A stretch of 63,229 nt of DNA, counting the filler, from Klebsormidium nitens (taxonomy: Eukaryota > Plantae > Klebsormidiophyceae): the NCBI GenBank assembly GCA_000708835.1. It is 5 parts of 5 records of this genome, joined end to end, with 100 filler letters (N's around TTAATTAATTAA, not from the genome) between each part and the next. Parts side by side here need not be neighbours in the genome. Positions count along the whole stretch, not along the records: positions 28,138 to 46,235 come from DF237806.1; 4 more parts are not named here. The stretch is one strand, 5' to 3'. A model generated the notes under the pieces. The model was not told the origin of the DNA. It was given only the letters and a program-made list of their open reading frames with translations, and searched no databases. Positions 1-63,229 of the stretch are shown one piece after another; within the stretch, counting starts at the first letter, position 1; every line of letters starts with the position of its first letter. A program made the translations under genes and the position numbers.

Positions 1-595
1 TGCCCGGAATTCGTCGTGGGGGCCGGTGACGTGGCGTCCTCTACGGTACATGCAACAGAATTTACCGTCACTGCCAAATCCGGCATGAGCGTTAACGCAT
101 TTCCACCGTACGATCCGTCCGGGGCGATCCTGGCCGTCCAGATAAGTCTGAACTTCGTTTGGTAGGCCCCTCTCCTCAATCACAGTACCTATGTCATCAG
201 AACAACCGTCCATTTGCGGTTCTATCTAACCTAACTGCTCGGTTGGTGAGTCCCAAAGTGTCCGGAATGCAACTTGCGCGCACTGAGTTCACGGTTTGGT
301 GGTTGCAATTTGCAATTGTTGCAAGTTGCACAGCTGCAACAGCAACTTAGTATTGCTTGCAGTGTAAGTACCGTACAGTCAACATGCAACTTTCAGAGCT
401 CCCTTGATTGACTGGTTTAACCGTGAATGCAATTGGCCCAGGAATGACTGTGTATAATACAGTACATATGTAGCAACACAAGGAATACAACCAAAAAGAG
501 GACTTGCACCTAGCTACTCTCTAGGGGCTCTCTAGCCCGGACTTGTTATCACAGCTTAGAGCTCAAAATTGCCATCTAAGCATTTTGGCAGCTTG

Positions 596-3500
596 ATGGA
601 GGTGACAGACGGGGCTCCTCCAGTCTTAAGAGAGGGGGTCATGGCGTTCGATGCTGAAGGCCATGGGCGCTTGCCTGAGCTGCAGGGAACAGTGGACTTG
701 GAAGCAGGCGGCCGTAGCCTGACTGAGCTGAGGCGGGAGAAGCTGGAGCAGCTGCCGTCCCAGCTCCGCGCAGAGAGTGCACTCTTGCCTGACGAGCTGG
801 TGGGGCCCGACAAGGAGGTGACCTTTGCTATCCAGAACCTGACCAGGAAGGAGAGGGAGCAAATTGTGAAAAGGGCACTGGCGACCACAGACCAAGACAA
901 TGGCGTGTATTATCAAAAGTACAGGTCCAGACTAGACAGGTGAGGAAACCAAGGCCCTAAGAATTTCTTGATTCGATGGCATGTCTGTGAGCTAAGGGAA
1001 TAGCGCATTGGCAAGGGTGGTATGAAGTTTTGGCAATCTATGCAGGGGTGCCCCATGTAAGAATTGCAATCCTTACGACATCACGCACTGCTTCTTGCCC
1101 TATCATGCTGCCAACATGTATTGATGGCCTTTACACGCTGAGGCTCAGCGCTCAGCAAAGCCCCTCACTGGCTACTCAACGTCCTTCCAGAGTTGAGCTT
1201 GCACAGCCTTCGGTGGAGATCCGCTTTGATGACCTCACCATCGAGGCAGGCGTGTACGTGGGGGGTCGTGCGCTTCCCAACCTGCTCAATGCGAGCAGGA
1301 ACGCCATGGAGTCTCTTCTCAGGGTGCTGCACCTGACGAGGGACAACCGCAGGAGGTTTCAGATCCTTCGAAAAGTTTCAGGCGTCCTGAAGCCAGTGAG
1401 GCTTTGTCCCTGTCCTTTGGCACCAGCTGGTTTTACAGGCGCTTATTACTGGCAACTCTGAACAATCAATCTTGATGCAGTCTTAGCTTGCTAGAAGCCC
1501 TAGAAACCTCCTCTCTGTCTGCACCATGTAGGATACAATCATGGTCGCACCCAGCTAGCACTGCTTGTAATGTCGATAACTTAGTGCAAACACATTCAGG
1601 TAAACGTTGAGCTCTTCCTGTCATGCTTGTGTCTGACAGTAGCATTGGGTCTTTTCTGACCTTGAGAACCTGTACTCGCGAAACCTTCACCCTTAGAAAC
1701 TACTGTCTCGATGGTAGCTTGTCCTCTTGTCTGGGGGTTACTTGCAACACTTGCACTCGTCAGACACTACCTACTACTTTCTTGACTGCAATCTGGGAGC
1801 CGATAAGCTTTGCTCCCTTGCAGTAACATTGTAACCCTGCATTACTTGCCGTTTGCAGGGCCGCCTGACTCTCCTTCTGGGGCCTCCTGGTTGCGGGAAG
1901 AGCTCATTGCTCCTTGCGCTTGCTAACCGTCTGGACTCTAACCTGAAAGTAACAGGAAGTATCACCTACAACGGGCATACCGCAAAGGAGTTTTCCCCAA
2001 AGCGCACAGTCACGTATGTGCCCCAAGTGGACTTGCATATTGGGGAGCTGACGGTGCGTGAAACGCTGGACTTTGGGGCAAGGTGTCTGAGAGCAGGGAC
2101 AAACAAAGGTGAGGCGGTGGGAGGAGGACGTTGCAGCAGACGCACTTGTCAAGAGCGATGGCATGACGTCTCTCTGCTTGACAGCTTAGCCGCTCACAAG
2201 CCAATCGAGAATCGGACATCTGATCACAAGTAGTGCACCGGGGAAGGGCAGCTACTGTTTTGGAGTGCGTCTGCTAAGGACACTTTCGGGCCCCATCTCG
2301 GAAGCAAGTACACTCCTGAAGTTGCCATCCAAAGGGGTGAAAAGCTCTGCAGAACCAGGATTCCGCAAAACATCTTCTCTTGCACTGCAGATCTTGTCCG
2401 GGAGCTTGGTAGGCGCGAAGTGGCGGACGCCATTGTGCCCGACCCCGACATCGATGCGTTCATGAAGGCGTCCGCTCTGGAGGGCCAAAAGGAGAACCTT
2501 GTGACTGATTACGTCATGAAGATCCTGGGGCTGGATATTTGCGCAGACACGCTGGTTGGGAACCAGCTGATCAGGGGAGTGTCGGGAGGGCAGAGGAAAC
2601 GTGTCACTACCGGTGAGTGTGTTTGTGCTGCAGGGCTCAGCTGTGGGTTCACGCATCCCAAGTGCGCTACATAGACCTGCAGTCCAAAGCTATAAAAAGG
2701 GAAGCCATAAGGACGACTTTGAGGACCTTCGATAAAGGAAAGCGAGCCGGTTGGTTTGGATTACTGTCCTGGTAACCGACTGTAAGATGCAGGCTCAAAG
2801 TAACGGACGTCATCTATACTTTCTTGCAGGCGAGCTTCTTGTCGGCTCGAAGAAAGTGCTGGTAAGGCGCCACTTACTGAATTTCGGGTTGCCTCAATGC
2901 CTTTTCAAAGCGAGATCCAGCAATCACACTTGCGTTTCTCCTGGCCTCATCATACTCCAGGCTTGCTTCTTCATGTGTCGATCTCCTCTTTCTATCAATC
3001 AGCATGCTTTTGCATCATGATTGTATACCTTCTAAACGTGAGAGCTGAAGGCTCCTGTTTCGGAGTGCAGTTGCTGGATGAGATTTCGACGGGGCTTGAC
3101 AGCTCGACCACATTCCAGATAGTCAACTGCCTTCAAAACATCTGCCACTATACAAAGGTAAGATGGCTTCGGCACCAAGAATTGCTTCAAGTGTCTCCGT
3201 CTTCATGACTTCTTGACAAGTTCTTTCCTTTGTGTCATATCTATCAGCGAAGCTCGTTTCTGCTCAAGCGCTCGTAAGGCTCTGCATATAAACCAGACTT
3301 GGCAGATTGCAGCAGTCGTTACAACTGTGACTTTATTACTCCGTGCAGTCTACGGTGTTCACGTCACTACTCCAGCCCGCCCCCGAGACCTTCGAGCTAT
3401 TTGATGACGTGGTGCTGCTGTCGGAGGGCCACGTCATCTACCAGGGTCCACGCGAGCGCATCCTCGACTTCTTCGAGATGCAGGGGTTCCGGTGCCCCAA

Positions 3501-6500
3501 GAGGAAGGGCGTCGCAGACTTTCTTCAGGAGGTCACGTCTCGCAAAGACCAGGAGGTAGGGCGCACGTGTCCCTGGGATCAGTGGCTGACGTGGCATGCT
3601 GGTCGATAAATGATGTCCCGTCTTGCGAACCCCTTGAAAGATGCTGCCACAAAATGCGTTGCTTCTGCTTGAATAGCATAACAGTCTTACAAGTCTTTGT
3701 TCGTTGCTGAGAAAGACCGACGAAGCTAGCTACGAAGCTTCGGCACATGTTTGCTACATTGTCTACTGCAAGCATCTTACAAAGCCTGTTGACATCCACG
3801 AAACGTCTTCTGACTTTGACCACTGTTCCCTGTCTGCAGCAATACTGGGCACGTGACACCCCGTACACATACGTGCCCGTGTCCTCCTTTGCGGATGCTT
3901 TCGACGACTTCGAGGTTGGCCGGCTCATCCGCAAGGAGCTATCTCAGCCGTTCGATAAGGCGCGCTCGCTGCCCGGGGCCCTTGTCCCGAGCAAGGCAGG
4001 TCGCGACTTCGAGTGGGGAATCTTCAGGGCGTGCTTAGACCGGGAGTGGACTCTCATGAAGCGGAACAGCTTCCTGTACATCGTCAAGACGGTCCAGGTA
4101 ATGGTTGTTCTTTTATCTAGCCTACTTCGCGAGCATTTGAAGCTTTTTTGGCGACGGGGACTATGTCGGCAAATTGTGTTGACCATGCTTGTGCTACCTA
4201 CGAGCATTTAATAAGGCATTTGCAAGTTCAGCTTTTCAGCGTCTTTGAGTAGAAAGAAGGGAACCTGTTTGGACCCGTCCTGCGCTTCTGACTGTCCACT
4301 TGCGTGGATGCAAGGTACTGAAATAGAAGTGGAGACTTGAGGGGCTCTGCTCCGACAACAAGTTCAATAGAAGCCCAGAGGGGCCCAAAGGATGCCCCTC
4401 ACAAAAAGCTGTGATTGAAGCCAAGAGCCGAGGCTCAGCGTTGAGGCTCTCCTCTTACATGCAGTGTGCGCTTTTGGCGATCATAAGTGCGACCGTTTTC
4501 CTTCGCACGACGCTCAATTCGGACAGCATCGCGGACGGCTCGCTGTACCTGAGCATGATCTTCTTCTCCCTGGTCTACATCATGTTCAACAGCTACGCAG
4601 AAATATCACTAACGGTGAGGACAAGCCTGTGGTTGTCAAGCGTGGAGGATTTGGAGCCGAGTGTTCCAATCTTTATAGTCTGCATACTGTTCATGAATCG
4701 ATTCTTGGAATGACAGGTCCAAATGTACGGTCGTAAGTAGGCTGTTTTTGAGCACTTATCCTGGCCGTTTTGGATCTTGACAATTTAACGTTTCTCAGGA
4801 AGGAGCCGCTGGATTCCTAAGGGCTTGAAAATTAATTTGAAGAGCTTCATTTAGCAAGGATATCGCTATATCAGATCTTCCTTTGCAACCCGACCCTTGA
4901 TCTTGCCACCATACGTGGCCCAGTCACGGGGGCTGAAACACTGCTCGCCCCGCCATTTCCCGTCCACTTGTTCTCCATTAAGGCGGCCTCCATCCACGTC
5001 AGTCGCCGGCGTGCCCTCAAATCGGAAGCATATTTTGTCATCTCCGCCTCCTTCAATGCAAATAATGAAGTTGCAAGCTCCCGTTCCTCGCAGGTGCACC
5101 GGCTGCCCATCTTTTTCAAGCAGCGCGAGGACCAGTTCTACCCAGCGTGGGCCTTCAACCTGCCGTCAATCATCACACGGCTGCCCTACACCCTGGTCGA
5201 GGTTCTCATCTGGACCGCCCTCACGTATTACATCGTCGGCCTTGCGCCAGATGCTGGCAGGTACGTCGTAAGCTGCCTTGTCTTCCTGTTTCAGTCCGAT
5301 TGCTAGTAAGTTTAAAAAGTGTCACAGAATAACACGCGAAAGCTGTTGGAGCTGCTCCATTACAATTCTACAGCTCTTGTGCTCGCTTTTCAACGACACT
5401 CTTGTCACTTCTGGCTCCAGAGACATTGCCTGCAGGTTTTGAAGCCGGTTCTGTCAGTTGAAAAGAAAGAAGGATGCGGCAGTTCTCTGTGCATCAAGTG
5501 TTTACCCGCAGCTTTTCAAAGAGTCGAGCCGTATTCATACCTGCCTGGTGTTGCTGAAAGACCAGGCCGACTATTGAGTCGTGCAGCACTATCCGTGCCA
5601 CAAAGCTTTCCCTTGCGGCGGCGCGGCGAGCCATGCTACTTTCAATTCCAGCCCGCTGCCTGAAAAGGATTGTCAGTCTTATCAATCTAATGCGCGTCAG
5701 AGTCGTAGCAACCTGATGCGCGTCAGAGTCTTATACCTGATGCGCGTCAGAGTCTTCGCAACCTGAGTCTTATAAGGTTTTCTCACGTGCCCGTCCGCAG
5801 GTTCTTCACTTACTTTTTGATCCTGCTCGCTCTGCACCAAATGGGTGTGGCTCTCTTCCGGCTCGTGGGCGTGCTCGCGCGCACCATGACCATGGCCAAC
5901 ACCGCCGGTTCCTTTGCGCTTATGTGCATCTTCCTGCTTGGAGGCTTCGTCATCGCCAAGCGTAAGCGCTTCGCTTTGCTTCTTCACACGTGCCTTGCTA
6001 GATCCCCTGACGTCATGTCGTCATTACTGATGTGGCTGTCGTGTCCAGAAGACTGCCTACCTCCCTTTCGCACTCAACCCACTTCAAATTAACAGCCGTT
6101 CAACAATTTGAAAATGAGCAGAATGCGCCGTGTCTGAAATCAACAACAATGAGTTACGTGTGCAACTTGCGGCCCGTAGACCTGTCAAGATTGCCGTCGA
6201 ATGACCTGTTAAGCTGGCTAAGTCCAACGGCACTTGACAAGAAGTCTCTCTCGTTGTTTGCAATGGAAGTCACCTCCCTTATAGGATGGTTGTCTGAGCG
6301 GTTGAAAGTAACGGTCTTGAAAACCGGCGTGGTTCTTCGTTCAAAACAAACTCTCTCGCGGTTTGCAATGAAAGTTACCTCCGCTTATAGGATGGGCGTC
6401 TGAGCGGTTGGAAATACCGGTCAAAAAAATCGGCGTGGTTCTTCGTTCTAAGCGATCTCGGTTTCTCATGCAGCGCAAATCCACCCGTGGTGGATCTGGG

Positions 6501-9500
6501 GGTTCTGGATCAGCCCGCTCAGCTACGTGCAACAGGGCATGGCCATCAACGAGTTCAGCGCGCCCCGCTGGCAAAAGCTCGCGCCCGGCAGCAACGAGAC
6601 CATCGGCGCCTCTGTGCTCACGGCACGTGGCCTTTTCCACGAGCACTGGTGGGTGTGGGTCAGCGTGGGGGTCATGGTCGGATACGCTATCCTCTTCAAC
6701 GTGCTCATCAACCTCGCGCTGGACTACTTCCCACGTAAGCAAAGCCCACTCTGGCTCTCCGACACGTTTCTTATCCTGGTTTCGGAAATGGCCATGAAAA
6801 GAATGGCGCATGCAAATATAGCAGTAGTGTAGGGGGGCCTTGATTTAGAGTGAAGAGCATATGGAGAACGAACGTTGCCCATGCGAATCCTTAGCGTCGA
6901 AGGTCTCGATGTTGTCTTGACGTGAACCGATTATGCTCGTTTCTGCCCTTCTTCAGTCACAATTGGATGTCTAATGCATTCATCCCAGCTCTCCATTTCT
7001 CGGTGCAGCTATTGGCACAGCTCAGGCCATCATCTCGGAGGACGTGTTGGATGAGAAGGAGAAGGCACGTGTTGGGCACGTGACCGACGCCCTCAACGTT
7101 AGCGTCCTCATTCCCGTCGTGGAGGCAGCGAGCGGCGCTGACGAGCGTGCAGGCACTCCGGTTGCCAAGGAGAATACTGGAGTACACCGGAGAGGTGAGG
7201 AACTTTAAAGAAGCAGTCCGAATTGTGCTTCGATTCTCGGAAGCATGGGTTAAGAATTGCCTCGAGAGTTGGGTCATAGCGCTGAAAGTAGGTCTGACGG
7301 ATTCCCTGTCCCACGCTTCTCTTGCGCAAACGCACGCGATTTCGCAACCCTCTTCCTATGCAGACTTCTCACAATGGGCACCAAATCTTTGTTGTGCAGC
7401 TATCATTGTACCCGAGACTCAAATTGAGCTCGCGCAGTCACGCACCCCCGGCAGTCGGCGGTCACGCACCCCCGGCAGCAGTCGGCGCGCCTCCGTCACT
7501 CCCTCCGGCTTGGGGCAGCCCTCTCCCTCTGGGCTCGCGCAGTATTATGAGAAAGTGGGCGGGGCAAAACGCGGCATGGTGTTGCCCTTCGAGCCGCTTT
7601 CGATGGTCTTCCACGACGTGTGGTACTCAGTGGACGTTCCCAAGGTACGAGGGCACGTGGCTCCACTCCATCGTGCCGCAGATGCGTCGCCTGTTCTGTT
7701 TTCTGTGCATAACAAACTGGCCTTATGGTTACACTGGAGGGGATTAGTCGAGCCATCGCAGCAAGTCTCTTTGTTGTAGCTTGCTCGACACGTCTATATA
7801 TCAACCACTTTGAAGCAGCACAGTCAACCGAGACCGGGTTTTAAGTACGCATTTCATTATCGGCAGGGAGGATTGACTCCAGCATTGTTCTGAAAAAGGA
7901 GACGTTTCAGGCAATATTGATCTTATGATTTGGTGTGTTTTCTCAGAACGCGTAGGTTCTTGAAAAGGGGACTTTTGAGTGGGAAGCATCCTTGAAGTCC
8001 TTTCAAGACCGTACATAGTCGGGGCGCTGATTCGTAAAGCAAAGTCCAATTTAGCGGGAGGTTGGATGTGCAGGGCCTGGCGAAAGAGGGCGAGGAAGGC
8101 AACAAGCTGCAGATTTTGAAAGGCTGCAGCGGGGCGTTCCGGCCTGGTGTGCTCACAGCGCTCGTTGGGGTGTCTGGCGCGGGGAAGACCACGCTCATGG
8201 ACGTGTTGGCAGGAAGGAAGACGAGTACGCACACTGTTCCTTTCTGCTCGTATCTAAGAAAAGCCCCTTTTTTTCCAATCTTTCAAGCAACTTGCAAAGT
8301 GACACGGCTCGCCAAGCATGCAACCGTCAAATACTAAGCTTGATTGGATTTAATGTACGATGAGCAATCCTTCGTCTTGTGAGAAGACGAAAATTCTGCT
8401 CCGTAGGTTTGCGACAGAGGCTTCTTTGCGTCACTGAGCAAGAAGGATACTCCCCTGCTGACATGTGCCCTTTGGCCGCAGTGATTATCTTCTTCTAAAC
8501 TAGGACGACACGTCACCTGGGTTTGTCTGTAATGCCTCTCATAACGGAAAGCGGCAGAACCAAAAGCATATGCGGATTGGATGCGCAGCGACCTGAACAG
8601 ATTACTTTTGCTGTCCCGCACAGCCGGGTACGTCGAGGGTGACGTCTTCGTGGGCGGATTCCCAAAGGAGCAGGACTCGTTTGCACGCGTGTCGGGTTAC
8701 GTGGAACAGTTTGACATCCACAGCCCGTCAACGACTGTTTTTGAGGCACTTACCTTCTCTGCCTGGCTAAGGCTCTCGGAGACCGTCGATCCGCAGACGC
8801 GCAAGGTGCGTGGGTCCCTTTCGTTTGATTCGCGAGTGTCTGCCGCGCAAAACTGTTGCAAGCTTTCTGCTGCATTGTGGGCTCAATCTGAAAGCCTGCA
8901 TTACAATTACGTGATTGAAGATTTGACAGCCAATCGTCCTCCAACTTTCTCTGATGTCGGTAATTCTGGAACCGGGAGCCGGCAATTGAGGAGCGACGCA
9001 TTGCTTTTGCTCGCTCGGATTCCACAGCGCTTTTCCGTTCTCCGCAGGAGTTTGTGGAGGAGGTTATGGAGTTGGTCGAGCTAATCCCCCTCCGCAACGC
9101 CCTCGTCGGCTCCCCCGGCGTAAGCGGCCTGCCCGTCGAAGCCCGCAAGCGCCTAACCATCGCCGTCGAGTTAGTCGCTAACCCGAGCATCATCTTCATG
9201 GACGAGCCCACGTCCGGATTGGACGCACGTGCCGCTGCCATTGTGATGCGGACGGTCCGCAACACGGTGGACACGGGTCGGACCGTCGTGTGTACGATCC
9301 ACCAGCCGAGCATCGATATCTTTGAGGCCTTCGACGAGCTGCTGCTCATGAAAAGAGGGGGCCACGTCATCTACGGTGAGGGCCGCTTCTCCCTCACCTT
9401 TACAAGGAGCAAGTCCGTTTGAAGCACGTAAGCGTGAGGCATTAGCCTAGGCGGTCTTTGAATCTCCATGACCAGTGTTTTCTTAACCTATTGTGGTCGC

Positions 9501-12500
9501 TAAAACCTTTTGAGTCCTTGGTTGCGGTCCTGCAATCTCCATGACCAGGGTTTGTAAAACGTATTTTTGGTCACTAAAACCCTTCGGAGAAGCCTCGGAA
9601 ACATCATTGGTGCTTGCATGTTTCTTCTCCACGGTGTCTCATTTTCCAAAAGCATAGTCTTTCTTTTAATTCCTGAGCCCTCACAAACGCATTCCGCAAT
9701 GCAGCCGGCCCGCTTGGGACCAAGTCCAAGTTCCTCGTCGAGCACTTCTCGGCCGTGAGGGGCGTGCCGCAGATCCGCGACGGCCACAACCCGTCCACGT
9801 GGATGCTCGAGGTGACGACACCTGGCATGGAGGAGAAGCTGGGGGTCGATTTTGCCGAGTACTACAAGAGCAGCACGCTTTTCAAGTGAGTCTAAAGCTT
9901 CGCATTCTATGCGAGGAAGGTTCTTCCCGCTTAGAAAGGTGGCAGAGGCTGGAATCCGTAAGCTTTCCAAAGCGCAGTAGCTTCAGATGATCACTTTCAG
10001 GTCTTTTTGAATACTGAAAAGCGTCTCGTACTCAAGTCCGGTCTTCATTGGATCACGCAAAGCTTCCGTAAGCGATGGTGGTAGCGTCCCTCAAGTGACA
10101 ATTTGCCGTTCAGCGGAATGCTCCGCATTTCACAAAAAGTTTTGGCTGTCAACCAGGCTGCTTCACAGACTTGAGGCTTGGATTATTGGACGGTTAACCG
10201 GGCTTTGACCTTTTTCAAGGCTGTCTAACGCCGAAGTCTGGTTATTGGACATATAACCAGAATTTAACCTGCCCAAAACCAGCCCAGAACCGCCCTTGGT
10301 TAAGGGCCAAAAAGTCCTGGTTGTGATTCGTCGTTGAGCTTTCGGACCTCGTTTCAGGCGCAACGAGGACCTGATTGCCAAACTGAGCAAGCCCATGGAG
10401 GGCGCGTCAAAACTGCGCTTCGACAGCAAGTACTCGCGCAGCTTCGGGGTGCAGTTCACCGCGTGCTTCTGGAAGAACAGCCGCACCTACTGGCAGACGC
10501 CCGAGTACACCGGCGTGCGCTACTTCTTCTCCGCGGGCGTCGCGCTCATTTTTGGCAGCATCTTCTGGGACTTGGGGCAGATAAGGTAAGAATTTCTTCT
10601 CCGCCAGCTTCGCGCTCAATTTCAGCAGCATCATCTGATACTTGGGGCAGATAAGGTGAGAAGCTACACGAGAGTTTCGGACGAGTTTTAATCCTTCGGT
10701 TTCTGTAAGCAGGTGTATAAGTGGAACTCGTGCATCCTACTGCATTGGCTGGCCACTGAGCAGTACTGTCACGATGGCTCCTTGAGTTGGGTCGGAGTCT
10801 GCTCATCCGCTGCGGAAAGGCATGTTTGGGGGCAAATCAATCTTTTTGTTGCCTGACAACTCAATTCTAAGTGACTCTGAGTTTTGGACACTACAAATCG
10901 TTGATTTGATTCCTTTATGCTATTGAGTACCCTAGAGGCATGCTAAATTCGTGCGCGTTTTCATCGGTCTAAACTTTGATTCGCTTTCCAGGAACACCCA
11001 GCAGAATGTGTTCAACGTGATGGGCGCCATCTATGCCTCGGTGCTCTTCCTCGGAACGTCTAACGCGTCCTCGGTTCAGCCCGTCTTCTCCAAGGAACGT
11101 GCCGTCTCGTATCGGGAACGGGGGGCCGGGATGTATTCCCCGACCGCGTGGGTGCTCGCGCTGTGCGCCATCGAGGTCCCTTACGTCCTGGTGCAAACGG
11201 TGCTCTACAGCTGCATCACTTACTCCATGATCAACTTCGAATGGACCGCCAGTGAGTCCAAACTTTTATCCAGCAGTCATTGTCTATTGCACGTTCGGGT
11301 TAAGCTGGCCGCCTGACCAGATTCCTGTTTGAGCGGAACGCAAAAGTTTGCCCGAAGCGCAGAACATGGACCCTGCGATGACCCGGATGCTTCTCATCGA
11401 CCGGCCCAAATCCTGCGGCTGGAGACAAGTTGTGCGACCGGCTCGATCCGGACTCGAGTCAGGCGGCCCGGTTTGACCAAACCTGCAATACTTTAGCCGA
11501 ACAATCGCCATTTGTGTCCCTCTCTTGCCAAGAGGAATCGTCGCTTCAAAGAAGGCTTCTCATGGTGCAACCTGAGCGACCCCGCCGGTCGACGTGGGCT
11601 GCTTTCTAAGGCCTTTCTCAGCCGGACCAATGATGCCGTTTGCGGCATCCAACTTAACCCGCCTCTAACCCACTTTCGCCTCCTCCTTTTCCCAGTCAAG
11701 TTTTTCGAGTACATGGCCGTGATGTTCCTGACCTTCCTCATCTTCACTTACTACGGCATCATGGTGGTCGCCGCCACCCCCGGACTGGCGCTCGCCTCCA
11801 TCATCAGCTCGTTCTTCTACAGCTTCTGGAACCTCTTTGCGGGCTTCCTCATCCCACTGCCGGTAGGGCCGCTTGTGCTGTCCGACCATTGTGCATCTTC
11901 TGTCCTCAGGGGCACCAGAGCGGGAGTTCCCTCAGCTGCTTGTGCTTAGTAGCAGCTGTTGTATGTGTGTAAGCGCAGTGGCGCTTGTGTAAGCGCAGTG
12001 GCGCATGTGTAAGCGCAGTGGCGCCAGTGAATGCATTCAGGCCGTACGGGTATGAGCTTGAGGATGAGCCAAGACTCTCCCGCTTGGTGGGCAGGGTCCC
12101 TCGAGACGAAATTGCTGTACCAGGCAGTTAAGAGACTGTGAGAGCTCTTACGAAGCATCTGTGCCGACAGTTGTGCCATCTGTTGCCTTCGTTATCGGCT
12201 CAAAATCAGGCCGTTTGTCCTTCTCAACATTCTCTGGCGTTTCTAGGACTTCAGGACTTCAGGGCTTTTAGGCCTTCACGCTTAATCAGCTGACCCCTAC
12301 GAGCTCAGAGAAGGCTGCAGCTGCTGTCTTGCCCTCTCTTTGCACCAAGGTGGAAAACCGAACGACCTGCGGAGGGTTTGCTGTCTGTTCATGTGCTGAC
12401 CCAAAGGTTTTCTTTGTTCCGCAGCGGATTCCTGGATGGTGGGTTTGGTACTACTACAGTAAGTTCCTTCATCTTGCCTCTACTCCAAACGCACGTTACT

Positions 12501-12928
12501 CTACAGCGTCTGTTGTCTGCTCTGATTTGCAGACTCACCTTTGCACGGCACAAACTGCTTGCTAGCTGTCACGGAACTGCTCGCAGCTTTCAGGTTGAAC
12601 ATCTTACGAGCAGAGCTGCCTGGTTACATCACTCTCTCTGCTATGATACTATTCCGTCTTAAAGCCCCGTTGTCTTTCTTTTGCAGTCAACCCCATCTCT
12701 TGGACGCTGTACGGCCTCATCGCGTCGCAATTGGGCGACGTAAACGACGAGTACATCTTGGAGACCAACGGCGCCAAAGATAAGACGGTGTCGGAGTTTG
12801 TGCGCTCGCATCTTGGTTTTAAGCACGAGTACGTCCCTGTCGCACTTGCGTGCTTGCTGGGGTTCGTTATTATTTTCTTCTTGCTAGCGGTCATGGCAGT
12901 GCGCTTCCTCAACTATCAGAAGCGATAG
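596..12928 (+). CDS. Full-size ABCG / pleiotropic drug resistance (PDR) transporter, NBD-TMD-NBD-TMD, about 1515 aa, 23 coding exons
   Basis: Exons 596-939, 1191-1395, 1859-2108, 2391-2612, 2830-2861, 3071-3157, 3349-3555, 3840-4097, 4465-4614, 5094-5260, 5801-5961, 6474-6734, 7009-7194, 7400-7644, 8074-8224, 8624-8805, 9048-9375, 9705-9885, 10358-10585, 10992-11251, 11696-11862, 12425-12458, 12687-12928. All junctions are GT-AG and phase-consistent (4548 nt). NBD1: [35 protein letters not shown]2: [32 protein letters not shown] motifs [14 protein letters not shown] and [11 protein letters not shown]. The start ATG at 596 is inferred; a probable 5'UTR intron lies at 364-554. Confidence 0.95.
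5690..5774. repeat. Short intronic tandem repeat, three copies of ATGCGCGTCAGAGTC (period 24-26)
   Basis: Copies start at 5690, 5716 and 5740, just upstream of the acceptor at 5800. Confidence 0.85.
6245..6448. repeat. Degenerate about 105-bp tandem duplication in a PDR intron
   Basis: TTTGCAATG at 6257 and 6362; ATAGGATGG..GTCTGAGCGGTTG and CGGCGTGGTTCTTCGTTC occur in both units. Confidence 0.85.
9461..9582. repeat. Degenerate about 73-bp-period intronic duplication
   Basis: AATCTCCATGACCAG at 9461 and 9534, each followed by GGTC.CTAAAACC. Confidence 0.7.
10151..10260 (+). repeat. Short dispersed intronic repeat, copy 1 (copy 2 at 30159-30270)
   Basis: Shared ordered blocks AACCAGGCTG, GACTTGAG, TTATTGGAC, TAACCGG and AAGTCTGGTTA.TGGACAT.TAA with near-identical spacing. 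Confidence 0.65.
10522..10662 (+). repeat. 70-bp tandem duplication of the PDR exon-19 3' end and its splice donor
   Basis: CTTGGGGCAGATAAGGT at 10571 (real donor GTAAG) and 10641 (copy GTGAG); upstream TTCTTCTCCGC..CGCGCTCA also duplicated at offset 70. Confidence 0.9.
11966..12024. repeat. 20-bp tandem repeat x3 in a PDR intron
   Basis: TGTGTAAGCGCAGTGGCGC at 11966, 11986 and 12006. Confidence 0.9.
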
Positions 12929-12987
12929 GAACGAGAAGTCCGTCAGGTGTGGAGGGGAGAGCGTATTTATAGGGGTAGCTTTTAGAC

Positions 12988-13250
12988 GCCCATCGTCCGC
13001 ACACCTTGATCATTAGAGGCACGTCGTCCGCAACGGTGTTCATTGAGAAACCCGTCGTCCGCCAAAGGTAGTTTTCTACAAACACGTCGTCCGCAGAATG
13101 TAGCTATTGACAAACCCGTCGTCCGCGAAAGATAGTTTTTGACAAACCCGTCGTCCGCAAAAGGTAGTTAGCGAGAAACCCGTCGTTTGCAGAGTTGATT
13201 ATTGAGAAGCGGTCGTCCGCAGAGGTAGTCACGGTATAGAAGCCCGCCGC
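12988..13250. repeat. About 32-bp minisatellite, 8-9 degenerate units, downstream of the PDR stop
   Basis: Core CGTCGTCCGC (or variant) starts at 12991, 13022, 13053, 13085, 13117, 13149, 13181 and 13211. Confidence 0.85.
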
Positions 13251-13971
13251 CCACAAACTCTTGACACCGCTGGACCATCACTTAGAGCATCAGTGAAGCG
13301 CTTCGTGATGAAGCCGCCCTGGCACCCGCGATTAGTGCGTAGCAATTGAACAAACCTTTTCGAGAGAAGAATGTACAGGTGGTTAAGACATTATTAGAGG
13401 GAACTACCATTTAATCATCAAACTTGATCAACCGCTACACTTAGACACCGCTTCGCGAGCATCAAGAGCGCTTCGAAATGAAGACGCTCATTCGCAGATC
13501 GCATTTGAGACAAAGCAACAAAAAGTATTATCTGATGATCTGATTGATTTTTAGGACAAGGTTCCGATACTTGTTGCGCGCGGCCGCGGCCGCGCTCAGT
13601 GACCTGCATGCGTTCCCCTTTTTGGCTTTCGCATGCATACATTCGTCTCCTATTTTTTCATTTCTCAGATTCGTGTACTCTATATTGGAATAGATATGAC
13701 CAGAAATGCTGATGACCGTTTCTTGCAGCGTATATGCATGCCGGCCCGAGCATGGGGCAAGTGCACCGCATGATCGCTGATGTAACGCGATTGAAACGCT
13801 CTTCATGGGGGCCGGACAGCTTGAAATGAGTATGACGTTTCTAAAGTCTGACTTGAGCCAACGGGAGATATACAATTGCGGGACCGGAATTGCACGTAAC
13901 GAGTTTGAAAAGTTAAAAACAAACCCACGCGTTCCGCACCCATCCACACTTTAACCCCTCGAAACTTTCAC

Positions 13972-14450
13972 CCGTCCACTGGGCGCTGACCACCTCACGT
14001 TGACTGTATCCAACCTGATCGAATTGATATTGATAAGCTGGACATGTGATGCATGTAGCGTGCCAAAACAGGCGGACTGCAGATCTGAGAAATGGCTGGG
14101 GGACAAGCCTCTTCGCAGTCACCACCGTCCATCTTGTCAACGTTAACGGATTGGACGGTCAGATCGCTGCGCCAAAATCCATACGTGCCAACAGCTATTG
14201 CCCAAATTGCACTCACAGACTAGCTTCATTAGCTGAAGATCGGACGGCTGTGACAGCGTTTCGGCCATCGAAGCGGGTCTGCGGTCCGCATGAAAAAGTC
14301 CAGTCGTTGGAGTGACTAAGGGACCGTAAGGGAGCGCAGCATGTGTTGGCATCGATTGTGGGCTCTGCGGAGGTCGGAACTTCTGCACATATGCGGGCGG
14401 GAACTCCAAGTAGTCCCCATGCTTTGTAGGGTGGTAAGGATTCTTAGTCT
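13972..14450 (-). other. Possible two exons of an unidentified spliced gene
   Basis: 14450-14217 (CAG|, |GTGAGT) and 14076-13972 (CTGCAG|, |GTGAAA) join in phase as ...QLMKLVFRLFWHATCITCPAYQYQFDQVGYSQREVVSAQWT. No family recognised, and no start or stop established. Confidence 0.3.
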
Positions 14451-14720
14451 CTGAAGCCGGACCATGACACAATCAGACATTGTTTCCAATCCAAGAAGCC
14501 AGGCTCGTCAGGTTTAAAACGACGTAACTCGAGGTCGAAAAGCAGAATAATGAAGGTGCTAGAGCTACCTAAGTTTGGCTTTCACGAGCGGACAGCAACG
14601 TAGCGTGATCTCGCCTCGTTAGTACTACAGTTTGGGCAAGGGGCACCGTCCCTTCTTCTTCCAGCGGCAGCCGCCACTGGAAGATCCTTTGGAACGACTG
14701 ATAAGAACCGTTTTCAAAAG

Positions 14721-14826
14721 CTTCCGCACCGGTTTCTAATCGGCAACGATCTTCATCGGTATTGCCTTCACTGAGATCTTCCGCACCAGTTCCTAATCGG
14801 AAACGATCTTCATCACGGTAGTATTG
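14721..14826. repeat. 57-bp tandem duplication
   Basis: CTTCCGCACC.GTT.CTAATCGG.AACGATCTTCATC at 14721 and 14778; on the minus strand it reads DEDRFRLGTGAE / DEDRCRLETGAE. Confidence 0.8.
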
Positions 14827-16028
14827 CCCTCGAGAAGGCATTGCGTTGATCAGTATTCGAATGGTCTGTCGATAAATTACAATAGACCCGGACTGCATGT
14901 TCCTAGCTGAGTCGTCCTTATTCTACGCTAATTTCTCAAACCCCCTACGCGCACACCCGGCAGCCGGCCCGCGCTCTGGCTGCACGTCAGGCGGCTGACG
15001 GTGGCGTCAGCGCCGGTTTATCGAGTTGTATCAAGACCTTGCGAGGTCCGCGACCGCTCATTCCCGTGAGTGCATGTATGGTTTAGGTTTAGTACCTTAA
15101 CAATTCAGCCTCTGCCAGAATGAATCCACTGGGATCTTGGAGGAGACATGGTGCAATGCACGCACCTCGCTCTACTTTTAAAGTAACACCTCAATACATG
15201 TATGAAGCCTCTCTGGCCCGTGAAAGCGCTCCCAGGCGGCATCTTTCGAGGGCCGCCCGGCCGACACCATCGCTGATTGATTCGGCTCAGGAAAATAAGG
15301 ATGAAATGAGATAAGAAAGTACTTTCGTAATTCTATATATGAGGATGACGATAAAGACAACTACGACCAAACAACCGGGTTTACCTACTGAGCAAGCTTC
15401 AAGACTCGCATACATGTCCAATGATTGCTCGTTGCATCTTTAATGCATTGTGTTGCGGTGCATCGACCGAATGACACTTCGCAGACGTCGACAGAGTGCA
15501 GAGTCGACAGAGTGCTCCTCACCCACAAAGGAAGACGCTGTCGCTTGATTACCGAAAAGTATATTCTCTGAATCTCTGATGCAACCTACTGACTGATGTT
15601 TTCTTGTCGGTAGGGCGGCCGTCGAATCCTTCACACAAACATATTGTCACACTTTCCGTTCAAGCGGATGTCAGTGCATGGAAGCTATTGTCTGCGCCGC
15701 TTACGTACAGGGTGCAGTGTGCTTATATCAAGTTTCGGTCTGACTACAATATAGTTAAGTTCATGCAATGTCTAGTTCGAAACAAGGTCCCAGGAAGGGG
15801 CCTTACTTTTAAGAGCACCGCAACTTGGTGCTTCCTACACAAACCCTAACAAACTTGACGCCTTAAGTCCAGCTTTCATGGTCTACGGTGATTTCTAAGT
15901 AGCGCACGGCACACCAGGCTCTACTCCTAATGGAAGTCCTACGTCAGTTAACCCGTCGAAGCAAGGTGCTTCCTCCCCCCATATTATGGCACACCTACGC
16001 ACTTTATATTTATCAGTGATCGTTGACG

Positions 16029-19000
16029 TCACAGAGTGACGTCCTCTTCCTCAAATGTGAACACCGCCACGGTTCCCTTGGTCCGCCTGAGCTGGGTTGC
16101 CCCGTCCGCACGCTCGGTGCTCTGCCCCGGCCACCTGGGAACTAGACTGGACGCCATTCTGAGCGCTCTTTGGAGCGCATCTCCGGGCCCGCTTCCCGGC
16201 TCCCCCCCCTGTTCATTCTCTTCGTTTACGACGAACCAGCGCATGCTGGAGGATCCTCTCAACGCCCGGCCGCTGGCCAGCCGCAACAGACTGGCGGTCG
16301 GGGCTCGCATCGCTTGCGTCCGGTCAGGCGCAGAGTCATTCGACCCCGTTCCGCTCCGTTCCGGCGGATCCGCTGAGCGGCCCCCGTCTGTTTCCAAACG
16401 CGGGGGCCAGCGCACCGCCGGCCGGCTCTCTCCCAGCCCCCCCGTTCCGGGGCGCCGTTCCGCTCTCGCAGGCCTCCGCTTTAGGTCCTGCCCGCGGCCG
16501 GAGTTCCGCTGGTACGAGTCGCCGTCCTTCCGCATCCGCTGCGGCTTGGGGGACGTCATCACCTTACGCTCCTCCCGCGGTCCCTTGAAAGGCCCTTCTC
16601 CGTTCCGACTCTTGCCCCGGTTTCTCGCGCCGGTCGCGGTTTCATCCAGCCCGGCGCCCCGATAGCGCTCCACCCGAGTACTTTCTGCCCCATCCTCCGC
16701 CCAGGATCGTGTCATCGGGGCTCCCTTCCTTGCTTCTCTCGACCCGTCTCTGCTTTCCGCTCCCGCCTTTACCGACGCTCCGACCACGGGTCGTTCTAGC
16801 AAAACCTGCCTTTCTGGCCCTTCAATCCGTGCTGTCCGTTTCGCTTGCTTTCCCGTCAAGTGTCGCTCTCCGGATCCGTCTCCTTCCGCCCACTCCGCGC
16901 GTTCCGCTCTTCTTTCTGTCCCCTTCTTCCTTTCACCAACGAGTTCCTCGGCACGTGTTATTCTTTCCGCTCCTTTGTCCTTCCGGTGTGCCTTTCGGGC
17001 CGCTTGTCTTCCCGTCCGTTCCACCCGTTCAGCTCCCCCAACCGCCAAATGCTGCTCTAGCACCACTCTTCCTTCCATGCGTTCCGCGCGTTCCGCTCTC
17101 CGCTCCGCCCATAGCACCCACTGCGCCCGGAGCTCCGTCACGCTCGCCCACCACTGGTACAAAATTTGTATTCCGATCGCCAGTACTTGCAGTACAAGCA
17201 TGAGTACTCCCAAGCCCCGGTCCTTAGCGGAACCTTTGAACTCTTCGCGCCCAGACTGCACCGCTAGGCTCAGCGTGAGAAGCTCTAGGAGGGCCACGAC
17301 GATTTCAACCGCTTGCAAGGCCCGGCTTATATACGGCTTCCCCATAAGCAGCCAGCCCAGATACCCCAGGCACGTGACCAGAAGAGCCGTCAGCTGGGTC
17401 ATGTTCGGCCCCCCGCCCGCCACGTGTCCACCCACGGCGCCGAGAAACGCGCCAAAGATCAGCTTCTTCGTCAGCACCGCCCCCAAATGACATGTGGCGA
17501 GCAAACGCGCGAGCGCGCAGAGCGGGTCGACGAAGCGCGCGAGCCGCGCGCTCGCGCTCTCCGGGGCCCTCTCAGAGACGACATCACTCCCAGGTCTTTC
17601 GGCGCTGCCGATGACGTCGCCGCTTCCGTCGCGTGCTGGTCTCTCCCGGGCTGAAACCCTTCGCTCTACTTCTTGACGAACTTTGCGGCCCGGCACTTCT
17701 TTCCGGACGACGAAAGTCGTTTCGGGCGCCCGGAACGCTTCGAAGAGGATGCCAAAGCGTGCTGCCACGTGGCGGCCGCTCACGCGGTCATCGACCCACC
17801 GGCCAGTGCTCTCCGTGACAACGAACGCCTCGAGCATACGCCGGCGCCACGTGGCGCGCGGAGGAGGCCTCCACTCCTCCTGGAACGACACCGCTGAACC
17901 CTGAGCAAACAAAAAGGCGGCCGGGTAAGAAAGAGGGTTTGTTGCGGGTTTCGATTGTCGAGTCTTTGGAATTAACAAAGCAAGGATAGGCGCTCCATGT
18001 TTTTGGTGCCGCAAATGAATCCCAAAAGGAAGCCCATGGCGCACGTCAGCAACGGGGTCACGGAGCGGACCGTGCGCGAATCGAAGTGGGAGGGCAGAGC
18101 AAAACTTTTAGGCAGCGGTCGCGAAGGGCTTAGCAACTTTGTGGAAAGGAAACGCGGGAGCGAATCTTCGAAGGTCGGACACCAGGTGATGTTGTTGAGC
18201 GGTCGATCTTGCTGTCGAAAGACGGGTGGCAGGAACGTCGCTAAGGACTGCCATAATTCGATACAGCGGAATGCAGAAGTTGAGGTTGCGGAAAACGTAC
18301 CCGTATTGAAGGTGCTGCAACTGTTACTAGCCAGAGACCGGGTCAAAATGGATCTGCGGCTTTCAAATCTTGGCCAGCTTCTTTTGATATTTCCTCAATC
18401 TGAATTTGAAAAAGAATGACATCGGAGATGGGATCCGAACCAGCACCATGTTTCCTCGTAATCTGGTTGACGCGCATTCGAGGCCGTATTCTCCTCTCCT
18501 TTCTTTCGTACCGCGTTTGAAAACGCGACACGCTCGACTCCATGGAAAGAGCCGGACCTAGGACTTACCAAGATTACTTTGGACGCCAAAAACGCCAGAA
18601 GAGCCACGATTGCGCCGAAAGGGAGCAGCATGAGCAGCACGCTGCCACAGAACGCCTGCAACGCGGAACCTGCAAGGAATTGCAGATGAATTCCAATTTT
18701 GAATGTTTTGGGATTCTAGGAACTTGTGCTTTAGGGTTTTAAGAACCTGGGCTAGGGCTTTACGAAGTGAACAGCGAGCCGCAGTCCCAGCCTACGTCTG
18801 CTTACACTGGTGACATGGCGAATCTCCCTTTTGACCCGGACTTCGGACTCCAAACTCAAAGATATCCACGTTGCAAGGAAGCTCAAGCTACGACGGAACG
18901 GGTGCTCTAAAGCTTTGAGCGTTACCTTGCATCAGCGCCGCGCACGCTTGCGTCAGCGCAGAGAAGGACAGGAGTCCGGCCACGAGTTCCGGACGAGGGA

Positions 19001-22000
19001 AGTGCAGCGGAGCCGGAACGGGCCGCCGGAGACCACGCGAGATCAGCAGCCCCAGCGAGATGCGGAGGATAGTGGCGGCAGAAAGAACCAGGAGCACGCG
19101 GAATAAGAGGAGTCCAGCTGTCAAGGCGCTGCAGGAAGATGAAGAATTCGAGCTTATTGGTGAGCAGTAACCGGAATTTAAAGGCAAGATTCCGAGTGGC
19201 CATAAATGAGATTACGAGCATGGATATTTGCTTTCCTCCTGTGGCACTAGCCAATGAGTGAAGCCAAGCCTTCACACGAATCTAAAATCTCCTGGAAAAT
19301 GAGATTACGAAAGCTTTTAGAACCTGGAAGGGATAAATACTGGCAACTCCCACTGTTCCTGAAAGTTGCGGGCTTGGAAGCAGGAATAACCTTGTGCGCT
19401 GCGCACTTGCTCCTCAAGCTAGCACATTCCGTCTCATGAAGCTTTCTCACGTGCGTTGTCCTCTTCATCTGAAGAAAGGTCACCATTCATTGAGTGGGTG
19501 ATAATACTCACTGTGCTTCAACTGCCACGTTGAACTGGACATAAGCGGCGCCAGCGGTGCTCGTTTGTAGGAGGCGCCGCTTTGAGGCGCTTGAAGGCGG
19601 GGGTGTCAGATTAGTTCCGGCCGTTAATTGCACGCTCGATGTGGTGGAACCACTTTCCAGATTCTGCGCACAAACGAGTGAGATGTCTAAAAGTTAACAT
19701 GTGGAGATTAGAAGCTGGAAGTGATGGTCGTAGGTACTGGCGTGATGAAATTTTCAGATTAGACAGAGCTTTTCGATTCAAGCGCTACCAGAAGTGTGCG
19801 GTTCAGAAAACTGCCTGGCTCTGACAAGAGAAGGCCGTGATGAGCCACTTGGAGCTTCCTGCCGGGCCGCATCTGGGACAGGTAAGTGGTAAGTAAATTC
19901 CAGGTGAAGTTTAATTAAATTGACCTTCACATTGCGGAAAGCTGAACTGACAGTGGAGACTAACCACCACTTGCCTAACCCCGGAACAAAGCGCTTCCGA
20001 CCAGAATGATATCTGAGTCTGTAAGGTCGACTTTGACCCTTACCGTCCATGCCAGCTGATTAGCGACTTCCGTAAACACAGCCGGCTGCTGCACGGCCAG
20101 TTTCCGCAGGAGCGCAAACCCCTGCACGGTTGACGCTAACCCCAAAAAGTTTCCCTGTACGACGTAGCTCGTCGCGCCGGGGGCCCAGGCCGGGATTCCG
20201 GCGGCTCCGGCGCCGGACGCTCCGCTGAGCAGAACGGAAAGGACGGGCGAGGCGGCGACGAGGGCGGAAATGGCGGCCGTTGACGCGATTGCGGCTGTCA
20301 AGAAGTTTACGCTGAGCGAAGTTCCGCCAGCGGTGGCGAGCAAGCCGGAATAACCTGAACAATAAACTAGGTTAAGAGCATGGTGCAGCTTAGGACCGTT
20401 GGTCTAGAACCACGAGTCGCATTGAGCAGGCTTTCGCGCCAAAGAGCCCACGTCGGCTGTAGTGGACATGAAATGGAATGGGGCAAAGATGACTCCAAAG
20501 GAAACGTCAAGACTCTGGTTGTGTCTTAAGAATCTGCAATCGGGTTAGCTGCGGGTTTACACCACAGATGAACGGACAAGGGGAGCTTTTTCGGAGTGAG
20601 TTTCTGTTTACCTTGTCGTCCACTCGCGTTCAAAGAGCTGGCAGAAACGAAGGAATTGACATGCATGTTGCCACCGTCCAGTTGACAAACAAGCTGCAAT
20701 CGGTATCTGCAATTTGCGCAGCGAGCGGTGCTGTTCGAACCGGCCTGAAATTGATGTGGAATTGCTTCGAGAAGCATTCAGAAGGCAGCTTGTAACCCCT
20801 GAAACCAACGCATCCAGTACAAGGACCTTAGATGGAGAGAATGCTTCTTCAGAAGAATTTGAGAATATCCTTTCTGTCTGGACCTCAGAGACTCGAGTTT
20901 TAACAAGCGGGTTCTGTTGATTTGCTCACCGAAATCAACATCGAGCACGTTGGACTCCGCGTTCGCGTTTCCAGCCAAGTCCATCACCGCGCCCGCGCCC
21001 ACCCACACGCGCGCACTGCCACGTGTCACTGTGACATCTTGCGCCACCGTTATGACGTAACCCAGCCCGTCACCCTGTGCCTCAACCCCCGTCACACTAC
21101 AATCCGCCGTCAAAACCTGGCCGACACCGAACGCCGTCCCTTTGATAACCGCCCCGTTTGCTGACGTCACTCCGGCGGCGTATGACGCCAGCACGCGCTC
21201 GCTAAAGCGCACCAAGACGGCCGCCGTGCGCACGGAGGACGTCAGCGAACTCAGATCGCCGCCACCGCTGTCGTAAGCGCTCAGCTCCACTGTGGGACTC
21301 TCTACATCGTACAGGATCTCTAGCGTTTCCGACGCTTCGTTCGCGCTTCCGACGGAATCCGTGCAGCGGTTGGACGGAACCCAAACGCTGAAAGTTGTGC
21401 CGGGCCCGTCCGGCCACACTTGGAACGAGAAGCTGTCGCCCTGCGCGCGGCTCGCGGCCGCGCCGCCGTTGATGACGACCAGAGCGGTCGATCCGACGGC
21501 CTGGATTGCGCTGAAGTTGGAGGCGCTTCCGGTCGGGAAAAGGCTCGCCTGGCTCCGAAAATTGGCAAGTTTGCCACCGGCGACCGACACTTCAGCCGCG
21601 GTAAAGCCTGCTACCAGTCTATCAAAAGTGACTGAGAAATCGACCGGGGACTTATTGGTGCCCCACGAAAGATTTCTCCCCTGCCCGGGAGGAAGTCTGA
21701 GCGCGTCAAGAGCGGGTCTCAAATTCGGCCTCGGCCCGTGCGATTCAAAGTAGACCGAAGCGTTCGCGGCAGCGTTTGGATTGCCAGCGGCGTCCGTGCA
21801 AACGCCCGCTGCGATCGTGAAAACAATGGGCCCATCGCCCAGGGGGATGAAGTTCAGCGTGAATTCGCCCCCCCCGGATTGGAAGAAACTGCTTGGGTCG
21901 GGCAAGGCCTGCCCGTTCACACCAAGCTCGCACGAGGTTGTACTGCGGCATGTGAAGCCGCCGCCCCCAAGACACGGTTCACCGAATCTGACGACTACTG

Positions 22001-25000
22001 TAACTGGATTTTGACTGGTGGGTGATCTCGGGGTTAGTATCTCCACACTTGGAGAAATGAGATCGATAACCCAGGAATAGACAAAACTCCCAGTGTTACC
22101 CAGATCGTCGGTGACGGAGACCGTGACTGCGTGCGGGCCTTCTCCAAGGGATTCGTAGTCCACTTCGAGAACGGTCCCGTTGACTGAGAACTTCCCGGTG
22201 CAAGCGACCGGGGGCTGACTGTCGAGCACGCAAAGCGCGGTGCAATTGGCACATGTCGCACCCGGGGAATGGTCCCGGGCGGAGAAGACGACCGTTCCGC
22301 TGACTACACTGCTCGAGTTCCGCGGACCAGACACCAGTCCTATCACCGGAAGCCGTTTGTCCACGACCCAGGTATACCTGGCAGCAACCGACGCGACGTT
22401 ACCGGCCACATCGACGGCTAGAACGGCCAACACGTGGACGGTTAGGGAGTTCTCCCCGCCTAAACCCGTTAGCAGGACCGGGTTAAGATCTGTCAGTAGA
22501 ACCGGGTTTGGACACGGTTTGTAAGCTTGGGCGTCCAAAGAGCAGAGGTATGTACACGTGTCGCAGTCTGACAGGCCGCCGTTGATCTGATCCGTTGCTC
22601 CGAAGCGGAACTGGGCAGTTCCGGAACTCGCGGTGGTGGGCGGACCGGAAACTATTAAGACGTTGGGGGGTATTGTGTCGACGACCCACCTGTTGAAAAG
22701 AGCCCACAGTGAGACCTGTGTGCACGCGGCCGCTAAAAATCCGGATTGTTCAATGTAGCAGTCGTTTCCTGAGATCCTCGATGCCTAAGCGTCGCAAAAA
22801 GGGCCAATGGAAAGACCAGCCTCGATGAACGGGCCTGAAGAAGCATCCCCTGTCGAATTACTCCTTCCGGCTCGTCTGTCATGATGCCGCACGAACGCGG
22901 ATTGCTCATTTCAATCACGTTCCAGCTTCCAAATGAAACAAGTCTTCAAGTGCCACAGCTCAAGCACTTAAGATTCAACCGTCGTTTAGTTGAAAACAAA
23001 GATCCGGCAACTTTCAGCCCACTCGCGTAGAAAAAAACGCGGCAACAAGAAGGCGAAAGGCAAAAGCAACAGGCACAAAGGCAAAGGCAAATGCAAAGGC
23101 GAAAGGGTGAGGAGCAAAAGCCACTGTTGGCGTTGCTCACTCGTACGGTGCGGACAGCGTCGTGACGTTCCGATTGTCCGTAACCATAACCACCAACGAC
23201 TGCTGCCCCTGCTGGAGCCCCAGCAACTTCAGGGGGATCCCCGCGTCGCAGCCCAGAAACGGCCCCCCGTTCACTTGACACTCATAACTACACCCCCCGC
23301 ACGGCAAGTCTCTCAGAGTGCCCGTAAACCGCAGCACCGCTGCGCTGCTGTTCGTCACCGGGGGGGGGCCGGTGATCACGTTTCCGAGCGGGAGGCTGAA
23401 GTTGACCTGCCACGTGTAGCCCGCGGAGGCGCCCACGTTGCCGAACACGTCGACTGCTTTGACGGCGAACGAGTGGGGCCCTTCGGAGAGGGGGGCGTAG
23501 GTTACGCCGGTCGCCGGGTCGCATGACCGGGGGGAGCCGGAGTCTAGGGCGCAGTAGAAGAGGCAGCCGGGGCAAGACACCGGGGAGGAAGGACCGGGCG
23601 TGACGGCGCCAAACCGGAAAGTCGCGTTGGGGAGTGCGGTTGGAGTCGGGGGAAAAGAGAAGATGCCGGTTTTTGGTCCGACTAGGACCGCTGTCCAGTT
23701 GTATGAGAGCTTCGAGTTGAGGATTCCGTCGGGATCGGTTGTCGTGAGGAAGAAGGTGTGGGCACCGTTGGTGAGGTTGCTGCAACGTGCAGGAACGGTG
23801 CGATCAGCGGGAGGCGCGAGGCTTTGAAGATTCGATGGCCAGCGCGTTTGATACGTGGAATTTGGATAGAGGCTATGGTAGCAGGATTCTTAGGTCATTA
23901 AGGTTGCATGCTGAATCAAGAGTCGCAGGCGTAAAGCTCGCATTTGCAAACATTGAGGCCGGCCAAGCACTTCAAGAGAGAGAAAGAATCAAGTCGATGC
24001 TATCTTCTGTTGTGCGATCTGGACGGATTCTGCCATCAACAAACCCTCCTCAAGTGGCTTCAAGTCTTATCGACGCCCTAAAGGAATAATATCTTCTCGA
24101 AACGCGCAGACAGCAACTCCTTGGAAGACACTCTCTGACAGATGAACGAGAAACGCAAGGAGGCAAAGCGCGAGAAACGAACCTGTAAGTTATTCCGGCC
24201 GTCCCCTGCAGGCAGGCCTGCCCCGGTTGCTGGTCCAGCTGGCACGTAAACGTACAGTTTGTGCACCGGTCGTAGGAGCCCAGAATTTTGCCGCGAAAAG
24301 TGAACCGAGCGGTCGGCGATCCTGTCACCACGGGGGGCGTCGCCGTGAACTGACCTTCCGGACGATTGAGCGCGATCTGGCGAAGGGATTCAATGCACAT
24401 TAAGAAGGGCTTCGTAGTTCAAAAAGACAGATTTTAGGGTATTTTGCACCCCATCGGATGTCTCTGGTTAGACCTGAGCCTCGCGAGCCTGCGGTTTGTG
24501 GCTGTGGTTAGGCAGCTGGGTTGGCTCAGACAGGGCGGGGATATAGATAGATGATTGAAGAACGAGGAGAACGAACGGTCTTCGACCACTTCACATGATG
24601 AATCAAGCACGGAAAGAAGAGAAGTCGGGACGGAGCGCTTTGAAGTTCTTAACGAGGGTTATGGAGCAGACAGGCGCACGGACAAATTTTCAATTGGATT
24701 GTGGCAACAAGGTGGTGAATTAGAGGGCAGGAGGACCGGCAAAAAGTCAAGCGAGTCCAATCATGGGTTGCGAATCATCAACTCAACGATGCGCTTCGCA
24801 ACCCAACGATGCGCCTGCGAATAAACGTTGCGCGTGTCCAAGTGGGGATCGGGAAGCAATATTCGCAAAAGGATGAACGCTTTCCTGCTTGAGCTCACCA
24901 CAAACGTGAACGTCACCGGAAGGCTCTCCTCGTTGCCGGCCACGTCTATGCTCTGCGCCGCGAACGTGTGCGACCCCGGTTGCAGGGAGTAGCTTATGGG

Positions 25001-28000
25001 CGCGCCCTGATGACACGGGGCAAAATCTCCGCCTTCAATCCGGCACCGTGATGTGCAATCTGGACACGAGACCAGCGTCACTCCGTCCGGCGCCCAGTCC
25101 CGGACGCTCACATTGAATACGACGTTCTGAACGCTGGTCGGTCGGTGGTCGGGAACGTTGGCCACAATTGTGGTTAGGGGATGGTTAGTGTCGACCACCC
25201 ACGTGACGCTCGCGGGGGCACTGCTGAAGCCGTTACCGTTTAACGCGAGCACCTGGAACGTGTGCGTTCCCGCCGTGACCCCGGAGACAGGGACTGCGTA
25301 GATAAGCTGCTGGAGCGAAGGGTCATAAGCGGGCGCCCCGTCGAACGCGCACGTTTTGAAGGGGGCCAGGTCCAGGCTGCAGTAGAAGGAGCATAAGCTG
25401 CACGAAGTCCCCCCCTCAATCGCGTAGAACGTGAAAGATGCTGACGTGGCACGGGTCGGAGAAGGGACTCCAGTAACGAAGATGACTTTTGCGCGGATTA
25501 CAGTGAGCGGGGGCGGGGGCGGGCTGAGGGCAACACGTGGCGGCGGAAGATTGGCTGCCGGCGGCAAGGGCGCCAACGGGGCCGACAGCAACGTCACCGT
25601 ATACGTATAGGCGCTCAGCAGGTTTTCGGATTGGACGACAAGCCGCACCACGGCGGGGGGCAGAATCTGCTGGGAGATCTGCCCCCTCTGAGATTTCCCC
25701 GAGTCGAGCGTGAGTGTGGCGGCTGTGTCTGAAGCGACTGCGATGAGCATAACAGAAGCACTCCCCTGGTTGAGTTGGGCGGTGTAGTTGAAGGTGGTCG
25801 GCGAGAAGGGGGGGATAAGCAATGCGGTGCTGAGGTATAGGAGCTGGAGGGAGGGGTCCGCGCCCTGGAGCCACGCGACCTGGAAGTAGTAGAGCTTGGA
25901 ACGGAGCCCGTCGGACGACTGCAGAAAAACGAGTAACTTCAGAGACAATTCTATTTTGAGTAGAGTTCTTATACTTCATCGGACATGTCTTATGCGATTT
26001 GAAGGGCGAGTGAAAGCAGTAGAAGGTCAACCCAGGGCTCTCTTGACCATAGCGGACGACCGTTCTTTCAAAAGTCTCTTCCTCTTCGCGACTTGGGCAA
26101 TACTCTGCCTGCGTTGTGCGCAAATCCTAGACCTGATACACCGGCTGATTATAAGGTACCAAGTCTGACCGGTTTATGAAAGTGGAGCTGAGATTGAATA
26201 ATGAAGGCAGAAAGTGATACTGTGTATCTATTATTACCATTCGAACTGGCAAATGATACTCACCTACGGTACTTAAACCCAGGTGTTAATCAGGCAAAGC
26301 CGCTCAGTCTCGTTGAGAAGCTGGGACCAGACGATTTGACACAGCTCACTGATGTTCCTCCGTAGTTGTACAGTTGCCAAAATCTCACCGTGACGCTAAT
26401 GATAAGCACGCCCGCAGTAGCAACTTGTAGATTGTCCGACAGCACGCCACTCTGTAGGGCTGCCATCGTTCCCGTCGGGGGTATGGCCGTGATGGTCGCA
26501 CTGGGATCGGCCGCGCTCACTTGTAACTTCAACGAGGTTTGGCCCTTCGGCAAGAAAAGCGAGTACAGGGTCCCTGCAGGAAATGTTATTCATATGACGT
26601 TAATCTGAGCCCCGGAGCGCCAACTGTGGACGATTTGCCACAGCAAAGTTCGAAGTTCGGTGCATTTGCATTACAGATCAGTTGGTCCGTTAGCGCGTGG
26701 AAGACGCAAGTACTTCACCTTGTCTTTGGCAGCCTTGGATGCAAGTAACGTCCCGATAACGTATGTTCCACAGAAGCGACTCGGACCGAACCTAATATAT
26801 TTTGCATGGAGATATCCTTCAGGAGAGGGAGTGTTTTCAACAGAGGCTTGTCGGGAAAAAGTTAATTACTCAGCAGTTGAAACTGGCAGTTCCTCACACA
26901 CTCTGAATCGAGGCACGCGTTGCCGCTTCGCATGGCGCTTACACATGCTCATTCAGCAGGTTACGTGGAACGGTAGAACATACCAGGACCCCATAGCGCT
27001 CTCATAGCGCTTCCCGAGCTCGAAACCAGCAGGCTTTTGCTGGACCAGGTAGAGCATACTCTGCGGAGCGGACCATAATCTCATCTTTTTGAAGATCAAA
27101 CACGCGTGTTTTCATCCTTCACAAGATCCGCTACGTTTAGGAAAATCTTTCGTCGTAGATAGCTAAGTAGAAATGATTTCTGAAGGCTCGGTTCTCCTAC
27201 CTTCGGGCGTGAAGGAAGGGAAGGGGTACGCGTTACTAGCGTTGAAGGTCAGTAGCAGTGCACTCGGGGTTACTGGCGGTGGCGCGCCAGGGGGGGGCCT
27301 CGGGGGGGGCTTCGCAGGGGGAGGCTCGAGGGGGGGGCAGTCGCGAGGGGGAGGCTCTGGGGGGGGAAGCGAAGGAGGGGGGAAGGAAGGCGGCGGAAGG
27401 AGGATGGGGGGTGGATTTGATGGTGGTTTCGGGGGGGGGGAGTACCTTGGTGGGGAGGAGGGAGTGAGCTGGGGGGAGGCTTAGCTGGGGGGTTAGGAGG
27501 CGGGTTAACGGGCGGCTTAGCCGGCGGCGAGAGCTGGGGAGGAGGGAAAAGAGGGGGTGAAAAGCGTGGGGGTGGGGGCAGAATAGGGGGAATACTTGGA
27601 GGGGGGCTGAGAGGGGGAGTTATAGGAGGCGGGTCTGAAGGCGGCGGGTTTGAAGGCGGCGGGTTTGGAGGAGGCGGACTTGCAGGAGGCGGTTGGAGGG
27701 GAGGAGGGTTAGCAGGAGGAGGGTTAGCGGGAGGGGGAGGGTTAGGAGAAGTCATTGGGGGAGGGTTTGGTGGTGGGAGGATAAGTGGGGGTGGACGGCT
27801 AGGGGGCGGGGGATTGGCAGAAAGAGGAGGCGGGGAATCTGGAGGAGAAACGTTAGGAGGCGGGTTTTGCGGAGGAGGGAAAGAGTCAGGTGGCGGCATA
27901 CTGGGGGGAGGACAATCGGGGGGTGGATAATCTGGGGTTGGCGATTCAGGTGGGGGAGAATTTGGGGGCGGGTTAGGGGGTGGCAACTCGGGAGGAGGAG

Positions 28001-28037
28001 GGTTAGGGGGCGGGTTGGGCGGTGGGTTAGTTCGGGG
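16029..28037 (-). CDS. Very large predicted surface/membrane protein: Pro-rich stalk, two cadherin-like beta-sandwich domains, about 7-8 Cys-containing Ig-like repeats, multi-pass TRP/polycystin-like TM region and long charged tail. Core resembles uncharacterised plant At3g48200-type proteins. 5' end lost in gap
   Basis: Exons 28037(open)-27201 (frameshift at G10 27431-27440), 26573-26389, 25918-24899, 24376-24183, 23779-23141, 22689-20930, 20354-20044, 19663-19512, 19128-18926, 18669-18569, 17900-16029; all GT-AG and phase-consistent. Repeats of type C..C.F.C.LD....CS...L..G.H.F.V.A.D..GN....Y.W.VD; cadherin-like LIPPFSPTTFNYT; motifs VRFGEPCLGGGGFTC, QGFALLRKLAV, LHFPRPEL, RFGILFEAF, KPYIS. 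The At3g48200 resemblance is recalled, not searched. Confidence 0.85.
27241..28037 (-). repeat. Extensin/pherophorin-like proline-rich low-complexity coding segment (SPPP/NPPP/PPPP)
   Basis: G-rich plus strand; minus translation PPPNPPPNSPPPESPTPDYPPPDCPPP... runs into the gap. Confidence 0.9.
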
Positions 28038-28137
28038 NNNNNNNNNNNNNNNNNNNNNNNNNNNNNNNNNNNNNNNNNNNNTTAATTAATTAANNNNNNN
28101 NNNNNNNNNNNNNNNNNNNNNNNNNNNNNNNNNNNNN
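28038..28137. other. Assembly gap (100 nt) with TTAATTAATTAA linker
   Basis: N run with central linker. Confidence 0.98.
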
Positions 28138-30158
28138 TTGACTTTCTGGAGAAGAGAATATAACAGATTAGTAATACAGAGTTTCGCTCATCCGACCCAA
28201 TTGCTAATATATGTATGTATATGAGGCCATACCTGAAAAAGATGCAATTTTGTAATCGACTTTCTGGAGAAGCAAAATCCTCCCTAAAGTAACCTACTCA
28301 GGGTGCCCGAGTGCCCGGTGATCGGGTTGGGACCACTTGGGTCCGTTCCCGGCCCCCACCTCAGGTTTTCGACCCCTGGTACGACCCTCCCGACATTATC
28401 ACACCTTTAGGCTCTGGGGGGTATGACGTGGCGCGCTGTGATTCGCCCAAATTTAACACCGAACTTCATTTGGCTTGCTGGAGGAGAGACTCAGGACGGG
28501 CGTGCCAAACCTGCCGGGACAAGTGTCCGATCGCTGCCCGTCGATAATTCAGCGCGCGTCGTGATCGATTGTTAACCGCCTGCACCTCGGTTCAAATTCA
28601 GTTTCCCGGAACTCAGCAGGCTTGCTGTTAGAATACGGAACAGCGGAAGCCTTATCCGGGGGCCTTGTCTTTCAAAGTGCCTCGTCAATTCAGCTTCAGT
28701 GTCGCATACGAGCATACGACTGAGGCCGGCACAGCCAGTAAAGCTTACTGCCAATGAACCACGTCATTTACCCAGGTATCACCTGTCCTTATTGTCACCG
28801 TGACGTCTGTAAGCTGTAGACAAATGTACACTTGATACATCCAAAGATGCATTCAGGCGTCTTGAATGTTGAAATGTTGCAGCACCTTTGAAGCCTTTGC
28901 AGATGTATCCTACAGCCTTTCCGACAAGCTTGCTCAAGTTCACTGCCAATGGCAAAGCTCAGCAGCGCAGCAATATTGTGGTGTACAATAACTCGCCGGA
29001 CTGCGTGCAGGACCTTTACAAGTGAGTTGATCGATATCAGTTCATGATCAACTGGACTTGAAGTCTCATGCACTAGATGCTGCAGTGCTTTCAGCACATC
29101 AATGCAAGGGCCTTCACTTCACAGGGGCGGCCTTCTTGTAATCCAAGTCGGAATGCCTGTCCGTTCAAGCACACTGTCTGCAGTCGCCCGTTACGGGTTT
29201 CAATCATTACGGGTAGTCTTTGATTATGTTGGCGATGTTTGAACGGCTACTACAGCAGAAACCAAGAAACGAATAAATCGTCTCTGAATGGGTATTGTAC
29301 AGCTTTTAGCCCTTTGCGCCCCACAAAGTCCGGAACTCGACTCCTTCAATCTTTCGCAGTGGGTTCTCCGGGCAAGGGCAAACGCTCCTTCATCGGCTGC
29401 AACTAAAGGCAGAATGATAGAAGTCTAGATCTGGATTACGCTCGAGGTTGTACTGCTGAGATTTGCTCGATTTCAAGTTTACTCGGCCTCGTCCTCTTCT
29501 ACTTTGATCCAGGTAACCTGCGCGCCGCGGTCTCCAGCGCTTTGCCTGCCAAGGCTGCAACCAAAAAGAGAAGCAAGACTTGATGCCTTATCCTGATTTC
29601 CTCTAAGTCAAACACGCCTTCGCCATCCGATGCTCTGCTTTTCTACATTGCTTTCAAACCCGGGTCGCGGAGCCTTGTGCATGGTTTTTGTCCTTCAATC
29701 CTTTCGTCTGGATATGCGCGAGGTCTCCGTTACAGCCTCCCGAGCCTTGATCCGCTGCATTGAAACAGACAGCAAGGAGCTTTTTCACTCTCTGCATGGC
29801 GACTCCATTTCCAGCTCGTGACTGGCAACAAAAGAAGGTGGCCGACTGTCGAGCGGCGCCCTGAATTGCGGTACTGTCCGGGGTACAAATGAGTTTACGT
29901 AAGAAGCCAAACCTCTCCAGCAGCTTTGTTCAGGTTACCTGCCGTTCTCACCGAAATATAGCGCATTCAACGCAGTGCTCTGCTACATATACAAAGCTCC
30001 TGGCTGTCATGAAAGGTCAAGTATAACTCCCGCGCACTTTCTCCAGCCGCAGAGACATAGGCTTGTTGTACTGGACAAGCACCTTCTCGTCCTCGCCTGT
30101 TCGATCACTTAAGTTTCACGAACCTCCAAAAACGTCTGCACAAGTGATTGTAGCTGCT

Positions 30159-30270
30159 AACCAGGCTGACTGATGGACTTGAGTCTCAGGTTTATTGGAC
30201 TACTAACCGGATTTTCACCTCGTTCTTGGGCTGGTTACCGTCTAAGTCTGGTTACTGGACATGTAATCGC
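30159..30270 (+). repeat. Short dispersed repeat, copy 2 (copy 1 at 10151-10260)
   Basis: AACCAGGCTG 30159, TTATTGGAC 30192, AAGTCTGGTTACTGGACAT 30244. Confidence 0.65.
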
Positions 30271-30385
30271 TTTTCAGCTAGCCCATCCCAAGGCCCGCTA
30301 GATACATTCCATGGTGAAAGGGGCCAGATATCATGTCGAGAAAAATGTGAAACGAAACAAGAAAATGGAAGATAGGTGTGCATAC

Positions 30386-33243
30386 CAGAGCCTTCTCTTT
30401 GTCCCCCACTGAGGCCACCGGTCGCGCCCTGAGATTGTACTTTTCCACTTTCGTTTTTTTGTTGGGAGGCGCGCTGGGCTCATAAGGTTCAACTTTCACT
30501 TTGTGGGCGAGAGGCGGGCCGATCTTGCAGTCTTCCACTTTCAATTTCTGGTCGAGAGGTGCCGCCATGCTCGCGCCGTCTCCGTACTCACCGGCATGAT
30601 CCTCCTGTAAGGAGACAGCTTGAGATCGAAATGGAGATCACAAATTATGTTCCGACAAATGCCACATTTGAAAATCAGGGAACCGCAAACAAGCCACAAA
30701 ATGAAGAAGCTTAGGGAATGTCGTCAGGAAGCTGGAAGATTCAGAGAACTTCGTATTTGAGATGGTGGTTTCAGAAAACACTGCAATACATGAAAGGCAT
30801 CCAGAACGGGGACAAGGAAGGATTCTAGAGAGTTTAACGAGAGGGAAATCTGCATTCAGCAATTGAGTGTGCGGCCGACGTCAGCGCTTCGTCATGCAAG
30901 TGCCAGTCTCTGGTCATAAAATGACTAAACGTCAATGTGCTTTTGACGTGTCTGCCCTCAAGGTTGGACCTCTTGCTTGCCAAGGGCGCGGCCCTGGACA
31001 CCAAATCGACGCAGAATTGGTATTACCTTCTGTCCGTTGTCGCTGACTGATGGAAGACCCAGCAACAAGTCCAAAAACATGCCCACGCGGAATTGGGTCA
31101 TGAGAGAGGGTCCTAAATCCAGCCAGACTCGTTAACGTTTTGCATCCTTTTCTGAGACCCCAAGCTGCATCGAGTTTGTTTGAGGTAGTTCACACCGGTA
31201 AACACTGGTCACAGGACACCTCTCCAAGTTAGGTATACCAACCTTGCTCACCTTCTTGACCTTCACGTCGTTGACGGACTCATACCGCAACGTCATATCC
31301 GCCACGTAAGCCGCCACCGGCAATAGCCTCTTGTCTCTCACATACGCGCTCCCCACGCTGGTGTGTGCCGCAAAGATCGGGCCGCGGTCGAACGTTGCAT
31401 CGAGACGGGGCCGGCACTTGAAGGCCGCGGAAAGGCGGCCCTGAACCGCCGACGGACCGCTGACGTCAGTATCAGCATTGCTGACGTGGGCGATGCGGTG
31501 CTCGGCGGCTGTTATGAGGCCGGCAGTGGCTTCCGTCAGCGCCTGCCCGGGGAAGAGAACGAGCTCGTCGGGGGCGAGATCGGCGTCGACGAGCGTCCAG
31601 CTCCCCTTGGAGAAGACCTACACGTTGAAAGTACACAAGTAAGGTAACCCGGTAGCACTTGGTTCGCGGTTACCTGCAGGTTGGGTGGCACTCTTCGAAT
31701 ATAAGAGATGCGAAACTTGAAGAAGAACAGTGTTGCCCCACGTCCGAACGGAAACGGGATCAGTCTTGGGCCATTATGGGTGACGAATCAAGCGACGCTC
31801 AGTTCAGGCAACGTGATAGGCTTTGTCAAGCTCGGCAGAATATCAGAAGAAGACTTGGAGCAACGCCAGCCGCTGATAGAAAAGAAAGAAACTCGAGTCC
31901 ATACGGAATTCTCTTGACTAAAGAAGACCTACTATAAGTCTGTTCTCGCACCCGCTTCCTGAACAATGCCTCTTGTAAAATGATACCTGGACCTTGCAGT
32001 CTCATACGTACGGCCGGCCGTGCAAACTGAATTGCTGGATCCGACCTGAAAGCTGTCAACTTTGGACGATCATCCGCGACAACTGACGGCATCACGCACC
32101 TCCAAGCCTGGCTTGTCTGATGTGACGAAGGTGAGCAGCCCCTGGTCGATGTGCCTGGGACAAGCAGCGCTTTCCCCACCTTCTGCTTTCACGACAGCCC
32201 CATTGTACCGGAAGAAGGAGAGCATGGATGTGGTGCAGTGGGCGCAGGGGCGCGTTGTCGAGTAGCGGCTCAAAGTGTGACGTGTCCACGTGGAGCGCCC
32301 ATGCGAGCGCGCGCAGAACGCGGCGAGAGGCGTCGCTCAGCATGCGGAAGCTCGTGACCAGGGCTTGGTCGTGCGGCCTGCAAAATCCGCGGTTTTGATC
32401 TGCCTCTGTGCGCAAAATGTATATAAAGGCGACAGCTTGAGGAACATGTACGATATAGACTCCACCGGATAGTTGCTTGACTTGATTGGGATCAAACGGA
32501 AGCCTTTATCAAGAGCTCTCAATGCTCGGAGCATCAGGCGTTGCCAATCGGGGGGAGTCAAACTCTGTCCTGTGCTGCGAGGCCCGAAACGGAAAGTTGA
32601 AAATGAGCTGGTCTCCTTCTTAGTATTTCAGACTCTTGAACGATTGTGTTGTCGTTGAAATTTCAGGACCAACACTGGCGAGGCAAAACGACATATTTGC
32701 ACGAAACAAAAGACCAGGAGCAGAAGCCAAACCAGCCTGCAGAATAGTGACGAGCGCGCTAAGCACAACGAATCTCAACAGAACAAACTATATTCATAAA
32801 CAAGCTTCGCAATCTTTTAGTAGACTAATGAAAGATAGTACCGTCTGCTTAAACTGGTGCCTAGCCAATTGTTTCGAACTTTCACCTCCTATCCATTCCC
32901 CTAAGTGTTGAAGACAGCCTTACCTTTCACCCAGCATGACGTTGTAGATCTCCTGGTCCGGCAGCGCATGATACCCGCCGACGATGTCGCCGTTCAGCTG
33001 AGCTTCCCCACCCAGCTTCTTCGAGTCCACTAGATTTCTCTGCTTCTCAAGAGTACCGGAAGCGTACACCAGACCTTTCTTGAGAGTCGCTGCTTCTGCA
33101 GCGTCAAGCTTCAGCAGACAAACGTGTTCATTTTGAAGCGCGTCTATTAGCTTCGTGACAGCTGATACGTAGTTCGGGTCGGTTTCGCCTTCTTGGGGGA
33201 TGAGGTGGCTCAGTTGGATGTGTGCAATTGGGGAAGCAGCCAT
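30386..33243 (-). CDS. 2-oxoglutarate/Fe(II) oxygenase-like protein (resembles the Arabidopsis At3g12940/At3g19895 type); one frameshift, 3' end unresolved, possibly a pseudogene
   Basis: Exons 33243-32924, 32377-32100, 31617-31252, 30604-30386 are phase-consistent if one base is removed near 32240-32250. HxD (PRHIDQGLLTFVTSDKPGLEV), distal His (AAEHRI), RxS (GRLSAAFK), and WTLVDADLAPDELVLFPGQAL. Family similarity is from memory. Confidence 0.75.
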
Positions 33244-34712
33244 GTTTGTCACGGAACCCTTCTTGTTTCTCTAAATCGCACCCGGAGTCGCTTGTCAGGT
33301 TCTGCCTGCAGCGCACGAAGTGCATCAACTTCAACTTCGCGACAAGCTTGTTTGCTGTCTTGAGCTATGTACCCAACAGGCACGATGGAATAAGAAACTT
33401 CGTCAATATCAGATTCAAAGGAGGTGCACAGAAAGTGGCTGTCAGGCGGAGGAGCTTTGACAGACGTTTTGAACAAAAACAAAAAAATACACAAAAACAA
33501 AAATGAGGTCAAGACTTTTGAATACCAGGTTTGTAAGGGCTGGGCCGCTCGCAACCAAATGGACTGCAAAACTCTTGCCAAGTTGCCAAGTAAGTTTCAA
33601 AGATGAAACAGTTTACGACAAAGCTTGGAAGATCTGACAAGACATGACAAATCATGGGACGACAAGCCTTAAGAAGTGAAGAGGGAATCTAACAAGGTGA
33701 TTAGCTAGCTTCGAACACCCTTAGGCATTTTGTATCTTTTGAATGGTTGACTGTATTCTAGCAAGTCATAAAGAATTGTCTATATGAGAATCATGCTGGT
33801 AGAGGCGAGCAAGCGCACAAATGTACTATCGCGGAGCTGTAGTCAGCTCCTGAAGAGGCACTTTCAGACCCTGATGTTAATGCACAGCACGTTCAATCCA
33901 GCTAACATCCCTTACCTTTCTAACTTGATCACGGGTTGATCACCTGACTGGGGCGCGCCTAATTTGCACCGCAGGCATTCAGCTTCACAGCTTCGCTTTC
34001 CTCCTACTGTGACGGGGAAAGCACCACCTTGAAATACGGTGATCCGATCGAGGCTTCTTGTGGGTTTAGCTGAGAGAGAGCTTATGCTTAATGCAATGAC
34101 AACCGTCTATGTGGATTCATAAGGACTGAATGGAGCTTCCAAGCCGTCAGATCGTGCCATCATGTCGAAAAATAGCTGGTGGTTGTGTCACCAGCTTGCG
34201 CGCATGACCGTCATATGGCCGTGAACATCTGTTTCGCACGCCCGGCGCTCAATGTGCAGCCGGCCGCAGCGGCACCGGGGTTTTCAATGTGGTTTTGCGC
34301 CCACGGATTCTAAACCCCACGGTTAACTGCAGCGCGGCCGCGCGATCTGCTCCCGCGAGTCGATCAATTAGGGCGCCCGCGCGCTAAAGCGAACCCTAAT
34401 TCCAGACGGCATATTGATGCAGAGGGACGAGAGAATGCAAGAAGAGGCGGTTGCTTTTCATCACCTGACGTGCAACTTACATAGGTAACTCACCAGCCAT
34501 GGAGACCCTTGTGTCGGTTTGCCCAAAGAGAGGCTTTCTAACAGAGGCACAACTATTCTTGAGCTGGGGATCCAGAAGAAGAAGGCTTGCACAACTGGGT
34601 TCCTCTAGCACCAGACAGGCCAAAAGTCAAAACTTCGTAGATTTTATAATCCGAGAGATTCTAAAGAAGAATTTCCTTGCAAGTCAGCTTCGCAGCTCTC
34701 AGCTGAGCTCAG

Positions 34713-37700
34713 ATGGCGGCCAACATTGCTTTTGCATCGTGCGGCCTTGTCCTGTTTCTGCTGGTAGGCAGCGCCTATGGTGCTTTTGAGATGGTGAATG
34801 CTCCATTTGGAGTCGTTTCCACAGGTGACGCCACCTTTTACGGGGATCAGCAGGGGAATGGCGTAGACGGTGAGGTCAATGTGCTGTAGTCCCTGCATGC
34901 TGAGCGTCTTCAATCGAATGATACATGTGACTTCTCAATCTGCGCAGGAGCTAGGACAGCTCAGGATGGTGATCAATCGCCTTAGTAGGCCTTTTGAACC
35001 CAAGCTGACTTAGAAATTCACAAAGAACTTGACATTGCAGCCTTTGCTCTCTTCCGACTATGAGACAAGGACAAATGCTCTCAATCCAGCTCATATGGCA
35101 TAGGCATCCCTCAGCTCCAACTCTCCAAACTTTGTCTATCTCCTCAGGGGCCAGGTAGAAGGGAATCAGAAGGTTGAAAGGTCTTTCCTTGAGATTCAGC
35201 TCTCTGTATAGCAGCTGCTGATTCACTTTGATGTACTCTGCAGGTGGAAATTGCGGCTACTTGGGACTGAGGCGTAATCTTGGTGATCTAAAACACCAGA
35301 CATATGGTCTCCAAATCAGCGCTGCCAGCTACCCTCTGTGGCAGGATGGAGCTGGCTGCGGTGCTTGCTACAAGGTAAGTGCGCTCCTCGATGTTCTTTG
35401 CAAATGTGGCATTTTGGAAGGTCCAGTCCAGTTTGGATCAATATTGCAGTTCAACTTCCAATCTGCTCGCGTCACAGACAGAGAATAAACTGTGTCTGTC
35501 ATTTCCCAGCTCAGCCTAGCTCAGTATGGGCTGGAGTCTCTTTACGCGTGTAGTTGGATTATCAGCTTGACGCGGTCTGCAGCTGACCATCATGGTCAGC
35601 TGGTGAATTCTCTGCTTGGACCCTTCTGCAATTACGCGGCTGAAACGCATCGCTGAGCAATTAGCAGTGTCCTTTTTCAAGCAAAAAATGCAATTCCTGC
35701 CCCCACACTTCCAGGATTGTTACCATTCCCAAACCAACACATCACCTCCTACCTGGAATATGAGCTATTGTTTACGACCAGTAATCTATAGTACTTCTGT
35801 TGTGAGCAGGTCTAATGTGCCTTGGACAGCAAAATGCTGGTCACCAACACCAACTCTTCATTCTCGAGTGCAAACAATAAGCGAGTATGGGTGACCAATA
35901 AGCTATCGTCCTTCCGTGCAGGTCAAGTGTATTAACTCCACCTTCTGCCACGACAAAGAGATGGTGGTTACCATAACCGACTTCTGCCCTGACCAAGGCT
36001 GGTGCGACCCCTGGAAGTACCACTTCGACCTCGGCGGCGCAGCGTTCCCCCAGCTTGCGCAAGTCAAAGCCGGCCACTTTCCACTCACCTATGAGAGGTG
36101 TGTTCGTCCCGCATTTTTCCTGTTCCTTCTTAACTTGGAGCTTTTTGGTCGTCTTTGCGCGCAGAATATAGGGTGCAGGACTGTTTCGTTTCCGTGCTAA
36201 GAAAAGGTGATGTCCTGTCTTCACGTCAGCTTCCTGCTTGCTTGTTTGTTGCCCGCTCTGTGCTCGAGTGGAAGAGTCCGCATCTTTCGAACCTTTGAGT
36301 TCGCAAGTCTCTTGCTTCCGAAGGAGTATCAGCCAGGCATGGCCCCATCTCCCGGCCTGGGCTCTGACAATCTTCTTTCCTTTGCAAAAGCTTCATACCT
36401 GCCAACAAACGCCACCTCAGAATCCCATGGTCTCAAATCATCGGAAGCTCCAAAACACATTCCCTAACCTTTGCACTCCCTGCCGCAGAGTCCCCTGCCC
36501 CCGCCAAGGCCCCATCGTGCTCCGGGTTATGGGTAACCCGTACTGGTTATCCATCCTCTCCGAGAACGTGGGCGGCGCGGGCACGACCGATGCCATGGAG
36601 GTTCAGACGGACGGTAACCCGGATTGGATCAGCATGACGCACGACTGGGGGGGCTACTTCAAACTCACCGGGCAGAGCTTCCCGGGGCCCCTCTCTGTGC
36701 GGCTGACTCAGAAACTGACCGGGGCACAGGTGAGGACAGCCCCCGATGAGAGTGTGAAAAGGCGGTGCGATCAGTGCTGAACGCGGGTTTAAGGGATCTA
36801 GGCTGTCATCGATTAGTCGTGGAGCCCGTAGATATTGACTGTCAACGTTATAGAGGATAAAAAAGGACACGCTTTCCAGTACAGATTTAGATAATTTGGA
36901 GGATCAGCCTGTCGTTTTTGAATCCGAAGCTCTTCGCTGAAAGCTTCTACGGCCTGGAGCTGGAGATGTCTGGCTGTTTTTGATGTTGTATTGGTTTTCT
37001 GTGCTGGAAATGACGGCTAAGAAAGTTTGACTTGCTGGCCTTTCAGCCCGGCCGGTCGACTCCCGACAGGAACAAGTTTGAGCACGACGAGAACCCCTTC
37101 CTGGTCGACCTTTCTCTGCAGTCTTCCGCTATCTCACTCTCTCGTTCCGGTTCCCTTCCTCTGACCCTGATTCCCTTTCCGTTTTCCGTCAGGTGGTCCT
37201 CAAGAACTGCATCCCGGCCAACTGGGTCCCCAACACCGAGTACACCTGCGACGCCAACTTTGGCGACAGCTCATCCACCTCCGCTGACGTCACCCCCTCC
37301 CCTGACGTCACTTCCGCGACCGCCGCCCCGGCGATCCCCGAGCAGCCCCAAACCCCCGAGCCCATCCTCATCCAAACCCCGGCCCCGACTGATCCCCAGA
37401 CCCCCGCTCCGACAGACGCCCAAACAGCGGCACCCACTAACCCACCCCGAATTCCTTCTCCGACCGACGCCCAAACTGCGGCACCCACTAACCCACCCCA
37501 AACCCCTTCACCGACCGATGCCCAAACCGCGGCACCCACTAACCCACCCCAAACCCCTTCCCCGACCCCTGTGATCGCCTCGGTTGTAGAGACCGGTGCG
37601 CCGACCGATGCGCCCGCGTCCCCCGCCCCGGTCACGACGACGATCTTGGAGGAGCCGACGGGCGCCGCTGACGTCACCGGAGGCAACTGCATCTCGTGGG

Positions 37701-38469
37701 CGCAGGGGCAGAGCCACCGGCGGCTGTTGGACTCGTCGACGGTTCAGCTGTGCACTAAGGTGGGTGGGATGGCGGGAATGGTTGTATCCAAGTGCGTTTT
37801 AAGGTCTGCTTGATACAGGTGGTGTGTCTTCTTCTTGCTGAATTTCCAATTTGTGTGATAAGCATACCTCTGCCACGGAGTTTTCGCATTGGCTTTTTTA
37901 TTTAACCGTTGGTGGGCAGGTCATAAGGGGGCCGGTTAAGAGGTCTGGCTTCATGGGTTACTTGTTGAAAATACGGCAGAAGGTTACCTTTCATTGGTCT
38001 CATGCTGTTGCTTAATAGAACCGTTAGAGCCGTCCTACGGTTGCTTTTCAGCACTCGTTCCTCTGCAAATGGACCCAGAATTACCACTTTTCAAATTGAG
38101 GCAGGCGATAAAAAAGGGAAAGAATCTGACCCCATTCCGGCGCCAACTTTCTTTCACCAGGTCGTCACCGAGTGGACCGAAGGCGACGGCACCCAGGTCG
38201 CGCAGTACCAGCTGAACCTGATCAACAGTGGGAACGCGCCTCTAACCGGCATAACCATGGGCCTGACCAACTTTAACCCGTGGTACAACCAGTACTGGAA
38301 GTTTGATTACAACAACTCGACTCAGACCGCAACTCTGCCTGATTGGCAAGTGGCGCTCGCGAGCGGCCAGACCTTCAATTTTGGGTACATTCAGGCGGGC
38401 GCGAGCGGGGCAACTTTCTCGATACAGGACGTGCAGTTTGCGGCGTTGGCAAAGAGGCGCTCCCGTTAG
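34713..38469 (+). CDS. Secreted expansin (DPBB + CBM63) with Pro/Thr linker and C-terminal CBM49-like domain, about 526 aa
   Basis: Exons 34713-34869, 35244-35374, 35922-36097, 36489-36729, 37193-37759, 38161-38469 (1581 nt, in phase). Signal peptide; ATFYG, GNCGY, GAGCGACYKVKC, TITDFCP, HFDL, NPYW..ENVGGAG, CIPANWVPNTEY. The tail VTEWTEG..AQYQLNLINSG..LPDW..ALASGQTFNFGYIQ fits the CBM49 pattern. Confidence 0.9.
37409..37561 (+). repeat. 51-bp coding tandem repeat x3 (PTDAQTAAPTNPPQTPS) in the expansin linker
   Basis: Units start at 37409, 37460 and 37511. Confidence 0.9.
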
Positions 38470-39269
38470 ATGTGGCGTTTACTAGTGGGCGGGGAACGAG
38501 TAGGAGACCTGTTGCAGAGACTGAGTAGAAAACAACGCTGTACAATACTCCAGAAATGCCGATCGAGCCAACTGTCCTGTCAAAATGACGCTTTATAACC
38601 TAGCATCAAATCTAAAGTATAGCAATCGGAACAGCACCTAAGGTATTTGAGGACAGTATGGAAATTGAGTGCATCAGAACCTTGGCCTCGATGGACCCTG
38701 TAGTTCATCTCGATCGTACTGCTTGACTTGTTGTCTTAGGTTGCCAAACAAGGTCAACGCATAGTCCTAGTTACAACGCATAATCCTCGTTACATGCTTG
38801 GCCCAATCTGAACAAAGAGCTTTACGTATGCATGCAGCATAGCCGCGTGCCAATACTATCGGTCCAGCATTCCAAAGTTTTGCGCTGTAAACGATCACAA
38901 ATACGTCAACAAACTGCAACAACACACCACGCGTCTCTTCAGGTAACGATTGAGTAGAGACGTCTCTACTTCGTCTTTCGTACCGTCCTTAAATCTAAAT
39001 CATCTTCATTTAGTGACCATGGCCCGGCCTTGAACAAGCTCCCACACGCTGATGTTGCTCAAGACCCTGAAATAGAATATGCGCAGCAGTCATGAGTGGA
39101 CCGTTCCACTACCGTACGTTTGCATCTCCTGCCGGCAAATTCTGAAGCGGCGGCCCACTGTACACTACCGTACTCTCGATTCACGCTTCATATGCACCTC
39201 TTGTGACACTTCAACAAATCCCCCCCCCCAGTCTTATATTTACTACCTATGCGCCCGGGTTTCTAGCGA

Positions 39270-42200
39270 TCAAGGCACCCCCCATCTCGCAAACGAGGGG
39301 GGGCCGCTCGCCAGCTTGGTCCCTGCGGAAGTCTGCCCCCCCGGTGCGGGGAGGCGCAGCGCCCGGCATACGTCGTTGCACTTGTGCGAGTTGAAGAAGA
39401 GGCCGAAGCCCTGCTTCCCCAGGTTGGTCCGGCTGAACCGCAGGACGTCCGTACAGTGGATCGCCGGGTCGCTCAGCAAGAACACCGGCTGCCCGTCCGG
39501 GCCCGAAGTGCGGACGCCCTGAAAGGAAAGCACTAGGAGAGATTCATGAGGCGTCTCCTCGTGATATATCCGACCCGGGTGCTATTCAGAGTGCTTGGTT
39601 GGGATTTGCTCTTGTTCCAAAGGGATCGCCGACTTTCGACCGTTCGAGTGAGCGAGACACCTTCACCGCCCTGGGCAGAAGGGGCAAAGTGCGCATTTCC
39701 GGAGCGAACGGTGGTAGTCTTCGTCCACTGATGGAGCAACGGTTTTTGCACGCAAAGAGTGCATTTTTAGCGAATGTCCATGCCAACTCTGAAGGACTCG
39801 AAGTTGGACCAAGGACGGGCAGAGAGTCTGGCGAGAACCTTAATTTATCATAGGCTTTCTCGTATGTGAATCTGATCGTGAACACTGTATACGCAGAGGG
39901 TAGTATATGTCCGTAACGACCTTCGGCTGGAGACAAACTGGCTGGGAACTTTCGTGCAGGGCGCTGATCCTCAGCCCCTTCGCCTTCATCTTTCCAAAAT
40001 GTATAGAACTGAGAGCCAAGAACAAGTCCCAGAACACATGAAAGTCAAGAAAAATAATAGTAAGCCCAGATAATAGTAAGGTAACCGCACTGTGACGGGT
40101 AGGGTTAGTATAGTGGTCAGGGTGGGTACGGCTGCGGAGCGGGTATTTCATTTAAGGTTGGGATTTTTAGTGTTAGTCGAGGCTTACTATTATCTTGGCT
40201 TACTATTACCTTGGCTTACTATTATCTTTCTTGAGAGTTATCCAGAACACAGCAGTTGACAGGAAGCTCGAGGATGGGTCTTACCTGCAGGTCGGTGACC
40301 ATAAGCAGGCCCCGGGACACGTGGAAGGTCCAGTGGGAGAACGCGTGGAGCGTTGCCCGGTACTCGGGCGTGTTCACGTAGCCCGCGTTGCTGCTATACT
40401 TGATCCAAGCCCCGGTCAGCAGCGGCTCCTTGGTGTAGTACTTCTTGCTGCAATATAGTAGATACGAGGAGCGTCGTTTGGAGATTCAGCTGCCGGGGCC
40501 TCACAACGTGAGACGACGTGCCAGAAAATCAATCGGGCTAGCTGCTTCTAAAGAAAGAAGCTTCGTTACGTTCCAGACTGTTCTGGTCCAGGAGTCTATG
40601 TTGTGATGGAACAAACCTTTCTTGAAAAATGGTTGCCATCAAACAGATCGTGCGTCCGGGACATTCAGGGATTCTCACTGACTTTCTTCTTGCACATTGG
40701 CCTTGATTTGCTGACGTTTGAGCGCTGCAACACGACCGGCATCCCACGAATGCACAGCAATGATTGGAAAACGATTGGCGAAGATCAAATGGGAGCCCTG
40801 TCCTTCTTTTCTGGCTGGAAACTGGTCGCAATCTGTTTAGTGATTGGATACGCTTCTTCGAACCAACTGACCATTACTTCATCCTTGGCAGAATTTACTT
40901 TGAGGGCATCCTAAACGTCGCACGGGAGATTCTCCCCCGCCCTCACCTGCCGCCGTGTTCCACCTCGAGCATCGTCACCTCCGCAAAGGACACCTTCCGC
41001 GGAAAGCGGAGTTCCGCGATCCGCGCCGTGAATTCCGCCGCCAGCTGCGCCGACACCGTCTGTATCTCCATCTGCTGCAGATACCGCTCCCTGGAGTGAG
41101 TCCGTGCTGGGCTGTCGCCGGACGGCTGCTTGAACCGCTTGACCACGAAGACGTCATCGCCCACGTCAGCACGTGTCCTGCTGACGTCAGCGCTCACGGC
41201 GTAGTACGGCCAGCGCATGGCGCCGTCGTTCGAGAACGGGTTCGGGCCGAACTTGAGGGTCGCGGTTCGGACGGGCTCCGTCTCGAAGAGCTCGCGATCG
41301 ATGATTCGCTGAAAAGTCGCCTCCAGAGAGCTTTCTTGTCTGCAGAATGAAAGATACGGTCATGATTATCGGGGGACCGCTTGAAAAATCTGGGCAAAAC
41401 AGATCTTCGACGGTAAAATTTCTGGGCAAACCAGGTTGTCGATGATGAAAGGCAGGCATGATGCGGGGTGAGAAATCATTCATTGCGCTCCAGATTGCTT
41501 TCGAAAGCAATAACCAGAAAACTTTGCAACCGCGGAGTTTGGACCGAAGCGTTCCGACTTGCTTTTGTATACGGTAAAATCTGAGCCGAGAAACTCATTT
41601 GTGTGTCGAGGTGCAACCGGAGAATGCACTCCGAAATATCTCCCGGTCAATCTTCTCCCCCGGCCAGACCTCACTTGTACTTCAGCTCCCGCGCAGCGTA
41701 GCTCCGGTGCAAGAACCCCCAGTTGGGCACTCGGGAGACCACCACCTCCGGCACAAACTTTGGCGCCGGCCCGCCCCTCCCGACTGTCGATAGCGTCTTG
41801 CTGATCGTCTCCCGGGACAGAAGCACCACCTTATGGACTATGCTCTGCAGGTGTGAAAAAGTCTCGTCCTGGAGCCAGTCCTCCCCGGGGGATCCCCCCG
41901 GCCCGTCCGCCAGGCGCTTGAAAACGGCCACCATCTGCTGGGTCGTGTCGTTGAGGTGGCAGAAGAAGTAGGTGGACACGTGGCAGTCGGCGCGGAGGGT
42001 TTGCAGGAGCGCGGCCGCGCTCCGGCCGCGCGTGTCGCCGCCCGGGTAGTTGTCGGACAGTCCGGAGTGGAAGTCGGTGCCGTGGCAGGGGGCGTCCGCA
42101 ATGTGAACCAAAAGGCGGCCTGCAGGGAGAGAACAAAAGCATATATTTGTTCTATTTAAGTCGTTTTAAAGAGAAGAATGCAATCTACTTCGCACTCGGT

Positions 42201-43911
42201 GTTGAAAAACGGCGTCTAATGTAAAGATGAAGCTCGATGTCAAAGAAGTTTCATGGGCTCATCTTCCGAGCGCCGCTTTCTGAAGTCCACTCTCTCCTGC
42301 AAGCTTAAAACCAGGTAAGCGCCCTTCGCGTCGGACCAGACTCCGTGGTTAAGACGAACTTGACACGGCTTCTCTCAAAAGTACCTTGCAGTCAGTGCCG
42401 TGTTAGAATGCAGCCATGGAAGCATTTCCAACGCGACAAAAGGCTAATATCTGGACTAATCTGCTGAAACGAAGTGATATGTTTTCCGAGTAGGCAGGAG
42501 TAAGTTCAGAAGTAACTGCGCTTTTCCAAATCGAGCTCGACGCCACAGAAGCGTTCAAAACGCACTTTTGAGGATGCAAAACATTTCGATGTTGTAACAA
42601 GCGAGTCCATAAATTCACCTTGCGCGCGCCACCCCAGCGCGGCCGCTCTTTCCAGCCCCGTGAACACGTCCTCAGGCGCGTCGTCGCCCCCCATCGCGCG
42701 CACGCGCGCGAGCGCCGTGACGAAAGCGCTGCCGTCAGCCACGAAGTCCGGGGTGAAGTCGATGACGTCAGTCTCCTCGCCGTAGTCGCGGTAGCCGACG
42801 AACGCGACGCGCAGCACGGCCGCGGGGTACGCCTCCTGGATGCCGCGCACCAGCGTGCGCGCCTCGCGCTTTACCAGCTCAATGGACGCCTAAGGAAGAA
42901 GGTATTCGTCAGAAGCAGAGTTCGAGAGAGAATGGTCCGGGGTGCGCTTGGGAAAGATCGTAACATGTTGGGATTGGGGTCACAGCAGAAACGATTGCTG
43001 AACGTTTGCGAGGGCTCTCCAATCCTCCCACTTTTGCGAAAGGGTTGCAGACTTCCTTGAAGATTTTGTAAGAAGAAAACGAGAGAGAATTGAGGTGGCG
43101 ACTCAAAGTGCCAGGCACCTGAATAACGGAAAAAGACGTGACTTTACCATAGGCTTCAAGTCTCAGAATCGCTCTCTCTGCGGTGTCTGCTTGCGGTCGC
43201 AAAGGGGATAGTCTGCCGCATTCAAAGAGGCAGAGTACAGAGATCTCTACCGAATAGATTTCGTCGAACCTTTTTAGTCTTACCCCCATGCTTCCAGTGC
43301 AGTCGACCAGAAACGCGACGTCGAGCTCCTGTGCCTTGAGCACCAGCGTCTTGATTTCCACTTTCCGCTCGACCGATTCCGCCCGCCACTTCTCCTCGTA
43401 GAAGCCCAGCTTCCGCTCGCGTTCCGCCCCTGGAGATGGAGTCCCGCGCCATTTTCTCCTTCAACCGGTTTAGCTCCAACCGGGTCGCCGAAGACGTCAC
43501 AGGCGCCCGGTGATCGGAGCCCCGGGCGGTTCCGGGCGACCCCGAACCGCTCGCGCCGGCGCCCATGTCGCCCAGCTTCGCACGGAGGCGCTCCAGCTCC
43601 AGGCGCGTCGCCGAGGATGTGACGTCAGCGCGTCCGGGGAACTCCGGGGCGCTCGGCGAAAATTCACCGGGCGCGTCCTCCAGCTTCTTTTTCGGCCGGG
43701 CGGTCTCCTGGCGCCCGGTTGAAGCCGACTTGCGCCGCTCCATGTCCTCCACCAGGCGGGTGAAGTCCTGCCGGGACTTGGATGACGTCACGGGAGGAGT
43801 GCGCGCGTCAAAAATGGAGAGCGGCCGCGAGCTCTCCCGGGAGTCCTTCTCCCCGGTCGGGTCCTCCGGCACTGGGCCCAGCTTCCGGCCGCGGTGGTCG
43901 GGTGACGTCAT
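39270..43911 (-). CDS. VWA domain + alpha-kinase (eEF2K/MHCK-type; VwkA-like architecture), about 715 aa, one frameshift
   Basis: Exons 43911-43284 (one extra base near 43443-43455), 42889-42619, 42119-41675, 41339-40947, 40447-40285, 39518-39270. VWA: LDVAFLVDCTGSM, VAFVGYRDY, GGDDAPEDV, HIADAPCHG. Kinase: GAMR, VVKRF, KEPLL..WIKYSSNAG, AFSHWT, MVTDLQG, LSDPAIH, TNLG, HKCNDVC. Confidence 0.9.
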
Positions 43912-46235
43912 GCTGTCTGCCTCGCTTCAGGCGTGGGTGGTGACTGCCTGGAGAACGAAGAATTCTCCAGGGTTTTCAGGGGGGGGGGAATGGCTCTCGG
44001 TTCTTTCTCAAGGATGTTGAGGTGTCCGTCTTGCAGACCTCATCACAGCCTGTATGTGACAACTTGAAAGGTCTGCTTTGCGTTAACACAGATTGAAAAA
44101 GAGTTCTCCCTTGCACGTTTGTTATGTTGCAGATCTCTGAAGAGGTTGCAGAAAATGGACTTCCAAGAAAGAATCAGGGGCCGGGCTTTACAAAGTCTCT
44201 TTCGTCAAGCTGAGAATCTGTTATCAGTGAAAAGGGCTGGCCAGGATCACCATGCTCATGTGACATACCTATACACTGTTCCAATCAGCTTGACTGTCGC
44301 AGGTCAAATTCGCCTTGTTTGAACATTGAGTAGAAGGGATTCTTCCCACGAAAGAAACTCATGAGGCTGCAGATGCCCTTAATCATAACATGGCTCCAAC
44401 ATGATCATGAGAAGATGACTTACCCTGAGCTGGGTAGGCAGAAGCGCTGAAGAATCAGGTATAAGAAGTGCCACGAAACTCTTTAAAACGCTACCAGGAT
44501 CTGGGCGACTCGAAAACGCAACCAAAGGGGATCCTGCTTAACAGAGTGAGATACCGCGAGAGTTTCTTTCTTGCAGAACGTTTTGACTCATTCTAGTGAG
44601 GTCTAATGAAGCTCTGAGAGAAGAGTCGGCTTCAGAAAAGCCGGTGCGTGACTGGCACCTTGAAATTCATCCTCTTGAACGAAAAGAGCCCGAAGAACAA
44701 GAAGCTCACTTGGCTTTCGCTTGCCAAGAAACTTCTGCTGGCTTTCCTTCCTTATGAATCGGCAAATTGTGGGGGATTGACGACCATGTCACGAACCTAT
44801 GATTAGCGCCCACATGGGACGATTGGGATCAGTCGGAGCGTGTCGGCTATACGGTTCCTTTCCCGCTTTCTCCTCGAGATGTGACCAGCAAAGCAGAACC
44901 GGGTCGATCAAGAAGGTTCAGAATCGGGAACTCCTCTTCCACTGGTACGATCACCCAATTGAAGATTCTTTTGACGTGACTGAAAGGGGTGGGAAATTCG
45001 CAACCGGAGGCGGCGCTCATTCAGCGGAATTGAAACGGCCAGAACATGATTTTCGGAATCGAAAATGGAAAGGGAATCCACTAACCTACAGTCGTGACAA
45101 CGCAAGCTGTCACGTCATACAGCGGAGCCCGATACTATCAGATTCCAGCACTCCTTGCTTGTGCAGTGTGCATACGCGCCGAACGAGGTCCCGAATGCAC
45201 TGCCGGCCGGCTGATAAAGCAGATCTCGCATCGTGTTGGTGGGCGGTTGAGCGAGCCTTTTCCGAAGTTCGATTGAGTCACTCGTGTCAGCAAAGCGCCG
45301 TGAAGCGCTTACGGGGTCTCTGATAAGGCAGTCCGGAATTATTAATTTGTGACAACAGATTGGGGTGGCAGGCTAGGGCTGATGCTGCCAATTTGCCAGA
45401 GCGTGCGGGGGGACGGAGAATCACTGTTGTGATTTTGAGACCAAGGCCGAGGATGCTGTTGGAAGGGATGACCGCGTGTTGGGGTTTTAAGGTTTTTAAG
45501 AGCAAATTCAGGCTTATCTCCAAACCGGACGAGACAAATCTTCCCCAGGGTTTGGCTTATAAGTTTACTCTGCCTCGTTAAAAAAGATTCAACAGCTTTG
45601 CCGGTCCTAGACTCATGATTCACTTCGACCCCGCTCTGCCAAAAGCCAGCGGCGTGTCCTCTCTTATGCCTTTGTCGGTGTGATTTGAGTCACCAATAGT
45701 TACAAAACCGACTTATATGTGCAAATGGATGATCCGAAGTCTGATCTTTCCTGCCCAGACGCCGATCGTTGAGACCTCAAGAGTAACTAAATCAGTCACG
45801 CCTGCGATAATTGCTCTATTTCAATCAAGTCACAAGTACCGTAACACCCGAATCTAGGGAGTGGATCCTCGCGAAGGTCGCCTCAAACTCGTGGGGTTCC
45901 AGAACCGGGTCAACGAAACCCACTCTCTGGAAGTGCCCGGGGAGGTGAAGAAAGCTAGGTGTGCATCATGGTGTTGACACGCTCTCTTCTTCGGAACGGG
46001 ACTTCTCATCCTTTGAGGCTCTTTGTATGTGCATATGGTCGTCCAAAATCCGACTGGAAGCACTTTCCTGTACAAGAACACTGACTTGAGAAGCGTCCGT
46101 AACCGGTTCTCATCTGCAGGCCGGTTCTGTCGTATCAGGAACAGAAAGGGCAGATTACGGCCAAACGAAGTTCGTCCTTGATCCACGGACTCCTCTCGAC
46201 TGTTTCTGTTCCTGAATGAGCTCGATATGATAATA

Positions 46236-46335
46236 NNNNNNNNNNNNNNNNNNNNNNNNNNNNNNNNNNNNNNNNNNNNTTAATTAATTAANNNNNNNNN
46301 NNNNNNNNNNNNNNNNNNNNNNNNNNNNNNNNNNN
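46236..46335. other. Assembly gap (100 nt) with TTAATTAATTAA linker
   Basis: N run with central linker. Confidence 0.98.
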
Positions 46336-46491
46336 TCACAGATAGACAAGACCAGGTCGAGTCATCTGGATAGAACGCCGTACATCAACGGTCTCACAGC
46401 GCGCCGTTAAGACGTAACCGCTGTCGTTTCGCTAACAGGCAGCTAACGAAATCCTGACGAGAACGAGGTTAGGCTTAACCAGACGTAATCG

Positions 46492-46893
46492 TCACAGCAA
46501 CTGGCAGACTAACCCACCCTTCGGAACTGTCAGCACAACACGAAAATCCTTCAACAACGGCAAAGCAATAGGCATGCTATCACGTACCAACACACAAGCA
46601 GACGTCGAAGTAGGGCAATCAACAAACGCTGAGTACAAATGCCTAAAACGTTCAGTCACATCCTTAGACGTACTCGCGTTTATCCAAACATGCTTGCCTA
46701 CCATAGACGATGTCAGAAAAGCTGAAATAGGACACACATCTGTAGAGATGGACTCTTTTGAACGTTGAACTCCCATTCCAAATATACGACCAGTAACATT
46801 TGAAATGTTCAGGAAGTCCTGTTCTGTCAGATCCAATACAGAGTTTTCCTGACTTGACATCGGTCCTACGTTGGCTAGTCTTTCTGAAAACCC
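46492..46893 (-). pseudogene. N-terminal pol domain in the -1 frame from gag; resembles a degenerate Dam-type N6-adenine methyltransferase
   Basis: Open frame containing SAFLTSSMVGKHVWINAST...CPTSTSACVLVR...TVPKG. The pattern matches VWxNPPF / TSAxxLVP / PxG as I recall it, but the catalytic motif is altered. Confidence 0.45.
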
Positions 46894-48405
46894 TTCTCGG
46901 ACTTCGTGTTGCCCTTTTTCTGGCCTTGGCCTTTGCCTTTGTTCCCATTAAGAGGACCCTCCTCGCAGTCACGTGCAATATGGCATGGCTTGTGACAAAT
47001 ATGGTACAGGCGGTTCTCCATATCGTTGGCATACTGCTCATCGGTAAGAGCTGCCGACAACTTGGCTTTGGACGAACGTCCAGAACCACCTCCACCAGAT
47101 GACTTGCGCTTTCCAGCCAACAACTTGGCGGGCTGAGAAGACTTGCACTTAGCTAGTCGTGCCTCCACAGTAGGCCACATCAAAGTTGCGTAGTTCCCAA
47201 GCGCGTTGAGTGTAGCCCAACGTTCACCCGTAGGGGGCGTACGGCACATCTCCTTGATGTCAGGCCGAAGTCCAGCTCGACACCTCTCGATCTTGACAGC
47301 CTCGTCAGTACTCTCCTCACGAGGTTTTTTTTTTTTTTTTTTTTTTGACATAGCCTGGTTAAACTCGACGTTATACTCGTCCAAGCTCTTGGATCCCTGG
47401 GACAACTTGTTCCAGGTATTCCAATAAGACTAAATGGGGGTACGCAAACCATAGCCCCTGATCATAGTTTCACGGGAGAACTGACGAGCATTCCCAGCAA
47501 ACGGACCGTGAATAGCTGCATCCCCAGGATACGCTCCAGGGTTCGCTGCCTGCCATGCCTCCCACGTCGACATCGAGAAGGACCTCGGCTTACCATTAAG
47601 GTAGGAAGACGCAATACGCACATACTCTGCATTGGGGGTATTCACCAAATACTCCTCAATCATAGGCAACCACTGACGAATGTCAGGACCACTCGCCTTG
47701 TTCTCGAACTTCGAGGGAGCAGGGCCCTGGCTACTGCGTTAGCATTCGCAGCAGCGATCTGGTTCTGGGCCTGACCCAATGCGTTGTTCAGACGTGCAAA
47801 ACGATTAGCATTGCGCTCGTCACGATGAGTCAACACAACCATAGTCACTGAAGCATTGCCAGCCCCAACAGCTAGCGTCTCCGCTGCAATCCTCTCAGCC
47901 CTAGTGCCAAGAGCCTGCCAATACGCCTCAAACTGAGCACCCGTGCACGTCGCAAAGTTAGGCGCAGCAGGTGGTGCAGCAGCGGCAGCAGCCATCGTGA
48001 TGCATAACTCAACAGACTCAACAGATTGTGCTCTAACACTTCTCCTCACAAGAGTAACGTAAACCGACTGAGAGCTAGAACCAGCAACCTGACTGTAAGT
48101 AGGAGCAAGCTCAACACTCTCAGACGGCAAAACAGGAACACTTTCCCAATCCTCAGAAATAGCAGACTTGCTTTCCTGGTTCCCAAAAACCTGCTCCTTC
48201 CCCTTGCTTGCAGGAGTAAACGCAGGGGCCTCCGGGCTCAATGCACTGGTGGAAGGCTTCGCAACCTCCCTTTCAGAGCTCTTCTCCAACCTCAACTCCG
48301 AGATACTACAACACAGATCCGTAATTCTGTCGAGGTAAGACGAAAGGCGCTCGTCGTCCGACATGGACCCACTTCCAATTTCTGCAAAGAGACCAAAACT
48401 TTGCC

Positions 48406-48416
48406 CTCTGATACCA
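48406..48416 (-). promoter_or_regulatory. Primer-binding site complementary to tRNA-iMet
   Basis: Minus strand TGGTATCAGAG, one base after the LTR end ...CCGTCACA. Confidence 0.9.
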
Positions 48417-48417
48417 T

Positions 48418-48896
48418 TGTGACGGTTGGCCAGCTTAAGCGAAGCGCTGGCAGGATAACTAGACACACATACGGCAGCCATGTGCGGAAACCATGGTTGC
48501 AGGCATTCTCGGATGGAGGCGTTTGCTCCACTTTGTGTTCAGCCAAGTCTTGGATCGGGGAGAGGCTGCTTCGGGAAGTGCCCTCAAGCATCTCGCGTCC
48601 GGTCATGTCCAGGACAGCTTACTTACTGGGACTGTATACTACGACCACATCCATGGACCATGCCAAGCAATCCTGGACATGCCATAGTCTTGCAAGATCA
48701 TGCAGTCACGTCATTGACTCAGCATTCTAATCTTGCACTCTACGAACTATTCGCTGGCGTAATCAATCAAGCTTGCATTAACTACGTCACATCAATACTG
48801 TGCTCATACGCCTCAACCCGGCGTACGCGCGCACCCGAAGGTTAATTTACTGGTGACGATGTGCTGTTAGACTTTAACCATAGCCCATCCGTCACA
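48418..48896 (-). repeat. 5' LTR (about 479 bp) of the Gypsy element
   Basis: 8-bp terminal inverted repeat TGTGACGG (48418) / CCGTCACA (48889-48896), adjacent to the PBS. The second LTR is not seen; an alternative end is CGTCACA at 48791. Confidence 0.7.
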
Positions 48897-49214
48897 TTAA
48901 GATCTGTAAATTGCTAACATTCATTGTCTACAAGCGTTCTAACATTGGCAGCAATCTGCGCAAATTTTCATCAAGGGGTTCGCAATCGTCCTTGGGATTT
49001 TTTTTACTATGCGGCCTCCGTTATCTTGAATTTGCTTTAATAGGCTGCTCGAAAAAGTGGGTTGAGACATTGGAGGCTTTTTGCGCTCACGGTGTCAGTG
49101 GTCCGAAGCGAAAATTCGGCCGTCCGATCGCTCATCGGACGGTCCGATCGCAAATTCTCGATACCATCCAATTTACCAAGGACGGGTTGTAAACTCCCCC
49201 GGAGGGGAGGATAG

Positions 49215-50945
49215 TGTGACGATTCTTTGGTGATGAGGTTATGACCAGGTATGATTGTATTATGCATTATGGCAAAAGTGTTGTTATGATAAAGAAAGGG
49301 AAAATACATTTGACTGTTTGTAGTCCTGCTCTTTCTCGTTCACGTTTTGGCGATGATGAGAAGTCTAATACCGACGTGTTGTCTCATGCACAGTTAAAGC
49401 GGTTGGTGAAACGAGGCGCCTGCGTGTACTTGGCCTCTCTGAAGCCTATTGACCCAGACGCTGCCACGTGTTCTACCACTACTGTCGCTGGCTCTGAATT
49501 TTGGGGCAATCAAGATCATGCCACTACTCTGTCTGAGCCAACCGTCCAACCAGCCCAACCGAGCGACCCAGTCTCAAGTGAGAAGAAATGGGTTTCTACT
49601 TTGTTAAATGAGTTTTCTGACGTATTTCAGGATCCTCTTCCGGTTGGTCTGCCTTCTGAGCGTGCAGAAGGTCATAGTACTTCTACAGAGCCAGGGCATC
49701 CGCCTACGTTTCGGCAGATGTACCGTTTATCTCCGCTTGAATATCGTGAGTTGGAAAAGCAGGTCACCGCGTTCTTGAAGGCTAGAATTCTGGAAGTTTC
49801 TTAGTCTCCTTATGGTGCGCCTGTACGTGTTGTTTGTCGCTAAGCCTAACGGTCGTGATCTTCGTATGTGTGTTGATTATCGGGCATCTAAACTCGATAA
49901 CCATTAAAAATCGGTGTATAATTCCACGTATTGATGATCTGTTAGATGCTGTGAGTGGTTCGTTTTATTTTACCTCTTTGGAGATGTGACGTCTGGTTAT
50001 CATCAGATCATAATTTTTGAGGCAGATCGTCCGAAGACAACTTTCCGTACGCCTTCTGGACACTTTCAGTTTAAGGTGTTGATTGAACGCTGATGAATGC
50101 TCCGGCGACGTTTTAGACCGTAATGAACTCAATCTTCGCGCCAAAGAAATTTGTCGTTGTGTATTTGGACGACATTATGATCTTTTCAAAATCTGACGCA
50201 GAACATCAAGCGCATGTGCGGCTTGTTTTGGATGTTTTGCGTCGCGAGCAGTTATACGTGACAAAAGCAAAATCCAAGTTTGCTCAGAATAAGATTCAGT
50301 ATCTGGGGCATATCGTAAATGCACAGGGCATTCGTCCTGATCCCAAGAAAGCAGTGCTGTCCAGTCTTGGCCTGTGCCCAAGAACGTCCACGACGTGCAG
50401 TCGTTTCTAGGACTCTGTAATTATTTTCGCAAGTTCATAGATCACTACTCGTCGATAGCAGTGCCTCTGACGAACTTAACGAAAAAGTTTGTTGGCTGGA
50501 ATTGGACTGGGCGGTGTCAAGATGCTTTTGAGAAGCTTAAACGTAGTCTGATTGCAGCTCCGTTGCTTATGGCTCCTGATGAAAAGAAGCCCTATGAAGT
50601 TGCTACGGATGCTTCTGACTATGGCCTTGGTGATGTTCTGTTGCAAGAAGGTCATCCTATTAATTGCATTTGAGTCTCGTAAGTTGAACTCGGCAGAGCT
50701 TATAATTACACAGTTACAGAGAAGAGATGCTGGCTATTGTTCATGCTTTGCGAGTGTGGCGGTGCTAGCTGGAAGGAGCTCAGTTTTCTGTGTTCACAGA
50801 CCACGTGTCGAACACTTTCTTCCAAACGCAACCCAGTTTGTCACGTTGACAAGCACGTTGGTCAGAATTCATTCATCACTTTGGGATATTTAAGTGGGAA
50901 TACCTTAAAGGCGAACGTAATGTAGCTGATGCGTTAAGCAAGGGG
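49215..50945 (+). mobile_element. Decayed Ty3/Gypsy pol fragment (end of protease, RT, RNase H)
   Basis: EFSDVFQDPLP, YRLSPLEYRELEKQV, VVYLDDIMIFSK, QSFLGLCNYFRKFI, EVATDASDYGLG..LLQEG, AFESRKLN, ADALSR; many stops and frameshifts. Confidence 0.9.
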
Positions 50946-51284
50946 GATGTGACTGCTAGTCAGCTACAAAGCGTTGACTCTGATAAGGCTCAGCCTTCTG
51001 GTGCAGTATTTGCTGCTGCTGGCCGGTGTAGCGACACCAAACCGAGGAATGTTCCAGAACAGAAGTATGTCCGGCCAGACTGTTTCTGTTCGTGGTGGCC
51101 AAAGTGTTTCTAGTCCGACTTTTGACTCGAGTCCTTCCTTGCTCAAGCCCCTTATTGCATTCCAAAAGCATGAGGCCCATATTTCTGCTGGATGATGCAG
51201 GAATTAGAGGCTTTGAAAGCTATGTGCGCGCTTCTTCCGATGGTGACCGATTCGTGTTGCATATTTGATCATTCGCGCGGCTAG

Positions 51285-51790
51285 CGGCATCACAGTCGCC
51301 GGCACGGCACTAGCCGGCATACACGGCACTTGCCGGCGTACACGCGGCCGCCTCTGGCTTACACGCGGCCCCATCCGGCGTACAGCCGGCAAACCCCGGC
51401 ACCGCATAGTACCGGTAGTAACTCGCCGACCAAGCCGGCCGGCAGCAACTGCCCATATGCTCAGGCGGTCTGCGAGACCGGCCGCGGCACCTGCAATACC
51501 GCCCGGCAGTGTGGCGGCACAACCCCCGGTTTGTCCTGCCGGCACCAAGCTTTTCTGACTATTCAGACTGAAAGCCGCCCGACTCCAGGTCCCGCCGGAC
51601 CGGCGATAGCTGTCGCCGGCGCCCTGCCGCGTGATGAGCGTCGGCAGTCGGCTTGCCCGTACCGGCAGCAGCCTTGGTACACGCGGCAGCCGCGGGGTAC
51701 ACGCGGCAAAGAGCCGGCACACAGCCGGCGTGAGCGGTCTTGGCTCGGCACACTTCCGGCATACATCCGGCGAAGTCCCTAATTTCCGAT
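51285..51790. repeat. CGGC/GCCGGC-rich degenerate repeat between two convergent pol fragments
   Basis: Recurrent GCCGGC, GTACACGCGGC and CACAGCCGGC motifs. Confidence 0.55.
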
Positions 51791-52267
51791 GTATCCTAGG
51801 TCGGGTACGGCGGCGCGCATCTTCTTAGGATGGCATTTGACTGCTTTATCTCTGAGTCGCTAAAACAGTTGTTTCAAGTGGTTGAGGTGTTCTTTGAAAG
51901 TTCTGCTAAACACAATCAAGTCATCAATGTAGCAGCGGCAGAAAGCCCTTTCGGCGCGGAGGGTTTGGTCCAGAACCTTCTGAAAGTATGCTGGTGCATT
52001 TTTCAACCCAAACGGCATAACCAACCATTCGTATCACCCATCTGCTCCCCAGAATGCGGTCTTGCAGCGCGATCTCTTTCTGCAATCCGGATCTGATAGT
52101 AACCTTGCCAGAGATCTGAAGTAGTAAACACCTTAGCATCGCCTATGATGAAACGTTCTTACTCCTGGTGACCATGGGAGAGGCGCGAAGGCGCCTGGTG
52201 ATAAACCTCTCGGAGAGAAGGTGGTGTAAAGGTTACACCTCTGGTGGAATCCAGAGACTACATGTCT
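51780..52267 (-). mobile_element. Decayed Ty3/Gypsy reverse transcriptase fragment
   Basis: Minus strand IGDAKVFTTSDLWQGYYQIRI, YEWLVMPFGLKNAPAYFQ, CYIDDLIVFS, KCHPKK, with stops and a frameshift. Confidence 0.85.
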
Positions 52268-53027
52268 NNNNNNNNNNNNNNNNNNNNNNNNNNNNNNNNN
52301 NNNNNNNNNNNNNNNNNNNNNNNNNNNNNNNNNNNNNNNNNNNNNNNNNNNNNNNNNNNNNNNNNNNNNNNNNNNNNNNNNNNNNNNNNNNNNNNNNNNN
52401 NNNNNNNNNNNNNNNNNNNNNNNNNNNNNNNNNNNNNNNNNNNNNNNNNNNNNNNNNNNNNNNNNNNNNNNNNNNNNNNNNNNNNNNNNNNNNNNNNNNN
52501 NNNNNNNNNNNNNNNNNNNNNNNNNNNNNNNNNNNNNNNNNNNNNNNNNNNNNNNNNNNNNNNNNNNNNNNNNNNNNNNNNNNNNNNNNNNNNNNNNNNN
52601 NNNNNNNNNNNNNNNNNNNNNNNNNNNNNNNNNNNNNNNNNNNNNNNNNNNNNNNNNNNNNNNNNNNNNNNNNNNNNNNNNNNNNNNNNNNNNNNNNNNN
52701 NNNNNNNNNNNNNNNNNNNNNNNNNNNNNNNNNNNNNNNNNNNNNNNNNNNNNNNNNNNNNNNNNNNNNNNNNNNNNNNNNNNNNNNNNNNNNNNNNNNN
52801 NNNNNNNNNNNNNNNNNNNNNNNNNNNNNNNNNNNNNNNNNNNNNNNNNNNNNNNNNNNNNNNNNNNNNNNNNNNNNNNNNNNNNNNNNNNNNNNNNNNN
52901 NNNNNNNNNNNNNNNNNNNNNNNNNNNNNNNNNNNNNNNNNNNNNNNNNNNNNNNNNNNNNNNNNNNNNNNNNNNNNNNNNNNNNNNNNNNNNNNNNNNN
53001 NNNNNNNNNNNNNNNNNNNNNNNNNNG
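52268..53027. other. Assembly gap (760 N)
   Basis: N run. Confidence 0.98.
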
Positions 53028-54101
53028 AGGCGGGGCCCGTCGTTGAGTGAGGGCTGTAGCAGTCTGCCTAGCCCATCACTCAGCACCGGGCTTGCTTCCG
53101 GTCACCCGGTACCATGAAACAAGTCGGTAAACACTAGAACCAGTTGATATAATATTTGTGGGCCCGATCGTACGGTGGACAGTGACCGCCGGTCTGATTC
53201 CGGTTCCGTGCGACGCATCATGCGACGTAAATTTCACCGCAGAACTTTGAAAGATCATCGACGGCAAAAAGTCATCCTCGCGAGGTTTGAACTCTGCCGC
53301 ATTGGTATTCAGTGAACTCACGCTGCGTTCAGCAAACTTTTGCAACGTCAGCAAAAGGCTAAACCCAATGTGCAATTCAGTGTCTAGCTCAGGCTTGCGT
53401 TGCATATTGACTTCAGTGGTTATAGCCTAATGTATAGGAAAACATATTTCACGTTAGCAAAAAGGGCCAGCGAACGCTTTTGCCTGGGGTGAGTATGCTG
53501 CTCACCCAGCTCGTTCGGTGGATAATTGGCCCTTGGATGAATTAGCCAAACAAACTTATGATGTCTGCAAAAGGAAGGGTCGATGACGCGAGCGTGATGA
53601 GCAGACCGCTCATCCACTTCGTCACGGGTAAAGCCTTCCTTGCAGATCTCTCGTTAGAATAAACTTATAAACTAACGTCAGCTCTCACTCGACAAAAGAG
53701 CTGAGCATCGGCGATATGAGGTAGTATACCACTACATCCTCGATGCCCTAGCTCTGCCCTGGAAGTTCCAAATTAAACCTTTATTGAAAACTTCCTGACA
53801 ACGTCAGTAAAAAGGCGTTACGGAGAGTATGCTACCCAGCTTGCCTTGCGTAAACCCGTTTCAGCAATGTTTCCTTTGAAATAAACTTATATTTCATGAT
53901 CTGTGAACACCAGCAAAAGCGTAGGACGGAGTTCAAAAAAGACGTGGCCTTTGAGCCACACTCCCAGGAAACTTAGTCCTACGTTGAGGCTAATCAAGTT
54001 TAAACTCATAACTTGGAATCAACGTTGCTCAGCTGATCATGGCAGACTTTGTTACAACAGCCATGCACTTCTTGACGAACGCACATGCGCAAGGAGCAAA
54101 A

Positions 54102-54143
54102 TGGATGCTCCAGGGTTCGAACCCGGTAACCTGGGCATGGCTG
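54102..54143 (-). other. tRNA 3'-half-like fragment with intact T arm / B box
   Basis: Minus strand CCGGG-TTCGAAC-CCTGG-AGCATCC-A fits tRNA positions 49-73. No complementary 5' acceptor strand was found, so it is not a complete tRNA. Confidence 0.45.
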
Positions 54144-54834
54144 TTTGCGGCGTTGCCGGAAATCCGTTACGGGATAGCGACGCAATGTCTACTGAGTGAG
54201 CGCTCTGCGGTTGCGAAGGGGGTTACCCAACGCGGGTCAGTCTCTCGAAGGACTTTACCCCCGACTTACGAACTGATCAGTTCCCTGGAAGTCCGGAAGC
54301 TCGTCCTACTGAGCCTGATAACCCGCTAGGTTGATAACCCGCCAGGTCACCGATACTGACCAACATCCTAGTTGATCCTCAAACCCCTTGATTTCTTGTA
54401 TTTAAAGACGGGCAACTTCATCGAAAAGTCTTGTGGGTCCACTTGGATTTCGACCGTCGTTAAATTGTTCCGTCTCGGTTCCGTCTGGGTTCCGTCTGGG
54501 TTCCGTTTACGTTTCATTCCAAAAAGGAATTGGGCTCAGATCGTCCCGCTTGAGAGTGCGAGTGGTGGCTAGCAACGTCAAGCTGCCATTGCCAATTATC
54601 TTCTTTGCCCGTGCTGACTACGAAGCACCAGTGCAAATATATAAAGATAGCTTTCTGACTTCTGTGACACTGTGGGTCTGAAAAACACAGCAGAGAAGCC
54701 CACCTGATCATGACACGTGGCAGATCAACGGTGGTAGGCAGCTCGTAGAAGGTCGGCGGAACGGCTGACGCGGCCGCGCGAACTTCGTAGTCACAGATTC
54801 TGCAAAACTTTGAACAATAATTCTGTCAAAAAAA

Positions 54835-55508
54835 NNNNNNNNNNNNNNNNNNNNNNNNNNNNNNNNNNNNNNNNNNNNNNNNNNNNNNNNNNNNNNNNNN
54901 NNNNNNNNNNNNNNNNNNNNNNNNNNNNNNNNNNNNNNNNNNNNNNNNNNNNNNNNNNNNNNNNNNNNNNNNNNNNNNNNNNNNNNNNNNNNNNNNNNNN
55001 NNNNNNNNNNNNNNNNNNNNNNNNNNNNNNNNNNNNNNNNNNNNNNNNNNNNNNNNNNNNNNNNNNNNNNNNNNNNNNNNNNNNNNNNNNNNNNNNNNNN
55101 NNNNNNNNNNNNNNNNNNNNNNNNNNNNNNNNNNNNNNNNNNNNNNNNNNNNNNNNNNNNNNNNNNNNNNNNNNNNNNNNNNNNNNNNNNNNNNNNNNNN
55201 NNNNNNNNNNNNNNNNNNNNNNNNNNNNNNNNNNNNNNNNNNNNNNNNNNNNNNNNNNNNNNNNNNNNNNNNNNNNNNNNNNNNNNNNNNNNNNNNNNNN
55301 NNNNNNNNNNNNNNNNNNNNNNNNNNNNNNNNNNNNNNNNNNNNNNNNNNNNNNNNNNNNNNNNNNNNNNNNNNNNNNNNNNNNNNNNNNNNNNNNNNNN
55401 NNNNNNNNNNNNNNNNNNNNNNNNNNNNNNNNNNNNNNNNNNNNNNNNNNNNNNNNNNNNNNNNNNNNNNNNNNNNNNNNNNNNNNNNNNNNNNNNNNNN
55501 NNNNNNNN
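54835..55508. other. Assembly gap (674 N)
   Basis: N run. Confidence 0.98.
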
Positions 55509-56617
55509 CCTTACAAACTGACCTGGTGACAACCTTCTGCTTCGGCTTCTTAGCCTCAAGAGGCTTCGCCTGAGCTTGGGCGGGCTCGGGTACACCTTTC
55601 CGAAACTTACCCACATAAACCCAATACTCTTCGAGAATATCCTTACAGTTAGTAAGGTTCTTCTCTGGTTCCCAGGTATTGTGCTCGGGCCCATACCCTA
55701 ACCATTTGACCAGGAACTCTGTCTTGGTGCCTTTTCCGCGTTTACCTGTGGGGTTATCGAGTGTTCTTTCGACCTCATACTCTAATGAGTCATCGATTTC
55801 GATGGGTGGTGGAGGCGGCTGCACTCTGCCATTATTTCTGTAGGGCTTCACAAGATCAACGTGAAACACGTTATGCATCTTGAGATTTGGTGGAAGCTTC
55901 AACTTATACGCGACCTTGCCCACCGGTTCGATCACTTCGAACGGTCCTACCCACTTGGGCAGAAGCTTGCGAGTCCCTGGATTTGCGAGCTTAAAATTTT
56001 GCGTTGAGAGGAGAACCTTCTTCCCCTTCGCGAAAGAGACGTCTCGTCTCTTCTGATCAGCAAAAGACTTCATACGCGACTTGTGCTGCCAAGATACTTT
56101 GTTTTGCTCGCGCGATACTCATATCCATCTGACGCAAAAAGTCAATGGGGGACCCGAGTTTCCCTGCCCCCATCAAGAGGTGTACGTGGGTGCTGACCAG
56201 TATTTAACATAAACGGGGTTTCTTTAACCGATTCTTGCCAAGCATTGTTCACACTGAACTCTGCAAGATACAGCCACTCATCCCAATCGTCCTGCTGAGG
56301 ACTGGTGTAGTGACGCATGAAATCCTCTAGGATACGGTTAGCCCGCTCAGTTTGTCCATCAGTCTGAGGGTGGAACGGTGTGCTCATCTTTAACTGCGTT
56401 CCTAGCAGCCGCGCTAGCTCAACCCAGAACTTGCTTGTAAACCTCGGATCTCTATCCGAAACAAATTCTGCAGGAAGTCCGTGAAGTCTAAACACGTTAT
56501 GCGCGAACAGCTTCGCAACATCCGAGTCCTCAGCGGAGCATTTTGTGTGCGTGGGAGCAAAATGAACCATCTTGGTTAACCTGTCAACGAAAACCACAAT
56601 TGCATCATGACCACTCC
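55509..56617 (-). mobile_element. Chromovirus-type Ty3/Gypsy integrase with GPY/F region and C-terminal chromodomain, disrupted near 56140
   Basis: VFVDRLTKMVHF, FVSDRDPRFTSKFW, HPQTDGQTERANRILE; LLPKWVGPFEV, HNVFHV; EYEVERTLD..FLVKWLGYGPEHNTWEPEKNL. Confidence 0.92.
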
Positions 56618-56717
56618 NNNNNNNNNNNNNNNNNNNNNNNNNNNNNNNNNNNNNNNNNNNNTTAATTAATTAANNNNNNNNNNNNNNNNNNNNNNNNNNN
56701 NNNNNNNNNNNNNNNNN
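56618..56717. other. Assembly gap (100 nt) with TTAATTAATTAA linker
   Basis: N run with central linker. Confidence 0.98.
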
Positions 56718-56734
56718 GCGACAAGTGCTGGTTT

Positions 56735-57120
56735 GGGGGCCGCTATCAGATTGATGTAGAGCCCGCCGTCTCAAGTGATCTAGGAGCTGTTGTCAGGCTG
56801 GTTGCAAGGCATGCCGTTGGATCTCTGTCAGCTGAATTGGGGCGCTGTCGATTGGAGGCGGGGACCGCTGTTGGGACCCGCTGTCAGACAGATTGCGGGC
56901 CCGCTGTTGGGCTGATTCGGAGCCCACTCCTGGGGCTGCTTTGGAACCTCGATTTGAATCATTTGACGCCCGCTTCTGGGCTATCTTTCAAGCTCGCCAC
57001 AAAGCCAGTTGCCCCGTCGTGGGGCTGATTTGAATCGGTCTGTTTTGATGCCCCGCTGTTGGGTTGATCTGAAACCCGCTGTCAGGCTGATGGCGGGCCC
57101 GCCATAGAGCTGATCAGAAG
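56735..57120. repeat. Degenerate GC-rich tandem repeat with core CCGCTGT(T/C)(G/A)GG..GAT
   Basis: Repeated CCGCTGTTGGG / CCGCTGTCAG followed by CTGAT/TTGAT. Confidence 0.5.
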
Positions 57121-57277
57121 CTCCTTTGGGGGCTTCTTAAATTTGCCACTCTGGGCCTGCAGCGGGTGTCAACTTTCGCGTGGGCTGAATCCCAGGTACC
57201 TGTGCGGGTTCATTCGAAGGCTCCTATCAAAAGCTTAGACGGTATACAACTTTGAGAAGCTTTTGCTCACAGCCACA

Positions 57278-58855
57278 ATGAGCGCTGACTCGTCATCCAT
57301 CTGCCTTGAATTGCAGATCATGGAACTTGAGCTCTGGAAGAGAGACGGCGGCCGCTTCGTTTGCCTCGAACAGCATGCGAGCGAGGCAAGAAGCTGCGGC
57401 AAGCCTTTCGTGTCAAAGCAAGCTTTGGAAGGCCACCGGAAGCGGACGGGGTGTGAACCCTGGAAACTCCCAAGCAACCGCGCGCCCTCCAAGTATCACG
57501 GCCTGGGGCCAGAAGCTGCGAGTCGCCAGCTGAAGCGCCAAAGCAACAGGGCAGCCGTGTCCAAATACAGAACGACGCTCGACGGGGAGCGGGCCGTCCA
57601 TCGCGCGCGGCACATAGCCAACTACCGCCTAATGGCGCGTGATGCCGTGCCCGCTCCCCGGATGCCCAAAGCACCGGCTTACGTGCGGCCGCCTATCTCA
57701 TAGCTGATTGCCGATGCTGAGATTTATGTGCAGGATCTGAAGGAGAAATTCGATCTGGGAGAGATCGTGCTGAACCACGCGACGTGGTCCCTGCGATTCC
57801 ACCCAGATAAGGTTGAGGTGAGTCAACCCGTTTGCTACAGCTTCGACTTGGTTTTCGGGGTCACTCATGGCCGGCCTGCAAAACGTGTACATTCTTGTTG
57901 AATCAAGGTACATTGCCTGAAATTTTGGTCGATTGGTCAAAAATTCGTGTACATGCACCTTATCGGCCGCAGGACCTTTTGCAAGCAGAGGCAAATTTGA
58001 AAGCAACTGGTAGATTAATGTGAGGTTCCAATCTTGCTCCAAGTTGTGCTTGTCGGCATCGTTAAGGCAGGCCGTCTATCTGCACTTGTTAATTGAAGGT
58101 TGTCGATGTATAGGGTGCATGTGCAAATTGTCAGATCCAGGCTTCAAGCTCCAAGCGGTGCGCTTCGTGTTGAATTTGACCAAAGGTCAGGCCGAGTTTG
58201 GCAGTTAGAGTACATTTCTATCAATCAGCGTATAAAACTCATTACTGTAGCTGATCAGTTTACATTACTTTGTAACAAGAGAACATCACTCGATAATCTA
58301 ACTAGATTGGACAAAGAATCGTGTACATCATTCCTTAATGACTGCTGCATCATTTTGATTAAGGGAGGACTTGGGAACATCTTTGGCAATACGCGTACAT
58401 TTCCTCTCAATCGGAGTACATCATTCATCAATAGGTGTACATCATCACTTATTGACTGCGGCATCATTGTCAAGCAGGGGAGGAGTGGGGAGCACCTGCG
58501 GCAATTCATTGAGCACTTCACGGGCTCTCCAGATGGTCTGGAACAAGAGCAAGCAAAGAAGTGCTACGCTACGGAACTGTTTGCCCCACTCAACGAGGAG
58601 CGTTTCAAGCCCGGTCAAAGCGCTCAGAAAGCTGGTGGCATGTTGTGGAGAGCGTGGTTGTCGGTCGAATGTGCACTCATTGACGACTATGCAGAATATC
58701 TGGTCGAGTTTGAGGAATATATAGCAAAGGTGAAGCAAGCAAGCCGAGAGCTAGAACGGGCATGTGAGAGATGGATTCTTGAGAAGCTCGAGCAAAAGTT
58801 CGAGAAGTCAAAGGCATATAAGAGATACATATTGCACAATCAAACTACCGAGTAG
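57278..58855 (+). pseudogene. Spliced gene for a C2HC/C2H2-like zinc finger + HPD-motif (auxilin-type J-domain-like) protein, with a premature TAG
   Basis: ATG 57278; C-x10-C-x3-F-x5-L-x2-H-x5-C; in-frame TAG 57701-57703; the same frame continues to SLRFHPDKVE|GTGAGT (57817); phase-0 acceptor at 58477 then GRSGE..KKCYATELFAPLNE..; stop at 58855. Confidence 0.55.
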
Positions 58856-58875
58856 AAGCACTTCAACGGCTAGTA

Positions 58876-59833
58876 TGTGCAATGGTATACTGTGATTCTT
58901 TTGTGCACCGTATTGAACGATTCGAATGGATGCAATACTTGGTTTCCGCCCCCAATTGCGCTTACTGTAGCAGCCATCGAGATGGACAAAGCTGTGCTTA
59001 AAAGTGCTCGATCAAAAGTGCTCGATTAACGATTTTGAGATGCGGCTACCATGCATTTGGATCAGTGCCTTGAGACTATCTTGGATGTTGTAGCTTTGGG
59101 TGTATTCGAAACTTGCCGCCCCCCTTCGATGAAGTCAGCAGCCATTCCCCGCACTTTCACATATGATCGATGGCGCGAAGGTGTCCAAGTGTCCGACGTT
59201 TTGATGAGCGTTTTTGAGTCGACCCCCTTGGATGACGTCAGCAGCCATTCTCTGCACTCTCGCTTGTAATAGATGGCGCAAACGTGTCCGAGTGTCCGAG
59301 TTTTCAATGAATGTTTTCACGTCGACCGCTCTGATGACGTCAGCAAAACTCCCACCAACCATTCACTATGATTGTCGGCGCAAAGGTGATCGAGTGTCCC
59401 ACTTTTTAACACACCTTCTGTATATCCTTTCAGAATGTACGTCCTAGACTCAGCCTAGGACATACAGATTCTGATCGAAGATTATTGGTGGGGATGGCTG
59501 CTGACGTCATCAGAGGGGCCGCTCTCAAAAAGTACGTGAAAAACACGGACGCTGAGACAACTTTGCGCCAATGATTACAGATAATCGGTGGTATTGGTCG
59601 GTACATGCACATGATATCCGGCCATTCTATTCATTATTCAATCGGATAATTTGGTGGAATGACTGTTGACGTCATCAAGCTCATCAAGCACTTAGCGGCC
59701 GGCTGTGTGCAATGATATCTTGTGATTCTTTTGTGCGCCGTATTCAACGATTTGAATGGATGCAATTTTAGGCTTTCGTCCTCCGACTACGTTTGCAATC
59801 GAGCAGATGGACCGAGCGGTTCTTCAAAGTGCT
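58876..59833. repeat. Composite repeat: about 130-bp direct repeats flanking an imperfect palindrome built from about 103-bp TGACGTCA-containing units
   Basis: Direct repeats 58876-59008 and 59706-59833; forward units at 59128, 59231, 59333; inverted units near 59491-59600 and 59657-59679; central hairpin GTCCTAG-N7-CTAGGAC at 59441-59461. Confidence 0.75.
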
Positions 59834-59871
59834 AGAACCGCAATAGTATGATCGTTCAAAGAATTTGGTTT

Positions 59872-59971
59872 NNNNNNNNNNNNNNNNNNNNNNNNNNNNN
59901 NNNNNNNNNNNNNNNTTAATTAATTAANNNNNNNNNNNNNNNNNNNNNNNNNNNNNNNNNNNNNNNNNNNN
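59872..59971. other. Assembly gap (100 nt) with TTAATTAATTAA linker
   Basis: N run with central linker. Confidence 0.98.
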
Positions 59972-60014
59972 TGCGTTTATTTCACACGATTTTTCTCTTG
60001 CGTTACACAAGGAC

Positions 60015-62824
60015 ATGTCTTCAACAGGCATGGGAGTGGCCAGCGTCCATGAGACTAAGGCCCTAGGACCTAGGAGCATCAGAGCCGAGATCATGCGCCT
60101 TCACAATGTAGGCATGTATGCAATTCCAGTGAAACTGGTTTGGGACCCGAAAAAGGGTAAGAAGGATCCAAAATTTCCCCATACTTGGCGTCAGATGATC
60201 GATCCAAAGTCGTGGAGAGAATCAATAGAAACAGCTCTCTTGCAACGGCCCGATGCCAACGGGCTTGCGATCTTGACCGGTACGAGTGGACTATTTGCAA
60301 TCGATGTTGACAATGATTCTAACAATCCCAAGAAGCTTCCCGGAACTGAACTCTGGAATCGCTTGATCGATGCTCACGGCGAACCGAAGACCCTGAAGGC
60401 CCGCACTGCTTCAGGAGGGTTTCACTACGTATTCAAGGCTTGCAGCCCTGAATTATTCTCTCGGAAGAACTTCTCAACCGTGAAGGTTGGCAAAGACATC
60501 TGGGGGATAGATGGCCGATCCCTTGGTGGATGTATATTTGCAGAGCCAACAACCTACGTAAAAGAAGGGCAGGTTGTGGCCTACGAGTGGTTGAACGGTC
60601 CTCCAAGCTATGATGCATGCAAGGAGGTGCCAGGATGGCTCGCGAAGGTGGTTCAGAATCACGCTGGTGACGCCATGTCAGCCGAGAATCCAATGAACGA
60701 TACCAAGCTTTCCATGATATGCGCTCAAAGTGACGATTCAAGTACGATACCCAACAGCGAGGCCCGAAGTTCACGTGGGGAGTCAACTTTCGACGGATTG
60801 TCGAGTGACAAATCACTGCTGTTGGCCGAGTTGTCTAAGCTATTGAAGGAGAAAGCAAACGATACGACCAGCACGTATGCCAACTCGTTGCCCCATGGCT
60901 TATACGGCACTTACTATTGCTATCGAACTAGAGGCCCTCGCAAGTGCTACCTGGGGCACCAGCACAACGGAAGCAACAACTTTAATCTTTTAAAACGGGA
61001 ACGCAACGTGTGGTACCGTTGTCACGGCCAAGAGTGCTCTCACAAGCCTCCAAAGAAACAAGGTGAGCTGAAACTCAAAGCTGCTTTGCAAGATGCCTCG
61101 ACATTCCCTGTCAATCATCACGACGATATGCGTGTCATTACACAATTTACGCGCGGGACCCAGGAAGTACAAGAGTTGCTTCTTCGCATTGTTGTCGAGC
61201 ATGCAGCACCCCAAGCTTACGCCAATCTGGGCCGGCTTTTTGCATACATCTACATGATTGAAGGACGTCTTCTTGCAACGCGCAACAACGCCGAGAAGAA
61301 TAAGGATATCTACTTCTATGTATGGAACGGCTCCTCTTGGACGCCAGACTCGTCCAACCTGGTTGCCAGCGTGTTTACCTCACAGATGGGTTGCCTTTTG
61401 GCATGGTATGAGGTGCAACGAGACAGTTGCTTGGCAAACCTACGAGCAAAGCACCCTCATCTGGAAGGGATTTCGACCGAGGGGGAAGGTGCACGAAAAA
61501 GTCTTCTAAAGAGAGCAGACTGGCTAAGTTGGCCGAGCAATCGTGCCTAGAGGAACGAGATCGGAAGATGCCAAGCTTTGGAAGGATCAACGTGCAGGAC
61601 ATTGGAGATGTGCGGAAATGCTTGCACTCGGCTGTAACCGAGTTGTATGTTGACAACCTCATGGATCTATTCGATCAGGAGAATCACGTCGCAAACGCAC
61701 CAAATGGATTGATCGACCTTCAAACGGGTGATCTCTCAACTCATCACCCTCAAGATCTCTGCAACAACAGCACAACTCTGTACGTGAAGGGCGCATCCAA
61801 AAGCGCAACGGCACGGTTCCGGACCTTTCTGATGGACGTCCTTCCATCCGAAGCCATCGGCTGGATGCAGATGTTTCTGGGATATTGCCTCACCGGAGAG
61901 ACGAGTGAGGAGCTCTTCGTGATCATGAACGGGGAAGGGGCAAACGGTAAAAGCGTATTGAAACAGGCATTGCGCAAGGCGTTTGGAAACTATAGTGCGG
62001 TTGGAAACAAGGCTATTTTCATCAAGCCTTCCTTTAGGGCCGACGCGTCTGCAGCTTCATCGCACTTGATTTACATCAAGTCCTCTCGTTTTGTGATAGG
62101 TGACGAAAGTGAGAAAGACAACCATCTCAACGACTCGTTCATAAAAGAGGCGAGCGGAGGCGGGGGAATCAACGCACGAGAGCTGTTTTGCAGGACGCAA
62201 GAGTATGTCCCGCGGTTCAAGCTGTGCTTGTTAACCAACTTCAGGCCCCGTTTTCCCTCTGACGATGTCGCCTTGATCCGCAGGATCGTGCTGATCATGT
62301 TCAACTATATTTTTAAGGCTCCGGACGAGTTTGACGCTAGCAACAAATACCACAAGCCCATTGACTTGACTCTAAAGCCTTATTTCGAATCAGAGGAAGG
62401 AGCTGCCGATGTCCTGGACTTTTGCGTCGAAGGGGCGACGATGTATTACGCAAAGAAGAGAGAGTCGCCAACCTCAAAGGTACTCTCTCCCATTCCAGAG
62501 GCCTTTAGCGCTGCTGCTCGTGAATATGCAGAGGAGAATGACAAGTTGCAGATGTTTATTGATGAGTCGTGTATCACAGGCGTTTCATTTGCTGTCACAA
62601 AGGCCGACTTTGTCGAGCACTTCACGGCATTTTTATACGCCGGTGGGTACGACACGAGCTTGGCTGGCGACGGTCTGGGAAGGGCGATGGCCATTAAGGG
62701 CTTTTCCAAAACACCTCTGGATGGAAAGAAGAACAAGATGATCAAGATGCTCAATGGGAATGGGAGAAAGGGGGGATTCTTTGGTCTCCGTTTGAAGACG
62801 GAGGAGGAGATGCAGAAGGAGTAG
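60015..62824 (+). CDS. Intronless primase-helicase: bifunctional Prim-Pol (AEP) domain, UL52/PrimPol-like CHCC zinc finger, D5_N, SF3 helicase, C-terminal winged-helix-like region; about 936 aa if the single frameshift near 61500 is corrected
   Basis: GLAILTGTSGLFAIDVD, ARTASGGFHYVF, GIDGRSLGGCIFAEPT; KCYLGHQHNGSNNF..VWYRCHGQEC; FYVWNGSSW, NAPNGLIDLQTG; Walker A GEGANGKS, Walker B FVIGDE, motif C LCLLTN. Overlapping ORFs 60015-61550 and 61427-62824. Confidence 0.9.
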
Positions 62825-62847
62825 GCAACGGCTGGGAGATAGAGGGC

Positions 62848-63206
62848 GTGATACTTTTGATACCCAAATATGGACGTTTCAAAAATCGAGTATCAACGAC
62901 CAAAAGATGCTTCATTTAAACTTTTGAGGTGGCTTATGCGGCATGAAAGTCGAGGAGTCTCTTTGGAAAGGAGCAAAACGCAGAGAAACGGGGGGTCGTC
63001 TTCGACATGTTGCCTAGTTGTGAACAATAAAGTTTGATACTATTGATACTTGATACTCTGTAAGGTACTACATACATTTTTAAAAAAAAGGGTGTTGATA
63101 CACACGTATATATATATAGGTGTGCCTTCAAAAACAGTATCAATAGTATCAATCGTATCCGCCCAAATTGCTATCATATCGAACATGCATGTAAATCTTC
63201 TGATAC
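62848..63206. promoter_or_regulatory. Candidate replication origin: GATAC iteron clusters in opposed orientation around an AT-rich core
   Basis: 11 GATAC/GTATC copies in about 360 bp; perfect 17-bp inverted repeat 63034-63050 / 63136-63152; T5A8 and (TA)n core. The function is inferred. Confidence 0.55.
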
Positions 63207-63229
63207 GATGCAACTCCATTTGCAATAGA

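What the first reader, a model, noticed from the sequence alone, without database searches (positions are those of the whole stretch)
34713..38469. Expansin fused to a CBM49-like cellulose-binding module
Canonical plant expansins have only two domains. Extra CBMs are known in fungal swollenin (CBM1) and some bacterial expansins (CBM2, GH5), while CBM49 is known from plant GH9C endoglucanases. Here an HFD-intact expansin is joined through an about 170-aa Pro/Thr repeat linker to a CBM49-like tail mostly encoded on the last exon (phase-0 intron), suggesting exon shuffling. I do not recall this architecture being described.
Basis: partly seen in the sequence, partly recalled or inferred. Interest (0 to 1): 0.72.

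Follow-up and report, generated by a model that had tools for sequence, protein, structure and literature searches.

The report
Algal expansin with CBM49 cellulose anchor
A green alga (Klebsormidium nitens) has an expressed, conserved gene that joins a normal plant-type wall-loosening expansin, through a long Pro/Thr tether, to a third module of the CBM49 cellulose-binding family; the gene model is public, but I found no description of this arrangement in the literature I could search.

Summary
The gene (34713-38469, + strand) has six exons and encodes 526 aa. The modules are a signal-peptide-like N-terminus, DPBB_1 (E 3.9e-10), Expansin_C (1.7e-15), a 140-aa Pro/Thr/Ala/Ser linker with a 51-bp tandem repeat, and CBM49 (1.7e-12, 47.9 bits against a cut-off of 23.4).

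All five introns, including 37759|38161, are spliced GT..AG in contigs of four runs from four studies. Three further loci carry the same six-exon gene. One is a syntenic orthologue, one a K. nitens paralogue, and one lies on a metagenome contig. dN/dS of the CBM49 exon is 0.05-0.24, as low as for the expansin exons.

The tail folds confidently (pLDDT 89). It is closest in shape to the CBM49 of plant GH9 endoglucanases and to bacterial CBM2. It keeps a Trp triad that aligns with the cellulose-binding W17/W54/W72 of Cex CBM2a.

The window gene matches public model kfl00857_0040, which a 2024 survey counted as a plain EXPA. No paper I could search describes an expansin-CBM49 fusion.

Verdict: real, probably functional, and a new variant of the known "expansin plus accessory CBM" theme. 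Interest is moderate.

The parts
34713..34869 (+). Exon 1: start codon, signal-peptide-like N-terminus (first 23 codons, 34713-34781) and the start of expansin domain 1 (the conserved 'ATFYG' stretch). The following intron is phase 1.
   Evidence: Sequence. The splice 34869|35244 is seen in contigs of 4 runs. The exon is conserved in L001, L002 and L003 with the same length.
35244..35374 (+). Exon 2: expansin domain 1, carrying the GGNCGY and GCGACY motifs.
   Evidence: Weak DPBB_1 hit for the exon alone. 93-98% amino-acid identity in L001 and L002.
35922..36097 (+). Exon 3: core of domain 1 (DPBB_1). The HFD motif is at 36021-36029. The following intron is phase 2.
   Evidence: Pfam DPBB_1 E 3.9e-10, 40.3 bits, above the cut-off. 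HFD is kept in all four loci. The splice is confirmed by a joint in X6 and by matching loose ends in X1, X5 and X7.
36489..36729 (+). Exon 4: expansin domain 2 (Expansin_C, the module CAZy calls CBM63).
   Evidence: Pfam Expansin_C E 1.7e-15, 57.3 bits. The best solved relatives are the grass beta-expansins Phl p 1 and ZmEXPB1.
37193..37261 (+). Exon 5, first 23 codons: the last strand of expansin domain 2 (contains '...IPANW...').
   Evidence: Translation. 100% identical in the orthologue L001 apart from one residue.
37262..37681 (+). Exon 5, middle: 140-aa linker, 67% Pro/Thr/Ala/Ser, with 21 [A/S/T]-Pro dipeptides and no SPPP motif.
   Evidence: It stays open and in frame but differs in length in L001 (+48 codons) and L003 (+34 codons).
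37394..37567 (+). 51-bp (17-codon) tandem repeat, 3.4 copies, inside the linker.
   Evidence: Tandem Repeats Finder, score 264, 87% matches. RNA contigs break here.
37682..37759 (+). Exon 5, last 26 codons: a strongly conserved Cys-bounded segment that contains 'HRRLL', and the first residues of the CBM49 module.
   Evidence: Identical in L001 and L003 from its first Cys up to the final residue, and nearly so in L002. The Pfam CBM49 match in exon 6 starts at profile position 9.
37760..38160 (+). Intron 5 (401 nt, phase 0, GT..AG). If it is retained, the frame stops after 17 more codons and the protein has no CBM49.
   Evidence: Spliced out in contigs of all four runs. Contigs that contain intron 5 sequence also exist (X1 37792-38188, running unspliced across the 3' splice site, and X5 37773-37928). 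Read-through translation.
38161..38469 (+). Exon 6: CBM49 module (Trp triad at 38173-38175, 38296-38298 and 38344-38346), a conserved basic C-terminus, and stop TAG 38467-38469.
   Evidence: Pfam CBM49 E 1.7e-12. AlphaFold model pLDDT 89.4. Fold matches. Triad alignment. dN/dS 0.05-0.24.

Best explanation
This is a real, expressed, selectively maintained three-module gene of the streptophyte alga Klebsormidium nitens. It is a plant-type expansin (domain 1 DPBB with HFD, domain 2 Expansin_C/CBM63) carrying a C-terminal CBM49 on a roughly 140-aa Pro/Thr/Ala/Ser tether.

Shown here: the gene structure, the splicing of all five introns, the three domain assignments, the CBM2/CBM49-like fold with a conserved Trp triad, conservation of the whole architecture at four loci, and purifying selection on the tail.

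Inferred mechanism: the protein is secreted through its N-terminal signal peptide. The linker is probably O-glycosylated and extended. The CBM49 docks on the flat face of crystalline cellulose through W5/W46/W62 (numbered within exon 6). This holds the non-hydrolytic expansin pair at the microfibril surface, raising its local concentration and limiting its diffusion out of the wall. The same logic applies to CBM1 in fungal swollenin, CBM2 on some bacterial expansins, and CBM49 on plant GH9C endoglucanases.

The fusion most likely arose once in the Klebsormidium lineage, by read-through or gene fusion rather than by module-per-exon shuffling, and was then duplicated.
For: Gene structure and the HFD motif come from the sequence. 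Pfam per exon gives DPBB_1 3.9e-10, Expansin_C 1.7e-15 and CBM49 1.7e-12, all above the curated cut-offs.

Contigs of four runs from four studies skip all five introns at GT..AG. One contig joins exons 1-5, and others join the end of exon 5 to exon 6.

The same six exons, with identical splice sites and exons 1-4 of identical length, occur in three other loci. L001 is a syntenic orthologue. L002 lies on K. nitens scaffold DF237506.1. L003 is a 293-kb metagenome contig. Introns and flanks are not alignable while exons are 64-90% identical at the DNA level.

dN/dS of the CBM49 exon is 0.06 against the orthologue and 0.05-0.24 over all pairs. The expansin exons give 0.12-0.18.

The tail model has pLDDT 89.4. 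Its nearest Atlas fold is the plant GH9+CBM49 endoglucanase cluster (TM 0.79, rmsd 1.4 A over 89 residues). Its nearest solved folds are CBM2 modules (Z 8.4-6.0). The family profile hits the CBM2a modules 3ndy_E (1.1e-4) and 1exg (1e-3), and places W5/W46/W62 on W17/W54/W72 of Cex. The three Trp are invariant in all four loci.

The window gene matches kfl00857_0040 in exon number, summed intron length (2176 nt) and size.
Against: No binding or wall-creep assay exists. No signal-peptide predictor was available.

No single contig spans the whole of exon 5, because assemblies break in the 51-bp repeat. Physical continuity of expansin and CBM49 on one mRNA therefore rests on the two confirmed junctions plus the uninterrupted exon.

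Contigs that hold unspliced intron 5 exist (X1, X5), so part of the message may encode a tail-less protein.

The K. nitens paralogue L002 carries a +1 frameshift in the linker in the public assembly, which separates its tail. The tail may therefore be dispensable in one copy.

In rice OsCel9A the CBM49 is reported to be cleaved off after translation (my recollection of Yoshida et al. 2006, not checked here). A conserved 'HRRLL' just before the module could be a processing site.
Confidence: 0.75

Rival explanations
1. The CBM49 is a removable targeting or pro-domain. The protein is made as a fusion, but the tail is cut off in the secretory pathway or in the wall, so the working expansin has two domains and the CBM49 acts separately or only during delivery.
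For: A fully conserved Cys-bounded segment containing a dibasic 'HRRLL' sits directly before the module in all four loci. From memory, not checked here: the CBM49 of rice OsCel9A is post-translationally truncated. The long flexible linker would be accessible to proteases.
Against: There is no evidence of cleavage. Strong purifying selection on the tail fits either model. Keeping the tether in frame through repeated length changes argues that linkage matters at least at synthesis.
Confidence: 0.13
2. The tail binds a polymer other than crystalline cellulose, for example xylan, callose or another Klebsormidium wall glycan, and so targets the expansin to a non-cellulosic site.
For: The CBM2-like fold family includes xylan-binding (2xbd) and chitin-binding (2rtt, 6bt9) members among the best structural matches. 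The tail is only 20-30% identical to other CBM49 modules.
Against: The three Trp that form the planar cellulose face of CBM2a are all present and invariant. CBM2b xylan binders characteristically lack or rotate one of them (general knowledge). The closest shape match is the plant GH9C CBM49, a family defined by binding to crystalline cellulose.
Confidence: 0.08
3. It is an annotation or assembly artefact: two neighbouring transcription units, an expansin and a small CBM49 protein, that only look joined.
For: The public annotation of the paralogue L002 does have two models: a 290-aa expansin (kfl00557_g9) and a 126-aa 'alpha-expansin' that holds only the CBM49 (GAQ89748.1). No single RNA contig spans exon 5.
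Against: In the window, exon 5 is one open frame. It begins inside expansin domain 2 and ends inside CBM49, and both of its splice junctions are confirmed in four runs. The window has no Met at the position where the 126-aa model starts, and a tail-only product would lack a signal peptide. The split in L002 is explained by a single +1 frameshift. L001 and L003 are open throughout.
Confidence: 0.03
4. It is a neutral or decaying fusion with no function for the tail.
For: One paralogue (L002) is frameshifted in the linker in the public assembly.
Against: dN/dS of the tail is 0.05-0.24 at dS 0.44-2.5 (the highest values are saturated), with no stops in any of the four copies. The architecture is kept across loci whose introns and flanks have diverged beyond alignment.
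Confidence: 0.01

Closest known systems
Plant-type expansins (EXPA/EXPB; K. nitens members placed in the ancestral 'EXPA I' clade by PMC11547041)
   Same: It has a signal-peptide-like N-terminus, DPBB domain 1 with eight Cys and HFD, and Expansin_C/CBM63 domain 2 with its conserved Trp. The survey already lists the window gene (kfl00857_0040) as EXPA.
   Different: It carries about 290 extra C-terminal residues, a Pro/Thr tether plus a CBM49 module. The surveys scored only DPBB and CBM63 and did not report this.
Fungal swollenin (CBM1-linker-expansin-like) and bacterial EXLX fused to CBM2, GH5 or CBM32
   Same: An expansin pair is joined through a linker to an accessory type-A cellulose-binding module.
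   Different: Here the CBM is family 49, not 1, 2 or 32 (CBM_2 scores only 13.6 bits against a cut-off of 24). It is C-terminal. The expansin part is of the plant type and belongs to an organism that loosens its own wall, not to a microbe acting on plants. The 600-sequence survey of microbial fusions lists no CBM49.
Plant class C GH9 endoglucanases (SlCel9C1, AtGH9C1, OsCel9A) with C-terminal CBM49
   Same: The module family and position are the same: a wall-modifying N-terminal part, a Pro/Ser/Thr linker, and a C-terminal CBM49. The predicted fold of the tail is nearest to this cluster (TM 0.79, rmsd 1.4 A).
   Different: The partner is a non-hydrolytic expansin instead of a GH9 catalytic domain. 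Sequence similarity to plant CBM49 is too low for phmmer: none appears among the 12 hits at E<=1e-3.
Dictyostelid CBM49 wall proteins and Acanthamoeba Luke lectins
   Same: These are the best sequence relatives of the tail outside its own family (Dictyostelium purpureum F0ZJT9, E 1.3e-8; D. dimigraforme, 3.2e-5). They share the invariant W, N, G, W and FGY positions.
   Different: They hold one to three CBM49 copies and no expansin domains. In the literature I read, Dictyostelium expansin-like proteins and CBM49 proteins are treated as separate proteins.
Micrasterias MdEXP2 (a streptophyte algal expansin with a long C-terminal extension)
   Same: It is an algal expansin longer than the two-domain canon.
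   Different: The MdEXP2 extension is a second DPBB_1 domain, not a CBM, and MdEXPs lack HFD.

Membership tests
Expansin superfamily, plant type | Domain 1: DPBB fold related to GH45 | tested here: met
   DPBB_1 scores 40.3 bits (cut-off 28.8) on exon 3 alone, with a weak continuation on exon 2.
Expansin superfamily, plant type | HFD motif and the conserved Cys set of domain 1 | tested here: met
   HFD is at 36021-36029. Eight Cys lie in exons 2-4 before domain 2. All are kept in L001, L002 and L003.
Expansin superfamily, plant type | Domain 2: Expansin_C / CBM63 directly after domain 1 | tested here: met
   Expansin_C scores 57.3 bits (cut-off 24.6) on exon 4. The best solved relatives are Phl p 1 (1e-5) and ZmEXPB1 (2.9e-5).
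Expansin superfamily, plant type | N-terminal secretion signal | not testable with these tools
   No signal-peptide predictor was available. The first 23 residues have a hydrophobic core and small residues at -3/-1, conserved in four loci. This is inference only.
Expansin superfamily, plant type | Non-hydrolytic wall-loosening (creep) activity | not testable with these tools
   Needs protein and a wall extensometer assay.
CBM49 | Match to the family profile above the curated threshold | tested here: met
   PF09478 scores 47.9 bits against a cut-off of 23.4, covering profile positions 9-79 of 80. The orthologue fragment P0001 scores 46.6 bits.
CBM49 | Beta-sandwich fold of the CBM2/CBM49 type | tested here: met
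   The model has pLDDT 89.4 and eight strands. Atlas match to plant GH9+CBM49: TM 0.79, rmsd 1.4 A. PDB CBM2 modules: Z 8.4-6.0.
CBM49 | Linear array of three surface aromatic residues | tested here: met
   W5, W46 and W62 of exon 6 are invariant in four loci. Through the profile they align with W17/W54/W72 of Cex CBM2a. Coplanarity in the model could not be measured because no coordinates were available to scripts.
CBM49 | Binding to crystalline cellulose | not testable with these tools
   Needs a pull-down with the recombinant tail.
Fungal swollenin | N-terminal CBM1 | tested here: not met
   No CBM1 hit on any exon. The accessory module is C-terminal and of family 49.
Bacterial EXLX-CBM2 fusions | CBM2 module and a bacterial-type EXLX expansin | tested here: not met
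   CBM_2 scores 13.6 bits, below the cut-off of 24. Domain 2 is nearer to grass beta-expansins than to the bacterial expansin EXLX1 (1e-5 against 2.3e-3).
Plant GH9C endoglucanase | GH9 catalytic domain upstream of the CBM49 | tested here: not met
   No Glyco_hydro_9 hit on any exon. The upstream modules are expansin domains.

The most novel reading that the evidence does not exclude
Klebsormidium may make two forms of this expansin from one gene. One is a cellulose-anchored three-module form. The other is a free two-domain form produced by retaining intron 5, which stops the frame 17 codons after exon 5. The paralogue on DF237506.1 would be fixed in the free form by a frameshift. If so, anchoring of a wall-loosening protein would be a regulated variable in an early-diverging streptophyte. 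It would also offer a natural test of whether tethering to crystalline cellulose promotes or restrains expansin action.
Probability: 0.15. Interest if true: 0.65.

Novelty: new variant of a known kind. Interest (0 to 1): 0.5.

Why it matters
Expansins of the plant lineage are treated as strictly two-domain proteins. Accessory cellulose-binding modules have been reported only for microbial expansins (CBM1, CBM2, CBM32, GH5). A conserved, expressed expansin-CBM49 gene family in an early-diverging streptophyte shows that the green lineage arrived independently at the 'loosener on a cellulose anchor' design, using the CBM family that land plants attach to GH9C endoglucanases.

It gives a natural construct for an open mechanistic question: does holding an expansin on the microfibril surface enhance or limit wall loosening? 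It could also guide engineered expansin-CBM fusions for biomass processing.

It further shows that family surveys which score only DPBB+CBM63 miss extra modules. At least one other K. nitens expansin, and some from Coccomyxa, are likewise far longer than the canon.

Tried and rejected

For that reason, full-length relatives could not be reached through the length filter of the search for homologous proteins, and the public record of the full-length protein was not looked up by sequence. It was identified indirectly instead, by the match in exon count, summed intron length and size to kfl00857_0040.

The search for homologous proteins with exon 5 returned 7197 word candidates, none significant.

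The search for related loci on metagenome contigs with the four-member tail alignment returned 198 pattern matches, none confirmed.

phmmer of the tail alone against PDB sequences found nothing significant. The profile of A1 was needed. Foldseek against PDB gave only weak E-values, and VIA-align and the Atlas search were clearer.

One literature search was badly framed, because CBM49 was not required, and added nothing.

I considered that the 'RNA?' runs might be DNA. I rejected this because their contigs skip all five introns at GT..AG.

I considered that the variant contigs in those runs might be alleles. I rejected this because all 15 variant sites and a 30-nt loose end match the paralogue L002 exactly.

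I considered exon shuffling. It is not supported, because no intron lies at a module boundary.

Depth figures from contigs were not used to quantify intron retention, following the tool's warning.
Full report
**What is there.** The + strand between 34713 and 38469 holds a six-exon eukaryotic gene. The exons are 34713-34869, 35244-35374, 35922-36097, 36489-36729, 37193-37759 and 38161-38469. All introns are GT..AG, with lengths 374, 547, 391, 463 and 401 nt and phases 1, 0, 2, 0, 0. The CDS is 1581 nt = 526 codons.

- Exon 3 scores DPBB_1 at 40.3 bits (E 3.9e-10).
- Exon 4 scores Expansin_C at 57.3 bits (E 1.7e-15).
- Exon 6 scores CBM49 at 47.9 bits (E 1.7e-12, cut-off 23.4), covering profile positions 9-79 of 80.
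- CBM_2 reaches only 13.6 bits on exon 6, and exon 5 has no family hit.

HFD lies at 36021-36029. The GGNCGY and GCGACY motifs and the Cys set of plant expansins are present. Domain 2 is nearest to the grass beta-expansins Phl p 1 and ZmEXPB1 among solved structures.

Exon 5 (189 codons) has three parts:
- the last strand of domain 2;
- a 140-aa linker that is 24% Pro, 19% Thr, 16% Ala and 8% Ser, with 21 [A/S/T]-Pro dipeptides and no SPPP, and which includes a 51-bp x 3.4 tandem repeat at 37394-37567;
- a conserved 26-residue Cys-bounded segment that runs into the CBM49.

**Is it transcribed as one unit?** Contigs of four runs from four studies were laid on 34600-38600. The runs are listed only as 'RNA?', but their contigs skip every one of the five introns at GT..AG, so they derive from spliced RNA. 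One contig (X6) runs from the start codon through exons 1-5. Other contigs carry 30-57 nt of the end of exon 5 joined to exon 6 and on into the 3' UTR. The 37759|38161 joint is present in all four runs.

Contigs break inside the 51-bp repeat, as k-mer assemblies do, so no single contig covers all of exon 5. That exon is nevertheless an uninterrupted frame. Its two ends lie inside expansin domain 2 and inside CBM49, and both of its junctions are confirmed.

Contigs containing intron 5 sequence also exist (X1 37792-38188, which runs unspliced across the 3' splice site, and X5 37773-37928). Such a message would stop 17 codons after exon 5. I did not quantify this, because contig depths cannot be compared.

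**Relatives.** An exhaustive phmmer search of 1.84 billion representatives with the tail found only 12 proteins at E<=1e-3. One is a 90-aa fragment 94% identical to the tail. The rest are weak hits:
- Five were scanned and carry CBM49: the fragment itself, two Dictyostelium proteins (P0002, P0004), and two of unstated origin (P0009, P0010).
- Three were scanned and carry other bacterial-type repeat domains.
- Four long proteins were not scanned.
- None of the eight scanned has an expansin domain.

The word search added a 126-aa K. nitens protein named 'alpha-expansin' (GAQ89748.1, A0A1Y1INQ7) and a 70-aa metagenome ORF. Fetching their contigs gave three loci.

All three contain the complete six-exon gene in the same order, with every splice site conserved and exons 1-4 of identical length:
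- L001 shares the downstream alpha-kinase/vWA gene with the window and is the orthologue in a related species.
- L002 (K. nitens scaffold DF237506.1) and L003 (a 293-kb metagenome contig) share only the exons and are paralogous or more distant copies.

Exon 5 varies in length (567, 711, 669 and 520 nt), while exon 6 is 309 nt in three loci and 312 nt in L002. In L001 and L003 the frame is open throughout. In L002 a single extra T near position 9712 shifts the frame and creates a stop in the linker.

**Selection.** Against the orthologue, dN/dS per exon is 0.13, 0.11, 0.07, 0.19, 0.21 and 0.06. The CBM49 exon is the most constrained, at dS 0.53. Over all six pairs the tail gives 0.05-0.24 and the expansin exons 0.12-0.18. 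The tail is therefore a maintained part of the protein and not a by-product.

**The tail as a binding module.** An alignment with Dictyostelium CBM49 modules shows the family's invariant positions (W5, N22, G24, W46, the FGY motif) in the tail. AlphaFold on that alignment gives an eight-strand sandwich, with mean pLDDT 89.4.
- In the ESM Atlas the nearest shape is the cluster of streptophyte GH9+CBM49 endoglucanases (TM 0.79, rmsd 1.4 A over 89 residues).
- Among solved chains the top ten are dominated by CBM2-type cellulose-, chitin- and xylan-binding modules (Z 8.4-6.0).
- The alignment profile detects the CBM2a modules 3ndy_E (E 1.1e-4) and 1exg (1e-3). It places W5, W46 and W62 of the tail on the positions of W17, W54 and W72 of Cex.

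The identification of those three residues as the cellulose face of Cex is established knowledge and was not tested here. The three Trp are invariant in all four loci.

**Whose gene is it?** The variant contigs seen in the same RNA runs match L002 at 15 of 15 variant sites and over a 30-nt loose end. The transcriptomes that hold the window gene at 99-100% identity therefore also hold the K. nitens paralogue.

The supplement of a 2024 expansin survey lists kfl00857_0040_v1.1 for K. nitens with 6 exons, 5 introns summing to 2176 nt, and a protein of '527'. The window gene has exactly 6 exons, 2176 nt of intron and 526 codons plus stop. The same table lists kfl00557_g9 (290 aa, 52282-55023), which is the front of L002 ending at the frameshift stop. 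Its tail is the separate 126-aa model. The window is therefore K. nitens, and the gene model is already public.

**Known or new?** The searchable literature gave the following.
- The survey of microbial expansin fusions reports CBM1, CBM2, GH5 and CBM32 only.
- None of the 18 papers that mention both 'expansin' and 'CBM49' has a title or abstract about a fusion. In the three I opened the two terms are unconnected (a reference-list citation only, or separate proteins).
- Micrasterias MdEXP2 is extended by a second DPBB, not by a CBM.
- Two recent plant-wide surveys that include K. nitens select and analyse 'canonical two-domain' expansins and say nothing about a third module.
- No paper text mentions kfl00857 or kfl00557.

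Expansin-plus-CBM is a known theme. The CBM family, the C-terminal position and the plant-lineage host are new in description, although automatic domain databases probably already show it.

**Origin.** Intron 5 is phase 0, but it cuts about 8 residues into the CBM49. The domain 2/linker and linker/CBM49 borders both lie inside exon 5, so the exon map does not follow the modules. A fusion of neighbouring genes by read-through, followed by growth of the linker through tandem repeats, fits better. This is inference.

No donor was found. The tail's nearest sequence relatives outside its own family are dictyostelid and its nearest shape is plant GH9C. Both similarities are too weak to name a source.

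**Mechanism, with status.**
- Shown: architecture, splicing, conservation, fold, aromatic triad.
- Inferred: secretion; O-glycosylation of the tether; docking of CBM49 on crystalline cellulose; and, as a result, retention and concentration of the expansin at microfibrils.

The main rival is removal of the tail after synthesis. This is suggested by a conserved dibasic segment before the module and, from memory, by the processing of rice OsCel9A. Binding to another polymer, separate transcripts, and neutral decay are less likely, for the reasons given under rival explanations.

**Left out.** Full-length homologues, and the InterPro view of the public protein, were therefore not examined.

Noticed in passing
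L002:6976-10739 (K. nitens DF237506.1, record 52285-56048): A paralogue of the window gene with all six exons. In the public assembly a +1 frameshift (extra T near L002 9712) puts a stop in the linker. The annotation splits it into a 290-aa expansin (kfl00557_g9) and a 126-aa protein named 'alpha-expansin' that holds only the CBM49 (GAQ89748.1). Its exon 4-5 part is transcribed. Whether the frameshift is real was not testable.
   Followed up: partly
window 37760-38160: Contigs containing intron 5 sequence occur in two runs (X1 37792-38188, unspliced across the 3' splice site, and X5 37773-37928) alongside the spliced form. Retention would give an expansin with the linker but no CBM49. Introns 1 and 4 also appear in single low-depth X1 contigs. 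Introns 2 and 3 do not appear.
   Followed up: partly
window 37682-37759 and 38452-38466: Two short conserved elements have no explanation. One is a Cys-bounded segment containing 'HRRLL' just before the CBM49, which is identical in three loci. The other is a basic C-terminal pentapeptide (KRRSR, KRRSN or KRRNR) kept in all four loci. They could be processing or sorting signals.
   Followed up: no
window 39270-43911, minus strand: The downstream neighbour is a multi-exon gene with Alpha_kinase exons (39273-39533 and 40946-41218) and a weak vWA-like exon (42509-42850). It is conserved and syntenic in L001.
   Followed up: partly
window 37262-37681; L001 3060-3770; L003 8642-9310: The linker changes length between loci by whole repeat units while staying in frame (exon 5 is 567, 711 and 669 nt). 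This points to rapid repeat turnover under a constraint to keep the tail attached.
   Followed up: yes
supplement of PMC11547041, not in the window: K. nitens has another unusually long expansin model (kfl00036_0270, 885 aa, pI 3.9), and Coccomyxa has models of 446-873 aa. Extra modules on algal expansins may be more common than the surveys report.
   Followed up: no
window 28138-34700: No Pfam family was found for the larger minus-strand ORFs upstream (31829-32179, 32095-32415, 32923-33252). The upstream gene content of the piece remains unidentified.
   Followed up: partly

Follow-up and report, generated by a model that had tools for sequence, protein, structure and literature searches.

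What is a gene with the domains of a phage or plasmid replicase doing in the genome of the alga Klebsormidium nitens, and does the copy seen here still encode a working protein? A preliminary description of the locus took it for a single intact, intronless gene of 2.8 kb set among intron-rich host genes, and proposed that it is the replicase of a self-replicating mobile element. We re-examined the gene in its window (the whole stretch of K. nitens DNA analysed, 63,229 nucleotides with filler). ORF calling resolves it into two ORFs that overlap in different frames:

60015..61550, forward strand: ORF-a, 511 aa, carrying the Prim-Pol domain (aa ~20-220), a disordered linker, a C-H-C-C finger domain (aa ~265-355) and the start of D5_N.
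61427..62824, forward strand: ORF-b, 465 aa, carrying the remainder of D5_N, the SF3 ATPase (Walker A/B, motif C) and a C-terminal winged-helix-like tail.
About 61490..61510, forward strand: the frame change that splits the replicase, placed by homologue alignment, with no XXXYYYZ slippery heptamer in frame.

Alignment to homologues shows that ORF-a is homologous up to about 61,484-61,490 and ORF-b from about 61,500. Close intact homologues are continuous across this site and align without a gap on both sides of the break, so that no intron is needed. We found no indel at the break in Logan contigs of run X1 (piece 60921-63229) or X3 (piece 61099-63075), which are two sequencing runs from one sample that may be the source of the window itself, not a second strain; their agreement argues against an assembly slip. 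Because the homologues read through and neither run carries an indel here, the window copy is, judged from its sequence, most likely a dead pseudogene. Besides the frame change there is no further stop in either half, and the catalytic motifs are kept in both. The gene needs no intron, in line with the first description, but it is not a single intact ORF, and the claim of an intact replicase falls with it.

Pfam finds Prim-Pol (PF09250, E 1.5e-16) in ORF-a at aa 36-208 and D5_N in ORF-b (E 5.9e-8), and ORF-b matches P4/D5-type primase-helicase PHROGs at E ~1e-48. The Prim-Pol motifs DxD (IDVD, aa 96), GGFHY (134) and DGR (166) are present, as are Walker A (GEGANGKS), Walker B (VIGDES) and motif C (LLTNF) of the helicase. 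ORF-a was modelled with AlphaFold2 (30 sequences, pLDDT 80), and the model superposes on pRN1 ORF904 (Z 13.1, rmsd 4.1, 182 residues aligned; Foldseek E 1e-6) and on the NrS-1 polymerase (Z 7.8; Foldseek E 8e-5), and the protein shares with the pRN1 ORF904 (Prim-Pol) family PF09250, the DxD/H/D catalytic residues and the Prim-Pol fold. These results bear out the plasmid/phage-type Prim-Pol domain, the P4-alpha/D5-type helicase and the intact catalytic motifs of the preliminary description, which had also likened a CHCC finger closely to that of UL52 and PrimPol. Of this last claim the conserved C-H-C-C stands: in 39 sequences picked by motif (regex), ligands C311, H317, C336 and C341 are kept in 39/39, 38/39, 39/39 and 38/39, respectively, and the finger profile is matched by 53 of the 276 proteins compared. 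We take the finger spacing to be close to that of the human PrimPol/UL52 finger. Pfam detected no homology of the finger to UL52 itself (0 families at E<=10, none of the PF03121 type), and in structure HSV1 UL52 matches weakly (Z 5.4, rmsd 14.1).

The C-terminal tail is the part of the protein most relevant to DNA recognition in the model proposed below. The last 95 aa, or the family profile, resemble tails that bear PF03288 (P0066, E 6e-16; L046, E 1e-9), where the E-values are single-target and the hhalign probability is only 22%. Among the profile scans that the preliminary description had suggested, those with PF09250 and D5_N succeeded, and the tail gave no direct Pfam match, PF03288 included. 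In SaPI Reps, a PF03288-type domain binds iterons, according to the accessible part of PMC9371898.

The replicase belongs to a multi-copy family. Nine paralogues from K. nitens could be named (5 of 100 listed hits, plus 2 of 10 and 2 of 10 looked up); their scaffolds measure 9-171 kb. The best 9 of the 100 listed helicase hits are 55-74% identical to the window copy and comprise five named K. nitens proteins and four from Logan or JGI; the remaining 91 are at most 32% identical. Uninterrupted relatives of 800-990 aa keep all motifs. Several K. nitens gene models lack some of the conserved blocks, which suggests, from sequence, that damaged copies are numerous in the family. In a midpoint-rooted FastTree phylogeny of 137 helicase sequences, which holds no named reference from Polinton-like viruses (PLVs) or Nucleocytoviricota (NCLDV) and leaves out P0108 (a near-duplicate of P0250) and helicase pieces shorter than 280 aa, the window copy nests with P0002, KFL_001520110 and KFL_008160020 (support 0.98). 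The surrounding clade of 24 tips (support 0.92) contains 15 of the 17 finger-bearing helicases. No relative was found in GTDB genomes, and none of the replicase or recombinase in JGI metagenome contigs. A literature search did not find the family described, and the maps of BANV01 loci in Dataset S1 of PMC10120064 may already show a Pri-Hel gene next to K. nitens capsids. We conclude that this is apparently an undescribed replicase lineage in which the finger takes the place of PriCT.

Two of the nine named paralogue models also supply a candidate partner. KFL_003670050 and KFL_001520110 both have additional sequence at the start of the gene model; it comes from a distinct 19-protein family, whose profile matches P0009 at aa 1-289 (E 4e-146) and P0003 at aa 7-210 (E 2e-38). 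The family keeps R-K-HxxR-H-Y, which we take to be the tyrosine recombinase motif, and judging from that motif we presume the enzyme to be of the OLV11 type. It has no Pfam match. The six best structural matches of its N-domain are all N-domains of the tyrosine-recombinase fold, led by XerA (Z 8.7, rmsd 3.0, 87 aligned) and including Ndc10 (Z 8.5) and the Brujita integrase (Z 8.3). The structural model of the recombinase is of poor quality (pLDDT 56), its catalytic half is unaligned, and the first-ranked Foldseek match, Cre, is not significant (E 0.57). The position of the recombinase directly upstream of the replicase in these 2/9 models comes from gene models in which the two are fused, not from DNA. 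A further case of adjacency is likely provided by P0270 (recombinase) and P0007 (replicase), whose longest contigs have the same length, 12,284. The window itself holds no recombinase detectable with the family profile, which found nothing below E 0.84 in 1617 six-frame segments.

Immediately downstream of the replicase lies a repeat array with the appearance of a replication origin:

62849..63206, no strand assigned: origin-like array of 10 TGATAC/GTATCA hexamers, identified by motif count and shuffles.
62849, 62858, 62890, 63035, 63044, 63051, 63096, 63137, 63146 and 63201, no strand assigned: starts of the hexamers, read from the sequence.
63035..63151, no strand assigned: core of the array, in which three TGATAC face two GTATCA, mostly with a 9-bp period.

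The array begins 25 bp after the replicase stop, with all ten hexamers inside 405 bp. At the centre of the core are about 80 bp of 69% A+T containing T5A8 and a CACAC-(TA)6-GTGTG hairpin, and single inverted hexamers occupy the arms at 62890 and 63201. None of 1000 dinucleotide shuffles reached ten of any hexamer (maximum 7). Within the window the full opposed-hexamer pattern occurs only at the array, and it appeared in 0 of 100 shuffles; ranked by pentamer count, the array tile is fifth of 296 window tiles, with four tiles higher. The arrangement resembles that of SaPI origins, in which rep is followed at once by 6-12 penta- or hexamer iterons that face each other over an AT core (PMC9371898) while the arms hold single iterons in inverted orientation (bioRxiv 10.64898/2026.10.17.759575), as far as the accessible parts of these sources describe it. 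Opposed hexamers, an AT core and a place directly after rep are all found here at the level of sequence.

As an outside test, we scanned IMG/VR and GTDB with the DNA pattern alone. In IMG/VR the pattern occurs at 14 loci in 8 distinct contexts, and at 9 of these loci, from 6 of the contexts, a primase/helicase ORF lies within ~400 bp of it or overlaps it, with one ORF per context taken through Pfam; one locus, L003, has the same 25-bp gap between gene and pattern. In GTDB, 14 of 31 loci have an ORF of a primase/helicase family within 600 bp and 17 of 31 have no such gene, a count based on 41 of 46 candidate ORFs (three of them from controls), with 3 loci lacking an ORF of 200 aa, and leaving out L045 (DUF3987) and L050. 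Primase/helicase genes take up very little of a prokaryotic genome, and these association counts are given without a computed background rate. In the outside loci the pattern is mostly downstream of the primase/helicase gene. A scrambled hexamer used as a control returned five loci, two of which (2/5) also lie beside helicases; the geometry, not the hexamer sequence, therefore carries the origin signal. By this analogy the array is a likely replication origin for the replicase, the alternative being that it consists of subterminal repeats of the transposase type. Our literature search did not find an iteron origin described in a PLV.

The surroundings differ from those first reported. The gene sits on a 3.26-kb contig between an N gap (59872-59971) and the window end at 63229, 405 bp past the gene, and its setting is a repeat island rather than the intron-rich host genes of the preliminary description, which end near 44 kb. 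Two features upstream of the gap may belong to the same element:

59117..59781, no strand assigned: high-copy repeats of ~103 bp with TGACGTCA, of which three are in direct and two in inverted orientation.
57302..58855, forward strand: a multi-copy spliced gene with homologue KFL_008050050.

The spliced gene encodes a C2H2-like finger, an HPDK J-domain-like motif and a helical tail, and has a premature stop near 57,701; its DnaJ lead is only 0.87. An integrase, said earlier to be missing from the window, is present at 55.5-56.6 kb as an rve domain, though it belongs to a Ty3/Gypsy chromovirus remnant. We found no packaging ATPase in the window, and no long TIR pair in 44,000-63,229 apart from the gap linkers, the window lacking the right flank. 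In run X1, contig depth is 32-35 on the replicase and 22-25 on upstream exact-match pieces; these values do not measure copy number and are never very high.

A bisulfite-like run also hints at silencing of the locus. Run X5 differs almost only by C>T and G>A changes, as in a bisulfite library, and one of its contigs keeps 6/6 CHG, 9/11 CG and 9/18 CHH cytosines, where contigs were chosen at >=85% identity, which favours unconverted ones, and have no host-gene control. CHG/CHH methylation marks silenced regions and elements in K. nitens, as the accessible parts of PMC12344493 and PMC5890265 report. The locus is likely methylation-silenced.

Taken together, the multi-copy family, the recombinase beside two paralogues and the origin-like array support the earlier proposal that the gene is a replicase of a self-replicating mobile element, and we are highly confident that it is no host gene but a mobile module that replicates itself. 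The explanation that we favour, and hold to be just on the probable side, is that the locus carries the end module, replicase and origin together, of an element that integrates by recombinase and is most likely a PLV, present here as a frameshifted and probably silenced copy. K. nitens has 7 PLV capsid loci of the PgVV group (PMC10120064 Table S5, accessible part), and primase-SF3 helicase together with tyrosine recombinase is described for PLVs of Guillardia theta, of cryptophytes and associated with entomopoxviruses (PMC4642659, PMC12220804, PMC11296320, bioRxiv 10.64898/2026.06.19.733378; accessible parts). A PLV is a unit of 15-30 kb bounded by terminal inverted repeats, with a double jelly-roll major capsid protein, a minor capsid protein, an A32-like packaging ATPase and an integrase (tyrosine recombinase or rve). 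Its replicase is either pPolB or a primase/polymerase-SF3 fusion, and PF09250, D5_N and the SF3 motifs make up such a fusion here, broken in this copy. The order proposed for a PLV end module is inverted repeat/ori, primase-helicase, recombinase (PMC11296320, accessible part). As this order would put the rest of the element upstream, where neither recombinase nor capsid was found, the window copy would be truncated or rearranged.

In intact members, the replicase would assemble as a hexamer and recognize the opposed TGATAC hexamers through its C-terminal winged-helix domains; it would then melt the AT-rich core and load itself there. The SF3 motor would unwind the DNA, and the Prim-Pol domain, assisted by the finger, would prime and extend it with no separate polymerase, a scheme that has precedents in SaPI PriRep, pRN1 ORF904 and NrS-1. 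Integration and excision of a circular form would fall to the tyrosine recombinase that sister copies encode just upstream. In this model we infer that the array works as an origin, that the replicase binds its hexamers, that the recombinase is active, that the locus is silenced and that the element is linked to capsid genes.

Among known systems, the module resembles PLVs, which are likewise integrated multi-copy algal elements in which an AEP/PrimPol-SF3 fusion replaces pPolB, the recombinase adjoins the replicase and a terminal repeat is proposed as origin. It differs from them in its pRN1-type PF09250 primase, in having a C-H-C-C finger where PriCT usually sits, and in its iteron array as origin candidate ('iteron' has 0 occurrences in the accessible text of PMC11296320); its linkage to capsid genes is putative. 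SaPI PriRep5/Rep1 share the fused primase-SF3 helicase and the winged-helix tail, the latter assigned here by likeness, beside the origin layout set out above (PMC9371898; bioRxiv 10.64898/2026.10.17.759575; accessible parts). SaPIs, in contrast, are bacterial phage satellites, whereas this family resides in a eukaryotic nuclear genome, uses another primase domain and hexamer, and has neither a known phage helper nor a GTDB relative, which sets it outside the SaPI/PICI group as defined by bacterial host and phage helper. pRN1 ORF904 and the phage NrS-1 polymerase also fuse a Prim-Pol fold to an SF3 helicase, but they come from an archaeal plasmid and a phage, and the finger domain here did not align to them. 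Cryptons integrate by a tyrosine recombinase, as proposed here, but have no replicase; Polintons/Mavericks are likewise self-synthesizing, but through pPolB and an rve integrase. The replicase here is of the Prim-Pol/SF3 kind, and the nearby rve is the Gypsy remnant.

The strongest competitor, which we consider doubtful yet worth keeping in view, is a capsid-less element, as the preliminary description had suggested: either a self-synthesizing transposon with a tyrosine recombinase or a replicon of the satellite kind. It would leave the genome as a circle, be copied by its own Prim-Pol/helicase and reintegrate, a eukaryotic counterpart of SaPI and P4 islands. The SaPI-like origin layout and the recombinase directly upstream in two paralogues fit such an element, and the ESM Atlas neighbours of the replicase are phage-type Prim-Pol/D5 clusters. 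No capsid family was detected among 5 ORFs at 57-63 kb, in family scans that held no PLV capsid profile, and the window stops 405 bp past the gene. Five protein scans of 2.9 million IMG/VR contigs returned no relatives of the replicase or recombinase except two distant phage loci (L001-L002), but scans of this kind rely on a small number of short patterns, and distant relatives escape them. Moreover, a primase-helicase with a recombinase is the usual PLV pairing, and the host capsid loci are close in number to the replicases. Given these capsid loci and the described PLVs with the same gene pair, descent from a PLV is more likely than a novel class without a capsid.

Less probable still, and in our view unlikely, is that the locus is debris of an endogenous giant virus, an accessory Prim-Pol/D5 gene with a local origin that came from Nucleocytoviricota insertions and was then scattered. 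Several NCLDV inserts are reported from K. flaccidum/nitens (PMC5294986, PMC12344493; accessible parts), and the best BFVD matches of the replicase are giant-virus proteins (Homavirus, E 1.7e-17; Bodo saltans virus, E 1.2e-16), the accessory helicases of Klosneuvirinae being Prim-Pol-D5 fusions as well. The helicase has ASFV C962R as its sole PDB sequence match (E 1.7e-9), with which it shares D5_N and the SF3 helicase; a PDB profile search with the N-terminal half also gave only C962R (E 0.03). Against this, these viral proteins are just 13-23% identical to it in structural alignments, and the primase is PF09250, not an AEP of the C962R/D5 type. No NCLDV gene was seen near or upstream of the locus in a window that stops 405 bp downstream, and in the accessible part of PMC5294986 K. 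flaccidum is blank in 1 of 5 NCLDV marker columns, taken as D5 from the column order. The recombinase adjacency and the compact origin fit a small element.

We give very little credence to a functional split, in which programmed -1 frameshifting or splicing yields a short Prim-Pol-finger protein beside the full replicase, or ORF-a is a repair primase-polymerase domesticated by the host. Such a split would account for intact motifs in two halves free of other stops, and 28 GT..AG pairs would formally allow a splice between the frames. The break nonetheless lacks a canonical slippery heptamer, close homologues are continuous there, and each such splice would cut out a stretch to which homologues align; the neighbouring gene likewise has a premature stop, and the locus shows signs of heavy methylation. 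The least credible reading is that the contig is a contaminant from a bacterium or phage, or that the break arose in assembly: the contig is joined to the rest only through the N gap, which no listed contig was seen to span, but the nine paralogues are diverged and lie on K. nitens scaffolds of up to 171 kb, no relative was found in GTDB, the best phage matches are about 30% identical, non-CG cytosines are retained in the bisulfite-like run, and X1 and X3 have no indel. The single-copy host gene and the contaminant, which the preliminary description had named as the findings that would count against it, have thus both given way to a multi-copy family in K. nitens.

For PLVs that lack pPolB, the start of replication has so far only been guessed to lie at terminal repeats (PMC11296320, accessible part). 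The PLV end module that we favour here would offer a concrete origin candidate, with a defined hexamer, spacing and AT core, beside a self-sufficient replicase, so that initiation could be tested in vitro. If the element should instead be capsid-less, it would stand for a transposon class new to eukaryotes and be the first eukaryotic replicon of the SaPI type. The family that carries this module resides in a close relative of land plants.

One protein relative of the replicase, P0112, carries the same Prim-Pol domain and finger as the rest of the family but has a different helicase half, with DUF5906 and without D5_N, and this pairing suggests that helicases have been swapped.

Upstream of the replicase, positions 57302–58855 hold a spliced gene of a multi-copy family, which encodes a C2H2-like finger, an HPDK motif and a helical tail and has a homologue in KFL_008050050. 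In contigs assembled from two sequencing runs of one sample (X1 and X3), this family is represented by 4–10 paralogous contigs per site, and it may be carried as cargo by a distinct family of repeats. Repeats of about 103 bp carrying the palindrome TGACGTCA occupy 59117–59781 in both direct and inverted orientation. Run X1 yielded as many as 19 contigs paralogous to them, and a 96-bp direct repeat lies at 58856 and 59686.

The window also contains degraded Ty3/Gypsy chromovirus remnants at 46,300–56,600:

Near 46.9–47.4 kb: gag-like zinc knuckle
Near 50.1–50.7 kb: RT and RNase H
55.5–56.6 kb, minus strand: rve/SH3/chromo

Two host genes on the minus strand were recognized by eye, namely an intron-rich gene with vWA-like and alpha-kinase-like segments (39,500–43,900) and a large, proline-rich gene with repeated Ig-like modules resembling bacterial adhesins (20,000–28,100).

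Searching with a pattern of two hexamers 9 bp apart, an AT core and an inverted pair located origin candidates linked to primase/helicase genes in phages, bacteria and archaea (L003–L052). The adjacent replicase types include Prim-Pol and Toprim-VapE, as well as:

L026: MCM+primase
L031: NrS-1-like
L052: DnaB-like

On the phage contig L003, a type IV pilin-like gene, also recognized by eye (15191–15898), adjoins terminase. The hexamer pattern is usable for finding candidate origins in general.

Follow-up and report, generated by a model that had tools for sequence, protein, structure and literature searches.

The repeats that directly follow a primase-helicase gene of Klebsormidium nitens probably constitute a replication origin of the SaPI/pRN1 type. 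By analogy with these systems, the origin would be used by a self-loading helicase and carried by an integrated Polinton-like element combining a recombinase with the primase-helicase. Such a design is well known from phages, where it is common; the novelty is its occurrence in what appears to be a eukaryotic nuclear element. The window, i.e. the whole stretch of DNA that was analysed, comprises 63,229 nucleotides, and the gene and its array lie at its end, behind a gap at 59872-59971.

An array of opposed iterons behind the helicase stop codon

The array occupies positions 62849-63206 and its first iteron is found 25 bp 3′ of the helicase stop, which ends at 62824; the site is thus directly downstream of the primase-helicase, as the first-pass annotation had stated. 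A recount of the GATAC/GTATC pentamer gave the eleven copies in about 360 bp that had been claimed (62850-63206), seven on the plus strand (62850, 62859, 63036, 63045, 63052, 63097 and 63202) and four on the minus strand (62890, 63137, 63146 and 63155). Ten of them are exact TGATAC hexamers, the copy at 63155 being GGATAC. They are arranged as follows:

62849..62895, no strand: outer iteron group, with TGATAC on the plus strand at 62849 and 62858 (9-bp period) and an inverted copy at 62890
63034..63056, plus strand: left inner set of three TGATAC with periods of 9 and 7, containing the left 17-bp arm
63057..63135, no strand: AT-rich spacer with T5A8, a lone TGATAC at 63096 and the hairpin 63101-63124; putative region of melting and priming
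63136..63160, minus strand: right inner set of two TGATAC and one GGATAC with a 9-bp period, containing the right arm
63201..63206, plus strand: single outer copy, in the orientation opposite to that of the right set

The inner copies follow each other with a period of 9 bp, and once of 7 bp. The left set had been described as three TTGATAC; all three are present in the window sequence, but contigs of the runs X1, X3 and X5 have a C at 63050, so that the T in front of the TGATAC core is variable in the third left copy, while the core itself is retained. The opposing GTATCAA (twice) and GTATCC were found at 63137, 63146 and 63155. The two sets contain an inverted repeat (63034-63050 and 63136-63152) whose 17-bp arms are 100% complementary and 85 nt apart, and it encloses, as previously noted, the T5A8 tract (63077-63089) and a CACAC-(TA)n-GTGTG hairpin (63101-63124) with 11 of 12 possible pairs. 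Folded as single-stranded DNA, the region 63025-63165 has a z-score of −4.9 that was reached in 0/200 shuffles. The GC content of the spacer (63050-63136) is 0.30 compared to 0.50 in the upstream gene. No family was matched in an Rfam search of 56700-63229.

It could be argued that the region is AT-rich and that the word was picked with the sequence already in view, so that the copies merely cluster by chance in a 3′ region of this composition. GATAC occurred 0.83 times on average, in keeping with the single chance copy assumed earlier, and at most 6 times when the 405 bp 3′ of the stop were dinucleotide-shuffled (2000 replicates). When the choice of the best word is allowed for, the commonest hexamer never exceeded 6 copies as against 10 observed (0/2000), and the commonest heptamer never exceeded 5 as against 8 (0/2000); only the pentamer count of 11 was once attained (1/2000). 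A strict detector of opposed phased hexamer pairs returned a single site in the entire 63-kb window, the TGATAC array, while one of 30 shuffled windows gave a match. Chance clustering is refuted by these counts and we regard it as barely credible.

Gene and array are carried together by one 2587-nt contig of run X1. A 151-nt contig from a second organism (B, run X6) spans the stop as well as iterons one to three and ends short of the inner sets; its six listed differences spare all three iteron cores, for which a hand estimate gives a chance of ~0.36. Eukaryote-linked data on the array comprise the window locus and this contig of organism B. Runs X7 and X8 yielded no contig over 62380-63229, and X9 covered the coding sequence only.

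A perfect 17-bp inverted repeat around some 85 bp would also be of a size typical for a MITE, and the window does contain other sets of opposed repeats (40024-40239 and 59117-59579). The arms could therefore be the termini of an unrelated non-autonomous transposon, a MITE or otherwise, inserted behind the gene. We consider this very improbable: at 80% likeness, the segment 62588-63229 was recovered in X1 as one unbroken contig and no further copy (contigs can drop records), no target-site duplication is present in the 9 bases flanking the arms at each side, and five additional copies of the word are located outside the arms, in a layout that recurs after helicase genes elsewhere. The TIR region of an unrelated MITE, which the first-pass annotation had named as one of the outcomes fatal to its proposal, is not supported by the single X1 contig and the flanking bases.

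The primase-helicase gene and its predicted winged helix

The upstream gene comprises the following features:

60015..61550, plus strand: 5′ frame, with a Prim-Pol (AEP) domain at residues 36-208 (PF09250, E 1.5e-16; tblastn), then a Cys/His-rich linker region
61427..62824, plus strand: 3′ frame, with D5_N, an SF3 helicase (Walker A GEGANGKS) and a C-terminal winged helix (PF08706, E 5.9e-8)
61484..61502, plus strand: frame break between the gene halves, near 61490 (tblastn frame switch)
62528..62821, plus strand: predicted winged-helix origin-binding domain, residues ~368-465 of the 3′ frame (AF2)
62822-62824, plus strand: stop codon of the 3′ frame

In tblastn alignments ten homologues follow frame 3 up to ~61484 and switch at about 61484-61502. 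Because all ten align across both the Prim-Pol and the helicase half while changing frame, we take the two halves as one gene with one frame break. The break is present as in the window in X1 and X3, and contigs of X5 have a short indel at this position (30 of 41.3 depth); copies therefore differ at the frame break. Since the gene is broken in the window copy, the origin would need an enzyme supplied by another copy. The 3′ frame matches PHROG primase/helicase families (E 1e-48) as well as profiles of ASFV C962R and poxvirus D5.

An AF2 model of the helicase half is poor overall (mean pLDDT 48) but confident at residues ~368-465, with winged-helix blocks of 69-89. This region aligns structurally with RFX5 (Z 7.8, rmsd 3.2, 79 residues aligned) and RFX (Z 6.7) and with the origin-binding domain of phage P4 (1ka8; Z 5.9, rmsd 3.5, 79 residues aligned), and other winged helices are also among the matches. 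The scores for RFX and P4 are moderate, below 8. Foldseek assigned probabilities of 0.99 and 0.97 to the RFX matches but E values of at least 0.1, and for the model of the whole helicase half it returned nothing at E ≤ 0.001. The C-terminus is thus predicted to be a winged helix of the RFX/P4 type, which agrees with the architecture of the D5 family. The RFX half-site is GTTRC/GYAAC, and a predicted RFX-like fold would be compatible with the TG-NN-AC form of the word in the array.

The layout recurs beside other helicase genes

The exact pattern TGATAC-N3-TGATAC-N(70-100)-GTATCA-N3-GTATCA matched 77 loci, 21 in IMG/VR and 56 in metagenomes, which were clustered into 54 distinct arrays. By our own tally, a primase/helicase ORF accompanies 35 of the 54 arrays; the array is situated at the 5′ end of the ORF in two cases and at, or within, its 3′ end in 33. 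Thirty of these ORFs were assigned by Prim-Pol, D5_N, VapE, DUF5906, Pox_D5 or helicase profiles and five by AAA_25 or DUF3987, which we take to be helicases as well. Of the remaining 19 arrays, two were borderline, and the other 17, many of which come from short contigs, had no assigned primase/helicase. When the viral arrays alone are considered, 13/14 are situated at a primase/helicase. In 49 of the 54 arrays the GC content of the spacer is below that of its own locus.

Several control patterns were searched. A 12-bp period gave 0 loci, the control hexamer CTAAGT gave a single locus, 10 nt past a D5 helicase ORF, and the reverse orientation gave five, three of them with a helicase. The control word TAGTCA turned out not to be neutral, as it matched 70 IMG/VR loci; a helicase ORF was found beside 4/6 representatives by Pfam and 7/70 loci by profile, many of these contigs ending at the array. 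By these results the layout and the 9-bp period, rather than the word itself, mark such sites. In prokaryote genomes the heptamer pattern gave four loci, one with a match to the single profile tried. Two hexamer pairs in opposition, each phased at 9 bp and separated by 70-100 bp, also work as a search pattern for origins and could be applied to collections of PLVs, virophages and endogenous elements.

The reverse test used nine cultured-phage homologues, one per group, taken from the 30 listed of 745 matches. At the stop codon the strict detector was positive in 1/9; opposed repeats could be discerned by eye in four more, and the four actinophages had none. The opposed-array layout is not universal after primase-helicase genes.

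Two side observations concern these collections. The TAGTCA/TGACTA loci (L022-L091) form a large origin family, located at the 5′ end of a D5 helicase in L022 and L080, and some of the contigs bear two arrays ~9-12 kb apart. The TGATAC arrays of L018 (5001-5119) and L021 have no primase-helicase in the DNA fetched and are accompanied instead by amidoligase and glutamine amidotransferase genes; it is possible that they are origins served in trans.

Copies, relatives and host

Identity to the ten closest proteins ranges from 38 to 74%. Five of them carry the name Klebsormidium nitens and lie on contigs between 6 and 171 kb, and the others come from Logan and JGI. At 66-74% identity, the nearest relatives include K. 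nitens proteins whose scaffolds measure 32, 93 and 171 kb. Many contigs of 80-95% identity are present in X1 and X3, and the gene therefore belongs to a multi-copy family. A quick tree of 59 rows placed it with its closest proteins in an 11-row clade (SH-aLRT 99), nested among environmental Prim-Pol/D5 proteins, with the phage rows apart (support 93-94, unstarred). The host DNA of gene and array is thus likely a green-algal (streptophyte) nuclear genome, the physical link across 59872-59971 being unproven.

The same gap, which separates the gene from the remaining window, leaves room for the contig to be a fragment of a prokaryotic phage or island scaffolded beside algal DNA, in which case the origin would be real but ordinary. 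Arrays found elsewhere are all on phage-like or prokaryotic contigs, and 745 phage records match the helicase, albeit at less than 60%. This explanation seems improbable to us in view of the closest K. nitens proteins being on large scaffolds, the well-supported clade apart from the phage rows and the many 80-95% copies in the same runs; in addition, the linked recombinase described below resembles Preplasmiviricota proteins.

Some contig-based observations on 59972-63229 weakly hint at two near-identical copies of gene and array. X1 and X3, derived from one sample, have different letters at 61367, 61419, 62173, 62268 and 62319, and in X5 about half of the letters are alternative at 61060, 62268 and 62972. 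The X5 differences over 59972-63229 resemble base conversion, as nearly all are C>T (88) or G>A (90) and no other change occurs more than 4 times; in one 141-nt contig 11/35 Cs are changed (9/18 CHH, 2/11 CG and 0/6 CHG). If the X5 library were of the bisulfite type, which is not on record, the element would be densely methylated.

A putative linked tyrosine recombinase and the type of element

The paralogues P0003 and P0008 have an N-terminal piece, fused by gene call, that derives from a separate ~350-aa recombinase-like family. The two subfamilies of this family align at a probability of 100, one with an R-K-HxxR-H-Y pattern, which we assume to be the tyrosine recombinase signature, and the other with R-K-LxK-H-Y. 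The modelled N-terminal fold resembles the core-binding domain of the Brujita integrase (Z 8.4) and Xer (Z 8.3), with helical non-relatives close behind, and the catalytic domain is poorly modelled. Language-model similarity to Preplasmiviricota clusters is 0.98, one of these clusters having 16% PF00589; the family went unrecognised by Pfam and PHROGs. Family members are also found on contigs of the same size as those of P0004, P0005 and P0006 (11479, 6906 and 12284). Together this suggests that a recombinase is linked to the primase-helicase in five of the ten homologues, for three of them from equal contig size only. The window itself contains no recombinase gene, and no capsid gene was found among its ORFs scanned; a recombinase gene may sit in the gap at 59872-59971. 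No locus was confirmed when the recombinase alignment or the distant Prim-Pol/D5 alignment served as queries, nor with the helicase query in viral contigs or the helicase alignment in metagenomes.

The element is most likely of the recombinase/primase-helicase, Polinton-like type. As far as the accessible text of the papers goes, PLVs often combine AEP/SF3 replicases with tyrosine recombinases (PMC4642659, PMC10120064, bioRxiv 10.64898/2026.10.13.758929), and neither "iteron" nor "origin of replication" occurs in the available part of the last of these. In the Tetraselmis S2x elements a D5 helicase-primase adjoins the recombinase, with reactivation by a giant virus, according to the part available (bioRxiv 10.1101/2025.10.09.676808); giant-virus genes are present in Klebsormidium according to the accessible portions of PMC5294986 and PMC11244446.

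The nearest eukaryotic model is the Polinton-like end module of recombinase and primase-helicase. In the available sections of Barth et al., the order recombinase, primase-helicase and inverted repeats is proposed as an end module of entomopoxvirus-associated PLVs, the repeats acting as attachment or recombination site and as origin (PMC11296320). By this precedent, the array might represent the end of the element, i.e. an attachment or terminal-repeat site of the tyrosine recombinase whose origin function would be absent or secondary. The window does stop only 23 bp past the last copy, and the X1 contig extends 278 unseen bases more. Core sites of tyrosine recombinases have a crossover spacer of 6-8 bp, which is far exceeded by the 85 nt observed here, and primase-helicase genes situated mid-genome in phages are followed by the identical word, period and spacer. 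We therefore consider a mere element end unlikely, while attachment-site and origin roles are mutually compatible.

Comparison with known origins

In the parts of PMC9371898 that are available, SaPI origins are described as lying immediately 3′ of rep, with 6-12 penta- or hexameric iterons opposed around an AT-rich centre, which bears out the comparison drawn in the first-pass annotation; the SaPI Reps are self-loading helicases that bind the iterons through a C-terminal winged helix. There is a close resemblance to SaPI5, whose iterons TGCAAC(C) with AA spacers have a 9-bp period; its outer copies are inverted and its AT-rich centre measures 102 bp. In the accessible text, cryo-EM places winged helices on successive iterons (bioRxiv 10.64898/2026.10.17.759575). 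Like PriRep5 of SaPI5, the Klebsormidium protein is a fused primase and SF3 helicase with a winged helix (here predicted) and has its origin directly 3′ of the gene. The likeness extends to ~11 opposed hexamers, the AT-rich centre, the 9-bp period, the inverted outer copies and the TG-NN-AC form of the word (TGCAAC in SaPI5, TGATAC here). The position of the iterons, their number within the 6-12 range, their opposition around an AT-rich centre and an SF3 helicase with a predicted winged helix all correspond to a SaPI-type rep-ori. In contrast to SaPIs and PICIs, the Klebsormidium element likely has a eukaryotic host and a PLV-type recombinase, ~210 bp separate the stop from the inner left set, and no genes for phage induction or packaging interference were seen at the locus. 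Membership of the PICI/SaPI class, that is, of bacterial-chromosome islands packaged by a helper phage, was rejected: the nearest relatives are algal and the window has a chromodomain retrotransposon and a CBM49 domain, the contig being separated from them by a gap and its host deduced indirectly.

With the archaeal plasmid pRN1 of Sulfolobus the element has in common the order of Prim-Pol, SF3 helicase and winged helix, a stem-loop soon after the gene and GTG/CAC in the loop; in the available text, ORF904 of pRN1 needs a ~100-bp stem-loop 54 bp past the gene and its primase starts at GTG, the motif being dispensable (PMC4234260). Here PF09250, SF3 and a predicted winged helix are followed by a 17-bp stem and an 85-nt loop, the pRN1-type design. 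Unlike this stem, which consists of iterons, the pRN1 origin is described without iterons in the accessible part of that paper.

The resemblance to phage P4 concerns the winged-helix origin-binding domain (Z 5.9), the D5_N/SF3 helicase and the direct and inverted iterons. P4 differs in needing a second site, crr, for its replication. P4 alpha has a Toprim primase, according to the available text of PMC4234260, while the Klebsormidium protein has a Prim-Pol domain, and membership of the P4 replicons was rejected for this reason.

As for the replicative end module of PLVs (PMC11296320) and the Tetraselmis TsV S2x elements, the order recombinase, primase-helicase and repeats is probably shared (in the paralogues), as is the nature of multi-copy elements integrated in a green-lineage genome. 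The available accounts of those elements propose or note terminal inverted repeats without describing iterons; the primase of the Klebsormidium element is a Prim-Pol (PF09250). Polinton-like viruses are insertions of 15-30 kb with terminal inverted repeats at their bounds. The Klebsormidium element is cut by the 59872-59971 gap and the window end, and no capsid gene, ATPase gene or terminal repeats were seen in the part covered.

A model for replication of the element

On the basis of the mechanisms of SaPI, SaPI5 and pRN1, binding, melting and priming can be envisaged for the Klebsormidium array. Hexamers of the primase-helicase would bind the two inner sets, as for SaPI PriRep5, P4 alpha and pRN1 ORF904, and the same analogies suggest that loading of a double hexamer would be followed by melting of 63057-63135. 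Priming would take place in the melted spacer, possibly at the GTG in the hairpin. Judging from the paralogues, an upstream tyrosine recombinase would excise and integrate a circular form.

The first-pass annotation had spoken of a satellite-style rep-ori cassette. The origin part of this proposal is sustained by the position, the opposed hexamers, the AT-rich centre, the predicted winged helix and the recurrence elsewhere, while "satellite-style" is unproven. A more speculative extension, to which we give limited credence, would be that streptophyte algae harbour a family of capsid-less "eukaryotic PICIs". These small nuclear elements would combine a tyrosine recombinase with a self-loading Prim-Pol/SF3 helicase and an iteron origin of the phage type; after excision they would replicate from this origin without depending on ORC/MCM licensing before inserting again, and they might travel with giant viruses or PLVs. 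If so, phages, elements of archaea and nuclear elements of eukaryotes would have one winged-helix/TG-NN-AC code in common.

How PLVs with a primase-helicase start replication has been only a matter of hypothesis, with terminal repeats as the origin, in the available part of PMC11296320. In our literature search we found no description of the Klebsormidium element or of a PLV iteron origin; supplements (the PMC10120064 data sets, Figure S5 of PMC5294986 and the repeat figures of PMC11296320) and subscription papers may bear on it. Publications joining iterons with Polintons had prokaryotic subjects only. The present locus provides a base-resolved SaPI-type candidate origin together with a 100-residue predicted binding domain in an alga of a culturable type, and the question of the PLV replication start therefore becomes directly testable.

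Other features of the window

At 40024-40239, three copies with a 16-bp period oppose two across ~100-118 bp (36-nt arms, 92%), with no helicase gene seen nearby; this set might mark the end of a transposon or represent an orphan origin. Just 5′ of the 59872 gap, at 59117-59579, a tandem repeat of 103 bp and inverted arms of 81 nt (74%) and 38 nt (82%) are built around TGACGTCA, alongside a 96-nt direct repeat at 58856 and 59686. The 59117-59579 repeats might be the end of the primase-helicase element or of another one. The N44-TTAATTAATTAA-N44 blocks at 28038, 46236, 56618 and 59872 were rejected as biological repeats, being scaffold-gap spacers.

On the minus strand, 54826-56597 holds what is left of a chromodomain retrotransposon of the Ty3/Gypsy type (rve, SH3, chromo), which precedes the element by 3.4 kb; the window also encodes the CBM49 domain. 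Between the retrotransposon and the gap are two open frames without a family, 57263-57703, with a weak C2H2 finger (E 0.006), and 58100-58855. Tandem arrays resembling transposon ends are present at 12982-13186 (32 bp), 5675-5766 (26 bp) and 6246-6459 (106 bp).
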